From Carpediemonas membranifera BICM (lineage: Eukaryota > Protista > Fornicata), in NCBI GenBank assembly GCA_019828565.1, contig JAHDYR010000038.1, positions 1,252,552 through 1,316,551 on the forward strand: a stretch of DNA of 64,000 nt. The letters run 5' to 3'. Shown piece by piece: positions 1-64,000 of the stretch. Positions within the stretch are counted from its first letter, which is position 1. Each line of letters opens with the position of its first letter. Under the pieces are notes generated by a model. It made no database searches. It worked only from the letters and a program-made list of their open reading frames with translations, and had not been told where the DNA came from. Made by a program: the position numbers and the translations under genes.

Positions 1-478
1 TGAGCTCGAAGGACTCGATCTGGGACTCGTCGAGGGTTCCTTTGTCCGCGATGGCCTTCCATACCTGGTTCTGAAAGTAGGTGACTGTGACGTCGTTGTA
101 ATCTTCATCCTTCATCATCAGAGCTCTACGCCGGGCGGAGAGGAGGGGGGAAAGACGCTTGAGGAGTTTCGTGTCTGTAGAAGAGGTGAGGATCGTTTGA
201 ACCTTCCGAAGGAACTTCGCCTCCTCCAGAAGAGGGCGCTTCTTCGGCAGCTCGGTCATGGCCTCAATGTATGAAAGGGAAGCCATGATGGGGTCTTGTT
301 CATCTTCTTCAAACGCCAGTTCCTCGTGGAAATCCGCTTCAGATTCGGCGCTTGCGGCGGCCATCCTCTCGAGGATCTTGGTGGATCTCTCCTGAGCTTT
401 CTGCATCTCCTGCACCGTGGTACGCAGTTCTGCCACTTCCTCGGCCGTCGCAGCCACCGGCTGCGAATCGTTCGTCAT
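1..478 (-). CDS. Gag-like ORF1 of a DIRS-like retrotransposon (copy 2), running off the window edge
   Basis: Hand translation from ATG 478 (MTNDSQPVAATAEEVAELRTTVQEMQK...ELPKKRPLLEEAKFLRKV...RALMMKDEDYNDVTVTY) is open to base 1. It aligns with the ORF at 1869-2354 (ELPQRFGPRDEARFIKEL...KLLLLKDDYDDAATDY), which precedes a DIRS-type RT. Confidence 0.6.
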   Translation of the reverse strand, partial: MTNDSQPVAATAEEVAELRTTVQEMQKAQERSTKILERMAAASAESEADFHEELAFEEDEQDPIMASLSYIEAMTELPKKRPLLEEAKFLRKVQTILTSSTDTKLLKRLSPLLSARRRALMMKDEDYNDVTVTYFQNQVWKAIADKGTLDESQIESFEL

Positions 479-979
479 CTGGCCGCATAAACTGCGCCGA
501 CCAATCTTGACCAATGACGCGGGCATCCGGCGATTGCCGGCCTCGCCCACGTCCCGTCGCCCTTGCGACAATGAGCTGGGGTACTACCCTACCCAAGGGG
601 GGTTGGACATTTATCTCTTATCTGTCCGGCGGTCTCTTCCGCCATTTCTCTTGGCCTGACTCCATTTTCAGTCGATTGCGCCATCGATTCTCCCGGATCG
701 AATCACCTCGATTCGTATCCGAAACTGCCACCAGATTCAACCTCTTAGCACGGCGACCCGGTCCCGCTGGGGTCTCGCCCGCGCCTCGGCACTCCAGGGT
801 GCCCGTGAGCTCATGTGAAACTCCACTCTTTGCGGTCGTTGGCTAGAGTATCCTAGCATCCTAACTCATATCCAAATGGGGGGGAATAATATTTACTCGG
901 ATTTCCTGTCTCTCCGCGTAAATATTCAGCGTCTTCTTTCGTTTCCCGCGTTCCTCGCGAGACGAGGCAGGTCCGTCGG

Positions 980-1866
980 CTCTGTGGGCGGATGTCGCGA
1001 AGAAGGACAGCTTGCCGACCAGCTTCGCCCAGTTCTCCGCCTTCATGCGGCGTTGAGCGAGGGCGTCGGTAATGCACGCTTGGTATTTCTCCGCCTTGTC
1101 GACTGGAAGGCGAAGGGTCTGGTCTGCCGAGTTCAGAAGCAGACCAAGGAACTCGATGCACTGGCAAGGAACCAGAATGCACTTCTCTAGAGATGGTATT
1201 AGTCCGAGGGCGTCCAGAGTTTGCATGGCCCGTGGTAGCTCTGCTTTGAGGTGGGCCTGGCTCTCGGCGGAAGGAAGAAAGTCGTCTAGGTATACGTTGA
1301 CTGTCACGTGGTGCCGCAGGGCGATTACCTTCGCTGCCTGGATCATGGTGGACTGGAAAAAGAAGGGTGCCGCCGTCCACCCGAATCCGAGGGTGCGGTA
1401 GCGAAATGCTCGCCCGTCTGGAAGTACGATCCCCAGGAGAGGCTTGTCGCTGTCCTTGATGCCGAGCTGTGAATATCCAGACCGGAGGTCTATCTTGGCC
1501 ATCCAGGCATTCTTGCTGAGCGTGTTGATGGCCCGTCTGATGCCGAAGAGTCGGAAGGAGCGACGTTCTTTCGAGACGCGGTTGAGACGCGTGAGGTTGT
1601 GTATTACACGAATGTCCTGCCCCTTGGCCACGGCGAACAGAGGGGCGCTGTGGCGAAGTTCTGAAAGTCGTGTCGGCTCGATGATACCATCTTCCTGCAT
1701 CTTGGAGAGTTTGGGTAAGATACGCGGGTCGATCGAGTTTTGTGGACGCGCCGGAGGGGGGAGGATGTGTGAGCTCGACCGGGATCCCTTCTCTGATCCA
1801 GCCCACGACTTGCTGAGAGGCCTTGAATCTTTCCCACACCCACCATCGCTTTTGAGTGGAGGGAAA
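980..1866 (-). pseudogene. DIRS-type reverse transcriptase, frameshifted and truncated
   Basis: WERF..VVGWIREGIPVEL in one frame, then APLFAVAK, IRVIHNLTRLN, KIDLRSGYSQ, LGFGWTAAPFFF, YLDD, EKC, IEFLG and KLVGKL in ORF 861..1700. Confidence 0.75.
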
Positions 1867-1868
1867 GG

Positions 1869-2354
1869 CTAGGACCTCGAGCGGCGGCCGTTGTGGCCGC
1901 CCTCCGGTTGAAAATTACGCCTCTTGCGCTTACCTTTCATCTTGGCGCGGGCTATGATGGCGTCGATGTCTAGCTCTGACTCAATGACGGATGCCTTGAG
2001 GGCAGCAGCTGCATAGTCGGTTGCCGCGTCATCGTAATCGTCCTTGAGGAGCAGTAGCTTATAGCGGCCGAGGAGTCGGAGGCGAAGTGTGTTGGCATCG
2101 AGCATGTCGGTGGCGATGTCCCTTAGAAGCTCTTTGATGAATCTGGCTTCATCGCGGGGACCAAAGCGTTGCGGAAGTTCTAAATCGGCGAGCGTGTTGT
2201 GGAATGAGCGGTTTCTTGCATTGACTGGCTCGTCGTAATCGGGCCCCTGCGCGATGTTCGCTTCAACCGAAGCTAAACGGCCAGAAAGCTCGCCTAGAAC
2301 CCTTAGTATCTCCTCTTGTTGCGGATTGGGCGTGCCCGTGTCTTCTTCGGGCAT
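1869..2354 (-). CDS. Gag-like ORF1 of DIRS-like element copy 1
   Basis: ATG 2354 (MPEEDTG), N-terminal coiled coil and basic C-terminus; lies directly upstream of the RT and is homologous to the ORF at 1-478. Confidence 0.6.
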   Translation of the reverse strand: MPEEDTGTPNPQQEEILRVLGELSGRLASVEANIAQGPDYDEPVNARNRSFHNTLADLELPQRFGPRDEARFIKELLRDIATDMLDANTLRLRLLGRYKLLLLKDDYDDAATDYAAAALKASVIESELDIDAIIARAKMKGKRKRRNFQPEGGHNGRRSRS

Positions 2355-2725
2355 CTTTCGAATTCTGCCATATCCTGCACATCTGGTCGAATCAATCCAA
2401 CGATCAATAGTCTCCGGCCCGCGCTCCCCGCGGGACCCTCCGACCCTCAGCACCCCGGGTGCCCTGGTCGAGTGCTGCTCACTCCGACTCGGTCGTCGAT
2501 GGCGCTCTCGCGGCTTACTGCGTTAAACGGCGTAAAGGAACACGGTTTGCGTTCACTTTGAGCAGCAGCGCGCATCTGAGCACCAAGGCTCGATTTTGCG
2601 CAATTTCACGCATCCACTCGCACAAAACGTACCAAAACTCCTTGAAAGGAGCTACTTCTCCGCAAAAGACAACGAAAGTAACCAAGGTGAGATCAAAGCA
2701 GCGAAATGTTGTGGTATTCCCGTTC

Positions 2726-3085
2726 TTACTCACTCACAATGTCCTGCCCAGCAGCAGCCGCGCGTTCGCGAGCAGCTTGGGCTTGTGCCAGCCAATCCAC
2801 GATGGCTCTGCACTGCCACTTCCAATTGGCAACGAAAACCCGGTCCACGAGACGATCCTTGGCCGCGTTGTCCAGCAGCTTCATCTCGACCAGCCTCTCT
2901 GGCCAGGGCACACCGCCAGCCTTCCAGGGCGCGCAACGGCCGCTCGAACTGACAACAGCAGGCACCATATCAACGTTGAAGTGCTGATACTGCTTCACCT
3001 TATCAGCCCGCGCGTCGGAGACGTAGTCCGAGCAGACGATGTCAATGACGGGTTTCACACCGCCCTCGTCGGGCCTGACACATGA
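2726..3085 (-). pseudogene. C-terminal restriction-like endonuclease (RLE) domain of a CRE/R2-type non-LTR element
   Basis: VRPD...VIDIV...ADKVKQY...VPAVVSSSGR fits the RPD/D/KxxxY/PxxxxxxG RLE pattern. Same strand as the CRE-like RT at 28-29.4 kb. Confidence 0.6.
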
Positions 3086-3130
3086 GTATCTCCAGAGTAT
3101 CTCCCGGGAGACTCTAGCCATTCTTACAGT

Positions 3131-4795
3131 ATGATTCCAGCTATCTCCACCACCAACTGGTCAAGGTTTGTCGACTGGCTGGACGCCACCAAGCCTGATG
3201 CCCATCCCCAGCCCTCTCCTACCCCTCCCTCGTCATTTACCTCCCCCTGGTCCTGGGAGGCCGCCATCTCTCAAGCCGCGGGGCAGAGGCCCCCCATTGG
3301 TCCGAAGATAGCACTCAACGGCAGACCAGGGCCAATTTTTGCCATGTTTGGTCTTGACCTCACACCTCTGCTAGACCTATCGTCCTTCATATGCTCTATG
3401 GAGCTTCACCAAGCCTAGCATCATCCTCTCTGTCAAAACAGTACCTTGAATGGGGTGGTGGTTTAACCCCTCCTATCAGAAAACCTGCACCCTCTCCGAC
3501 TGCAGACGACAGCATTCTCCCTTGCCTCAAGACTCCTGGAAGGAAAAGAAAGGCCCCATCAACCCCTTTAGTGCCAGTATACAACATATCTGACCTCTCG
3601 CCAGAAGAGGAAGAGCCCCCTAGCCTCCATGTAGTGATTGAGGAGGCAATCAAGTTCCTACGATCTCCCAAAGCGCACTACTTCCCCCCTAACAAGCCCC
3701 AATCTTCTAACCCACTGACCGGGCCCGGCCCTTTCATGCATGTACCGGTACACATGGATAGAGATTGCGGTCTGCACTCCCTGGCAATATGCACAGGTCG
3801 CTCCGTCACCATCTCACGCTCTCAAGCCCTGCAGGATATTCTATCAGCACTCTCCTCCGGACTTCAGCCCTCTCCCAGGCTGAGAGCCACAATACACAAA
3901 CTGCGAATCTCACCAGTCGAAGGGGAAGCTGCCTATCTCTCATACGATAATCTGGCTATACTGGCGGCAGTATACGGCCTCAATTTAATCATCATATCAG
4001 ACGTCTCAGCCCATGAGAAATGCTTTCTTTTTGAGCGCCTCTTCGGTCAATGGGGTAAAAACTTCATTCGATGCCTTAAGGGCGTTCTTCGTCAGTGGTT
4101 ATGCCATCATCCACCACAAAAGAGTGCACTACGAGCCCCTTCTTGCCAACGATCTGGTTTCCGCAGCCACCAGTCTCAATGGCGCCACCTTCGGGCCAAC
4201 AGGCACCAACTATATCATCATTCTCGACTTCGAAGCGGCTGGATACGCGGTAGACCATCACCACCATGGTGCTGCCAGGTGTTTCCCAGTGGAGGCTGGA
4301 GCAACCCTTCTCCGCAAAGGTGTGGAGCCAGGCACAGACATCCCTATGTGGGACATCGAAGGCATTCATTGGGGACCCATAGACGTGGATTTCCCGGCAA
4401 ATCTCATGAGATCCGCCCTTGTACAGTCATGCACAATTCATGGATGCCCCCCCTTCTCGTTCAAGATACATCCGGAGGCCAATGGACACCCTTACCACTT
4501 CCCCTCACCTCGAGCCTGGCTTCAGCAGCTTGCTAACATTATGAGACAGCTGCCTACTTGTGTCCTTGTAGCTAAGGATCCGCGCATGGAGAATGCAGTC
4601 ATCCACTCCCATGCTGCGCCGGAGGACCTATCAACCCTGGGCAGGGTGCATGACCTGGCGGAGCTTGAGTCGATCGACCGCCGACTGTTCGCTGGCATGG
4701 CATCCTACATCGAGACATCCTCGTTCTCATCCAGAATGGACACTGCGCAGGCCCTTACCTGGATCAAAGCACCATGCCTTCCCAACGGGCAGTAA
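3131..4795 (+). pseudogene. Element A N-terminal region: OTU-like cysteine protease plus Maelstrom-like DEDD exonuclease (frameshifted)
   Basis: Protease motifs PVHMDRDCGLHSL...YLSYDNLAILAAVYGLNLIII...IIHHKRVHYEPL, then exonuclease motifs IILDFEAAG...FPVEAG...IHGCPP...VAKDPRME. Spread over ORFs 3131, 3391 and 4013. Confidence 0.6.
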
Positions 4796-7700
4796 GTCAT
4801 ACGAAGCGATGACAAGAAGCAACTTTGTGATCACCACTCGACATCAGGGAGACTGGGCATGGTTCAACCCTCTCGAGGCCCTTCGAGACATTGCAGCAGA
4901 AAGGCTAGCCTGTCACAGCCCTGCTACACTTGAGGAATCCTTTATCACCCCGGTCCAAGTCCAGGAGGGAGACATCTCCTTTGCAAACCTGCTCACCGCT
5001 CTAGAGGTCTTTTGGCAGGCCCCGCCTGCGTCCCAGCTCCCACAATCAGTGGCAGAGCTGATGACTATGAGAGCACCCCCGGCTTACAACACGGGCAATA
5101 ACATTGTCCGCTCGTACAGAGCCCCCCGCTTCTGGTTCTTAGTCCCCAGGGAGGGCAACCATCCACGACTCAGACGTGTCAGACCCTCGGTCTCTCGCTC
5201 GGCCAAGCCCGACTTCTTAGCCAATGTTGAGCGCGCGAGAGAGCAAAGAGTTGCTCTGTCCCATGACCTCACAAAAACGATGGACACGCTACATGCTTCA
5301 CGTGCCAATGACGTGCAGTGGCCATCAATTTCTGTCCGCGGAGCGGCCCCTGCGGGTCCTGCTCCCCCCAGGCGCATCACTCCCACTACTGTCCGACAAC
5401 GAGATGGACGCAGGCACAGGCCGGTAAATGGCCTTCTCTGTTCCTGGAATGTCACTTCACTCAACACGCGAAAGCTCGCCTTATGTCACTCCATTCAAGC
5501 GGACATCATAGTTATCCAGGAGCACTGGTGGCGCGCCATCACTCCAGAGAGTGCAACAGCTTCTGATTTCACCTTTGTTTTCCATAAAGTTCCAACTGGA
5601 GAAGTGAAACACCTAGGGGTAGGCTTCCTCTTGCACAACGACATAGCCAAGCACTGTGAGTATGTTCGAGGTCAGCCTCACTCGCCCCGCCTCCTGCAAA
5701 TTGATGTCGGATGTACACTCAACAGTCCCTCGCGCAAAGTCAAGCTGCGGCTCATGTCTATCTACACCCCGTGTGCAGGGAAAGAAGAAAGGGAGTCCTT
5801 CCATGAGCTTCTTCGCAATGCCATTAGCCTAGCACAACAGGCTGGCTTGCACACTGTTCTCATGGGAGACTTAAATACCAATGCAGATACCCCTCCACAA
5901 TCTGGACAGCTACTCTCAGCCTGGGCAACCTGATGCTACTCCATACGGACAATCCCAGCTTCAGTGACAGGTATCTAGACGCTTTCGCGGTGCCCTCATC
6001 CCTCATCGTCGGCTCCATGGATAGACCGTTTGCTACTGAGATAGAGCCATCAGGACACCGAACCATTACTCCTAAGCTCCCAATAGTCAACTTCTTCAAA
6101 CTTGCAGAGCCTCCACTATCTCTGCTCAGAGCCATTCCGAGCATTCAAGCGATGGCAAAACGCTGCGGGAGTCGCCTCGTAGACGACATCCGCTCCGCCA
6201 CTACGGTAGACGAGGCGGTCGGCCTGCTAGGAAAGACTCTCCGGCAGTGGAGCAAAAAGAAGGTCAGCACTCCCACTCAGGTCAATCAGAGCCAAAGCAT
6301 CACGCACCACTCAGTGACTACTGGCCTTGATGATGGTACCACCCCGGACGAGCTGTTCCGACTAATACGCATGGAACAGAACAGTGCAGAGTCCACCTGT
6401 TCTCATCCAAAGAAGATGGCAGGTCCCTTTGCCCCACAGTGTGCCATCTCCTCTGCAACTCTCTTGCAAGAGCTGTCACTATCGATTGCAAACGCCGAAT
6501 CCTCTCTCAAAGCGCACTCACTCAACTCAAGAGATTCCTCTGAACACATGAGGGTCTTCTCAGATGATTTCTTCAGGTATGTCAGGGGCAGGCTCAGGAA
6601 AGGAGCGGCTCGTCAGGGTAACTCCCAGGCAGACTTCATCTCACTGTTTAACAATGGAGTCCCAGCGGTCATCACAGTAGATGGACGCAATATCACTGAT
6701 CCTCAAGCAGTTGCTGCGGCCTTTGAACGCCAATACTCAAGCGTATCCTCATCACCAAATGCTCCTGACCCCAGGCACGCCGCCTCAGATCTACCACCTT
6801 TCGAGATCTCCCCCCCCCCGGCCCTACATGCAGCATTGCGAAGGTCAAAGAACTCTGCGGCGGCAGGAGCGGATGGCCTGTCCCCGGGCATTTTCAAAGC
6901 GCACCCATCACTCACTGAAGCGCTCCGCAACATCCTACAAAGATGTGTCGATGAGGTTGCCACCCCACACCAGTGGCACCAGGCAACAGTGGTCCCTATT
7001 AAGAAGCAAGGAACGGAGGACAAACCCCCAGCTTCGTATCGTCCGATATCACTTCTCTCGTCATGTCACAAGATCTTAGGGTCAATCATTGTCGCAGAAT
7101 TATCCCCAGTCAACCCACTTCCTCCAGAACAGTATGGGGCGCGCCCGGGCCGGTCAGCAGAGGATGCGCTGTGGGCAATTCATGGCGCCAGACTTGCCTT
7201 CTCAGCTACCTTTATAGCCACTCTGGAGATAGCGAAGGCTTTTGACAGAGTGCCCCGAAGGCGAGCACACGACAGGCTCAAGGGCCATCCTCGCCTCATT
7301 GAACTCCTCCGAGAGATGCACTCAAACACATCTCTTTCTCTCAAGGGCTCATCATCAGCAGCTACAACGAACTTAGGAGTCAGGCAAGGCTGCACCACCG
7401 CCCCTTTCCTCTTTGTTCAATACCTTTCAGATGTGCCACGACTGATCAGGCATCTCAGCACCCTCGACCGTGGCACACTTGACTCACTTGATCCGGACAT
7501 GGACAAGCTGGAACAACTGGCGTCGAGTCTACCAGCGGACCATGTGCCGGTGTCAGTCCTTTACATGGATGACCTCACGCTCGTAGCCCCCTCCCTGGAC
7601 CTTCTCATCCGAGCCCTCACAGCTGCATGGCTCATCATGGAAGCTCTTGAGCTCCAGCCCAACCACAAGACATGCTTTATTGCGGACTCCTCAGTCCAGT

Positions 7701-8056
7701 CAATCATAGTGAGAGGACACAGAGTCGAACAAAAGGACACTATCAAGCTCCTTGGCATCTGGTTTGACACATCCACATCATTCAACACGCACAACGATAG
7801 GACTTATGAGAAGATCCAAAAAGAAATTGCATGGCTCAAGTCCATCGGCATATGCCACTCCCGCTTTGTGCATCACATTGTGGAGGTTTATGTGGTGCCG
7901 AAACTGACATACGCCTGGTCAGTGTGGGCTGGCCGCAAAGCCAGACGTGCATGAGTCAGCTGGCTTCTCTTGCCCTGCGCGTCAACAACACGGCCTCGCA
8001 AGCCAAATACTTTGAGCTTGGATGGCTTCATCCCTCGGTCATGCTGCTGGCTGACA
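4796..8056 (+). pseudogene. Element A APE endonuclease and reverse transcriptase (degenerate)
   Basis: APE motifs SWNV, IQEHW, GVGFLL, MGDLN, SGH (normally SDH). RT motifs AAGADG, YRPISLLS, QYGARPG, LEIAKAFD (normally LDI), GVRQG, YMDD, KLLG. Frameshifts near 5930 and 7950. Confidence 0.85.
8042..8056 (+). repeat. 15-bp TSD of element C (TGCTGCTGGCTGACA), left copy; partner at 18435-18449
   Basis: Exact direct repeat flanking C. Confidence 0.9.
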
Positions 8057-10719
8057 GAAAGAAAGAAAGAAAATTTATGGTGCCTGGTATCGGGCCCCGG
8101 TTACTTAGGCTGATCTCCCTTATTACTGGAGCCGAGTTCCCCGGGGCGCTGCCTCCTCCCTGCGATTGAACTTGTCAGCTGCGTCCAACGAGCGATTCGG
8201 TGCTACTGCTTCCGCTCACTCCCGATTTCACTTCCCCCCATAGGCCTTCGCCATCTCCGTGCGCTGAGCGCTTTCCTGTCTCCCTGTAAACCCGGCAGCT
8301 TCCAGGGAGCCTGGGGTCTGTCCTCGGTGCTTCCACAGGCAGGTTTGTCCTGCAAGACCTTCTCTATAGCACTCCCTGATTCCCTGCAGTCCCTACGGGG
8401 TCGTTCAAGCATGGCACCCTCTCATCTTTCCAGATTCCCTGTTCAGTGCCCACACGACCCTGTTAAGTGGCCTACCCGTGGGCGGGGAAAGCAACTAAGT
8501 CCCTCTCATCTACCCCTGTTAGGCGGCGTGGGCTAGGGCTGACACAGACTCTAGATCTGCAAGGCCTAGTACCCCTTATGATAGTTCTCTTGTGCTACAC
8601 TTCCCAGCGTCCCTATATCGTTCACAAGGGCGGCGGGGACGTCATGTCCCCCCGTATCCCATGCTCAGTCCCTGCAGTTTCCTTAGGTTCACCGCGAGTG
8701 GTGCAACCATCCAATTGATGGATTTCCTCTGTCCCTGGCCCTGCCCTCTCCCTGGGAAACATGGGGGGTCTCCCCTTGATCCCAGAGTCTATGCTTCCCT
8801 GCCCCCTTTCTGGATGTGGTGTTCCTTATCTATCCATCTATTCTATAGCTATCATAGACCTTTGCCAGGCTCTGGGCCTTCTCCCCTTTCCGCTGATGAT
8901 GGAGACGGGCTGACATTCGCTGCCACCGACACTATCCTTTTCCACTCTGCCCTTGACTGCCACTTCCCTGTCTTCCTACTTATGGCCGGTTTCCCCGCCA
9001 TGCACTTTCCCATACGTTTGGGTCCTAGGACTTCCATGAGCCCCACCGCTGTCTTGCTCTTGCACCTCCTGGTCCAGTTCATTCTTACCATCTCCCTACC
9101 AAAGTCTATCTTCCCTGCATTCGTTGCTCCCTCTCTTGTTCCTCTGAGGAGTGCGTTCACTGAGTCCCTGGCTTTCCACATAATCGATCCCTCCTTCCAG
9201 ACCCTGTCTCTGATTGGTATATCCTGGCCCCTGCTTGTCACGATCCTCTTGACTGCTAGCATCTCCAGGTGGGCTTGCAGGTCCATCCATCCGTTCAAGA
9301 TGCGCATGACCGAGCCCCCACCTGGGCCTTTTCCGGCCATGATGCCCTGCCAATCCGTCCATATCTTGTTCCCCCCTGCTGCGTAGCCCCACACCTCCAC
9401 TCCAAACATTATCCTCGGCCATATGTAAACTTCGAGGAGGAGCCTGCTGGCTAGCGCCGGCATGTTGCCTCTGGTCCATCCCACTCTTCTCACTAGCTTC
9501 TTGTACCTTTCGCTCTGCTCCCGCTTCTTTCTGATACAGGCTGCCAGTGGGTCTTTTCCGCTGGCTATCCAGAGACCTAGGTACTTAGCTTCCTCTTTTG
9601 CCATTAGGGTAACTCCCCCCACTCTCGCCACTGCTGCCCTGTCTACACTGATCATCTCACTCTTTTGTGCATTTGCCCTCATGAGGTGCTCCTTGATAAC
9701 TTCTATGACTAGGTTCGCCACTATCTTGCTCTTTTCCGGTGTCTCCCCTGTGACCGCTGTATCGTCCACGAACATGGTTAGGGTGGCCGGCAGCGTGTCC
9801 CGGACTCTTGGTAACTCCGTTGGTGGTTCCCTGATATCGTACTCTTGTCCCTGATGCTTCTTCCTGACCAGGTGAGGCCAGTTTGCCATGAACAAAACGA
9901 ACAGGGTCGGCGCTAGGACAAATCCTTGCTTCACTCCCCTGTTTGTTCTCTCCCATGACCCTGCCCCCTTCCTGCAGCTTATCCATGAGGATGTCCCTCG
10001 GGACGGTGTCATAGGCTTTCTCTATGTCTAGGAAGATCGACGTGGTCTCCCCCCCTTCCTGGTGTCTCTGCACGATGTATTGTATCTGTTGTATTACGTC
10101 CTTATCCGATTGGAACCCTGCTTGCTCTCTTGGGATGAGGTGCCATGTGGCTGCTTCTAATCTTCTCTTCAGGAGCCTACCATACACCCTATACAGTAGT
10201 GGTGTTAGCGAGATGGGTCTGTACGACTCCGGCTTCACTCTGGGCTTCCCATTCTTGTGGATGGCCGAGACTGTAGCATACTTCCATGTTGTCGGGATCT
10301 TGCCCTCCCTGTATACCCTGTTCATGAGCCTAGTTATCTGAGCGATCCCCTGGTCATCTGTGTCCCTGAGCATGTCCCCTGTAGTGTGGTCCGGTCCCGG
10401 TGCAGTGTCCCTCTTTATCCTTCTGATCGCTTCTCGTATTTCTCTCTCCTTAAATTCGTCCTCCCTCTTTCCATTGCCTCTATCCTTCCACTCCGGTTTC
10501 CTGCCCCTGCTCACTCCTGCATACTGTTGTAGGAGGATCTTACCTATTTCTTCCTTGTTGGTGGTAATCTCCCCGTCCTTCAGTATGCTCTCTGGCATGC
10601 CCTTGAACTGGTTTTCACACCACCATCTTCTTACCGCTGCTTCCACCATGGACCTGGATGCTTTGTATCCTTCCTTCGCGCTCCGGCTGAGGTCCTGGAT
10701 CCACTCTTCCCTGCGTTTT

Positions 10720-10736
10720 CCCCAGAAGGCCTGTAG
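10720..10736 (+). repeat. 16-17-bp TSD of element D (CCCCAGAAGGCCTGTAG); partner at 17911-17927
   Basis: Exact direct repeat. Removing the insert restores the C frame ...KRELQAFWGKRREEW. Confidence 0.9.
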
Positions 10737-10812
10737 AAAGAAAGAAAGAAATTTAACGTATCCTGTACACCTGTGTAGATCAGGGAATTACCAGTTTGCA
10801 CCACCCCATGTC

Positions 10813-10825
10813 CCCGGGAACGCCT
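10813..10825 (+). repeat. 13-bp TSD of element B1 (CCCGGGAACGCCT); partner at 16550-16562
   Basis: Exact direct repeat. Confidence 0.85.
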
Positions 10826-11298
10826 CAGTTCACCAATGATTTCAGCAAAGTGGAAACACTTCGATCATGGATGGACAAGGACCAACAGGCCTGGCCTATA
10901 TGGATAGGGCAGTGCCCCATGGAGCTCAGAAGGAGCGGCCTTGGCCTCCTGTCTGAACATTCAAGGGTTGCTATCAGGGCATACCGCTGGGCGCGAGTGG
11001 GAGCTCCACGCCCATACCAAGGAATCAAAGTGTCTTCATGGAACGTATGTTTACAAGGAAAAGGAAAACAACCGTCGAGGGCCAGTGCTAGCACCGGCGG
11101 CTACATGGTTTTGTCAAGACCACAAGGAAGGAAGGGCAGCACAAAAGGGAAACAGGGGCCGTCGATAGAGGCTAAAAGGAGACTACGAACAAAGCAACAA
11201 CAACTACACAGAAAGGCCCCGCTACTCAGAAAAGGGCGACGCATTTTTAGGACCGCGCCTTTTTGAAAGAATGGCCTATATAGTACGGAGCATGGACA

Positions 11299-14200
11299 AT
11301 GGGAGAAACTGGAAGGCCTGGACGGAGACCTCACCCGGATATGTACATGTGGCCCGACTTTCGGACCCAAAAATTCCGACCCAGTTTATGGACTAGGAAA
11401 AGGGGAGAAATTTTGCACTCAACAATGCAGGTAGAAATACCGACAAGGATCAGGGATTCCACGCAGAAGCAGTGGGAGGACATCAGGGAACTACTGGACA
11501 GCTTCCTCGCTGAAAGGAACGATTCAAGGACTCTACTTCTTCGTAGAACAGGCAAGTTTACAGGAAAGTCGCTCAATGCGAACTCCAAAGGACGCAAGGA
11601 AGTAATCATGAACGCCAGACGCATCCTCTTCGCAACCGGCGTCACTGACAACAAGGACATCATCCTCAGGAACCCATGCGGCATCCACGGCCTCCGCGAC
11701 CTTTTCTACATGCTCACAGAGGCGCTCAACCCCAGAGACGAGGAAGCAAAGGACATGGCACAGGCACTGGAGCCCAAGACGCTGAAAGCGGGCTTCACTG
11801 GCATGGCAAGATGGCCATCTGAGAAGGACATCGAGACGGCGATCCTCAAGCCGAAGGAAGATGGGCCCATCGAATGGGATGTAGACAGGGACAGCGTCAA
11901 GAAGGCCGAAGGGTCGTTCATACTGGTATCAGGGGCTCATGGAGACGAGGCCGTAGAAGGCGTGCCTTACGACAAGGTATGGGATCCGGCAAACCAAGGC
12001 CCGGTCACCAGAGTGGCCTACGAGCAAGAGGACGGCAAGTACAGGGTCATCCTAGAGCTAAGCGACACGTCAGCATGGTCCATCAGCCGCTTCATGGAGG
12101 AGGCTAGGGACATCCTCAGGCTTCAGGCACCGGAGGCCCCGGCCATATGGCAGGCAGCATGGAACAAGTCAGGGATCTACCTGAAGGGCAGAACCAATAT
12201 CCTGGGCGAAGGGGAGGAGACCCCCCTTAGCAACGAGCCGCCGTTCCGGAAGGTGAGGCTGGAAGTGCTCAAGGCCACCTCGGTCCGCAGCAATAGGGAC
12301 GAACATGCCGATCTGGACAGGTCGTCCGCTAGCACGGTCATCGACGGAGACGAGGAGCAACATGTCAAGGACAAGGAGGAACGACGCCAGCAGGCCACCA
12401 TGCCCGGCAGAAGAAGCCTCGACGACAGCCTCCTGGAAGTGAACAAGGACATGGTCGGGGCCAACCAAGGCAAGATCGACCAGGACGAGGAGGTCGACTC
12501 AAACAAGGACAGCAGTCAGCCGCCGAGGATGCCTAGAAAGGACAAGGAGAAACGACTGGTGATCGGAGCCATCGACTTCGAGTGCGCAGACCCTGGCGTC
12601 AAGAAGGCAGGGATCCCTGCCATCCCGGTTGAGGGCGGGATCGTACTCTTTGACCTCAGCACTGGGGACATTCTTGGACACGGGCATGGCCTGTACTACC
12701 AGGACATACCGGCAGCAAGCATGGACCAAGCGAGGTACACGGCATGGGCAGTGACGGGGCTGCCGCCGGCCACCTTCGTGGAGGTCGGGACGGGGCGGCC
12801 GCCGATCGAGTATGAGAAGCACATACATACTTTCAGGGACTGGGCCAACCGCCTGGCGGCTCAGCTGGCAAGGATCGAAAGGTCGGAGGGTTGGAAGATA
12901 ATCATGTATGCAAAGGGGGTGGAGATGGAAAGCTTCCTCCTCACGAACCCCACAAATGGACTGGAGCAAGGAACCAGGGAATTCTTCCAAGCTAGGCTGG
13001 TGGACGAGAAGAAGCTACCAGAGATCCTGGAGAACAACGGCAAGGGAGGAGGCTGGCCAAAACCTCAGGGACAACCTCGACAAGGCCAACTACCTGGAAG
13101 CAGTAACAACATGGTCAAATGGATGGCAGAACAGGAGCGAGCCCAAGGGAGTCTGTCCGTACCACAGACACACCGCGGGTTGCTACCACTGTGGGTTGGC
13201 GGATACAGTAGTCTTCACAGCCAGGATCAGGGCCCTATGCAAGGAGAGGATGAGCACCCCAGACGTCTACCACTACATGGGTAAGGCACTCGACAAGACC
13301 ATGGAAGCAGTCGGGAAGGCGGAGCCGGGCATGGATATCATGGGAGGCCCGGAATTCGCGACAAGGAGGGACACCTTTGAGATCTTCGGCACGTACCCGA
13401 TCGGGGACGCAAGGGACGTCAGCAGGGAAGTCGGCGACAGGATCCTCGTAGTCCCGGACAACGGACACCGCTTCGGCATCGGCTTCGGGTTCGGGGAGGT
13501 TCTGTTGGGCATGAAGGGCATCTTACTGGCCCCCCTCACAATCATGGACAACGAAGGTGTACTGGAGAGAAGCCCGCTATGGACCATCATGGAAGAGCCA
13601 CGGCTAACCAGCTCCGCATGGTACGCGTCAGGAAGGGCCTAGGGGCAGCAAGGGAGGAGGACATCATAACCATGGCCATGCTATACGAGTGGTGGCCCTC
13701 GAAGGAGGCTACGGCTCATCAAGGAGTCTGGGGCTGCGACGACCTAGCAGAGAGCCTCAGGGACTATGAGAAGGTCATAGTCAACGTCAAGGCCCCCAGG
13801 AACAGGGGTAGGATCACCCTAGGGGCGAGCTTCATCCCGAGAGACTGGGGCATGGTCAGGGTCAGCGAGGCTGGGACCATCCTAAGCCGCATGCGCAAGG
13901 AAGGGGCCAGACTAGTCTCGGCAGCTATCCCGGACGAGCCCAGAGCCAACACAGTCAATGTCCCAGGCATCACGTATGTCCCCACCATCGACGGAAAGTC
14001 CGAACAGCCATACCAAAGTAGGTTCTTCGACAACGGCCTGGAGGAAAAGGCGAGGCGGATTAGCACCAGGATGGTGGGCAGGCACTTCGGCCAGGACGCG
14101 GATCAAGGACATCACGACCAGCATGGAGACAGGGAAGAGGACAGAAGGGTAGGACACGGAGCCGGCGGTAGAGCTGGTGTCAGAGCTGACGACAGAACCG

Positions 14201-14802
14201 GCGACAGAGCTGGTAACATGAACAGGACCTCGGATCGTAACCACGGAGGAGACGACAGGGAGAGACAGGACAACACGGGAACACAGATGAGAGGCTCGTT
14301 CAGCGGGAACACCTGGGCCGGTAGAGGCTCAGAGGGAGGCATGGACAACAGCAAGGATCACTCTTCCTCCACGACGCTCAAGCGCAAGGAGGGCAGCACG
14401 AGTAGGATCATGGACTCGGACAGCGGAAAGAGAAGCAGGCACGAAGAGGACATGGACTGGGAGTCTGGAAGCAGACAGGCAACCGGCATGGACTCGGAGA
14501 AGCTGCGGCTCCGAAAGCAGTTGGCAGAGGCGCAACAAGAGATCTCAGCGCTCAAGGCTGCCCGACTCATGCAAGAGCAAGGCCACGGAAGGTTGGTGCT
14601 CTCCGGCGTCGCGACTAAGCCCAGCAAGGAGAAGCCCACGATCCCCCGGCACAAGCACAAGAAGGCTAAGAAGGCCAAGCAGATCTCACCCATGGACCTG
14701 ATGACCCAGTTCATCACGGTAATGCAGAGTCTACAAGGACAGCAAGTGAGTCAGGCCGAGGACAGCTGCAGCGGCAGTGGGGAGTCCACGGAGGAGGAGT
14801 AA
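11299..14802 (+). CDS. Family B ORF1 (~1167 aa) with a Maelstrom-like DEDDh exonuclease domain and C-terminal coiled coil
   Basis: Three overlapping ORFs are joined by compensating +1/-1 homopolymer slips (~13045, ~13593) that are absent from copy B2. Motifs IDFEC, IPVEGG, TGLPP, AKGVEME, CPYH-x6-HCGLAD. Confidence 0.8.
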
Positions 14803-15134
14803 GGACATGGTAAAGCAGTATTCTTTCAAGGAACAAGCAACATTTTCTTTATAATTCACAAGCCCTGGCTCCCACCCAGGGCCCGGCATTAGCTGAAATG
14901 CACTGCCGGTAGGCTGTAGCGGCAGCCAAAGGGGGGGTCACGTCATATCGTCCCCCTCCTAAGTACCCTGCCCGAAGAATGGAAGGTCACCAGGTGGTAA
15001 CAAGGTTGGCCTGACAAGGGTCACCGAGACCGGCATCTAGGCCCCTTGTTAGGACAAGGATAGCAGGAGAGGAGCGGGAAGCTGGGGCTCCCAAATTCTG
15101 GGAATTCGCAGGATAAGGAAACAGGACAAAGGCA

Positions 15135-15634
15135 ATGGTAACCTACAAGATACTTAGTCTGAACACAGAGGGACACATAGGAAGAGGAAAGGACTTCACG
15201 GCGTCTATGGCAACGGCGAGCTGGCCCAAGGCGCTGACCTGAAGAGAGAAATTAGCAGACTATGCCCCCTATGCTCGGATGAGTCGGAGGTGAGCCTGTT
15301 CTACAGGATCATTAGGGAAAAGCCAGGACCAGCAAGGAAGCAGGAAATGATCAGGGAGTGGGCAGAGGGCCAGAGGCTAGGATCGGCAGCGCACATAATC
15401 TGTGAATGCCCGGCAGTAGACAGGGGAGAAGCTTGGACAAAGCTGTGGACAGCAGCGAAGCACAAAACTAAGGACTTGGAAGTAAGGCAGGGCCCCCAGG
15501 GCGAATGGTACCAGGAAAGACCCATCCTAGAATTACAGCAACTAATAATATGGGGCTCGGAGGACATTTGGGAAGGCCTCACGGCAGGACTACGGGAACT
15601 GGCAAAGGTTTACAACAGCTTCAAGGTGGAATAG
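15135..15634 (+). pseudogene. B1 ORF2 remnant (first 28 codons fused out of frame to the Zn-finger tail)
   Basis: MVTYKILSLNTEG...MATA followed by a stop at ~15240. The downstream CPLC...HIICEC matches the end of B2 ORF2. Confidence 0.85.
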
Positions 15635-18538
15635 AAGCATGTCATGAACCCCTGACTCCAGGACCGGGAAGGGATGGACAAGGAATCAGCCATGGACCAC
15701 CCTCGCTGGTGCTAAGCTCCTGGGATCAGTGAGGAAAGGCCCCACGTATCCCGGTAGCCAGGAACCAAAGCAAGGGAAGGAACGACTGCAAGGAAAGAAC
15801 AGGAAGGACAGACCAGAAATAAGAAAGAAAGGACATGCGACAAGGACAGAGCAAGGATAAGGTCAAGGAAATCCATATCCATATGGTTGCACCACTCGTT
15901 GGGACCCCAAGGAAACTGCAGGGACTGGCCACGGGGGTCGGAGGGGCACAGGTGCCCCTGCCGCCCTTGTTAACGACATGGGAAACCAAGGACATGTAGT
16001 GCAAGCGAAATGTTGTAAGGGGTAACAGGACAACCAGGCCTAGTGCCTGGGGGTACACCACCATGCCGCTGACCCACGCCACCTAACCGGGGTAGACAGC
16101 ATGGACTTAGTCACTTTCCCCGCCTTCGGGTAGGCTTCTTAACAGAGTCGAGGGGGCATGGAATTGGGGAACCGGACAGACGAGAGGGTGCCGTGGCTGA
16201 ACGGCTCTACAAGGACTGCAGGGAAGCAAGGAGTGTCATAGTCAAGGTTCTGCAGGACGATCCTGCCTGTCAATGCCCCGAGGACAGACCCCCAGGCTCC
16301 CCGGATAGTTGCCGGACTTTCAGGGAGACAGGAAAGCATATTTGCACGGAGATGGCCGCAGGGCCTCTGGGGCGATTGGAATCGGCTTTCCGCGGAGACA
16401 GTAGCACCGAAAGCCCAAGGCAAACGCTGCTGACCAGTTTGCCACGGGAAATAGGCAGTACCCCGGGGCACTCAGCTCCAAGACAACGGGAAACAAGCTC
16501 AGTCCGGGGTCAGAATCCAAGCACCATAAATTTCTTTCTTTCTTTCTTTCCCGGGAACGCCTTAGCGTGTTGACTTCCCTTCGTGAGCGAGCCTGATACT
16601 ACGTTGGGGGCGTTAGCACCATCACCGTCAGGGTCCAGCTGGTAAGGCTGGGTAGTCCCTTGCATGTTGACCTATCAACTGGCTGGCCCGATACCCCCAA
16701 AGTCGGGATAACCCAGGTCTTACTCTTGGGGGTCCTTCGGGCCCCCGTTCTGCCTGGCACCCGCAAGGCCTTGCCCTGCACACCCGCCACCGGGGCCTTC
16801 TGCTCGGTTTCCCCCTACAGGGCTCCTCTCAGGGATATTTTCTCCATACCATTCGACCCAGTTTGCAATTTTTCAGGCACCCGCCGAAGCGGTTTCGGGC
16901 TTGGCGTTTGCCGTACCACGCAATTGGGCCAGTTATGAAACCCACCGATCATCGCTGGGTAGCTATATGATTCACGGCTGCGTTCGGGCTCTTCCACACT
17001 TTCCGTTCCGGCATGGATCCCCTCCTCAAGGATTTGTTCCCTATAGGGCTTCTTCCTAGCTTCCGGCTGGTTCCAAGTTTTGGGTGCCGGGCCGTTCGGC
17101 GCAGCTCTGATTTGGTCCAGGTGCCGCCCAGGTGGTATTGTTGCCTTATGGTTACCCTCCTGTTTGGCTGCTGCGCCCCGATACCTCGCACGTACGTGTA
17201 TACATGTGCATACGTGCCCCGCCCTATGGCTCTGGGTTATTTCTTATACGTGTGAAGAGTGTGCCGGTTCTGCCGGCTGAATGTTGTCTACGTTCCCAGT
17301 ATGGGTGAGCGTTTGTGTGTTAGCGAGATTAGTGTTCGGGGTTGAGTCCCCCTTCCGCGGCTGGGTGCTACCGGGATACGTGGGGCTTGCGTCCCCCGCT
17401 GATCCCAGGAGCGCTCCGCTTCGGTTGAGGCGGGGGTTGGGTCCCAGTTTGACCCTGGTCCCAGAGGTCATAGGATTCTGGGATGGTGTACTTACCCGTC
17501 TTTCCGGAGGTTCAGAAGGGCACGTCTGCCGTTCTGCAGTCCCTCTCTGACGGTATGGTCCTCGCTGCGGAGGAGCCAGAGCATTTCCAGGATTGCCCTT
17601 GAGTTGTACCACTCCGCCTCCTGCCCTTGCCTTAGGGCGTGGTACTGTGTGCGTAGATGCGCCTCCGCCAGGATGTCATTCCATCCTTCTGGGCGTTCTA
17701 CCGCCTTGCATTGGCAGATGATGTGGCTTTGTGTTCCCAGGGGCTGGTTGTATGCCCATTCTGAGAGGATTTTGGTGGTTTCCGCCGCGGTTCTGGTGAC
17801 AGTGTACAGGCGAGTAATGGTGTCACCTTCTGAGTCCAGGGTACATAGGGGGCAACACCGCTTGATCCTGCTCAGGAGGGCCTGGGGCTGGCCGATCGCG
17901 CTCCCAAGTACCCCAGAAGGCCTGTAGCTCACGCTTCATGATCTCACTTCTGGTCTTGTTTCCCTCTTCTGTCCATGGTGTGTGCCGGAGCTCCGACCAC
18001 ACCTTTTCTTTGATGACCTCTTCCCTGTATCCACTGCCTGGGTGACCTGACGGCTCGCCCATATCCTTCCTGATATCCTCCTCCCACTCATCCAGGCTCT
18101 TAAAACGGTGCAGTCTTCTGACTGATGTGCGTTCAGCCTTCTTCCTCATGTTCCACACTCTGACGCCCGGTATGTCTAGGACTTCCTCTCTCTTTGTCCG
18201 TTGGATCCGTTGTTCCCTCCATTCCAGTCTTATCATGTTGTGGGCTGACCCCCAGACTCCGAGTCGACTAGCATCCAGTACTTCTATCCTTGCTCCTCTG
18301 ATCCCTGATGATACCAGCGCGAAGTCCGGAGTGGTAGTTCCCTTGGTGAGGGTACCTTCCATGGGGATCACTGCTCCCAGCTTATAGTCCCTGATCAGGT
18401 CCTTCCATCTTGCCATTGTGGCTATCCTTTTGGGTGCTGCTGGCTGACAAGGCCAGACAGCGCCTCCGTTGGTTGCGTCTCCACCCAGAGGTCCCAATGC
18501 TCCAACCACTCGCCGACGCGGCAGATCTGCTCGGCCCC

Positions 18539-18553
18539 TATGCCAGCACCCAT
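18539..18553 (+). repeat. 15-bp TSD of element B2 (TATGCCAGCACCCAT); partner at 27212-27226
   Basis: Exact direct repeat. Confidence 0.92.
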
Positions 18554-19459
18554 GAAGAAGAAATTTATGGTGCTTGGATTCTGACCCCGGACTGAGCTTG
18601 TTTCCCGTTGTCTTGGAACTGAGTGCCCCGGGGTACTGCCTATTTCCCGTGGCAAACTGGTCAGCAGCGTTTGCCTTGGGCTTTCGGTGCTACTGTCTCC
18701 GCGGAAAGCCGATTCCAATCGCCCCAGAGGCCCTGCGGCCATCTCCGTGCAAATATGCTTTCCTGTCTCCCTGAAAGTCCGGCAACTATCCGGGGAGCCT
18801 GGGGGTCTGTCCTCGGGGCATTGACAGGCAGGATCGTCCTGCAGAACCTTGACTATGACACTCCTTGCTTCCCTGCAGTCCTTGTAGAGCCGTTCAGCCA
18901 CGGCACCCTCTCGTCTGTCCGGTTCCCCAATTCCATGCCCCCTCGACTCTGTTAAGAAGCCTACCCGAAGGCGGGGAAAGTGACTAAGTCCATGCTGTCT
19001 ACCCCGGTTAGGTGGCGTGGGTCAGGGCATGGGTGGTGTACCCCCAGGCACTAGGCCTGGTTGTCCTGTTACCCCTTACAACATTTCGCTTGCACTACAT
19101 GTCCTTGGTTTCCCATGTCGTTAACAAGGGCGGCAGGGGCACCTGTGCCCCTCCGACCCCCGTGGCCAGTCCCTGCAGTTTCCTTGGGGTCCCAACGAGT
19201 GGTGCAACCATATGGATATGGATTTCCTTGACCTTATCCTTGCTCTGTCCTTGTCGCATGTCCTTTCTTTCTTATTTCTGGTCTGTCCTTCCTGTTCTTT
19301 CCTTGCAGTCGTTCCTTCCCTTGCTTTGGTTCCTGGCTACCGGGATACGTGGGGCCTTTCCTCACTGATCCCAGGAGCTTAGCACCAGCGAGGGTGGTCC
19401 ATGGCTGATTCCTTGTCCATCCCTTCCCGGTCCTGGAGTCAGGGGTTCATGACATGCTT

Positions 19460-22400
19460 CTATTCCACCTTGAAGCTGTTGTAAACCTTTGCCAGTTCCC
19501 GTAGTCCTGCCGTGAGGCCTTCCCAAATGTCCTCCGAGCCCCATATTATTAGTTGCTGTAATTCTAGGATGGGTCTTTCCTGGTACCATTCGCCCTGGGG
19601 GCCCTGCCTTACTTCCAAGTCCTTAGTTTTGTGCTTCGCTGCTGTCCACAGCTTTGTCCAAGCTTCTCCCCTGTCTACTGCCGGGCATTCACAGATTATG
19701 TGCGCTGCCGATCCTAGCCTCTGGCCCTCTGCCCACTCCCCTGATCATTTCCTGCTTCCTTGCTGGTCCTGGCTTTTCCCTAATGATCCTGTAGAACAGG
19801 CTCACCTCCGACTCCTCCGAGCATAGGGGGCATAGTCTGCTAATTTCTCTCTTCAGGTCAGCGCCTTGGGCCAGCTCTGTGATGGCTCTCATAGGGCCCT
19901 CCCCTCTCTCTGCCGACGATGGGGATGGGCTGACATTGGCTGCAATGGATACAATTCTCTTCCATTCCGCCCTGCTTTGCCCCTTCCCAGCCTTTCGGTC
20001 TACCGTAGGCTTACCTTGCAGACACTTGCTTAATTTCCTTGTCCCCATGATTTCCATTAGTCCTAGTGCCGTACGGCTTTTGCACCGCTTCATCCACCCC
20101 TCCTGATCGTTTCCATGCCATAATCCAGTAGCGCTGGTTTAGGGGCTCCTTCTCTGGTGCCCTCCAGTAGATGCTGCACTCTCTCCCTAGCTTCCCACAT
20201 AACCGTGCCCCGCCCCCATTCTCTGTTTCTGACTGGTATATCCTGGTCCCTGTAGTTGACTATCCTTTTGACTGCCAGCCATTCCATGTGTGCCTGGAGG
20301 TCCACCCATCCATTCATCAGCCTCATGGCTGCGCCCCCTCCCGGTCCTGTTCCTGCCATGATTCCCTGCCAGTCATTCCAGATCCTTCTACCTCCCGGTG
20401 CGTTCCCCCACACCTCGACTCCGAAGAGGATCCTGGGCCATATATATATTTCCAGTAGTAGCCTGCTCGCTAGTGCTGGCATGTTTGCCCTGGTCCACCC
20501 TGCCCATCTCACCAGTCTCTTGTACCTTTCGCTCTGCTCCTGTTTCCGCCTTATGCAGGCCGACATAGGGTCCTTCCCACTTGCGATCCATAATCCCAGG
20601 TATCTCGCCTCCTTCTCTGGCAGTAGTGTTACCCCCTCGATCCTGACTAGGGCTGTTCTGTCCACGCTAATCATTACATTCTTCTGGGCGTTCACCCTCA
20701 TTTCATGCTCTCTGATTATGTCCACCATTATGTTGGCGACCATCTGGCTATGCTCCGGTTTGCTCCCTGTGACCGCAGTGTCATCCACAAACATGGTAAG
20801 TGCTGCCGGTAGTCGGTCGCTGAGGTGGCTCGTGGTCCTTGGCGGTTCTCTGATGTCGTACCGTTCTCCCTTGATTTTTCTTTCTGGCCAGGTGGGGCCA
20901 GTTAGCCATGAACAGCACAAACAGTGTCGGTGCCAGGACGCACCCTTGCTTAACTCCCCTGTTGGTTCTTTCCCATGCCTTTGCCCCCTTGACTGATATC
21001 CAGGTTTCCTTTATTGTGCCTTGAATTGCCCTGATCAAGTGCTCCTCCACCCCCATACCCTGTAGCTTATCCATGAGAATGTCCCTTGGTACCGTGTCAT
21101 ATGCCTTCTCGATGTCCAGAAAGATTGACGTGGTCTCACCCCCTCCTGGTGCCGCTGCACAATGTACTGTATCTGCTGGATGACGTCCCTGTCTGACTGG
21201 AAACCAGCCTGTTCTCTTGGTATGAACCTTTTCGTTGCTGCTTCCAGACGTATCTTGAGCAATCTACCATAGACCCTGTACAGCAGTGGTGTCAAGGATA
21301 TTGGTCTATATGATTCCGGCTTGACCCTTGGCTTCCCTGTCTTGTGTATGGCCGACACTGTGGCATACTTCCATGCTTTGGGTACGTCGCCCTCCCTGTA
21401 GACCCTGTTGATGAGCCTCGTCACTTCCCTAAGGCCTTTCTCATCCAGCTCTCTCAGCATGTCTCCAGATGTGAGGTCAGGCCCTGGTGCGGTGTCCCTC
21501 CTGATCCTTTTGATTGCGGCTTTGACCTCGCTTTCCTTGAACTCATTTCCGTCCCTGCCCCTCCATGTCTTCCAGGTGGGTTCCCTGCCTCTGCTGACTC
21601 TAGCATACTGTTGCAAGAGGATCTCGCTGATGGCCGCCTTGTCCGTGGTTACCACTCCGTCCTTGAGGAGGCTCTCCGGCATTCCCTTGTATTGGTTGTC
21701 ACACCACCACCTTCTGATGGCAGCTTCCACTGAGGCCCTTGAGGCCCTATACCCCCTTTTTGCACTTCTGCTGATGTCGGCCACCCATTTGGCCCTGCGC
21801 TCTCCCCAGTATTTCTCCAGCTCCTCTTTCATCCTTTCCTTCCTGGTCCTGTTGCCTATTTCTGTCCATGAGGTTCGCTGGAGTTCGCTCCACACTCCGT
21901 TCCCGAACACTTTGTCCCTTGCCTTTGCTCCCCTGTTGTTCACTGGGTCGCCCATGCATGCTCTTATAGTCTCTTCCCATTGGTCCGAGCTCTTGATCCT
22001 GTTCAGCTTTGAGACTGTGACTGGCCCCTCCTTCTTTTCATGGGCCAGGTGTGCACCTCGGGTATGGCCAGAGCCACGTCTCGCTCACTTCTGCCATAGT
22101 ACCGTTGTTCCTTCCATGCTAGTGTGATTCCATTGTGTGCTGAGCCCCATACCCCGACCTTCTGAGACTCTACCACCTCAATCTCCGCCCCCTGGATTCC
22201 TGGTGTTGTCACTGCAAAGTCCGGGGTTGATGTTCCTGATGTGAGCGTCCCAGACTTGGGTATGATGGCTTTGAGCCTGTGCTTCTCCATCATATCCTTC
22301 CACCGGGTGGATCTTTCCATCTGGCCTGGGTCGATGTTCCAGTCTCCCATAATTATGGCCTCCATGCTCCCTTTCATGTCCATGATCTTCTGTATAGTGT

Positions 22401-22902
22401 CCCTGAATCCATCCTTCTCCTGCTTGCTGTGGCCGGATGGGGGGCCATACACGTTGATGACTAGTATGTCCCTGCCGGTTCTCATTATGCTGGCTTGCAC
22501 TCTTCCCGATAGGCTGTCCGATATGCCGATGTCCCACTTTGCAGTTGCGTGTGGGCTCACTATCGTGCCGATGCCTTCCCTTGTTCCCTTCCATCTTGGC
22601 GCAGGTTCGTCATTGCCTGCTATGCCTAGTTGTCGGTTGATGCGGTGCTGACTTTTGACATCCGCCTTTCGTTTTTCGTTGGCTAAGACCAGGTCCTCTT
22701 CCGTCTCCCTCCCTGCTAGTGCGTAGTCAAGGTCCATGAAGCAATGAACCCTCGTATTCGCCGTTCTCCATGTCTCTTGTATGAGTACTGCCTCTATGTC
22801 CTTCAACCTTAGCTGAATCGCCGTTGCCATAGACGCCGTGAAGTCCTTTCCTCTTCCTATGTGTCCCTCTGTGTTCAGACTAAGTATCTTGTAGGTTACC
22901 AT
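19460..22902 (-). CDS. B2 ORF2: APE endonuclease - reverse transcriptase - CCHC Zn finger
   Basis: SLNTEG, IQETW, GIG, NVYGP, MGDWN, PDF, SAH; APGPD, YRPISL, QAGF, GVKQG, FVDD, RYLG; CPLC...HIICEC. Broken by frameshifts, several of which appear to sit in homopolymer runs. Confidence 0.9.
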
Positions 22903-23232
22903 TGCCTTTGTCCTGTTTCCTTATCCTGCGAATTCCCAGAATTTGGGAGCCCCAGCTTCCCGCTCCTCTCCTGCTATCCTTGTCCTGACAAGGGGCCTAG
23001 ATGCCGGTCTCGGTGACCCTTGTCAGGCCAACCTTGTTACCACCTGGTGACCTTCCATTCTTCGGGCAGGGTACTTAGGAGGGGACGATATGACGTGACC
23101 CCCCTTTGGCTGCCGCTACAGCCTACCGGCAGTGCATTTCAGCTAATGCCGGGCCCTGGGTGGGAGCCAGGGCTTGTGAATTATAAAGAAAATGTTGCTT
23201 GTTCCTTGAAAGAATACTGCTTTACCATGTCC

Positions 23233-26200
23233 TTACTCCTCCTCCGTGGACTCCCCACTGCCGCTGCAGCTGTCCTCGGCCTGACTCGCTTGCTGTCCTT
23301 GTAGACTCTGCATTACCATGATGAACTGGGTCATCAGGTCCATGGGTGAGATCTGCTTGGCCTTCTTATCCTTCTTGTGCTTGTGCCGGGGGATCGTGGG
23401 CTTCTCCTTGCTGGGCTTAGTCGCGGCGCCGGAGAGCACCAACCTTCCGTGGCCTTGCTCTTGCATGAGTCGGGCAGCCTTGAGCGCTGAGATCTCTTGT
23501 TGCGCCTCTGCCAACTGCTTTCGGAGCCGCAGCTTCTCCGAGTCCATGCCGGTTGCCTGTCTGCTTCCAGACTCCCAGTCCATGTCCTCTTCGTGCCTGC
23601 TTCTCTTTCCGCTGTCCGAGTCCATGATCCTACTCGTGCTGCCCTCCTTGCGCTTGAGCGTCGTGGAGGAAGAGTGATCCTTGCTGTTGTCCATGCCTCC
23701 CTCTGAGCCTCTACCGGCCCAGGTGTTCCCGCTGAACGAGCCTCTCATCTGTGTTCCCGTGTTGTCCTGTCTCTCCCTGTCGTCTCCTCCGTGGTTACGA
23801 TCCGAGGTCCTGTTCATGTTACCAGCTCTGTCGCCGGTTCTGTCGTCAGCTCTGACACCAGCTCTACCGCCGGCTCCGTGTCCTACCCTTCTGTCCTCTT
23901 CCCTGTCTCCATGCTGGTCGTGATGTCCTTGATCCGCGTCCTGGCCGAAGTGCCTGCCCACCATCCTGGTGCTAATCCGCCTCGCCTTTTTCCTCCAGGC
24001 CGTTGTCGAAGAACCTACTTTGGTATGGCTGTTCGGACTTTCCGTCGATGGTGGGGACATACGTGATGCCTGGGACATTGACTGTGTTGGCTCTGGGCTC
24101 GTCCGGGATAGCTGCCGAGACTAGTCTGGCCCCTTCCTTGCGCATACGGCTTAGGATGGTCCCAGCCTCGCTGACCCTGACCATGCCCCAGTCTCTCGGG
24201 ATGAAGCTCGCCCCTAGGGTGATCCTACCCCTGTTCCTGGGGGCCTTGACGTTGACTATGACCTTCTCATAGTCCCTGAGGCTCTCTGCTAGGTCGTCGC
24301 AGCCCCAGACTCCTTGATGAGCCGTAGCCTCCTTCGAGGGCCACCACTCGTATAGCATGGCCATGGTTATGATGTCCTCCTCCCTTGCTGCCCCTAGGCC
24401 CTTCCTGACGCGTACCATGCGGAGCTGGTTAGCCGTGGCTCTTTCCATGATGGTCCATAGCGGGCTTCTCTCCAGTACACCTTCGTTGTCCATGATTGTG
24501 AGGGGGGGCCAGTAAGATGCCCTTCATGCCCAACAGAACCTCCCCGAACCCGAAGCCGATGCCGAAGCGGTGTCCGTTGTCCGGGACTACGAGGATCCTG
24601 TCGCCGACTTCCCTGCTGACGTCCCTTGCGTCCCCGATCGGGTACGTGCCGAAGATCTCAAAGGTGTCCCTCCTTGTCGCGAATTCCGGGCCTCCCATGA
24701 TATCCATGCCCGGCTCCGCCTTCCCGACTGCTTCCATGGTCTTGTCGAGTGCCTTACCCATGTAGTGGTAGACGTCTGGGGTGCTCATCCTCTCCTTGCA
24801 TAGGGCCCTGATCCTGGCTGTGAAGACTACTGTATCCGCCAACCCACAGTGGTAGCAACCCGCGGTGTGTCTGTGGTACGGACAGACTCCCTTGGGCTCG
24901 CTCCTGTTCTGCCATCCATTTGACCATGTTGTTACTGCTTCCAGGTAGTTGGCCTTGTCGAGGTTGTCCCTGAGGTTTTGGCCAGCCTCCTCCTTGCCGT
25001 TGTTCTCCAGGATCTCTGGTAGCTTCTTCTCGTCCACCAGCCTAGCTTGGAAGAATTCCCTGGTTCCTTGCTCCAGTCCATTTGTGGGGTTCGTGAGGAG
25101 GAAGCTTTCCATCTCCACCCCCTTTGCATACATGATTATCTTCCAACCCTCCGACCTTTCGATCCTTGCCAGCTGAGCCGCCAGGCGGTTGGCCCAGTCC
25201 CTGAAAGTATGTATGTGCTTCTCATACTCGATCGGCGGCCGCCCCGTCCCGACCTCCACGAAGGTGGCCGGCGGCAGCCCCGTCACTGCCCATGCCGTGT
25301 ACCTCGCTTGGTCCATGCTTGCTGCCGGTATGTCCTGGTAGTACAGGCCATGCCCATGTCCAAGAATGTCCCCAGTGCTGAGGTCAAAGAGTACGATCCC
25401 GCCCTCAACCGGGATGGCAGGGATCCCTGCCTTCTTGACGCCAGGGTCTGCGCACTCGAAGTCGATGGCTCCGATCACCAGTCGTTTCTCCTTGTCCTTT
25501 CTAGGCATCCTCGGCGGCTGACTGCTGTCCTTGTTTGAGTCGACCTCCTCGTCCTGGTCGATCTTGCCTTGGTTGGCCCCCGACCATGTCCTTGTTCACT
25601 TCCAGGAGGCTGTCGTCGAGGCTTCTCCTGCCGGGCATGGTGGCCTGCTGGCGTCGTTCCTCCTTGTCCTTGACATGTTGCTCCTCGTCTCCGTCGATGA
25701 CCGTGCTAGCGGACGACCTGTCCAGATCGGCATGTTCGTCCCAATTGCTGCGGACCGAGGTGGCCTTGAGCACTTCCAGCCTCACCTTCCGGAACGGCGG
25801 CTCGTTGCTAAGGGGGGTCTCCTCCCCTTCGCCCAGGATATTGGTTCTGCCCTTCAGGTAGATCCCTGACTTGTTCCATGCTGCCTGCCATATGGCCGGG
25901 GCCTCCGGTGCCTGAAGCCTGAGGATGTCCCTAGCCTCCTCCATGAAGCGGCTGATGGACCATGCTGACGTGTCGCTTAGCTCTAGGATGACCCTGTACT
26001 TGCCGTCCTCTTGCTCGTAGGCCACTCTGGTGACCGGGCCTTGGTTTGCCGGATCCCATACCTTGTCGTAAGGCACGCCTTCTACGGCCTCGTCTCCATG
26101 AGCCCCTGATACCAGTATGAACGACCCTTCGGCCTTCTTGACGCTGTCCCTGTCTACATCCCATTCGATGGGCCCATCTTCCTTCGGCTTGAGGATCGCC

Positions 26201-26739
26201 GTCTCGATGTCCTTCTCAGATGGCCATCTTGCCATGCCAGTGAAGCCCGCTTTCAGCGTCTTGGGCTCCAGTGCCTGTGCCATGTCCTTTGCTTCCTCGT
26301 CTCTGGGGTTGAGCGCCTCTGTGAGCATGTAGAAAAGGTCGCGGAGGCCGTGGATGCCGCATGGGTTCCTGAGGATGATGTCCTTGTTGTCAGTGACGCC
26401 GGTTGCGAAGAGGATGCGTCTGGCGTTCATGATTACTTCCTTGCGTCCTTTGGAGTTCGCATTGAGCGACTTTCCTGTAAACTTGCCTGTTCTACGAAGA
26501 AGTAGGGTCCTTGAATCGTTCCTTTCAGCGAGGAAGCTGTCCAGTAGTTCCCTGATGTCCTCCCACTGCTTCTGCGTGGAATCCCTGATCCTTGTCGGTA
26601 TTTCTACCTGCATTGTTGAGTGCAAAATTTCTCCCCTTTTCCTAGTCCATAAACTGGGTCGGAATTTTTGGGTCCGAAAGTCGGGCCACATGTACATATC
26701 CGGGTGAGGTCTCCGTCCAGGCCTTCCAGTTTCTCCCAT
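23233..26739 (-). CDS. B2 ORF1 with a Maelstrom-like DEDDh exonuclease
   Basis: Near-identical to B1 ORF1. Three +1 homopolymer slips (~25580, ~24505, ~23990) are not shared with B1. Confidence 0.8.
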
Positions 26740-27226
26740 TGTCCATGCTCCGTACTATATAGGCCATTCTTTCAAAAAGGCGCGGTCCTAAAAATGCGTC
26801 GCCCTTTTCTGAGTAGCGGGGCCTTTCTGTGTAGTTGTTGTTGCTTTGTTCGTAGTCTCCTTTTAGCCTCTATCGACGGCCCCTGTTTCCCTTTTGTGCT
26901 GCCCTTCCTTCCTTGTGGTCTTGACAAAACCATGTAGCCGCCGGTGCTAGCACTGGCCCTCGACGGTTGTTTTCCTTTTCCTTGTAAACATACGTTCCAT
27001 GAAGACACTTTGATTCCTTGGTATGGGCGTGGAGCTCCCACTCGCGCCCAGCGGTATGCCCTGATAGCAACCCTTGAATGTTCAGACAGGAGGCCAAGGC
27101 CGCTCCTTCTGAGCTCCATGGGGCACTGCCCTATCCATATAGGCCAGGCCTGTTGGTCCTTGTCCATCCATGATCGAAGTGTTTCCACTTTGCTGAAATC
27201 ATTGGTGGACTTATGCCAGCACCCAT

Positions 27227-27781
27227 AAGCTGATCTACACCAGAGCAGCACAGCTATCTTTCGCCACCATCACAGAAGGGAATTCAGTAGCTGTCGTCAG
27301 GTACACCCGGGGACTTGGTCTTACATCACCCACCTACATACACTACCCTGAACGCCAGACATACCTAGACACACTCCCCCCACCACAGACAAAGAGAGTG
27401 ACCATGCTTCGACTCTCCTGCCTCCCTCTCCCCACGCGCAATGCCATCTCCAGAGCGTGGGGTCCAGTCACTGTCCTCATTGACAGGCTGCCCCAACCTC
27501 TCCCCGACACGATAATGGCTGCACTACAAGCTTGCCCTATATGTCATGCCTCAGACATCCAAAAAATGGTGATACAACTCCTGTCGTGTACCGAGCTTAC
27601 CATCAGTACTGCATGTGCCATTCTTGGACAGACTCACTGGAGAATAGCGAGCCAGTCGCACCTGGCTGCCTGCCCCAATCTCCAGCTCGACCTCGACCTC
27701 CTCTTCAAGGACCCTGTCCGCTTTGCGCAGCAATATGATGCCCAACTTGTGGAATGGATTACTGCATGTCTGGAAGCATAA
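27227..27781 (+). pseudogene. Element A ORF C-terminus (Zn finger)
   Basis: In-frame continuation after the B2 TSD; ACPICH...QSHLAACP; stop at 27781. Confidence 0.75.
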
Positions 27782-27990
27782 GGTTTGTCCTCCTTTCGGT
27801 TACATAGATGTGCCACCGCCTCCCAGGCCCTGCTCCTCCCTCAAAGATCACGAACAGGGCTCGCTGTGGTCCTAAGACGACCCGCGACGCAGTGCCCCGA
27901 ACCCATGCTTACACCAGTACACTACACTGGCATGACACCACGATACGCCTGTCTAGGCACTGCGAGCTGTTCGCGGCGTTTCTTTTTTTC

Positions 27991-29370
27991 CCTTCGGGGT
28001 TTTTCTGCCCTCTGCGCGTGGGATGTCATCAGATAGTGGCTGTGTAGAGCCATTCAGAGGCCTCTGTGCAATTGTCCTGAGAACCGAGAACCTCCCCAGG
28101 GGCCTGATCATCCCCAGTTCAGTCTCGGATAGTGGCCGGAGTATGTGGAACGCCACGCTGTGACTACCTGGCACCGAAAAAATCTAATAAACTCAAACTC
28201 AAACTCAGGGACGCTTGGTATAGTCGTGTTCCTGTAACAGGCAAACCAGCTCCTTCTGCGGCTTGTCAGCGGCGATCTTTGCGAGCGCACCGGGCTCTGC
28301 GGCCAGTCCTTGACCTCCTTACCCACTGCGAGTGCCAGCTCAACGCTTGCGGTCGAGCGCTCGACCTTGAGAGCTTGCAGCTGTCTTGCAGCCCCAAGAT
28401 AGGCCGCAATCCACGTCAGGGTAGGCATCACCATACCCAGTCCACCAGCATGCACGGGGAGGCCGAGTCAAACGGCCATGAGGGATCTAGCGTCTTGGCT
28501 GACCTCAGTTTCGAGAATTTCAGCGATCGCCGGGACGATCTCCTGGTTCTCGAAGGCAGCGGCCCCACCGAGGAGGTTAGACCTCCCAGAGGGAGAGCGA
28601 GACATTGGTTGCACATTGCGGTAGAAATGGATGGGCTTCGTCAGAGCAGCAATCCTGACGATAGTCAGGGCGACAGCTGTGGCCTTCGAGCCAATCTCCG
28701 CTCGCAGGGTCTTTGCAGCAGAGAGGACGGTCTTCACCTTGGCGAGGACACTGTCTAGCTCTGAGCTGAGGAAGGCCCGTGACGACGAGATAGGCACACC
28801 TACGAGCTTGAACGACCTCACCCGTGGATACCCGCCAGATGAGTTACCGTCGTCATTTCTCTTTCAATGCGCCACAAGGCACTTGCTGGCGTTGAGGCAA
28901 AGCCCCACACTGGCGAAGATCGTGCCCGCTCGGTCAATGAACATGTTGATTAGCTCTCCGACCCCAGGCTCCTGGAGATGAGGTGGTCTATCTCAACCAG
29001 CCTCGAGAAGATAGTGGGCACAAGTGCCTTGGCGGCCAGGCGGCGGAGAGTCTCGCCGATAGCAATCGGCCGGACCCTGGATCCGTCGCCCTTGGGGATT
29101 GGGACGAGAATTGCATGCGACAAGAGGGCCGTATACGGCTCCCCGTCCGCAATGTCTTGCAGAACAGACAGGAGCGCCTCGACGAGGTCGTGACGCGCGA
29201 CCGAAGCCATCACCTTCAGATGAAGGAAGGACAGACCTGATGGCCCAGGGGCAGCCTCGGCCGACGGACCACTGAGAGCCTTCTTGATACTCTTTCGAGA
29301 TATCTCAATGGCAGACAGGGGATCAGGCGGGACCTCGACAAGGTCAATCCGACACACGCACAAGGCCACT
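27991..29370 (-). mobile_element. Element E: decayed CRE/SLACS-like non-LTR element (RT with its core deleted)
   Basis: AAPGPSGLSFLHLK, LVPIPKG..VRPIAIGETLRRLAAK, then a jump to VGLCLNASKC, KLVGVPI and AGGLG. Contains stops and frameshifts; no YxDD. Confidence 0.75.
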
Positions 29371-29726
29371 GGAGGCGAGGTTCAGGTCCTCTAGCTGTCC
29401 GTCCACCTCAGTGGGTGACACACCTATATACCTTACGACACACAGCTTCTCACAGGCTTCTACCTTGGTCGCCTCAGTCTCTGCTTCGTTCTGGTTCTTC
29501 AGCCATGACGAGCTTCCCAATGATTGATCTTCCAGTATCTCAAAACGCATGTAAATCACGTAAATGACAGCTATGAGAGCCATACGATGCATCTCTCGTC
29601 ATTAGGTCCGCTCATGCGTTTCTCCGACCAAGACCGACCGCTCACATGCGACCTTAAAGCTGGGACACCGTTTGACGAAAACAAAAACACCACTAAAACA
29701 CCCAATCGTGCACTTAAACAGCATAT

Positions 29727-31148
29727 TTACTGCCCGATCCCATCTATCAGCAGCATTGCCTCCCTAGTCGAGGTCATTGCCTCTGGCCCCACCGGTCCCT
29801 CCAGTCGGGCCGACAGAAGCAGCCGCACGCTGTCGAGCGTGTCATCCACATAGCCCCTGCTCGTTCGAATGAGTACTGATATAATCTTAGCGCACGCAGT
29901 CAGGATTTCCTCGTCGGCAGTTGGCAACTCGTGCATGACAAGTTGGATCAGATGACGAGCCGTGGAGCGGTCGAGAGACATCTCTCTGAGCTCAGTTGTG
30001 CTAACATATCTTAAAAACGCACCTCTGACGTGATTCGACTCTGTTGAAGTCACGACACGCATTGCCTCGAAGAAAGACGCCTTGCCCCAAAGCGCCCCCG
30101 CCTGAGCCAGGTCCCGTCTTGCTCTCAGAAGCAGCTGGTATCTTTCCTGCAGCGATACGAGCGACTCCGCTACCCTGAGGCCGACTGACTCGCCGGGGGT
30201 AGCCCGATCGCCTCTGGGCGGCGTGGCCGGGCGATCAGGCGACTGTTGTTGAGTCGATGTCAGCTCAGTCACCCCGAGCGGGTCGACTACCGGCTCACCA
30301 ATGCGTATTACCCTGCCCGATCGCTTGTCCCGGCTGAGGATGAACGCATATAGTGCGTTGCCCTGAGCCATGGCAGCGACGACTCCGCCGATGTCCGTCT
30401 TGTGAGAGAGCAGCTCTGACCCGTCCCACATCGACAAAGACTTGCCCCCACAGCATATGAGCCCGTCTGGCGTGAACCCGAGGGCTTCGATCCCACCAGG
30501 CACAGCATTGGTGCGGGTACCGGCCTTCCAGTTGCCGACGTCCCAGCAGCGGGCCATGCGGTCGCCCGAGGAGACCATCACCACCCTACCCGCAGGGTGG
30601 AGGGCGACCGACTTCACCGGGGGCCGGTGTAGCATCTGTTGGAGCAGCGTCGGGGTCCCAGACTTGAGGTCGAAGATGGAGAGGGTACCGCTCTTCCCGC
30701 CAACTGCCAGCCAGTTATTGGGGGTGAGTGTGAGCGTCTCCACCCGTTCTGATATGTCCAGCCGGGCGATCTCCCGGCCCTGGCTGTTCCACACCCTGAT
30801 GGGGTCAACCAGCGAACCGGTGGCAAATAGAGTCTGCGAAGGCGCCCATGATGCAGCAGTGACTTCCACTCTGTGCTGGGGGTTGAGGGATTGCTGCGTC
30901 CCCGCTTGGAGGTCAAGGAGACGGAGAGCTCCGGTAACGTGGCCGACGATCAGCTTCAGGGCTGGTGGCGGGCATAGTGAAAGAGTTGTGATGCCTGTCT
31001 TCAGCTGTGTCTCCAGCATGAGATCTCCTTGGGGATCGTAGACACAAAGAAGCCCATCGTCATCCCCAGTGGCCAAATAGCCTGGTTCAGTAATTGATAC
31101 GCAGCGAATTGTTGTTTTGCCTGGTATTGAGAATATTTCATTGATCAT
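29727..31148 (-). CDS. WD40 protein, katanin p80 subunit-like
   Basis: N-terminal WD40 repeats (LATGDDDG, FATGS, RCWD), Pro/Thr-rich linker and helical C-terminal domain resembling katanin con80. First ATG is at 31148. Confidence 0.65.
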   Translation of the reverse strand: MINEIFSIPGKTTIRCVSITEPGYLATGDDDGLLCVYDPQGDLMLETQLKTGITTLSLCPPPALKLIVGHVTGALRLLDLQAGTQQSLNPQHRVEVTAASWAPSQTLFATGSLVDPIRVWNSQGREIARLDISERVETLTLTPNNWLAVGGKSGTLSIFDLKSGTPTLLQQMLHRPPVKSVALHPAGRVVMVSSGDRMARCWDVGNWKAGTRTNAVPGGIEALGFTPDGLICCGGKSLSMWDGSELLSHKTDIGGVVAAMAQGNALYAFILSRDKRSGRVIRIGEPVVDPLGVTELTSTQQQSPDRPATPPRGDRATPGESVGLRVAESLVSLQERYQLLLRARRDLAQAGALWGKASFFEAMRVVTSTESNHVRGAFLRYVSTTELREMSLDRSTARHLIQLVMHELPTADEEILTACAKIISVLIRTSRGYVDDTLDSVRLLLSARLEGPVGPEAMTSTREAMLLIDGIGQ

Positions 31149-31316
31149 ATAGCGGTGTTGTCTCGTGTATTTCGGCAGAAGTATCGTTTGCCATAAAATG
31201 CGAAATAGCGAAATGCCGTGAAATCGTCTCATTGAGTGTGAACTCAGCCTTACGCAGCTTAAATCTTCCAAATTGCAGCTTTTGATTGTTTCGCAGTTTA
31301 GCCTTGCAACGCGTTG

Positions 31317-34300
31317 ATGGACGATCTGCTTGACGTTCTGAGCCCTTCACCAAGAAAGGCTCCTGAGGTCAAGAGTGCATTGAAGCGCGATAATGTATCC
31401 AGCGAGTTTGATGGTCTTCAAGCCACCGTAGCGTCGCTCTGTATGAATCTCCCGATTATCCGCGATGTTCCCCAGAGCAAGTACTATGACTCCACAGGGA
31501 ATGAAGTAACCGACAAGACTAAGGTGTGCAAGCACCAGGTGGCCTTCCCCGCCTCCATGCGTTCTCTTGTCGAGCAGCTCCCCGAGGACGATGCCGTCTT
31601 CACGCTCCCCCGGCCCACAGGCATGGCCAAGGAGTTCCCCTTCGAGCTTGACCCCTTCCAGGTTCAGGCCATCAGTGCGGTCTCCCGTAACGAGTCTGTG
31701 CTCGTCTCGGCCCACACCAGCGCGGGTAAGACCGTGGTGGCCGAGTATGCGATCGCCCAGGCCCTAAAAAACAACCAGAAGATAGTGTACACGTCCCCTA
31801 TCAAGGCGCTCTCGAACCAGAAGTACTTCGACCTCTGCAACCTGTACAAGGACGACGACGCCATCGAGATCGGCCTCATGACGGGCGACACGACTATCTA
31901 CGACCCCCTTCGCACCCAGGTCCTGGTCATGACCACCGAGATCCTCCGCGACCTCCTCTACCGCGGCGACGACACGATGCGGAACACGGCGTGGGTGGTG
32001 TTCGACGAGGTGCACTACATGCGGGACGCCGAGCGGGGCGTGGTGTGGGAGGAGACCATGATACACCTGCCGCAGGAGACACGGTGCGTGTTCCTGTCGG
32101 CCACCATCCCCAACGCGGCCCAGTTCGCGGGTTGGTTCTGCTCGCTACACGACACGCGCGCGTCGGCGGCCACGTCGCCTGCGAAACCAGCCACGCCTGG
32201 GTTAGAAACTGCCCCACAGGCCAGATTGAAGCCGTGCCACGTGATTTACACTGAATATCGACCCACCCCGCTCCTCATGTATATCCCAACGATGATTACC
32301 TCCCCTAACGGCTCAAGGAAGGTCCCTGAGCTCAAGTGCATCCAGGATGAGACTGGGGCGTTCCAGGAGGAGAAGTTCAAGGCGGCCATGGCGTTCCTCT
32401 CCCAGTCAGGCAAGGAGAGCAGTCGGCCCGACCGGATGGGGTCGGGCAAGACGGACATGGAGCAGCTCAAGATGATCGTACGCGCCCTGGCACACAGGAA
32501 GGTGGACGATAACGGGCACAGGGCGGATGCTATGGGCCTGCCGATCATCGTCTTCGGGTTCAGCAAGCAGGAGGTGGAGAACAACGCCAGGGATCTCATG
32601 AAGGCCTTCAGACCAGGCCCAGGCAGCAGGAGTCAGCTGGGGGTGACCGACGAGGACAGGGCGAGGATCGTCGAGCTCTACGACCATGCCGTGACCCAGC
32701 TCCCTGAGGACACGCGACACATTGAGTCGGTCAGAGCGGCCAGGAATATTTTCATGGCAGGCATAGGGATACACCATAGCGGGCTGCTCCCCACGATGAA
32801 GGAGCTGACGGAGATGCTCTTCGGCATGGGCCTCCTAAAAGTGCTCTTTGCCACCGAGACGTTCGCTATGGGACTGAACATGCCGGCACGGACCGTGATC
32901 TTCTCCGCGGTGTCCAAGTGGGACGGAATCCAGCGCCGTTTACTCTCCAGCGGTGAGTACATTCAGATGGCAGGCAGGGCGGGTCGTCGGAACGTTGATG
33001 ACTTCGGAAGAGTCATTACGATGATCTCTGAATCTATTTCTGACAAGGAGTGTCGCGATATGATTGCCGGCCAGGCGGATGACCTTGATTCATCCTTCCA
33101 CGTCACCTATTCGATGCTCATCAAGCTCATTTCCAACGCTGACGAAGAGACCATCGACCATCTTCTGGCCAACACCTTCCTGCAGTTCCAGGCCAGGGCC
33201 AGGGTGCAGGCCATCGCCACGGAGCTCGACGACCTCCTTGAAAATTCAGAGTCGGTGCAGTTTAAGGCCAGTGAAACGACGAGAGCACTGTTTGCAGCCT
33301 ATGAGAGGCTCGATAGCACGCGGGCTGCGGCCCAGGCTGCTCTGACCCCGCTGCTAGTGGACAAGCACAAGGCGCAGCAGGTGTCCTCGAACAAACGAGA
33401 CCGATCCCACCGCAAGGGCGAGTCCAAGCTCTTAGGGCGGGCCGTGTTCGTCCAGCAGGGCGTGCATCCCCTTGGCTGGGGTCTTGTGCTGTCCCAGAGT
33501 CGTCTGGGCGATGTGACCGTCATTCTCCGCACCGAGGACGGCGACAGAACGCGCTACTCTCTCAGTTCCGTCCCCCTTGCGGCCATTGCTCACGTGTCCG
33601 GCTGGGCACTCCGCACTGATCTCGACGGGGCGCGTGACGAGGCTGCTTGGGCCACTCTACACGAGAAGATGGTCCGGCAGCTCTTCAACCAGTGCCCCCT
33701 GGAAGTCGGCCAGAAGAAGCACGGCAAGTGTGGGTCAGACGACGCCCAGGGGTCCTTACCACCCTTCGACACTGTCGGGGCGGGTTGGTTGAAGGCGGCC
33801 GACACCCCGTTCAAACAGCCGACCGACGACCTCGAGCAGGCGTACCATGATGCCCTGGAGGAAGCGGGAGACGCGGCACGGGAGGTCAGGAGGCAGTGGG
33901 GCAGATTGTGCATGGCTGAGGACGTCGACGAGCTCAAAGCCGAGCTCCTCGCGTACGGAGAGCAGAAGCGCCGCGACGCACGCATATCTGAACTCGCCGA
34001 GGAAGTCTCGACGTGCAACTCCGTTGTTCTCATGGACGACGTGACTAAGAAACGCCGGGTGCTCCTGGACATGGGCTATATCACGGTGGGCGGCGACATT
34101 AAGAAGAAGGGGCTGTTCGCCAAGGAGGTCAACACCGCCAATGAAGTCCTCCTAACAGAGCTCATGTTCTCACACATCCTGGCCGAGCTGGACGTCCCCC
34201 AGGCCGCAGCGCTCCTCGCCACACTCATCGATGAGACCGAGAGCAAGGACGACGAGCCTGTGACATCTGACACTGTGCTCCTCGAGGCTATCGCCAAGGT

Positions 34301-34661
34301 GCAGGGGATGGCCGGGCAGGTCGGCGCGGCCATGCAAAAGGCGGGGGTCGACACGAGCGCGGAAGAGTTTACCAAGCAGTCTGTCCACACGGCGTGCGTG
34401 GGGCTCGTCAAAGACTGGGCGTCGGGCAAGACGCTGCGGGAGTGCCTGGATAGCCCTGGCAACACCACCACCGCCTTCTCGTACGAGGGAACTATCGTCC
34501 GGGTGCTGCGGCGGCTCGTGGTGCTTCTACAGCAGCTCAACGATGCTTGCACACATGTGATGAATCTTGGCGTTGGGAACGACGTGCAGCAGAAGATCGC
34601 GGATGTCATCGTGGCGGTTCAGAGGGACGTGGTCAGTATGGAGAGCCTATATACATGGTAA
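31317..34661 (+). CDS. MTR4: Exosome RNA helicase MTR4 (Ski2-like DExH)
   Basis: FPFELDPFQ, AHTSAGKTVVAEYAI, SPIKALSNQK, DEVHYM, ATETFAMGLNMPA, QMAGRAGRR and a DSHCT-type end ESLY. Confidence 0.93.
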   Translation: MDDLLDVLSPSPRKAPEVKSALKRDNVSSEFDGLQATVASLCMNLPIIRDVPQSKYYDSTGNEVTDKTKVCKHQVAFPASMRSLVEQLPEDDAVFTLPRPTGMAKEFPFELDPFQVQAISAVSRNESVLVSAHTSAGKTVVAEYAIAQALKNNQKIVYTSPIKALSNQKYFDLCNLYKDDDAIEIGLMTGDTTIYDPLRTQVLVMTTEILRDLLYRGDDTMRNTAWVVFDEVHYMRDAERGVVWEETMIHLPQETRCVFLSATIPNAAQFAGWFCSLHDTRASAATSPAKPATPGLETAPQARLKPCHVIYTEYRPTPLLMYIPTMITSPNGSRKVPELKCIQDETGAFQEEKFKAAMAFLSQSGKESSRPDRMGSGKTDMEQLKMIVRALAHRKVDDNGHRADAMGLPIIVFGFSKQEVENNARDLMKAFRPGPGSRSQLGVTDEDRARIVELYDHAVTQLPEDTRHIESVRAARNIFMAGIGIHHSGLLPTMKELTEMLFGMGLLKVLFATETFAMGLNMPARTVIFSAVSKWDGIQRRLLSSGEYIQMAGRAGRRNVDDFGRVITMISESISDKECRDMIAGQADDLDSSFHVTYSMLIKLISNADEETIDHLLANTFLQFQARARVQAIATELDDLLENSESVQFKASETTRALFAAYERLDSTRAAAQAALTPLLVDKHKAQQVSSNKRDRSHRKGESKLLGRAVFVQQGVHPLGWGLVLSQSRLGDVTVILRTEDGDRTRYSLSSVPLAAIAHVSGWALRTDLDGARDEAAWATLHEKMVRQLFNQCPLEVGQKKHGKCGSDDAQGSLPPFDTVGAGWLKAADTPFKQPTDDLEQAYHDALEEAGDAAREVRRQWGRLCMAEDVDELKAELLAYGEQKRRDARISELAEEVSTCNSVVLMDDVTKKRRVLLDMGYITVGGDIKKKGLFAKEVNTANEVLLTELMFSHILAELDVPQAAALLATLIDETESKDDEPVTSDTVLLEAIAKVQGMAGQVGAAMQKAGVDTSAEEFTKQSVHTACVGLVKDWASGKTLRECLDSPGNTTTAFSYEGTIVRVLRRLVVLLQQLNDACTHVMNLGVGNDVQQKIADVIVAVQRDVVSMESLYTW

Positions 34662-34863
34662 TTATCCTTATGTAAAGCGGATTATGGTCAGCCTGGGATG
34701 ATAGGGGGTCGTGCAGAGAGTGCTCATGTCACAGCGGGCAGTCCGCATCACAGGACTCCAGGGGCCCGATGATAGCCTCTGGGTAGGCTGTTCTCATGGA
34801 ATCTGCCGAAGTCTCATGGAATCTGGTGCAGGATAATTTTGGATTCGCCCACGCACACGTGTA

Positions 34864-46614: not shown

Positions 46615-49130
46615 TCACCTGACCACGCCCATCGCAGAGTACCGTTTGTCCGGTCCAAACGCAGCCCCATCCTCAGGGTACAGCTCCTGCTCCTTCTCCA
46701 TCAGCTGTACTATTCCAAGCAGCGCCCGTGTCCGCTTCTCACCAGACGCCGCGCTGAGCACGTTGGCCTGGTCGTTCGGGGCCTCGGCGTCCACATGGAG
46801 CAGGTGGGAAATGATCTCGTCAACGGTGGCATACTGGCGACCGCCGGTCTCGTCCATGAACCGGGTCGTGAGGAACTCGTTGACGAGGCCGCGGTACCGC
46901 TCAAACGTCGCGCCGTCCAGGCTCATCGTCTCCTGTCTCGCGCGTCTGTTCGCCTGGCGTGGTGCTCTCGACCTCTCCAGGCCAAACCCAAACTCGCCGT
47001 CCTCGAGAGCAGCCGCGCCTTCGCCACCGGCGTCGCTGTCGGGCTCGACATCCCATAGTTCCTCGAGGTCGACGAGGGGCACCTGGAACGTCGTCTGGTC
47101 GTTAACGTGGATGATCGTCTGCTCGAGAAGCTCGTAGGCCTCCTCTACATGCTCTACAGTCACCGTATCGGACCCGTAAAGCTTGGCGCACGCCTGGCTG
47201 AGTCGGAAGAGGGCCTCGAGCTGGCGGGGCGTGACGTCGAGACGCATCGACGTGTTCTCCAGCTGCCGCCGACGAAGGCCGATGTACCTCTCACCGATGC
47301 GGTTGCTGGCCTCCTCCGATATCCGGACGCTGACCGTCCGAGCCCACGTGATATAGTCGCGGATCTCATCGAGGGTGTAGCTCGGGCCTGCTGCGAACTC
47401 AGCGTCGTCTGTGTGGTCGGCACCAGGCATGTGGTTGTTCAGAATGTGGTCGGAGATGCGTCTATCGTTGTCGGGGTTGCACTCATCTCTCACCACGAAG
47501 AAGAGGTCGAAGCGGGAGATCAAGGCTGGCGCGATACGTACGTTCTGTCTTAGCGTACGGGCTGGGTCGTAGAGGCCCTGGACGGGGTTCATCGCTGCCA
47601 GCACCGAGGCCCTTGAGTTGTACGTAACGTTGAGCCCGGCCTTACTGATGGAGATGGTCTGCTGCTCCATGGCCTCGTGCAGGGCTGACTGGTCGATCTC
47701 GTCCATCTTCTCCATCTCATCTATGCAGCACACGCCGTTGTCGGCAAGCATCATGGCGCCCGGGACGATGGCGAACTCGTGCGTCTGCGGGTCTTGCAGG
47801 ACGGACGCAGTGATGCCCGCGCCAGACGCGGACTTGCCCGAGGTGAACACAGCTCTTGGGTGGAAGTCCTTGACGAATGTGAGGAACTGGCTCTTTCCAG
47901 TCGACGGGTCGCCGACGATGCAGATGTTGATGTCGCCTCGGATCCTCATATCGTCCTCGCGGGTTACACCGCCGAGAAGCATGAGGATGATGGCCTTCTT
48001 GATCATCGTGTGGCCGTAAATCGCCGGGGCGAAGGACCGTACGAAGTCTGCGGTGTGCGTGGGGACGAACTGGTCAGAGTTCGGGTCCCTCATCGCCTCG
48101 AAGCGGTCTCTGCGAGGCATGTCCTTCGCGAGGGCGTCCTGGAGGGCGTCGAGGTCACTGGAGGAGGCAGTGAGCACCGTCTTCGCGTCGGGCCCCATCT
48201 CGATGTTGTTCACGAGGAAGACGTACTTGAAGGTCAGTTCTGTGGTTGCGGAGACGCCCTTGACGCCACTGATACCCTCGCCCGAGCCGCGGTCGACTCC
48301 TCTTGCGATAGAGAGGACGCCATGTTCGCCGGGCAGCTTCATTACACTAAGATCAGGGACGACAATGACCGTGCCGATGAACTGGCACGTCTGACCTGGA
48401 CGGAGGAGGCCGACAAGGTCGCCCTGCATGATGGCCTCGATGGTGGCGGGCGTCGTGCCGGGGTCGACGACAGTCGAGGGTTCCTGGAGGAGCACGCGCT
48501 GGAAGTCGACCCTTGTTGAGGCAGTCGCGTCGAGCACGAAGCCGCTCTTGGCACGGCATGCGCTATTTGTGCATATAGTGGGCAGCTTGTACTGGAACTC
48601 CTGGGCAACGTCCGGGATAGTATTGCCACACTGCTTGCACACAAAGGTGGCCGTCTTCAACAAAAGCTCGGGCTGGTTGAGACGCGTTACAGTGCCTTGG
48701 ACCGTCCTGAGCTTGTTGTGACAGTCGGACCCGAGGTCGGCCACTCGGACGCGGGGTACCTCGATCGGGAGGTTGGTAAAGCGGACCGCAAACTGGCGGG
48801 GACGGCGAGTGTTCGAGCTGAAGGCGGCATCGGCACCGTGGACATCGATGATCTTCTGCCGAAGCATATCGCCGAGGACGTCGCAGACGAAGTAGAACTC
48901 GTTCTGGACGATGAGGCTGAGATGCGCCTGTGGGTTCTCAGCTGCGTATGCCTCTACGTGATCGTAGTCGACAATAACGGCGTTTCGCTCCTTATTGGTC
49001 GCGATATCGGCAAGCTCGGCTTCTCCGATGATGTGTTCGAAGAACGGGCTCAGCACTAGTCTAAGGTCATCGAGCTGGATAAATGTGCAAGAAACGTTCA
49101 ACAAACCACCTTCTTATGTGTTCCTTCCAT
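46615..49130 (-). CDS. MCM6: Replicative helicase subunit MCM6; intron ~49075-49106
   Basis: IRGDINICIVGDPSTGKSQFL, TSGKSASGAG, IDEMEKM, SRFDL, TPRQLE and a CxxC..CxNxxC Zn finger. Exon 1 reads MEGTHKKV (an alternative donor 3 nt upstream is also in frame). Confidence 0.88.
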
Positions 49131-49291
49131 GGTTCGTTCGGCCACACTCACTCTTTTGCCTTGTCCTGCGAATTCTCCAAAATTTTGTCGACCCAGACTG
49201 CTGCAGTCAGTTGGCTGAGGCCTGCTGGGTGACCCACTCGCCGCAGGGAAGCCTCCACTTGCTTCTCCGAAATAACGGCACTTGAAAGGCG

Positions 49292-52116
49292 ATGAGTGAC
49301 GATGTTAGTAACGACGCTTTCTGCTCACATAGCCACGCCGTAGACGCTTCATTGAAGCATTTGGAGAAGAAGAATCGGATGAGGAGGTTCCTCTCGATGA
49401 GGATGAGATGGCACGCGAGCGTGCTCGCATTATGGGCGACTACGGACAGGATGAGGATGAAAGGATCGCTGGCGATAATCTTGATGAGTTCTTCGCCGCT
49501 GATTACGCCGAGAATCCCGAGCTCGACAACTACGAGTCCGAAGGTCTCGACGATGAAGTTCAGGAGCGGATCACGGCCGCGCAGGTCGCTGAGGCCACAC
49601 GTGTCATCCACGAACGTGCACGCCGCGACATAGAGCATAACAGACGGACCCCAGCAGCGCTTCTCCACATGGCCTGGCTCGACAACGACGAGGACGACAT
49701 GGAGCAGCCCGAGGGCGTCAACCGCCTCCGGCTCGTCAGCCGCGCCAACCGCGCGCTGCTGGAGCACGATCTTCCCGAGCCATCGCAGGCCGAGGAGACA
49801 ACGATCGCGACGGATCCGCTCGACGGCGGGCAGATCTCGCCCGACCACATCATCCGTCTGGCACAGTCCCTCGCTGACATCAAGGGCATGCCTATTGCAT
49901 TCTCAGAGAACCCCGAGACGCAGCAGAGCGTGTACAATCTCTTCCTGATCTTCTTGACCTTTTACCACGAGGAGAAGCGGGAGTCTGCCTTCTACCGCGA
50001 CGCTGCGCAAAGCCTCTTCAACCAGGCCGACCCATCGAGCAAGTCCCCCAGTCTGGAGGTCGACCTTTCCCACATGACGGCGATGCACGAGCTGCTTCCT
50101 GGGATTGCTGTCGTTGACGCCTGTGAGTCGATGCGCAAGCTAATCCTGACTGCGGCGCCCGCCCTCCTTCCAGTGCTCGACCAGGCGGCCACGGACTTTA
50201 TCAAGCGCAACTTCCCGCTGTATGCAAGCCTGGAGGAGCCGCGGCCGTTCAAGGTCCGCTTCACCCAGCCCGAGAACGTCAACCGCATGGGTGACCTCTG
50301 CCAAGACACCGTTAACACGCTGGTGGCCCTCGATGGTGTCATCAGTCGCAGGTCTGAGCTTGTTCCCTGCCTTGTTGAGGCCACGTTCAGGTGCCAGGCC
50401 TGTGGCGGTGACGCGGCCCCAGTCAAGGTCACTGACCGCAACAGGGTCACCCCACCCCGCGATTGCCCACACTGCTCCGCCCGCAACAAGTTCCGTCTGG
50501 AGCAGGTCGAGTCCCGCTACGAGAACTTCCGCCGCATCACCCTCACCGAGCCTCCAACAAGCGTCGAACCCGGCCGCATGCCGCTCAGCGTGGATGTGGT
50601 CTTGACAGACGATCTAGTAGACCTCGGCCGGCCCGGCGAGCTCATCACTGTCATCGGCGTCTTCACGGACAGCATCGACCCAGCCATTGCCCGCATGACG
50701 GGCTTCCCAGTGACTCGCACCGTGATCGAGGCCAACAACGTCATTTCTCCGGAAACCGAGCCCCATATCGCCGGTCTGGATGCCGAGCTCGAGCGCCTCA
50801 AGAACGAGCCGAACATCGAGCAGCGCGTGTGCAACAGTATCGCGCACACCATCCACGGCCACGAGGACGCCAAGACCGCCATCGCATGCGCCCTGTTCAG
50901 CGGCGGAAACGTCGAGGGCTCGAGCGCCACGAAGAGGGGCGACTCGCATGTGCTCCTCATCGGCGACCCGGGCCTGGCCAAGTCGCAGATGCTGATGTTC
51001 ACTAAGAAGGTCGCGCCACGCCCTATCTACACCACCGGCAAGGGCGCTAGCGCAGTTGGTCTGACCGCTGCTGTGCGGCGAGACCCGATTAGCGGTGAAA
51101 TGACGCTGCAGGCGGGCGCCCTCGTACTCTCTGACCGCGGTGTTTGCATCATCGACGAGTTCGACAAGATGTCCGAGCAGGATCGGTCTGCCCTTCATGA
51201 GGGCATGGAGCAGCAGCGCATCTCCATCAACAAGGCCGGCATCAACGCCGAGCTCAACGCGAGGTCGACCGTTGTTGCTGCTGGAAACCCACGCTTCGGC
51301 AAGTACGATGTTAACCTGCCTTTGGCCGCGAATGTTGAGCTGTCGGATCCGATCTTGTCTAGATTCGATCTCATCATCGTTATGCGTGATACAATCGACC
51401 CTGACGAGGATGCGCGGCTCGTCCGCTTCGTCGCCAACAGAATTGCCAAGGCCGGCGTAGTTGGCGCGGCGCTGCCCGTCGACGAGGAGGAGGAAGATGC
51501 CGAGGCCGAGGACAACGACTTCATCCCAGCAGACCTACTCCGGGAGTATATCGCGAGGGCCCGCACGATCGATCCCAAGATCGCGAGCAACGAGGACCTT
51601 CACAGATTCGAGGCCAAGTACTCTGAGATTCGCTCGAAGCTCGGCGGGACCCAGAACAGCCGCAACCTCAACGCCCGCCACATGGAGGCCGTCATCCGCA
51701 TTGCCAAGGCCCACGCCCGCATGCGCCTCTCCGCTGTTGTCAACCGCGACGACTCCGATTTCGCCTGGCGAGTCTTCCTCAACAGCTACATCAGCCAGCA
51801 GCGTCTCAGCGACCAGCGTGGGTTGCGGGATAGGCTGAAGGAGTACATCGTTGACGAGCGCAACGTCGAGATGGAGGTCTGGCGCGAGATCCGCGCCTGC
51901 ACCCAGCAGCTCTACGCCGTGCAGCTGAGGCAAGGCAAGACGGATTTCACCGTTCGCATCAGCCTCGAGACGCTGCGGAGGCATAACCCGCCGCTCGTTA
52001 CGAACCGCGAGCAGGCGGTGACCAAGGTGCTGAAGACGGGGAACCTTCACGGTACCGGGTACGTGCGAGAGTACGTCGACAAGAGTGCCGTCCTCGTCCG
52101 TCGCTTCGTTGTGTAG
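49292..52116 (+). CDS. MCM2: Replicative helicase subunit MCM2; intron 49304-49332
   Basis: Acidic N-terminal histone-binding region (DY..NPELDNYESEGLDD), GDPGLAKSQ, TTGKGASAVGLTA, IDEFDKM, SRFD. A 29-nt intron restores the frame from ATG 49292. Confidence 0.92.
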
Positions 52117-52167
52117 GGTACATGACATACGCCCGTAAATGTTGCGTCAATTACCATTTACATTTAC

Positions 52168-54414
52168 TTAACCAAACGTAAAGACGTCCTCGGCGAACAG
52201 ATCGTCTGAGGCAACCTTCTTGCCCGCCGACCGCGACCTTGACTGGGACCGACTCTTGCTCTTCCCTGCCTTCACCGCCACCCTCGCCTGTCTGGCAGGC
52301 TGGGCCTTAGCAGCGGCGGCCTTAGCAGCGGCAGCCTTAGGCACGCGCGCGTCATCGCGGTGGATCTTAAATCTCTGAGCGGCCTCGATCTTTGGGGGCG
52401 ACCCAGACTCTGGGCTGAGCAGGCTGACCCCGAAGTCGTGATCGCGTCGGCCCGGCAGCGGGTCCGATCTAGCCCTCTTGGTGGGCGGTTTGGAGGCGGC
52501 CTTGCGCTTGGGCCTTGGCCTGTGGGTCGGCGTGGGTTGTTGTGAGTACAGCGGCTCGACGAGCTCGTTGAGGCCGAGGGAATCGTCGTCGTACTCGTAG
52601 CCGGGTGCATGGAGGTCATTTCGCTCGAGCTGCATGCCAAGACTCTGGCTCGAGTTCGGGACCCGGCCCTGGCTGCTGTGGCGGACGACGAGCTCCGCCG
52701 TGGGCACCGCGGACGGGTCAGTCTGCACAGCCGCAGACTCTGACTCCTGCTCGGCAGTCTGGGCAGAGGTCGAGTGGGTCGGCGTGTCGACCGAGGTCGT
52801 CTGACTCACCCGACTGTGCACTTTAGGGATGTCCGTCTGGGTCGAGGCGGGGCCCGTGGGAGGCGGTCGGGCTGCCTCGAGCTGGGTGGTGAGCGCGCTG
52901 TTTGCCTCCCGGATGGAGGAGAGCTCGGCCTCGAGGACTGAGCAGCGGGTCTCGAACCTGGCGCTGGACTCGCGGATGGATTGGCCGGTGGCGTCGAGGG
53001 CTTGGGTCCGCTGGGTCAGGGTGCTCACGGCCGTGTTGGCGTGGGTCAGCTCGGTCTGCAGGCCGTCTGCCTTGGCTACTGCCGCGATGAGCTCGCCCTC
53101 GAGCGCATGGAGCTTCGTGGAGAGGGTGTTGGCCTGACACGACGCGTTGGTCGCCTTCTCCCGCTCCTCGTTGACCAGGGCGGTTGTAGCCTCAAGTCGC
53201 CGCTCGTATGTCCGCTTCATCTCTTCCGCACTGACTTCTGAGTCCCGCTTATGGGTCTCGAAGTCGGCCTGGGTGGCAGCAAGGGCTGACTCAGACTCGG
53301 TCGCTTGTTTGGTCATGGCTTCGAGCTCGGCCTCAAGGTCACTCACCCGGGAAGATAGCTCGGCCTTAACCTGCTCGAGGGTCCGCGTAAGGGAGCTGAC
53401 CTCCTTCTTCCGGCACTCCTGCTCGTGACTCAGAGCAGAGTCGGTGTCGTTGAGTCGACCCCGAGTCAAACCAAGTTCAGTCCGGACTGAGTCAAGATCT
53501 GAAGATATGGCTGAGATTTGCTCGATCTTCTCGCTAATCTGTGTGTGGGCAGTAGCGAGCTGGGATGACGTCTGCTCGAGCTGGGCGGTGGTGGACTCGA
53601 GCTTGGCGGTCGACTCGGCATGCGCGGCCTTCTCCTCGTCCAGGAGCTTGTTGAGCTCCATGCCGCGGTTTTCAGCCTCAGCGGTTGCCTCGCGTTGGTT
53701 CTCGAGCAAGCCTTCGGTGGTGGCTATGGTCTTGGCGAGCTCGGCGTGGTCGGCGGCCGCCTGTGCTTTGGCCTCATCGAGTGTGCGGCAGAGCTCAGAG
53801 ATCTGGGCGTCACGCTCGGTGATCTCTTCGCGGGCTGCGGCTGCCTCGGCTGTGAGCCTGTCGTTCTCGTGGGTCAGCCGCTCAAACCCGGCCTCGAGCA
53901 CGTCGAGCTGGTCGTCCATGGCCGCACGGCGCTCAGTAACAGCGAACATGACTTGCTCGTTGGAGGCGATGCGATCTTCCATCTCTTTGATGGTGGTCTT
54001 GGCGCAGTCGATGATTGCACGCGATGAGATGAGTTCGAACTCAAACTTCTCAAGCTGTTGGTTGCGAGAGGCAAGGGTGGTGGACAGCTGAGCCTTCTGT
54101 GTCTGGAGCGTCGTCACTGTGCCTTCGAGACGCCGGATCGTGGCAACAGCCGACTTGAGCTTCGTAGACTTGGTAAGGAAAGGAAAAGGAGGAACAAACC
54201 GAAAGCTCTGTATCTGTTTTGGCTCTCTCTTGGTCCTGGAGGAGAACTTCTACGTAAATAGTGGCGGGTAAGACGAACCAGCAGTTCTTTTCAGGTGATC
54301 ATAGCGACGCTCACTCTCCGTATCGTAAGACTTTGCCAATGGCTTAGTCTGAGTTCTTATTTGCCCGAGCGTTCGCGTCTGATTGCCAAACAGACGAGTT
54401 GAGCTCGTTAGCAT
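52168..54414 (-). CDS. 728-aa long coiled-coil protein, ZYP1/SYCP1-like; introns 54250-54278 and 54169-54199
   Basis: Exons of 136, 50 and 2001 nt give one open frame. Short head, ~450-aa coiled coil, then an S/T/P-rich basic tail ending DDLFAEDVFTFG. Confidence 0.6.
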
Positions 54415-54578
54415 CACTTTCTTTCGAGAGTCTTATCCGGCATAGACAAAACTGCGGAAAACGACTCCGCCAACAACACACGTAGTCGGAAGCCTAGCAG
54501 CAACGTGTGCCGCGTGGCCTGGCTAAATGGATATTTAGAATTACAACTTCGAATCTGAGGCTGGCGGAGTAGTGCTCC

Positions 54579-55355
54579 TCACCGCAACCTGGCGTGTGTT
54601 GGGGAAATATATGTGTTATCATCCCGCCCCCTATTGATCACAGGACGGTAGAGGTCCTCCATGTACATCTTGAAGTCAACCGCGCTGTTGGCACCCAACA
54701 TCACCACAACCCGGGGCAGGTTGTGTTTCCCTGTCTTCACGAGAAGTCTCAGCGGCCTATCGACCATATACGATGACCACTTGACCTTGTCTGAAACAGG
54801 CGTCATCTTCTCACAGTACATCTTCACGGGGCAATCGATCGAGCGCAAAACCTCGATAACTAGTCTGTCTACGTCGTCTGCATCTGGTGGATAGGGGTAC
54901 CATGTTTCCCTTTGCTTCGCAATGTCCTCCTCCGAGAGGGGCGCGACCATCTCTGACAAATGGTCGACGGCCATTTCAAACTGCCGCGTTGGCCTACCAA
55001 ACGGAGACAGGATGGTGTCTAGATCGTCTATAGCCGACTGGATCTCGATCATCCAGTCGTCTGACCGGCCTCGGTTGGGAGTTACGCGCTCTGGCGTCCT
55101 CACGCGAATCGGCGATGATGGTGGCTTTCTTGCCTTTAGCCTGGCGATTTCGGAGTCCCGTTCGCGAAGCTCCGTCTTTAACTGTGCCCTCGTTCGTATA
55201 CTATCGTCGTTATCACTCTCTAGCACCTTGATTCTCGCCTCGAGGTGAACAACACGGTGATATGCCTCTAACAGCTTCTTCAATCGGTCCCGTTCGATAA
55301 GCTTGATATTTCCATCGTCCCTAGCGTCCTGGAAGCTGTCCACATACCGTTCCAT
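54579..55355 (-). CDS. Coiled-coil protein with a C-terminal GAS2/GAR-like microtubule-binding domain
   Basis: YPPDADDVDRLV..CP...SY.V.R...VVVMLG...FKMYM resembles the GAR domain. Start assumed at ATG 55355. Confidence 0.5.
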   Translation of the reverse strand: MERYVDSFQDARDDGNIKLIERDRLKKLLEAYHRVVHLEARIKVLESDNDDSIRTRAQLKTELRERDSEIARLKARKPPSSPIRVRTPERVTPNRGRSDDWMIEIQSAIDDLDTILSPFGRPTRQFEMAVDHLSEMVAPLSEEDIAKQRETWYPYPPDADDVDRLVIEVLRSIDCPVKMYCEKMTPVSDKVKWSSYMVDRPLRLLVKTGKHNLPRVVVMLGANSAVDFKMYMEDLYRPVINRGRDDNTYISPTHARLR

Positions 55356-55495
55356 GGTGCGCCGCGGTGGTCTCGAAGTTTGACCCAGCCAGAACGCCAC
55401 AACCTGCGGTACGGCCAAGGGTTGCCTCGGTGAAGTGGGTCGCGCGTGTTAGTCCATCGGACTCTACCCAGTCCCCGATAAGTCCAAGGATTCCT

Positions 55496-55538
55496 GACCA
55501 ATCCTCCTCTACCCGACCAATCCTCCTCTACCCGACCA
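55496..55538. repeat. 19-bp tandem repeat (GACCAATCCTCCTCTACCC x2.3)
   Basis: Seen directly in the sequence. Confidence 0.85.
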
Positions 55539-55684
55539 GAGACGGATACTTCACCCAGCGCAGCACCCCCGCCCCATGAGTCCTCGTGCCCAAGCTCCCG
55601 CTGAGACCGAGCCCGCCGACTCGACCAAACCCACCAAGCTCAGCATACAGCCCTACGATCGCCTAAACCCCGTATTTATAAGCA

Positions 55685-56737
55685 TCACCACGCCTCATCC
55701 AGCCCATCACCGTAATCATTCATCTCATCCGGGTCGGGTGAGTCATGCCTCTCCTGGCGACCCAGTCGCACGAGCAGGTCCGTCTTAATTGCGTTGGTCT
55801 TCTCGTGCATAATGCGGATGGCCATCTGGACCATCTGGTCGGGCGTGAGGGCGCCTGTGCCCTCGATGTCGAGGATGAATTCGGTGGTCGACATGTCCAC
55901 GCTTACCAGGTTATTAAGGCGCGCATCGGGGAGGTCGGCAAGGCAGTTCATGCAGAAGATGCACGCGGCTTCGTCAGTGACCTCGATACCCTCACCGATG
56001 CTGCATGTAAAGACATCACGAGGGCACAGCTCAGCATAGGCCTCGAGCTGCTCGGGGCACTGGCGCACGACGTCCGTGAGGGTCTCCGGGTTGAGCTTGA
56101 TCACAGGGACACGCCGGAGTGCAATGTTGGAGGCTGGGATCCACTTGGCGTGGAGCTTGCCGGTCCCCTTGCGGGCATAGCAGGTCAGCTTCAAGCGCTG
56201 CTTCTTGCCGAGCTTCGTGATGACGATCGGGCCCTCAGAAACAGCGGGCTCGTGGCAATCCACACCTTCGCGCCATCTAAGGACGCGCGGGGCGACCGGG
56301 AAGGGTTTGGGATCAATGTCGGGGCTGTTGCCAGCGTCACCCGACTGGAAGTGGTCCTGCGTCACACTCAAGGGCTCCAGCGTGTTGGATTCTTGGTCTA
56401 CGGTGAATATGTAGCGGCACTTCTCACACCCTGAGGAGCAATCGCAGTCCCAGGTGAACTTGAGGCGATTCATGTTGTCGGCAAGGGCTCCGCTGGCAAG
56501 GGGAATGAGACCGAGACGAAGCGCAAGGATCTCATCGTCAATGGGAGACGTGTTTTCTTGGATAATCACGTCATCGACCGCGAGAGTGGGAACATCGGCA
56601 AGAATTGTACGCCTAATGGCTGAGGCAACAGCAAGAGAGGTGTTCTTCAGCCTGATGCTCATATAGTTATTTGGCTGGCCATTCGTGGTGTCCCCAAGCT
56701 GCTCTATTTGAAACGTGGTGGTGTTCTCGCCAGGCAT
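55685..56737 (-). CDS. RPB3: RNA polymerase II subunit RPB3
   Basis: AIRRTILADVPTLAVD, NTS..DEILALRLGLIPL, CDC..GCEKC Zn site, ARKGTGKLHAKW.P. Confidence 0.9.
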   Translation of the reverse strand: MPGENTTTFQIEQLGDTTNGQPNNYMSIRLKNTSLAVASAIRRTILADVPTLAVDDVIIQENTSPIDDEILALRLGLIPLASGALADNMNRLKFTWDCDCSSGCEKCRYIFTVDQESNTLEPLSVTQDHFQSGDAGNSPDIDPKPFPVAPRVLRWREGVDCHEPAVSEGPIVITKLGKKQRLKLTCYARKGTGKLHAKWIPASNIALRRVPVIKLNPETLTDVVRQCPEQLEAYAELCPRDVFTCSIGEGIEVTDEAACIFCMNCLADLPDARLNNLVSVDMSTTEFILDIEGTGALTPDQMVQMAIRIMHEKTNAIKTDLLVRLGRQERHDSPDPDEMNDYGDGLDEAW

Positions 56738-56899
56738 TTCGAGAGAGCGCTTGTTCGTCGGTTAAAGTGCGAAATAGATCCCTGGCAATATAGCCAGCTC
56801 TGCTCGCTCAGCCTCCGCCACATGAGATCGTTGGCCTCGCTGTACAATCCTCGCTGCCGTTTGATGAGATCATTTTGCGAGCGGCACTCGAAACGCAGG

Positions 56900-58315
56900 A
56901 TGGACCACGACGACGTCGCTACACGGACGAAGAACCGCACGCGGAAGGATAAGGCCGATCGTGCTACTGTTGATGGCGTGTTGGACAACCGTACGCGCGT
57001 ACGTATCCAGAAGCTCCTCACAGCTCATCTTTCTGAGGAGCAACGCGAAGCTGGCCTTTCTGCGAGTCTTGAAGGCTCTATCTCCCGCGGCAAGGAAGCC
57101 AATGTGTTCCTTGTTAAGCTCCCCGATGAAAAGTACGTCTGCGTCAAGGTCTACAACACCTCTATCCTCGTCTTCAAGGACCGTGAGGTCTACGTGACTG
57201 GCGAGCATCGCTTCGCCTCCAGCGGCTACACCAAGAACCCCCGCACAATGGTTGAGATGTGGTGCAACAAGGAGATGCGAAACCTTCTCCGCCTCCGCCG
57301 CGCCAACTTGCCAGTTCCCCAGGCCTTCGACGTCAAGAAGAACGTGCTCCTCATGGAACTAATCCCGGCCCACCCCATCGAAAACCCATCGACAGCGGCC
57401 CTGCGGCTCAAGGACATTACGTGGAAGTGCAGTACCGACAGTACAAAGTCACCGCTGGTCAAGGCGTGGCTCAAGACGTTCAGATTCGTGTTCCTGATGT
57501 ATAACGCAGCCGGTCTAGTGCACGGCGATCTGTCGGAGTACAACATGCTCTACGGGAAGGACGCCAAAGGTAGGGGAGAGGTCTATGTCATCGATGTATC
57601 ACAATCAGTCGAACTCGACCACAACCAAGCCTTCGACTTCCTCCGCCGTGACATTAAGAACGTCACCCGCTACTTCCAGGCCCAAGGCGTTATCACTCCC
57701 AGCAGCAGGGCCGTGTTTGAGTGCATCACCGACCCATCCCACATGGTGCAGACGTCACCGCCCTCTAACAAAGCCTCGTATGACGAGGAGACTCTGGCTA
57801 AGAAGGAGGCTGCCTGGCAGGATGCTGTGGGTGCTCTCCACGTCAAGTCGAGCAAGCTGGCCGTGAGCATGTGGCAGGAGACGAACGACGCCGTGCGGGC
57901 TGGCACGTATGCCCTGGACGAGGTCGAGGAGGCCGTATTCATGCAGCAGTTTATCCCCAGGGTGCTGGACGACATCACGGACACGGGCCGCCAGAGGAGG
58001 GCGATGCTGGCCATGTTGCGGGCTGCAGACGACGGGGAGGACAGCGAAGGTGACGATGATGAGGAAAACGACGAGGACGATGGGTCATGTGACTCGGCTG
58101 AGTCGAGTGACTCTGACGGGGCGGGGGGTCGGCACCGGGATGAGTCCGTGCCCGACGAGGAGGCGCGGTACAAGCGGAAGGACATGACCAAGGAGGAGTG
58201 GAAGGCGGCCAAGAAGGCCATCAAGGAGGAGCGGGCCGAGAAGCGGAAGGACAAGGTCGCCAAGAAGGACAAGAAGAGGGCAAAGACGCTGAGCATGCGG
58301 AACAGAGGCAAGTAG
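56900..58315 (+). CDS. RIO1: RIO1 atypical kinase
   Basis: KDKADRATVDGVLDNRT, ISRGKEANV, KVYNTSILVFKDR, HGDLSEYN, IDVSQSVE and an acidic/basic tail. Confidence 0.93.
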   Translation: MDHDDVATRTKNRTRKDKADRATVDGVLDNRTRVRIQKLLTAHLSEEQREAGLSASLEGSISRGKEANVFLVKLPDEKYVCVKVYNTSILVFKDREVYVTGEHRFASSGYTKNPRTMVEMWCNKEMRNLLRLRRANLPVPQAFDVKKNVLLMELIPAHPIENPSTAALRLKDITWKCSTDSTKSPLVKAWLKTFRFVFLMYNAAGLVHGDLSEYNMLYGKDAKGRGEVYVIDVSQSVELDHNQAFDFLRRDIKNVTRYFQAQGVITPSSRAVFECITDPSHMVQTSPPSNKASYDEETLAKKEAAWQDAVGALHVKSSKLAVSMWQETNDAVRAGTYALDEVEEAVFMQQFIPRVLDDITDTGRQRRAMLAMLRAADDGEDSEGDDDEENDEDDGSCDSAESSDSDGAGGRHRDESVPDEEARYKRKDMTKEEWKAAKKAIKEERAEKRKDKVAKKDKKRAKTLSMRNRGK

Positions 58316-58813
58316 GGCCAGGGTGCCGATGTAAAGCGCGCGGATTATCAGTGTGATGTGCTCGGGATGTGACTGCTGCATGGCTCGCGGCAGGGGTCTT
58401 TTTTGGTTTACTATTGGTCTGAGAGCGTGGCGTGATATCAGCTCGAGAGATGGTGGTGGGTTTGGCTTTTGTATCATCCGGATCACGCTCAAACTGATGG
58501 GTTCATTTTTCCAGCCACAAACTACCAGCAACCAATACAGCAGAGATATGGTCTCTTTCCCCTCTATTCTCCCGAAAAGGGGCACCATGCCCCCAGATCT
58601 TATTGCTTTCCCCGAAATTGAGATGCCGCTCCCCGTTGCGGAGCTCCTTGGCGAGAGAACCCTCCCGCGTCCCTCCACGGGCTCTACTGGCAACGGTTAA
58701 ACCCAATAGCTCCGTTAGCACTAAATGCAGAGAGAATGTTGCTTTCTCTCCTTGTGTGTCTGACATATCTTAGATTCAATGTTGTCGCCACAAATCCTGG
58801 GTAATCAGGTGCT

Positions 58814-59249
58814 GTTGGCGCCCTTGCACGACCTGCTCTTGAACTTCTGCGCGTAGTAGCGATGCGGGTGCGCCGTGCCGTCTGCGCAGTAGTGGTGGCA
58901 GTGGCCGGCGACCTTGGTCACGCCGCTAGTGTACGGGAAGCACGCGAGCGACGGGCTTCCAAAGAACTCGAGATACTCGTATGCGCGCTTCGGGTAGCCC
59001 CCGTGGCACCCGAGCTGGCCCGCGAAGTCGCACGCGACGAGGTCCTGGGGCGAGAGCAGGCTCTTCTTGCCCGTCTTGATGCAGAAGCGGTCGCTCAGCG
59101 CGGTCGAGCTGCCGAACGCCCAGCAGCTGCCGCACTGGCCCTGGTTGAGGACGTAGTCGAGGCAGTGCGGCTCGAGCTCGCGCCAGTCAAGGGAGTCGCC
59201 GAGCTGCTCGGCGGGCAGGGCCTCCACGGCGCCCAGCAGCTCGATGCTC
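58814..59249 (-). pseudogene. Near-identical ~435-bp inverted copy of the cathepsin B core (39269-39704)
   Basis: Sequence identity to the full gene; lacks the signal peptide, most of the propeptide, and the catalytic His/Asn half. Confidence 0.88.
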
Positions 59250-59386
59250 AGTCTACTCATTCTCCAACGATTGGGGCCTTTCGATTGCTGATTCTGAGTT
59301 GTGCTATTGAAGGGCCCAACAATGTGTTTATACTGCGCAACATGAGTCGGGCAGTTTTAGGTTCTTCACGCGCTGAATTTCCAAGA

Positions 59387-61503
59387 ATGGCTGATTGGGT
59401 TGACGAAGCCGAGAAGGTAGCTGAAGAACTAAAAATTCTAGCCAATGAGGCAATGAAGCGCGGTGATCTCACCGCAGCACTCGATGGATACACTGCGGCA
59501 ATCAACGAGCGCTGCTACAACCCCGAGCTGAATTCCATGCTCTATTCCAACCGCGCACAGGTATATCTCCATCAGAAGAACTTTCAAAAGTGCGTTGACG
59601 ACAGCCATCACGCCGTCTCACTGAACCCAGCCAATTTCAAAGGTATGCCTCCTCCACAACCACTAACACAGGCTGGCACCGCAAATCCCGCGGCCTCATC
59701 GAGCTTGGGGATATGGACGCTGCAGTTAAGGTGATGCACGACGCGCAGCTCCACATCCCGGACCACAAACGGCAGGCCCTGTTCCTACACCAGCAGCAGC
59801 GGTACGCCGCCACCACCACGGCTGGCAAGGCTCTCCTCAAGGCTATCGGGCTCATCTACGAGTGCAAAGACCTCGCCCCCCAATGTACTGAGCTGGTTGC
59901 CCGACTCACCTCCGTTGCCTCGCAGTACGCGGACTACAGCCTCATCCCAACCCCGCGGCCCGCGGCCCAGGCATGCCCTACTATAGAGGAGATCAAGCTC
60001 CTGTTGGCCTCTGCCGTGCCTCAGCTCCAGGACCTCTGTCCCGCCGTGGCGATGCAGGTTGTTGAGTTCATCAACGACATTCACGCGCCAATCCTGACAC
60101 AGGCGACCGATGAGATCCAGCCGAGTGTGAGCATGGATATCCCCCTGAGCGAGGGCCAGAAGCTGCCTGAGCGTGTCTTCACGCTGCTCCAGGGCACGAT
60201 TTGGGCGATCATGCTCGAGGCGGGTGCGGACCCCGACCTCTACACGCCCACCGCATCCCAGCGCCCAGAGACCCGCGCCGCCTACCCCCCGTATGCCAAA
60301 CACCTCTGGTTCCTCTGCAAGAAGTTCTTCTTCGTCCACCAGGAGACTGACCGAGTCGGTGCAGTCGTGCCTGAGGACTCATACGCACTTTACCACGGCC
60401 ACTTCTTCACCACCACTAGAAGTGAGTACTCGGTCGCCACACCCAACCGAGAAGTCCGAGGGGCATATAGGCGAGTCCGGTGCCACCGGGTGACCCAGCT
60501 CCACGGCGACGGCCCCTCCTACCTCCTGGTCACGTCCCACGGCCTCTACGGTCTGGGCGATAACAGCCAGGGCCAGCTGGGACTTGGGTCATTGCGGAGC
60601 AGGATCATTGTCCCCTCACTGGTCTCATTCAGAGGGGTGCCAGCTCTCCAGCGTCTGGTCGATAGTCTCCCCGTGTTCAGAAAGCACGAGCCGTTCAGGA
60701 GAATATGGCGGAGTCATGAGATTAGCGCTATTGAGACTACTGTCGGCGTCGTGGCGGCCGGTAACAACACGTTTGGACAGCTCGGGGTGGACCACACCAA
60801 ACCAGTCACCCGCTTCGCCAAGGTCCCACTACCCCCGGGTCTAAACATCGACACGGTCTTCCTCAACCCGTATAACGGGCTCATTCGGACGGCCGACTCC
60901 TCCTGGCTTGCCACAGGGTCGAACCACAAGGGGCTGTGCGGGGTGGGTCGGGTCGGCGATCTGACACTATTCACGGAGGTCAGGGGGAAGTGGACGGATA
61001 TCGTGCAGTTCCCGTGCTACTCAATCTTCGTTTCTGTCGAGCGGGGCGAGGTGGCCTTTGCAGGGTCGGCCGAGCTGCTTCCCCCGCCAAGCATCAGGTG
61101 CTTCCTGAGGCCGTGCCTGCCTGAGAACAAGACGTACTTCACCACGCCGACCCCGCTCCGGTTCCCGTGGCCGGTATCGGCCTTCTGCATCTCAGTTGAT
61201 GCAATCTATGCGAGAAGAGCGGACAACGGAAAGTGGATGGGCCTCGGCCCCAACGAGGCTGGCGGCCTCGGGGTGGGCAGCGAGCAGCCCGAGGTCAGCT
61301 CATGGCTGCCGCTCCAGCTGGACTCATTCCTCGAGGTCGCAGTCATTCCCGGGCCCGCGCGACTGTTTATAGGCATGACCGGCATGCATATTGCGGGCAA
61401 GGTGGGTGGGTCGAGCATTTCTACACCCATGCTCGTGCCCCTGAACGATAGCTGGCGGCTGGCGGCTGGTGGTCTTGATATGGGCCACATCTGGGAGTTT
61501 TAG
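59387..61503 (+). CDS. TPR (TTC4/Cns1-like) plus RCC1-like repeat protein; intron 59643-59671
   Basis: LYSNRAQ TPR motif; the 29-nt intron gives FKGWHRK. RCC1-like repeats GDNSQGQLGLG, GNNTFGQLG, GSNHKGLCG and GPNEAGGLG. Confidence 0.8.
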
Positions 61504-61578
61504 ATAAAGCGCAGTATTTACTGGGACTAGGGTGAGGGTCACCCCAGCTTAATAACCGAATTTATGAGCCATGGCTTG

Positions 61579-62283
61579 TCACCTTTTCTTGTAAGTGCAG
61601 GCCTTGAGTTCGGGGAACTTTCCCAGTCGCCCCTTGCCGTCATAGCCCGCGAATTTCATCAAGACGAAGTAGTCGCGGTCGTCTAAGCTCGAGAGCTTGA
61701 AGCCACTGGCGATCACTGCCTCGACGAAAGCATCTTTCGTCCTCCCAGCCATACGAGACGACACCTCGGCAATGATGAGACGCCCGCCCTTCCTGAGACA
61801 CCGGCACGCTTCTTTGATGAACTGAGCATAGTTTGGCCCCATCAAGCTGAGAGAAAAGACGGCTACGTCGAGGACGCCCGTGTCGAGGGGGACGTTGGAG
61901 ATGTCGCAGGGGGTTACTCGGTCGTTGATGGCAACCATGTCGAAGGAGTGAACTGTATGCTTGGCGGATAGGCGCTCGGCAAGAGCAGCGTCGCCGCATC
62001 CAAAGTCTCCAATCACAAGGCCCTTCGAACTGCTCAATTCCTTGATGATCAGCTCTAGCGGGCGCACAGGCCACTTCTCAACCTGCGATCGATACCCTCT
62101 GTGGTATATATGGAGGAGCTCCTCGTCCTTGTCGACCATGGTCTTGATTTCATCGCTTTTCGTCGTGTAGAACATCTCGTTCAGCATACGAAAGCGTCCC
62201 TGGTCTAGTTTCTGTTTCATAGTTTGTTTTAACCCCTCGGGCTTCTTCTTCTGGACATTCCCAGCCCGCTTGACCTTTCCCAT
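61579..62283 (-). CDS. RRP8: rRNA adenine-N1 methyltransferase RRP8
   Basis: RFRMLNE.FYT, YHRGYRSQVEKWP, DFGCGDA, FSLSLMG, AEVSSR, C.YKKR. Confidence 0.93.
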   Translation of the reverse strand: MGKVKRAGNVQKKKPEGLKQTMKQKLDQGRFRMLNEMFYTTKSDEIKTMVDKDEELLHIYHRGYRSQVEKWPVRPLELIIKELSSSKGLVIGDFGCGDAALAERLSAKHTVHSFDMVAINDRVTPCDISNVPLDTGVLDVAVFSLSLMGPNYAQFIKEACRCLRKGGRLIIAEVSSRMAGRTKDAFVEAVIASGFKLSSLDDRDYFVLMKFAGYDGKGRLGKFPELKACTYKKR

Positions 62284-62593
62284 CTAATCTCAATTGACGA
62301 GTTCAAAGAGAGACGGGCGATTCGGGTGAGTCCTGACCACTATTCGCGAGCTTGTCGCGATCCCTGCCCATTCCTCGTCTTTTAATCTCTGTTCTGCCAG
62401 TACTCTGTCCAAACGACCGCACTCAACCCAGGTGTCAAATCCCAAAATTCTCGAAATCATTCCAGGGCAACCCAGCAGGGAGCCCTTTCCACCGTTCCCC
62501 AGTCCCACATACGATCTCTTACGCTTTGATCCGTTGCGTACCGGCGATGAACGAATTGACACGTGTCATCCAGAAAATCGTAGTACTGCAAAG

Positions 62594-64000
62594 ATGATCG
62601 AAACTTTGGCAACTAAGGCATATTTGGACCAGGTATGTTTCCTCTGACCTGCTTTATTCAGAAGACTGGTACCTCCGGGCTCCGTAAGAAGACCTCTGTG
62701 TTCATGCAGGAAAACTACATGGCCAACTGGATCGAAAGCCTCTTCAGCGCCATGAAGGAGAACGGTATTGGCTTTGACGGCACTCTTGTTGTTGGCGGTG
62801 ATGGCCGCTACGGCAACGAGCTGGCCATCGATCTGATCATCAAGATCGGTGTCGCCCGCGGCTTCAAGCGCATCCTCGTCGGCCAGCACGGTCTCATGAG
62901 CACACCTGCCCTCTCCGCTGTTGTTCGCGACCAGAAGGCACTCGGCGGCATCATCCTGACCGCGTCTCACAACCCGGGCGGGAAGAACGGCGATATGGGC
63001 ATGAAATTCAACCCCACAAACGGCGGCCCCGCTCCCGAGTCTTTTACTGACATCATCTACAAGCATACGACGCAGATCACCGAGATCTCCATGGAGACTT
63101 CCGCCAGAGTCGACATCCACGTTCTCGGCACCACCACCATCGGATCAACCGTGGTGGAGGTAACAGACCCTACCGCCACCTACGCCGAGCTGATGCAGAC
63201 CATCTTTGACTTCGACGCAATCCGCGCCCTTGCCAAAACTGCGGGCTTCAAGTTCTTCTTCGACGGCATGCACGGTGTCACCGGCCCCTACGCCCAGCGC
63301 ATATTCGGTGAGATCCTCGGCTTCCCGTCCTCCTTCCTGCTCCGCTGTGACCCCAAGCCCGACTTTGGCGGTCTCCATCCCGACCCCAACCTGACATACG
63401 CCAAGGACCTCGTAGAGCTCTGCTACGCTGACAACAAGGTCACCGTGGCTGCTGCTAGCGATGGCGATGGCGACAGGAACATGATTCTTGGCGACAACTT
63501 CTTCGTGACCCCATCTGACTCGGTGGCAGTCATCGCCGACAAACACCAGGCCATTCCCTACTTCAAGAACGGTCTCAAGGGTGTGGCGCGGTCCATGCCA
63601 ACTTCTGCTGCCCTCGACGTTGTGGCCAAGAAGTTGAACCTCGAGGTCAACTCCACTCCGACAGGCTGGAAGTTCTTCACCAACCTCATGGACGCCGACC
63701 GCTGCTCCATCTGCGGCGAGGAGTCCTTCGGCACTTCTTCTGACCACATCAGGGAGAAGGACGGCCTCTGGGCGGTGCTGGCCTGGCTCAACATCATCGC
63801 CGTAGCCCGCCAGACCGACCCCACCGTCACAGTGCAGACTATCGTCGAGAGCTTCTGGCGTGAGAACGGCCGTAATGCGTACCAGCGCCTCGACTACGAG
63901 GCTCTCACCACCGAGCAGGGAAAGGCCGTCATGGACGCCGCCGCCGCTGCTGAGGGCGCCGTCGACTTCAGGTACGTCGACCCCGTTGATGGTTCCGTCG
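62594..64000 (+). CDS. PGM1: Phosphoglucomutase (3' end outside the window); intron 62633-62661
   Basis: DQ|KTGTSGLRKK after splicing; GGDGRY, TASHNPGG, DGDGDR, GEESFG, REKDG. Confidence 0.95.

Follow-up and report, generated by a model that had tools for sequence, protein, structure and literature searches.

The 64-kb window, the whole stretch of DNA analysed here, raises the question of what a protease-like domain is doing directly in front of a nuclease in a retrotransposon, and whether the two were ever part of one protein with the endonuclease and reverse transcriptase (RT) encoded behind them. The preliminary description of this DNA, made from its letters and open reading frames, had an OTU-like deubiquitinase fused to an exonuclease in what is here called element A, possibly in a single polyprotein with the APE endonuclease and RT. 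It offered two explanations, a two-enzyme counter-defence cassette acting on ubiquitin and RNA or a polyprotein that processes itself. We take up the frames first, then each of the two domains, and then what they might do for the element.

Setting and reading frames of element A

The first 27 kb of the window are made up of nested retroelements, and ordinary eukaryotic genes follow. Element A occupies the plus strand between about 3131 and about 8055. It belongs to the APE-type non-LTR retrotransposons, since it contains an APE endonuclease and, downstream of it, an RT, both above the Pfam cut-off. The APE is at 5427–5894 (SWNV at 5442, QE at 5517, GDLN at 5865; PF03372, E 3.7e-08, 33.8 bits against a cut-off of 24.5). 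The RT-bearing frame is at 5864–7954 (YMDD at 7562; PF00078, E 1.5e-21) and is entered via a frameshift at about 5865–5895. A (GAAA)4 tail at 8057–8072, on the minus strand, belongs to another LINE; from here the reading frame of element A is no longer recognisable, and therefore its 3' end is interrupted. Tails of this kind, (GAAA)4-5, from LINEs of the family of element B (see below) mark nested insertions at 8057, 10736 and 16531, and three stretches at 8053–8710, 15883–16550 and 18683–19211 are about 74% alike. Directly upstream of element A is another retroelement, on the minus strand (2–2522), with an RT at 861–1868 (PF00078, E 5.2e-17) behind a 217-aa ORF; its layout may be DIRS-like. 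A 144-codon stop-free frame of protein-like composition (2726–3160, minus strand) adjoins the 5' end of element A. In the remainder of the window, a 431-base piece of a protease gene, labelled cathepsin-like by eye, is found twice in inverted orientation 19 kb apart, at 39269–39699 and 58819–59249, with 99.8% identity.

The earlier statement that the frames overlap from 3131 to the RT with no spacer is confirmed by a chain of stop-free frames at 3086–3418, 3358–4536, 3989–4795, 4572–5933 and 5828–7954. The coding region possibly starts at an ATG at 3131, which opens a 95-aa frame on the plus strand (3131–3418, frame 2) overlapping the next one, and a Pro/Ser-rich stretch at 3358–3735 is in frame with the Cys box of the OTU-like domain. 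Both come from the list of open reading frames. The first has no Pfam match and no counterpart among the 17 relatives discussed below, and the second has no homologue among them. The OTU-like domain follows in two parts, its N-terminal two thirds in frame 1 (3736–4035) and its C-terminal strands in frame 2 (4037–4141). Next comes a truncated nuclease at 4199–4777, with its DFE motif in frame 2. A post-nuclease domain and linker (4773–5426) is in frame with the APE, which is in the third frame, and the two share 374 stop-free codons (4773–5894). The RT is in frame 2 again. An OTU-like domain does stand directly ahead of the nuclease within 3736–4795, as had been described, but as assembled the window copy has the Cys box and helix in frame 1 and the His and DFE in frame 2, and so it does not encode the fusion in one ORF.

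These breaks are bridged by a single relative. P0001 (KAG9391364) is a 908-residue gene model of the free-living protist Carpediemonas membranifera, the source of almost all the named relatives of element A. It was the only match among 2483 candidates in a word-based search of 5.8 billion proteins; the same type of search with P0001 residues 1–470 gave nothing shorter than 498 aa. By tblastn, P0001 is collinear with the window, with residues 9–87 aligning to 3805–4035 (39%), 171–365 to 4193–4777 (67%), 462–810 to 4773–5894 (55%) and 801–900 to 5864–6163 (42%). It thereby spans all three of the breaks between 3805 and 6163, linking the OTU helices, the nuclease and the APE to the RT-bearing frame. 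The break inside the OTU-like domain is a one-base frameshift at 4028–4036, in or beside a T run, where the alignment to P0001 switches from frame 1 to frame 2. After it, 27 residues of P0001 align gap-free in frame 2 only (7 of 27 identities, score 31); none of 20,000 shuffles reached this score, and the other frames scored −40 and −43. Because no gap opens in P0001 here, the break is most plausibly a lesion or a sequencing error.

Single-base breaks are frequent here, since all seven indels between the two copies of element B fall in base runs. This, the collinearity of P0001 with no gap at the OTU break, and the frame that the post-nuclease block and the APE share in the window itself make it likely that the parent element had one ORF covering the OTU helices and everything downstream, as far as 100 residues or more into the frame of the RT. 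As a gene model, P0001 is itself a prediction; it has a gap of 21 residues, possibly a predicted intron, and it ends before the RT domain. The proposed polyprotein with APE and RT is thus likely for the parent up to that point, but the window copy is split over several frames. Placement of the Cys and His motifs in different ORFs had been named in advance as evidence against the fusion; that is literally their arrangement in the window copy, yet P0001 bridges the break gap-free.

The OTU-like domain

The Cys box DRDCGLHSL is at 3757–3783 (Cys codon 3766–3768), the OTU-type helix YDNLAILAAVYGLNLIII at 3943–3996, VHYEPL at 4124–4141 (candidate catalytic His codon 4127–4129) and LDFEA, at the start of the nuclease, at 4223–4237. 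The Cys box, helix, HY and DFE are therefore all at the sites originally claimed for them, although the distance from the His to the Asp of DFE is 33 codons rather than about 25. The D-x-x-C of an OTU protease, whose Cys begins the core helix, is present at 3757–3768 in the window copy only, P0001 starting after the box. Across both strands of the window, the ordered triple of Cys box, helix and H-Y-x-x-L occurs once, at element A. In 60 simulated 64-kb strands it occurred about once with a bare D-x-x-C and in none of the 60 with the fuller Cys box, numbers that overstate the significance because the patterns were drawn up with the sequence already known.

Profile methods did not name the domain. 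Neither piece, nor a read-through with X at the break, matched an OTU or Josephin family in Pfam. The HMM search suggested earlier as a check thus returned no Pfam family for the pieces or the read-through, and because the PF02338 cut-off is not reached, we call the domain OTU-like and do not assign it to PF02338 (MEROPS C64/C85/C87). There was no OTU among the phmmer matches in the PDB. A two-row OTU profile, applied to 22 sequences, recognised nothing beyond its own members and the window frame that overlaps them; the best E elsewhere was 1.3. A word-based search with the read-through found nothing among 540 candidates, but that search missed P0001 too and hence is insensitive.

Methods that compare sequence features or folds gave a more uniform answer. 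In a feature search of the ESM Atlas with the frame-1 piece, the two best clusters (0.92 and 0.91) are unnamed, and the third (0.90) has PF02338 on 80% of its members. The recognition value is 2952 and all ten of the best named matches fall within one family or clan, with the caveat that shuffled proteins attain 0.9 in 4–10 of 100 cases. For the fold searches, the read-through was modelled with AlphaFold2 from two sequences, giving a poor model (pLDDT 44.9). With this model, Foldseek ranks 1–11 are all OTUs (nairovirus OTU and OTUD3, E 0.11–0.41), and OTUs make up 20 of 42 among the matches listed. In VIA-align against 48,161 chains, the top three rows are OTUs (Z 5.1, 5.0 and 4.4; rmsd 4.2–4.5; 106–123 residues aligned). 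Its leaders from the same pLDDT 44.9 model are a Wolbachia OTU and OTUD3, the best at Z 5.1 and rmsd 4.2 over 117 residues, and OTUs fill 16 of 50 rows among the matches listed. The BFVD search had mixed top rows, with OTU-labelled and nairovirus L rows at ranks 3–4 (E about 0.2). The OTU matches of the read-through model stop at model residues 131–133. All these fold searches share one model, and they stay below the thresholds for an OTU fold, with no Foldseek E under 0.1 and no Z of 8 or more. Lack of any papain-fold match had been listed as a result that would count against the domain; OTUs do head the fold lists, but all of them below threshold.

The blank profile searches and the low fold scores are what one would expect if the stretch were unrelated to OTU, its motifs being chance occurrences in some other N-terminal module. 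We consider that highly improbable, because the feature search with the frame-1 piece and the fold searches with the read-through independently rank OTU first among named families, and 16 of the 17 VIA-align rows with at least 94 aligned residues, among the matches listed, are OTUs. Counting the fold searches as one line, two partly independent lines agree, and we are therefore confident of the OTU-fold identity of the domain ahead of the nuclease. The choice of OTU-like over Josephin-like for a domain directly before the exonuclease is likewise supported by the ESM Atlas cluster at 0.90, Foldseek and VIA-align. No Josephin structure is among the Foldseek and VIA-align matches listed, which are led by OTUs, a result that does not exclude Josephin.

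OTU activity is less sure than fold, since the predicted catalytic Cys and His are seen in the element A copy alone and neither is confirmed by the second copy. The P0001 model starts immediately downstream of the Cys box, and at the expected His site it has a 17-residue tandem repeat (its residues 119–155), so its OTU would be disrupted too. In the window copy, His 4127 is in a different frame from the Cys box, and although P0001 spans that break, it has the repeat where the His should be. The domain might then be a pseudo-enzyme or be decaying in the whole lineage, either binding ubiquitin or doing nothing. OTUs usually have Gly at the site of the Cys box where element A has Arg, and Asp or Asn two residues after the His, where element A has Glu. 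These departures, and a sole second copy that supports neither catalytic residue, would fit a pseudo-enzyme. Nevertheless, the window copy has the Asp, the Cys and the His in the order to be expected of an OTU, and P0001 is disrupted at the Cys and His sites rather than cleanly substituted, so we think loss of the enzyme throughout the lineage unlikely.

The nuclease and its sister elements

Maelstrom is a host factor that aids transposon silencing. The nuclease region of element A, 67–68% identical to P0001, has D-x-E in strand 1 (DFE, 4226–4234) and a zinc-binding Glu in strand 2 (PVE, 4286–4294), both aligned across the family and P0015, the relative that leads to Maelstrom. The C-x2-H-x8-C-x3-D tail, which holds the zinc site and the last catalytic His and Asp, is lost in the window copy except for its first Cys (4775–4777). 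The tblastn alignment of P0001 places a deletion junction there, at 4773–4777, with a frame change and about 96 codons missing. No counterpart of the missing stretch, P0001 residues 366–461, is found in any window frame at element A, and element B retains it. A loss of 96 codons is too big for a base-run error. The window copy is dead, encoding no active nuclease nor, as assembled, a whole OTU.

A profile of element A, element B and P0001 found 14 proteins among 1.84 billion representatives. The weakest match, P0015 from the amoeba Rhizamoeba saxonica (E 2.1e-4), itself matches Pfam Maelstrom at E 5.7e-19, and hhalign gives 97.7% for the nuclease family against P0015, a protein picked by the same profile. 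Direct matches to Pfam Maelstrom (PF13017) are absent for the window pieces, P0001 and 12 of 13 relatives, and the link is via P0015 only. The tail is kept in P0001, in both copies of element B and in 13 of the 16 proteins P0003–P0018, the exceptions being P0004, P0006 and P0013. Its spacing is that of C290, H293, C302 and R306 in Bombyx Maelstrom, and a protist relative of the Bombyx protein with all these residues is reported to be an active ribonuclease (both from the available part of PMC4408791). Judged by these residues and by the link through P0015, the nuclease is of the Maelstrom type (DEDD plus zinc site) and, where intact, a putative ribonuclease. The preliminary description called it an exonuclease with a DFE motif; the motif is real, but the Maelstrom-type identity and the truncation had been missed. 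Scans of metagenomes and viral contigs with the nuclease alignment gave no locus, and profile searches of the PDB with the nuclease alignments gave no Maelstrom or arenavirus structure. A single-sequence model of element B (pLDDT 36.2) has ERI3, a DEDD exonuclease, as its best Foldseek row (E 0.099) among many RNase H-fold proteins; this was not used as evidence.

Element B is present in two copies that are 99.6% identical, at 10827–15219 on the plus strand and 22818–27211 on the minus strand. Its ORF1 (11284–14802 in the plus-strand copy) encodes the complete Maelstrom-type nuclease, with all catalytic and zinc residues, behind an N-terminal domain, and has no OTU. It ends at a stop at 14802, followed by a spacer and then by ORF2, with APE and RT, from about 15135. 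The start of the 4773–5426 block of element A aligns with the end of the block behind the nuclease in this ORF1. By eye, P0004 is nearly letter-for-letter the element B of the window. For a nuclease assay, element B would be a better substrate than element A. A candidate second protease in element B (N-P-C-G-I-H-G-L) was rejected; its Cys is not conserved in its relative P0003, and the domain of element A does not match it. Seven other proteins (P0007–P0011, P0014 and P0018), of 720–1250 aa, combine this nuclease with a C-terminal coiled coil, and those looked up are on contigs of 3–11 kb (6–11 kb for P0007–P0010). They resemble LINE ORF1 proteins, with a presumed link to LINEs in the case of P0007–P0010.

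The relatives also bear on whether the two domains travel together. Among the 17, an APE is found in P0001 only and an RT in none. The Cys box is missing from all six relatives with at least 300 residues before the nuclease (element B, P0003 and P0007–P0010), which gives no support to the earlier idea of a two-enzyme cassette as a fixed unit. Since the sister elements have an intact version of this nuclease in an ORF1-like protein that includes neither OTU nor APE, the OTU is, as far as these sequences tell, a lineage-specific add-on. The simplest history would have the nuclease as the shared ORF1 enzyme of these elements; in lineage A, ORF1 would then have become fused with ORF2, and an OTU would have been added at the front.

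A coupled cassette, in which the OTU would block ubiquitin-dependent restriction while the nuclease would destroy double-stranded or small RNA, draws on the short distance of 33 codons between the domains and on nairovirus OTUs being nearest among the Foldseek matches listed. In addition, the arenavirus exonuclease and Maelstrom are described as sister groups with the same zinc site (PMC7968707, in part). However, fold rank is no proof of viral origin, and the occurrence of the nuclease without an OTU in all other relatives indicates that the two are not coupled. On RNA silencing in the host, the available part of PMC8516963 gave no evidence, as it makes no mention of Argonaute or RNAi. We regard such coupling as quite unlikely.

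Possible roles and known systems

On balance, we favour the following reading. Element A is an APE-type non-LTR retrotransposon in decay; its parent likely made one protein in the order OTU, Maelstrom-type nuclease, APE and RT, and the OTU would strip ubiquitin off the element's own protein and so protect it from degradation. The OTU would act in cis as a deubiquitinase on the polyprotein or its RNP. The nuclease may bind and trim RNA, be it the transcript of the element itself or small-RNA triggers. OTU and nuclease would work independently, not as one cassette. Both roles are conjectures, that of the OTU by analogy with Dualen, for whose Josephin the same protective role has been put forward (PMC8557442, citing Kojima and Fujiwara 2005; available in part).

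Alternatively, the main task of the OTU might be self-processing, with this protease splitting the fused polyprotein into one part like ORF1 and one like ORF2. Consistent with this, an OTU accompanies the nuclease only in the lineage with a nuclease–APE fusion (the one relative of 17 with an APE is the sole one with an OTU-like part), and viral proteases of the OTU cluster with both roles are reported in the available part of PMC10318531. But the correlation rests on one lineage, and the motifs that such a protease would be expected to use are not in evidence. There is no LRGG. The 1638 residues of element A contain six sites of the form x-x-G-G or [LRKV]-x-G-[GA] and P0001 contains four, and a comparison of these two sequences by eye showed none in common. 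Nor does element A have a 2A-like motif. With no ubiquitin-tail-like or 2A-like motif common to element A and P0001, the self-processing polyprotein suggested earlier seems doubtful.

A bolder version of the deubiquitinase reading, which we put forward tentatively and think rather unlikely, would have a protist LINE lineage with a single polyprotein in which both the OTU and the Maelstrom-type exoribonuclease are active. In that case, a transposon would have made the forebear of a silencing factor of the host into an ORF1 enzyme of its own and paired it with a virus-style deubiquitinase, against control through ubiquitin and RNA at the same time.

Comparison with published systems, in each case from the available parts of the papers, places the two domains differently. 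N-terminal deubiquitinases on LINE ORF2 proteins have precedent (PMC13405545, PMC8557442), and for an OTU in that position, one report was found in the literature searched. That report concerns a LINE ORF2p of Symbiodinium necroappetens (PMC13405545), which like element A has an N-terminal OTU before APE and RT in one protein; it differs in having a 2A-like peptide and a second RT, and no exonuclease is mentioned in the part available. Dualen/RandI (Josephin-like; PMC8557442, PMC13405545) and NeSL/Utopia (Ulp1; PMC4640811) also have an N-terminal ubiquitin-family cysteine protease, proposed to hinder protein degradation. They differ from element A in protease family and in having a restriction-like endonuclease, and the accessible text of these papers describes no Maelstrom-type nuclease. 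Outside LINEs, Ginger1 transposases, Helentrons and adintovirus PolB (PMC2836005, PMC6431247, PMC8502044) resemble element A in having an OTU fused to a replication or integration enzyme, but they are DNA elements with no RT, and no Maelstrom-type nuclease is described in the portions available. The main text of PMC8502044, to the extent available, has no mention of MAEL.

On the nuclease side, the Entamoeba histolytica MAEL protein EHI_192630 (PMC4408791, PMC2628886) and the arenavirus NP exonuclease (PMC7968707) share the D-x-E, the second-strand Glu and the C-x2-H-x8-C-x3-D with the intact relatives of element A. These are host or viral proteins, whereas here the domain rides on LINEs and the window copy is without the tail. 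Rotifer LTR retrotransposons and Terminons (PMC5408684, PMC6431247) have, like element A, a 3'-5' exonuclease of their own, with a Cys-His-Cys motif in two families. Those exonucleases are of the DEDDy class and are in separate ORFs of LTR or Penelope-like elements, with no protease partner in the parts of the papers available.

In the full-text literature searched, as far as its texts were available, there is no LINE with a Maelstrom-type nuclease and no OTU–nuclease pair on a retrotransposon; Repbase Reports, a frequent first outlet for such elements, and most subscription papers are outside this scope. A host protein, PAN2, is an example of a UCH_1 domain with an RNase T domain, and its protease part is inactive. 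Cellular proteins of this type (PMC10318531, in part) are like element A in having a papain-fold deubiquitinase beside a DEDD nuclease in one chain, and unlike it in having the USP fold and being host genes. The available parts of PMC11520807, PMC5718144 and PMC9940879 contain nothing bearing on the pairing of OTU and nuclease in element A. The OTU–Maelstrom pairing on a retrotransposon seems to be undescribed.

By itself, the OTU fusion goes only modestly beyond cases already known, and more of the weight is carried by the LINE-borne Maelstrom-type nuclease. The active protist form of Maelstrom and its arenavirus cousin have had no agreed common setting; the LINE-associated family provides a third setting and an enzyme that can be tested, and it has a bearing on the direction of the domain's transfer among hosts, transposons and viruses. 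The recurrence of Josephin, Ulp1 and OTU proteases on retrotransposons suggests that ubiquitin-dependent degradation is a general limit on these elements, and a compact OTU beside a nuclease makes that idea testable.

Follow-up and report, generated by a model that had tools for sequence, protein, structure and literature searches.

A predicted Maelstrom-type nuclease domain in LINE retrotransposons of Carpediemonas membranifera

Maelstrom-type nucleases and enzyme cargo of retroelements

Hosts are known to use Maelstrom-type proteins against transposons, in the animal piRNA pathway and as trypanosome RIF4, and arenaviruses to use one as an immune-evasion nuclease. The protist members are stand-alone host genes acting for silencing. 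Among them, the Entamoeba protein EHI_192630 is an exoribonuclease that degrades ssRNA (PMC4408791), and the trypanosome protein TbRIF4 is a 3'-5' exonuclease with a preference for duplex RNA, which is required for RNAi, is confined to RNAi-proficient trypanosomatids, and processes siRNA duplexes for retroposon silencing (PMC3359990). Barnes et al. connected RIF4 with the Maelstrom screen of Zhang et al. (PMC3359990; PMC2628886). Animal Maelstrom has lost the catalytic residues, and the Bombyx protein binds ssRNA without cutting it (PMC4408791). In arenaviruses, the Lassa nucleoprotein (NP) digests dsRNA and, in RNA:DNA hybrids, the RNA strand (PMC3429428); its exonuclease (ExoN) is set beside Maelstrom in a further source, the available part of which names no mobile-element form (PMC7968707).

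Enzyme cargo in retroelements is already known, and among the nearest prior cases are the DEDDy ORFs of rotifer LTR and Penelope-like elements (PMC5408684; PMC5718144). Those of bdelloid LTR retrotransposons and Terminons are also 3'-5' exonuclease cargo with an intact DEED set, show a Cys-His-Cys motif in Vesta2 and Vesta5, and have been proposed to play the same two roles, counter-silencing and service to the element itself, that are weighed below; they differ from the domain described here in being RNase D/mut-7-like, in forming a separate ORF3, in belonging to LTR and Penelope-like elements and, in the available text, in not being assigned to Maelstrom (PMC5408684). Insect TRAS and Jockey LINEs hold an SF1 helicase in ORF1 or ORF2, a captured enzyme for which silencing suppression has been proposed and weakly shown, but this is a viral helicase and not a nuclease from a host silencing pathway (PMC5563155). 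A catalytically intact enzyme of the Maelstrom type in LINEs gives these proteins a third setting, besides host defense and arenavirus evasion, and represents a new LINE architecture. A literature search that covered sources other than Repbase Reports and most subscription journals found no earlier account of a LINE with a domain of the Maelstrom type, and transposon terms have no match in the available text and supplementary files of the C. membranifera genome paper (PMC8516963).

Retroelements in the window

The window, a stretch of 64,000 nucleotides of the C. membranifera genome, consists of a retroelement nest in its first 27 kb and of ordinary eukaryotic genes in the remainder. The nest contains two copies of one LINE family, here called family B. 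Copy B1 (10826..16549, plus strand) has a full 5' end, an intact ORF1, and a (TTTC)n tail without poly(A) at 16531..16549, and is flanked by a 13-bp target-site duplication (10813..10825 and 16550-16562). Its ORF1, located by tblastn of the family proteins P0005 and P0006, occupies 11425..14802 on the plus strand and encodes about 1125 residues in the order of a conserved N-terminal domain, a linker, the Maelstrom-type DEDDh nuclease (MAEL) domain at 12547..13264 (plus strand), a conserved post-domain, and a low-complexity and coiled-coil-like tail. What is left of ORF2 (15135..15634, plus strand) is a remnant in which the first 28 codons of the APE endonuclease are joined to the C-terminal CCHC region.

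Copy B2 (18554..27211, minus strand) is full length, at 8.66 kb, with a (TTC)n tail and a 15-bp target-site duplication (18539-18553 and 27212-27226). Its ORF1 (23233..26613, minus strand) has single-base breaks near 25580, 24505, and 23990, and the MAEL domain at 24774..25490 (minus strand), which forms the core of protein P0001, is uninterrupted. ORF2 of this copy (19460..22902, minus strand) encodes an APE endonuclease (Pfam Exo_endo_phos_2, E 2e-7), a reverse transcriptase (segments of RVT_1, E 9e-6 and 1e-4), and a C-terminal CxxC...HxxxC motif, and has no Pfam match to RNase H.

Both copies are 99.6% identical over 10827-15219 and 15218-16536 of B1, which lacks about 2.94 kb of ORF2, the junction joining the equivalents of B2 positions 22818 and 19877. 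Over the first 4.4 kb they differ by five indels, each of a single base. The single-base breaks in ORF1 of B1, at about 13044 and 13592, are absent from B2, and none of the ORF1 breaks of B2 is found in B1. An additional G at 13044 interrupts the MAEL domain in B1 alone. Since the contigs of short-read run X1 lack both B1 breaks, and an X1 contig also lacks the breaks at 21138 and 20875 in the reverse transcriptase of B2, all of these are likely assembly errors, each judged from one contig at a depth of 2.6-4; for the break at 13044, which is probably such an error, the depth is 2.6.

Upstream of B1 lies element A (3084..8043, plus strand), a broken copy of a divergent single-ORF LINE whose 5' limit is approximate and taken from one loose contig end. 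It carries the N-terminal two thirds of a MAEL domain (4208..4777), an APE endonuclease (5439..5888; Pfam PF03372, E 3.7e-8), and a reverse transcriptase (7001..7762; RVT_1, E 1.5e-21), all on the plus strand, and the reverse transcriptase is 24-41% identical to that of B2, depending on the segment. Inserted at its end is the 3' part, from reverse transcriptase to tail, of another LINE related to family B (8053..10736, minus strand), with a reverse transcriptase 73% identical to that of B2, a (TTTC)n tail at 8057, and an ORF1 that falls outside the window. The order of APE and non-LTR reverse transcriptase in B2 and element A, together with the target-site duplications and simple-repeat 3' tails of B1 and B2, identifies APE-type non-LTR retrotransposons.

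Residues of the nuclease domain

The MAEL domain, of about 240 residues, combines a catalytic set D-x-E...E...H-x4-D with a zinc set E...C-x2-H-x8-C. The original prediction had noticed these motifs in both family B ORF1 copies, and all nine residues are located there, with the catalytic ones intact as had been proposed: in B1 the catalytic codons are at 12574 (D), 12580 (E), 12928 (the ExoII E), 13187 (H), and 13202 (D), and the zinc codons at 12631 (E), 13154 (C), 13163 (H), and 13190 (C), and in B2 the same nine residues lie in one frame between 25463 and 24834. The spacer in the motif CPYH-x6-HCGLAD needs correction, as it measures seven residues and not six in all 17 proteins in which the motif was found, including the Rhizamoeba protein P0030 discussed below.

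Among the ten sequences that span the whole domain, eight of which also built the search profile and three of which represent one family, the zinc ligands E33, C207, H210, and C219 are kept in every one and the catalytic residues D14, E16, E132, H218, and D223 in nine. The exception is P0009, with a Tyr at D14; outside the ten, the partial sequence P0017 carries a Leu at H218. Pairwise identity among eight distinct domain sequences ranges from 66% down to 22%, so that the nine residues are conserved across families down to this level; the retention through deep divergence that had been proposed is thus upheld (all nine residues in 9/10 complete sequences), and the feared loss of catalytic residues in most copies did not materialize. 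The first His of the EHHCHC signature, as defined by Zhang et al. 2008, is a His in P0002, P0012, P0013, P0014, P0022, and P0030, and elsewhere a Thr or Ser.

These sets are shared with the protist Maelstrom proteins (EHI_192630, RIF4, and P0030), which like the LINE domain have a DnaQ-H fold with catalytic DEDDh and ECHC zinc residues. P0030 shares with it the ExoII Glu and the motifs AKG-x-x-ME and C-x-Y-H-x7-HCALAD, and in RIF4 the H-x4-D spacing is identical (H472/D477; PMC3359990). Unlike these host genes, the LINE domain sits inside LINE proteins; its identity to P0030 is 15-26%. As regards the zinc site, the spacing C207-x2-H210-x8-C219 equals that of C290, H293, and C302 in Bombyx (PMC4408791), and E33 maps via P0030 to the strand-2 Glu of Bombyx and Drosophila Maelstrom through a weak alignment (E 0.02-0.14). 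Animal Maelstrom, which acts in the piRNA pathway and has the same C-x2-H-x8-C spacing, lacks the DEDD residues and holds an HMG box, whereas the LINE domain retains these residues and shows no match to HMG.

Sequence and profile searches

Single domain sequences have no match in Pfam or among PDB sequences, and none of eight domains passes the gathering threshold of the Pfam Maelstrom model (PF13017), for which reason the LINE domain is treated as a divergent subfamily of the Maelstrom type. PDB sequences searched with profiles yielded no Maelstrom either, the best match being a designed helical protein. A three-sequence profile run against 1.84 billion proteins gave 25 matches, of which 15 span the domain, one covers the B tail only, and nine, which were discarded, cover only a low-complexity repeat. 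The 15 comprise eight proteins of C. membranifera, six further family sequences, and a protein of the amoebozoan Rhizamoeba saxonica (P0030), which is the sole match to the domain from outside the family (E 3.4e-4). P0030 is itself a member of Pfam Maelstrom (E 5.7e-19). It scores 39.9 bits, against at most 2.3 bits for shuffles, and HHalign of an eight-sequence family profile with it reaches 98.5% (E 1.6e-15), with all motifs in register.

The domain is so far seen only in C. membranifera and in further assembly sequences. Proteins filed under C. membranifera reach 98-99% identity to the ORF that carries it. When the domain profile was used for a word-based protein search, P0003 alone came back, pattern scans of viral contigs and prokaryotic genomes, which are sensitive to close relatives only, revealed no relatives, and in BFVD the matches were to generic DEDDh proteins of phages and giant viruses. 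As a lead only, the ESM Atlas places the family B and element A domains near exonuclease clusters, prokaryotic and viral, with scores of 0.92-0.95, some of them Rv2179c-like or RNase_T. These searches found no host donor of the domain; a ten-row domain tree is without resolution, with P0030 as a long branch.

Predicted structure

An AlphaFold (AF2) model was built from 15 rows of the retroelement family, leaving out P0030 and all known Maelstroms, and reached a pLDDT of 84.8 and a pTM of 0.85. A single-sequence model (pLDDT 32) was not used. When the domain model was compared with 48,161 chains by VIA-align, the first three ranks were taken by Maelstrom structures, with Z-scores of 12.7, 12.2, and 12.2, rmsd values of 3.5, 3.7, and 4.0, and 187, 196, and 204 aligned residues, followed by other DEDDh enzymes at Z 11.7 and below. 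A second look placed Maelstrom at ranks 1-5 (Z 13.1-12.2), followed by DinG at 12.0. Overall, the Maelstrom matches have an rmsd of 3.5-4.1 over 187-204 residues, and their lead over other DEDDh enzymes, of about one Z unit, is a near tie by the tool's standard, with DnaQ, TREX1, and ExoX within 1-2 Z units. Foldseek, when ordered by E-value, lists DnaQ, ERI-1, and Orn first and Maelstrom sixth, and the best query TM-score among the matches listed is that of 4ybg (0.52). The structure comparison that had been proposed as a check therefore supports a DnaQ/RNase H-like fold, with Maelstrom best by VIA Z-score, and given the near tie and the Foldseek order, the family is decided by the zinc motif together with the link in sequence to P0030.

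The likeness to the arenavirus nuclease that had also been put forward stands for the fold but not for the closer relationship. The Lassa and LCMV nucleoproteins match at Z 10.2-10.9 over 157-162 residues (3r3l: Z 10.3, rmsd 3.2, 157 aligned; 4o6h: Z 10.2), and at Z 10.3-10.9 the fold is taken to be the same. As in the LINEs, an ECHC-type DEDDh nuclease is here part of a parasite's RNA-coating protein, and its identity to the LINE domain, 17-20%, is the highest among the matches listed. Maelstrom, however, ranks higher, with higher Z-scores and more aligned residues, the zinc spacing is that of Maelstrom, and the features linked to dsRNA are mostly absent: the basic arm K516-R519 of Lassa has no counterpart in the seven-residue loop between zinc His and catalytic His, and the dsRNA-specific Gly that follows the ExoI Glu (G392) has an equivalent in 2/10 LINE-domain sequences.

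The fold is predicted to be DnaQ/RNase H-like, nearest to that of Maelstrom, and to hold two metals in a D-E-E-D/H site and a structural zinc in the ECHC site. Taking structure, profile links, and conservation together, the original prediction of a Maelstrom-type DEDDh nuclease with an ECHC zinc site inside LINEs is borne out, and the domain almost certainly belongs to this family and is predicted to be active.

Element A and the A-type architecture

The original prediction had traced the same colinear motifs through element A, and this is correct up to 4777. An intact sibling, P0012, contains a whole MAEL domain and an APE in one reading frame, and its residues 171-365 match element A at 4193-4777 and residues 462-810 at 4773-5894. 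After 4777, element A jumps 96 codons relative to P0012 (residues 366-461), so this copy has lost the C-terminal third of the domain, including the His of both the zinc and the catalytic set as well as the final Cys and Asp. X1 contigs cover only the 5' edge of element A, and the deletion and breaks are known from the assembly alone. With a profile that contained no A-type sequences, element A scores 44.8 bits, against at most 5.8 bits in 300 shuffles (177 reported), and P0012 scores 88.5 bits, against 2.3 bits in shuffles; by BLASTP, element A matches the family B domain at E 7e-5.

The domain of A-type elements does not form part of a separate ORF1 but belongs to the same polypeptide as the APE, and its assignment to ORF1 consequently holds for the B-type and not for the A-type. 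P0012, P0015, and P0018 are not detected by profiles of the B-type N-terminal part and post-domain, and in P0015 and P0018 the nuclease domain is the sole part in common with B-type ORF1. At least two LINE architectures carry a conserved Maelstrom-type nuclease domain that is probably active.

Selection and context of relatives

Nei-Gojobori dN/dS was obtained for four related loci (L001-L004). Comparing L001 with L003 and with L004 gives ratios of 0.25-0.30 for the domain, 0.31-0.42 for the N-terminal part, and 0.39-0.61 for the linker; the comparison with L002, which is close to saturation, gives 0.39. By the suggested dN/dS check, the domain is under purifying selection, with values below those of the linker. 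ORF1 is open in L001 (1129 residues) and L002 (1233 residues) and has one break in L003. DNA downstream of ORF1 is available at three loci, and at all three the following ORF matches the APE of B2 (E 1e-8, 4e-19, and 9e-8), so that the suggested linkage to APE is found downstream in the B-type and as a fusion in the A-type protein P0012. The contigs of L001-L003 stop before the reverse transcriptase and that of L004 inside the domain. Context is known for the copies other than P0009, P0010, P0014, P0015, P0017, P0018, P0019, and P0022.

Possible roles of the domain

A possible role, which is tentatively favored and which we would believe slightly less readily than doubt, is that of counter-silencing, where the predicted exoribonuclease would degrade the RNAs that silence the element. 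This reading draws on the relative RIF4, which processes siRNA duplexes for retroposon silencing. As a rule, the ORF1 proteins of LINEs are made in large amounts and cover the RNA of the element. The nuclease was likely captured from host small-RNA machinery and, going by its relatives, may use two metal ions and a general-base His to hydrolyze RNA in the 3'-5' direction from a free 3' end. The ORF1 protein, in excess on the element RNA, would bring it to sense/antisense and siRNA duplexes, which would be shortened before Argonaute loading, in a reverse use of the RIF4 activity that would parallel the arenavirus nucleoprotein. The three active relatives that have been assayed (Entamoeba MAEL, RIF4, and Lassa NP) all cut RNA, and the insect SF1 helicase offers a precedent for silencing-suppressor cargo in LINEs (PMC5563155). 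Against counter-silencing stand the Lassa dsRNA determinants, mostly missing here, the A-type domain, which shares a polypeptide with the APE and would better fit a role in cis, and the fact that some related diplomonads are without Argonaute and Dicer (PMC11437800).

Such a role in cis, rather unlikely on this evidence, would have the enzyme trim the transcript to its (UUUC)n end or, as suggested by an ORF2 that shows no RNase H, remove the RNA template behind the reverse transcriptase in place of that enzyme. The A-type fusion to the APE speaks for it. Most LINEs are not known to need such an enzyme. In B-type elements the domain lies in ORF1, separate from the reverse transcriptase, and shuffled sequences fold as well as the final 151 nt of B1 (z 0.08), leaving no clear structure at which trimming might stop; two prokaryote-type RNase H1 genes have moreover been reported in C. 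membranifera (PMC8516963). An improbable alternative is that the domain serves the host or limits the element, by maturing element siRNAs like RIF4 or by degrading the RNA of competing elements. Both RIF4 and animal Maelstrom work in this direction, and the reading would be in line with the nested cluster and with a B1 that retains ORF1 despite the loss of ORF2, but all copies of known context lie within mobile elements, with fresh target-site duplications, and the persistence of self-limiting elements is not expected (as argued in PMC5408684).

Two further readings concern the activity itself. It is distinctly improbable that the domain chiefly binds RNA within the ORF1 particle and contributes little catalysis: Bombyx MAEL does bind ssRNA without cutting it (PMC4408791), and an ORF1 without a Pfam RRM or zinc knuckle needs another RNA-binding part, but the five catalytic residues, lost from animal Maelstrom, are kept in 9/10 complete sequences. 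The ORF1 N-terminal parts have no match in Pfam, the arenavirus nucleocapsid included. A generic DEDDh DNA exonuclease, active in cDNA proofreading or in 3' flap trimming at the insertion site, is very improbable. The closeness of DnaQ, TREX1, and ExoX in Z-score, the Foldseek order with DnaQ first, and the prokaryotic and viral exonuclease clusters of the Atlas would agree with it, but the ECHC motif with Maelstrom spacing, the link to the Pfam Maelstrom protein P0030, and the RNA-cutting activity of the three assayed relatives do not.

If counter-silencing holds and silencing RNAs are destroyed, this would be a transposon counter-defense taken from the defense itself; if instead the element RNA is cleared or trimmed, a new step in LINE retrotransposition would result. 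A more speculative and doubtful extension of counter-silencing is that LINEs hijacked a host nuclease of the Maelstrom/RIF4 type once, long ago, which would be active in two architectures and turned on the siRNA pathway, converging on the arenavirus nucleoprotein and pointing to a way for arenaviruses to have acquired their ExoN through mobile elements. A domain of 240 residues with nine mutable positions makes it possible to test what activity Maelstrom had ancestrally and how it is linked to the arenavirus ExoN.

Additional observations

Element A may hold, at 3720-4140, an OTU-protease-like segment, suggested by its motifs, for which Pfam and the PDB gave no match. In the same element, the sequence LEALRD near 4890 was considered as the ExoIII motif and dropped once P0012 revealed the deletion. 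In current annotation, one family protein is mislabeled as the splicing factor U2AF, and the others are called hypothetical or are named for their APE.

Regions flanking the nuclease domain

The LINE retrotransposons of the window carry additional sequence next to their predicted Maelstrom-type DEDDh nuclease (MAEL) domain. In the family-B copy B1, the N-terminal region of ORF1 (11425-12250, forward strand) and the region that follows the MAEL domain (13270-14050, forward strand) are both conserved among B-type families, and neither matched any Pfam family. In the divergent single-ORF element A, the segment N-terminal to the MAEL domain (3720-4140, forward strand) holds the motifs DxDCxxHSL and HYEPL, by which it may be OTU cysteine protease-like; searches of Pfam and PDB returned no match for this segment, and its middle part is also present in P0012, the intact sibling protein of element A.

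Among the relatives outside the window, KAG9395705.1 is annotated in the database as 'Splicing factor U2AF' but is a fragment of a B-type LINE ORF1 bearing C-terminal MAEL motifs. KAG9396506.1 may come from a chimeric gene model: in it, the N-terminal half of MAEL is linked to part of the post-domain region and to unrelated sequence. A further locus with a B-type ORF1 (L002) holds a DDE_3 transposase fragment upstream of its LINE (3-383, forward strand; E 1e-9).

Genomic context

At least five retroelement insertions are nested in one cluster at 1-27300, possibly an insertion hot spot, whose members include element A, a B-related reverse transcriptase (8053-10736), an additional tail at 10736, B1, and an APE endonuclease fragment (17910-18434) into which the second family-B copy, B2, inserted. 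Near element A, a further retroelement (861-2522, reverse strand), with a reverse transcriptase (RVT_1, E 5e-17) and an upstream ORF, resembles DIRS or LTR elements more than LINEs, and the ORF directly ahead of element A (2411-3085, forward strand) gives a weak 2OG-Fe(II) oxygenase match that misses the cut-off (E 0.005).

Elsewhere in the window are found a 431-bp inverted repeat pair (39269-39699 and 58819-59249), with 99.8% identity between its arms, and two helicase ORFs arranged head-to-head (46615-52116), both presumably of the MCM family by their motifs.

Follow-up and report, generated by a model that had tools for sequence, protein, structure and literature searches.

The window analysed here, a stretch of 64,000 nucleotides from Carpediemonas membranifera, is gene-dense and has a GC content of about 52-64 %. 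Positions 1-29000 hold degraded pieces of non-LTR retroelements, among them RVT_1 remnants at 5828-7951 and 21038-22084 and an endonuclease remnant at 22006-22920. A duplicated block also lies in this zone, the two copies of which (11284-13281 on the plus strand and 25504-26754 on the minus strand) start alike. The rest of the window consists of housekeeping genes, for a WD40 protein, a Ski2/Mtr4-type helicase, a papain-family protease, a flavin oxidoreductase, Rav1, MCM6, MCM2, RPB3, RIO1, an RCC1-like protein, an RRP8-type methyltransferase and PGM. Two further ORFs, at 34837-35532 (plus strand, 232 aa) and 35624-38644 (minus strand, 1007 aa), had no Pfam match at E 0.001. The MCM6-like gene (46618-49130, minus strand) and the MCM2-like gene (49292-52116, plus strand) lie head to head with about 160 nt between them, and each includes one predicted intron of 29-32 nt near its start. 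The gene that is the subject of this study, here called the ZYP1-like gene, is convergent with the MCM2-like gene, the two stop codons being 51 nt apart. Directly upstream of it is an ORF of about 257 aa (54582-55448, minus strand) that includes a short coiled coil and had no Pfam match above the cut-off.

The analysis confirmed the ZYP1-like gene as a three-exon gene on the minus strand, with two introns that are predicted from the sequence. Exon 1 (136 nt, 54414-54279) opens with an ATG at 54414 and would encode a short basic head (residues 1-30) and the start of a region corresponding to the alphaN region of synaptonemal complex (SC) transverse-filament proteins, including Y38 and L41. The core of the ZYP1-like alphaN motif is in exon 2 (50 nt, 54249-54200), and exon 3 (54168-52168) accounts for the remaining 2001 nt, including the stop codon. 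As a whole, the alphaN tip is distributed over all three exons. Both predicted introns, intron 1 of 29 nt (54278-54250, donor GTTCGT, phase 1) and intron 2 of 31 nt (54199-54169, donor GTTTGT, phase 0), are of the GT-AG type, and splicing out both of them results in an open frame of 728 aa. The ATG at 54414 is the first in-frame ATG downstream of an in-frame stop; a short frame that begins with an ATG at 54443, upstream of the gene, does not join the reading frame and was discarded.

Within its first 300 nt the gene has 16 GT dinucleotides, of which only the two used as donors have the form GT[AT]NGT. The same form is found in control introns from three neighbouring genes, namely PGM (29 nt), MCM2 (29 nt) and MCM6 (32 nt), which are themselves predicted, as they are needed to open the first reading frames, and have GTATGT, GTTAGT and GTTTGT among them as donors. 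When 485 models (484 open one- or two-intron models and the unspliced frame) were scored against a profile of plant ZYP1 sequences (see below), the proposed model ranked first with 34.3 bits and the next reached 25.0 bits, while the unspliced frame and exon 3 alone gave 7.7 and 4.4 bits, respectively. The introns of 29 and 31 nt that were claimed in a first-pass annotation of this DNA thus stand as predicted junctions, and the N-terminal residues quoted there were found at positions 38-67 of the spliced protein, as was the quoted C-terminal end at its terminus.

The deposited record of this gene (P0001), which is present in NCBI, UniRef, nr and EukProt, is a protein of 604 aa that begins at M125. 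It is without the whole of the diagnostic N-terminal region and scores -10 bits against the ZYP1 profile. A word-based protein search using residues 1-130 of exon 3 recovered, from 645 candidates, only this one shortened record of the gene itself. The missing front end of the deposited model illustrates how such genes escape notice.

In the predicted protein, residues 31-495 form a rod of 465 residues that includes no prolines and has a net charge of -31, and the portion of it encoded by exon 3 (residues 63-495, 52870-54168) is acidic and predicted to be helical. The rod is followed by a tail, predicted to be disordered (residues 496-728, 52168-52869), that is made up of an acidic, S/T/P-rich half (residues 496-604), a basic half with a net charge of +18 (residues 605-728) and a terminal two-part motif. 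The long coiled coil and basic S/T/P-rich tail described in the first-pass annotation are both present. The AlphaFold2 model of exon 3 alone consists of two long helices and then a disordered tail (mean pLDDT 63.8), and the predicted rod helix is broken once, near residues 294-304.

The likely 3' end signal of the gene is a pair of GTAAA words immediately past the stop codon (52156-52168). When the 3' ends of 14 genes in 29730-62283 were compared, TAAA was found 0-44 nt from the stop codon in all 14 and GTAAA near the stop codon in seven (0.38 expected), and in three the word AGTAAA overlaps the stop codon. As green and red algae use similar 3' words (PMC11529991), these signals were discarded as a possible marker of lineage.

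Metagenome contigs were searched with a degenerate pattern that represents exon 2. The fixed positions were picked with plant ZYP1 in mind, and the scan was not blind. It identified 52 loci, made up of 11 plant genomic loci, six spliced plant transcripts, 31 loci belonging to one unrelated AT-rich family and four chance matches. One of the plant transcripts encodes a full protein of 867 aa. At E 0.01, the N-terminal end of this protein matched 379 of the 923 candidates; among the matches listed (120), all are from angiosperms and many carry the name synaptonemal complex protein 1 or ZEP1. Three long fusion-like records were left out, and the ZYP1 profile was built from those of the other 117 angiosperm N-terminal ends, 108 in number, for which the motif gave an anchor.

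Residues 31-160 of the spliced protein align with positions 3-132 of this profile without a gap (28.8 bits, P 4.8e-11), and the hhalign probability for the spliced protein against ZYP1 is 93 %. Identity to plant ZYP1/ZEP1 (e.g. P0003, L015:149-2752) is about 25 % across 99 residues and reaches 48 % in the first 30 of these. The mean number of in-register identities is 24.8 of 99, and the maximum in 34 shifted registers is 13.1. These identities are concentrated, with 14.3 of 30 in residues 38-67 and 10.5 of 69 afterwards, and when exon 2 was masked the profile score fell from 28.8 to 5.3 bits. Beyond the N-terminal region, the profile comparison found no likeness to ZYP1 above that of a generic coil along most of the rod. 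The E value of the alphaN match is 1.5e-5 at the size of the PDB and 0.15, which is not significant, at 1.84 billion proteins.

Several controls for coiled-coil composition were included. Among 2000 shuffled sequences that keep the heptads the maximum was 20.8 bits, compared to 35.0 for the real protein, and plain shuffles reached no more than 9.3 bits. Reversed ZYP1 sequences (n=117) had a maximum of 7.2 bits against the profile. When 98 ZYP1 rods were used as decoys, 95 reached a maximum of 8.0 bits and the other three were high scoring only via their own N-terminal domain, which extends past residue 200. A profile search with coiled-coil filtering had been proposed in the first-pass annotation, and the match to ZYP1 stands above the coiled-coil controls used here. 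Its claim that the similarity lies at the same N-terminal position as in plant ZYP1 is also borne out, the alphaN region being equally far from the start in both, and its broader claim of homology to ZYP1 is upheld by the scores above these controls together with two introns in common and an end-anchored tail motif, described next.

All 11 plant ZYP1 genomic loci include a 50-nt exon that is preceded by AG (phase 1) and followed by GT (phase 0), and both predicted introns of the protist gene have the positions and phases of ZYP1 introns 1 and 2. The pattern used in the scan imposed no flanks on exon 2 except for one G. The 11 loci represent two lineages, the grasses and an Arabidopsis-type group, and are not 11 independent cases. 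The grass gene has three introns within the aligned part, at CDS positions 151, 201 and about 409, and the protist gene is without the third. The chance of both protist introns matching the three plant ones is 4e-5 if all sites are considered and 0.011 if only 1 site in 16 is usable. As the agreement in intron position is independent of coiled-coil composition, it is evidence beyond coiled-coil similarity. Unlike plant ZYP1, the protist gene is without any of the later introns, and its introns are 29-31 nt long, compared to 81-97 nt for plant intron 1. The introns in common with plants and the shortened public model are new in this analysis.

One of the contigs recovered in the scan carries two inverted Arabidopsis-type ZYP1 copies (L006 and L007), each with the 50-nt exon, and the text of these exons is that of ZYP1A/B as printed in PMC9957857.

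The C-terminal end of the protist protein consists of DLFAE and then DVFTFG, a two-part motif like that of ZYP1, for which the form is DLFxE...DPYAF[DG]; the elements apparently in common are DLFxE and D-x-aromatic-x-F-G/D. The gapless alignment claimed in the first-pass annotation, which holds for the N-terminal part, does not hold here, because the spacer between the two halves of the motif is shorter than that of plant ZYP1, with the middle 8 residues missing. A plain HMM built from 97 ZYP1 ends gave E 0.63 against the protist tail, which is not significant. A two-part, end-anchored test, built post hoc from 94 of the 117 ZYP1 ends after the motif had been seen, gave 20.2 bits, a score reached by 0 of 100,000 sequences in each of three nulls and by 0 of 8,755 pseudo-ends. 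Hence, the resemblance of the tail motif to that of ZYP1 is counted as supporting but post hoc. The terminal aromatic-x-Phe motif may resemble the cohesin-binding F/YxF motifs, and a literature search found no paper on a YxF motif in ZYP1.

As in plant ZYP1, the rod is proline-free and acidic and the tail is basic. However, compared to grass ZEP1, the rod is shorter (about 465 versus about 680 residues) and much richer in Ala, Thr and Ser, and the tail is longer (233 versus 147 residues). With a coiled-coil rise of 0.1485 nm per residue, the rod would be about 69 nm long, compared to 101 nm for grass ZEP1, and the complex is accordingly predicted to be narrower. The coils of nematode SYP-1 are 51-55 nm long (PMC10359014 / PMC8598163). 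As the protist rod is about two-thirds the length of that of ZEP1 yet longer than the SYP-1 coils, it would be within the working range.

Searches of Pfam, PDB sequences, Atlas and Foldseek using exon 3 or the read-through N-terminal end returned only generic coils. Because real ZYP1 is equally blank in Pfam and Atlas, we attach no weight to these negative results. The Pfam SCP-1 family was not matched by exon 3 or by the read-through N-terminal end, and the protein is not assigned to the metazoan SYCP1 subfamily that this family represents; three of three plant ZYP1 controls were also without an SCP-1 match.

A link to the animal proteins was found through plant ZYP1. When a profile of 13 ZYP1 sequences (A1) was searched against 177,635 PDB sequences, the best match was the alphaN region of human SYCP1 (6F62; 16.8 bits, E 0.044), which is gapless over 99 positions and only 0.7 bits ahead of kinesin. 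The spliced protist protein scores 28.0 bits against the same profile. Counted by eye via the ZYP1 profile, mammalian SYCP1 (6F62) and the protist protein share 17 of 99 residues, the Tyr at the tip included, and when two alignments were combined by eye L41 was in register with human L109. Here, we take the 6F62 chain to be numbered 101-206 with a 3-residue tag, in agreement with its length of 109. The alphaN motif has been reported as common to SYCP1 and Arabidopsis ZYP1, plants keep the equivalent of L109 and not that of V105, and the L106E substitution in mouse, where L106 is the equivalent of human L109, abolishes synapsis (PMC10588951). The protist protein is like Arabidopsis ZYP1 in that it keeps the equivalent of L109 and not that of V105. 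Though the first-pass annotation held that transverse-filament proteins are unrecognisable across kingdoms, this is too strong, as the alphaN motif already links SYCP1 and ZYP1 (PMC10588951). Yeast Zip1, Drosophila C(3)G and nematode SYP-1, judged by their descriptions, are alike in their head-rod-tail plan and presumed role, and are without the alphaN motif according to the available text of PMC10588951.

Taken together, the N-terminal match, the intron positions and the tail indicate that the protist protein very probably belongs, as a distant member, to the SYCP1/ZYP1 family of transverse-filament proteins. The SC is bridged by transverse filaments that lie head to head, each C-terminus being at an axis, and its width is set in part by the coils of these filaments (PMC10359014, PMC8598163). 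As the tip, the rod and the basic tail are all kept, the same role as that of the plant and animal proteins is the most likely one, and we give a probability of roughly 0.8 to the protein being a meiotic transverse filament of an SC. By analogy with the proteins of animals and plants, the rods would be parallel coiled coils, each bound to the chromosome axis via the basic tail and the acidic-aromatic motif at its end. At the midline, the rods of one homologous chromosome would join those of the other head to head via the alphaN tip around L41, and the homologues would in this way be zipped together. That the protist has an SC-based meiosis is something that we infer from homology.

The main rival explanation, though an unlikely one, is that the protein is a genuine SYCP1/ZYP1 homologue but has taken on a task outside meiotic synapsis, for example in parasexual pairing or as a linker of mitotic chromosomes or kinetochores. 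There is a precedent in the kinetoplastid kinetochore proteins KKT16-18, members of the SYCP2-3 family of axis proteins (PMC8131943). A rod that is a third shorter than that of ZEP1 and much richer in Ala, Thr and Ser would be in keeping with such a change, as would the absence of meiotic context, no other SC or meiotic gene having been found when the genes in the window were scanned. However, both functional ends, the leucine of the alphaN tip and the tail motif, appear to be retained and the head-rod-basic-tail architecture is unbroken.

It is very improbable that the protein is an unrelated long coiled coil of the centrosomal, flagellar, Golgi or nuclear-basket type with a chance likeness to ZYP1. 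The generic coils returned for exon 3 by Pfam, PDB and Atlas would fit this explanation, and so would a match that is carried by about 30 residues and loses its significance when scaled to the largest protein library. However, real ZYP1 behaves in the same way in these searches (three of three without SCP-1, and only generic coils in Atlas), and chance does not jointly account for the N-terminal position, the two introns and the C-terminal motif. The scores of the splice models and controls, the shared introns and the tail motif already largely refute it. Least likely of all, by a small further step, is transfer of a genomic copy of a ZYP1 gene from a green alga or plant, which would make the gene silent on deep ancestry: the protist protein is nearer to the plant profile than human SYCP1 is (28.0 versus 16.8 bits) and has its two introns where plants do and what looks like a tail end of the plant type, but even in the best region only about 25 % of its residues are identical to those of the plant proteins, and its GC content, intron size and 3' signal agree with those of the neighbouring host genes.

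A family member from a distant protist bears on the question of whether the central zipper of the SC had one origin, and, if it does the same job, would move that zipper back in the direction of the earliest eukaryotes. Axis proteins have been followed back as far as the last common ancestor (PMC8131943), while in the available text of PMC10588951 animals and plants are the only groups given for the alphaN motif of the transverse filament, and ZYP1 has been reported across the Viridiplantae (PMC9957857). [quoted passage not shown] If so, Zip1, C(3)G and SYP-1 would be either derived replacements or highly diverged descendants.

In the literature covered, including the available text of PMC12678776, PMC12706140, PMC13693662 and PMC10903461, there was no transverse filament of the alphaN type from outside animals and green plants; subscription journals and supplements were outside the scope, and an earlier listing is possible. 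Only low ZYP1 scores have been given for protists, with a score of 50 for the group that contains Fornicata (PMC4132317), and a tentative Zip1-like gene has been reported for Cochliopodium (10.1101/2020.06.23.166678). Free-living fornicates are reported to keep meiotic genes, though a sexual process has never been directly observed (PMC8516963); the word 'synaptonemal' is absent from the main text of that paper, the supplements of which may list SC genes. In a metamonad host, the gene would be a marker for finding a meiotic stage that has never been observed in that group, and profile searches among protists could be seeded with the protein.

The RPB3-like RNA polymerase subunit encoded upstream of the ORF of about 257 aa (55688-56734, minus strand) is also very divergent, lying at much the same distance from all four groups of subunits compared. 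It scores 115 bits against plant, 106-113 against animal, 93-105 against fungal and up to 92 against archaeal subunits, and a search recovered 22 of 3,562 candidates, with 44 % identity for the best non-self match and 30-38 % for those that are named, none of which is close. These results argue against a host among the green algae or plants, while the tiny introns, densely packed genes and strong divergence would be in keeping with a free-living fornicate metamonad. It retains a CPxxVF...CxxCxxC stretch like that in the iron-sulfur domain of archaeal Rpo3, which is absent from the aligned plant sequences and which we take to be a 4Fe-4S domain. Between this gene and the ORF of about 257 aa there is a perfect tandem duplication of 19 nt (55496-55538, 2.3 copies, 100 % match).
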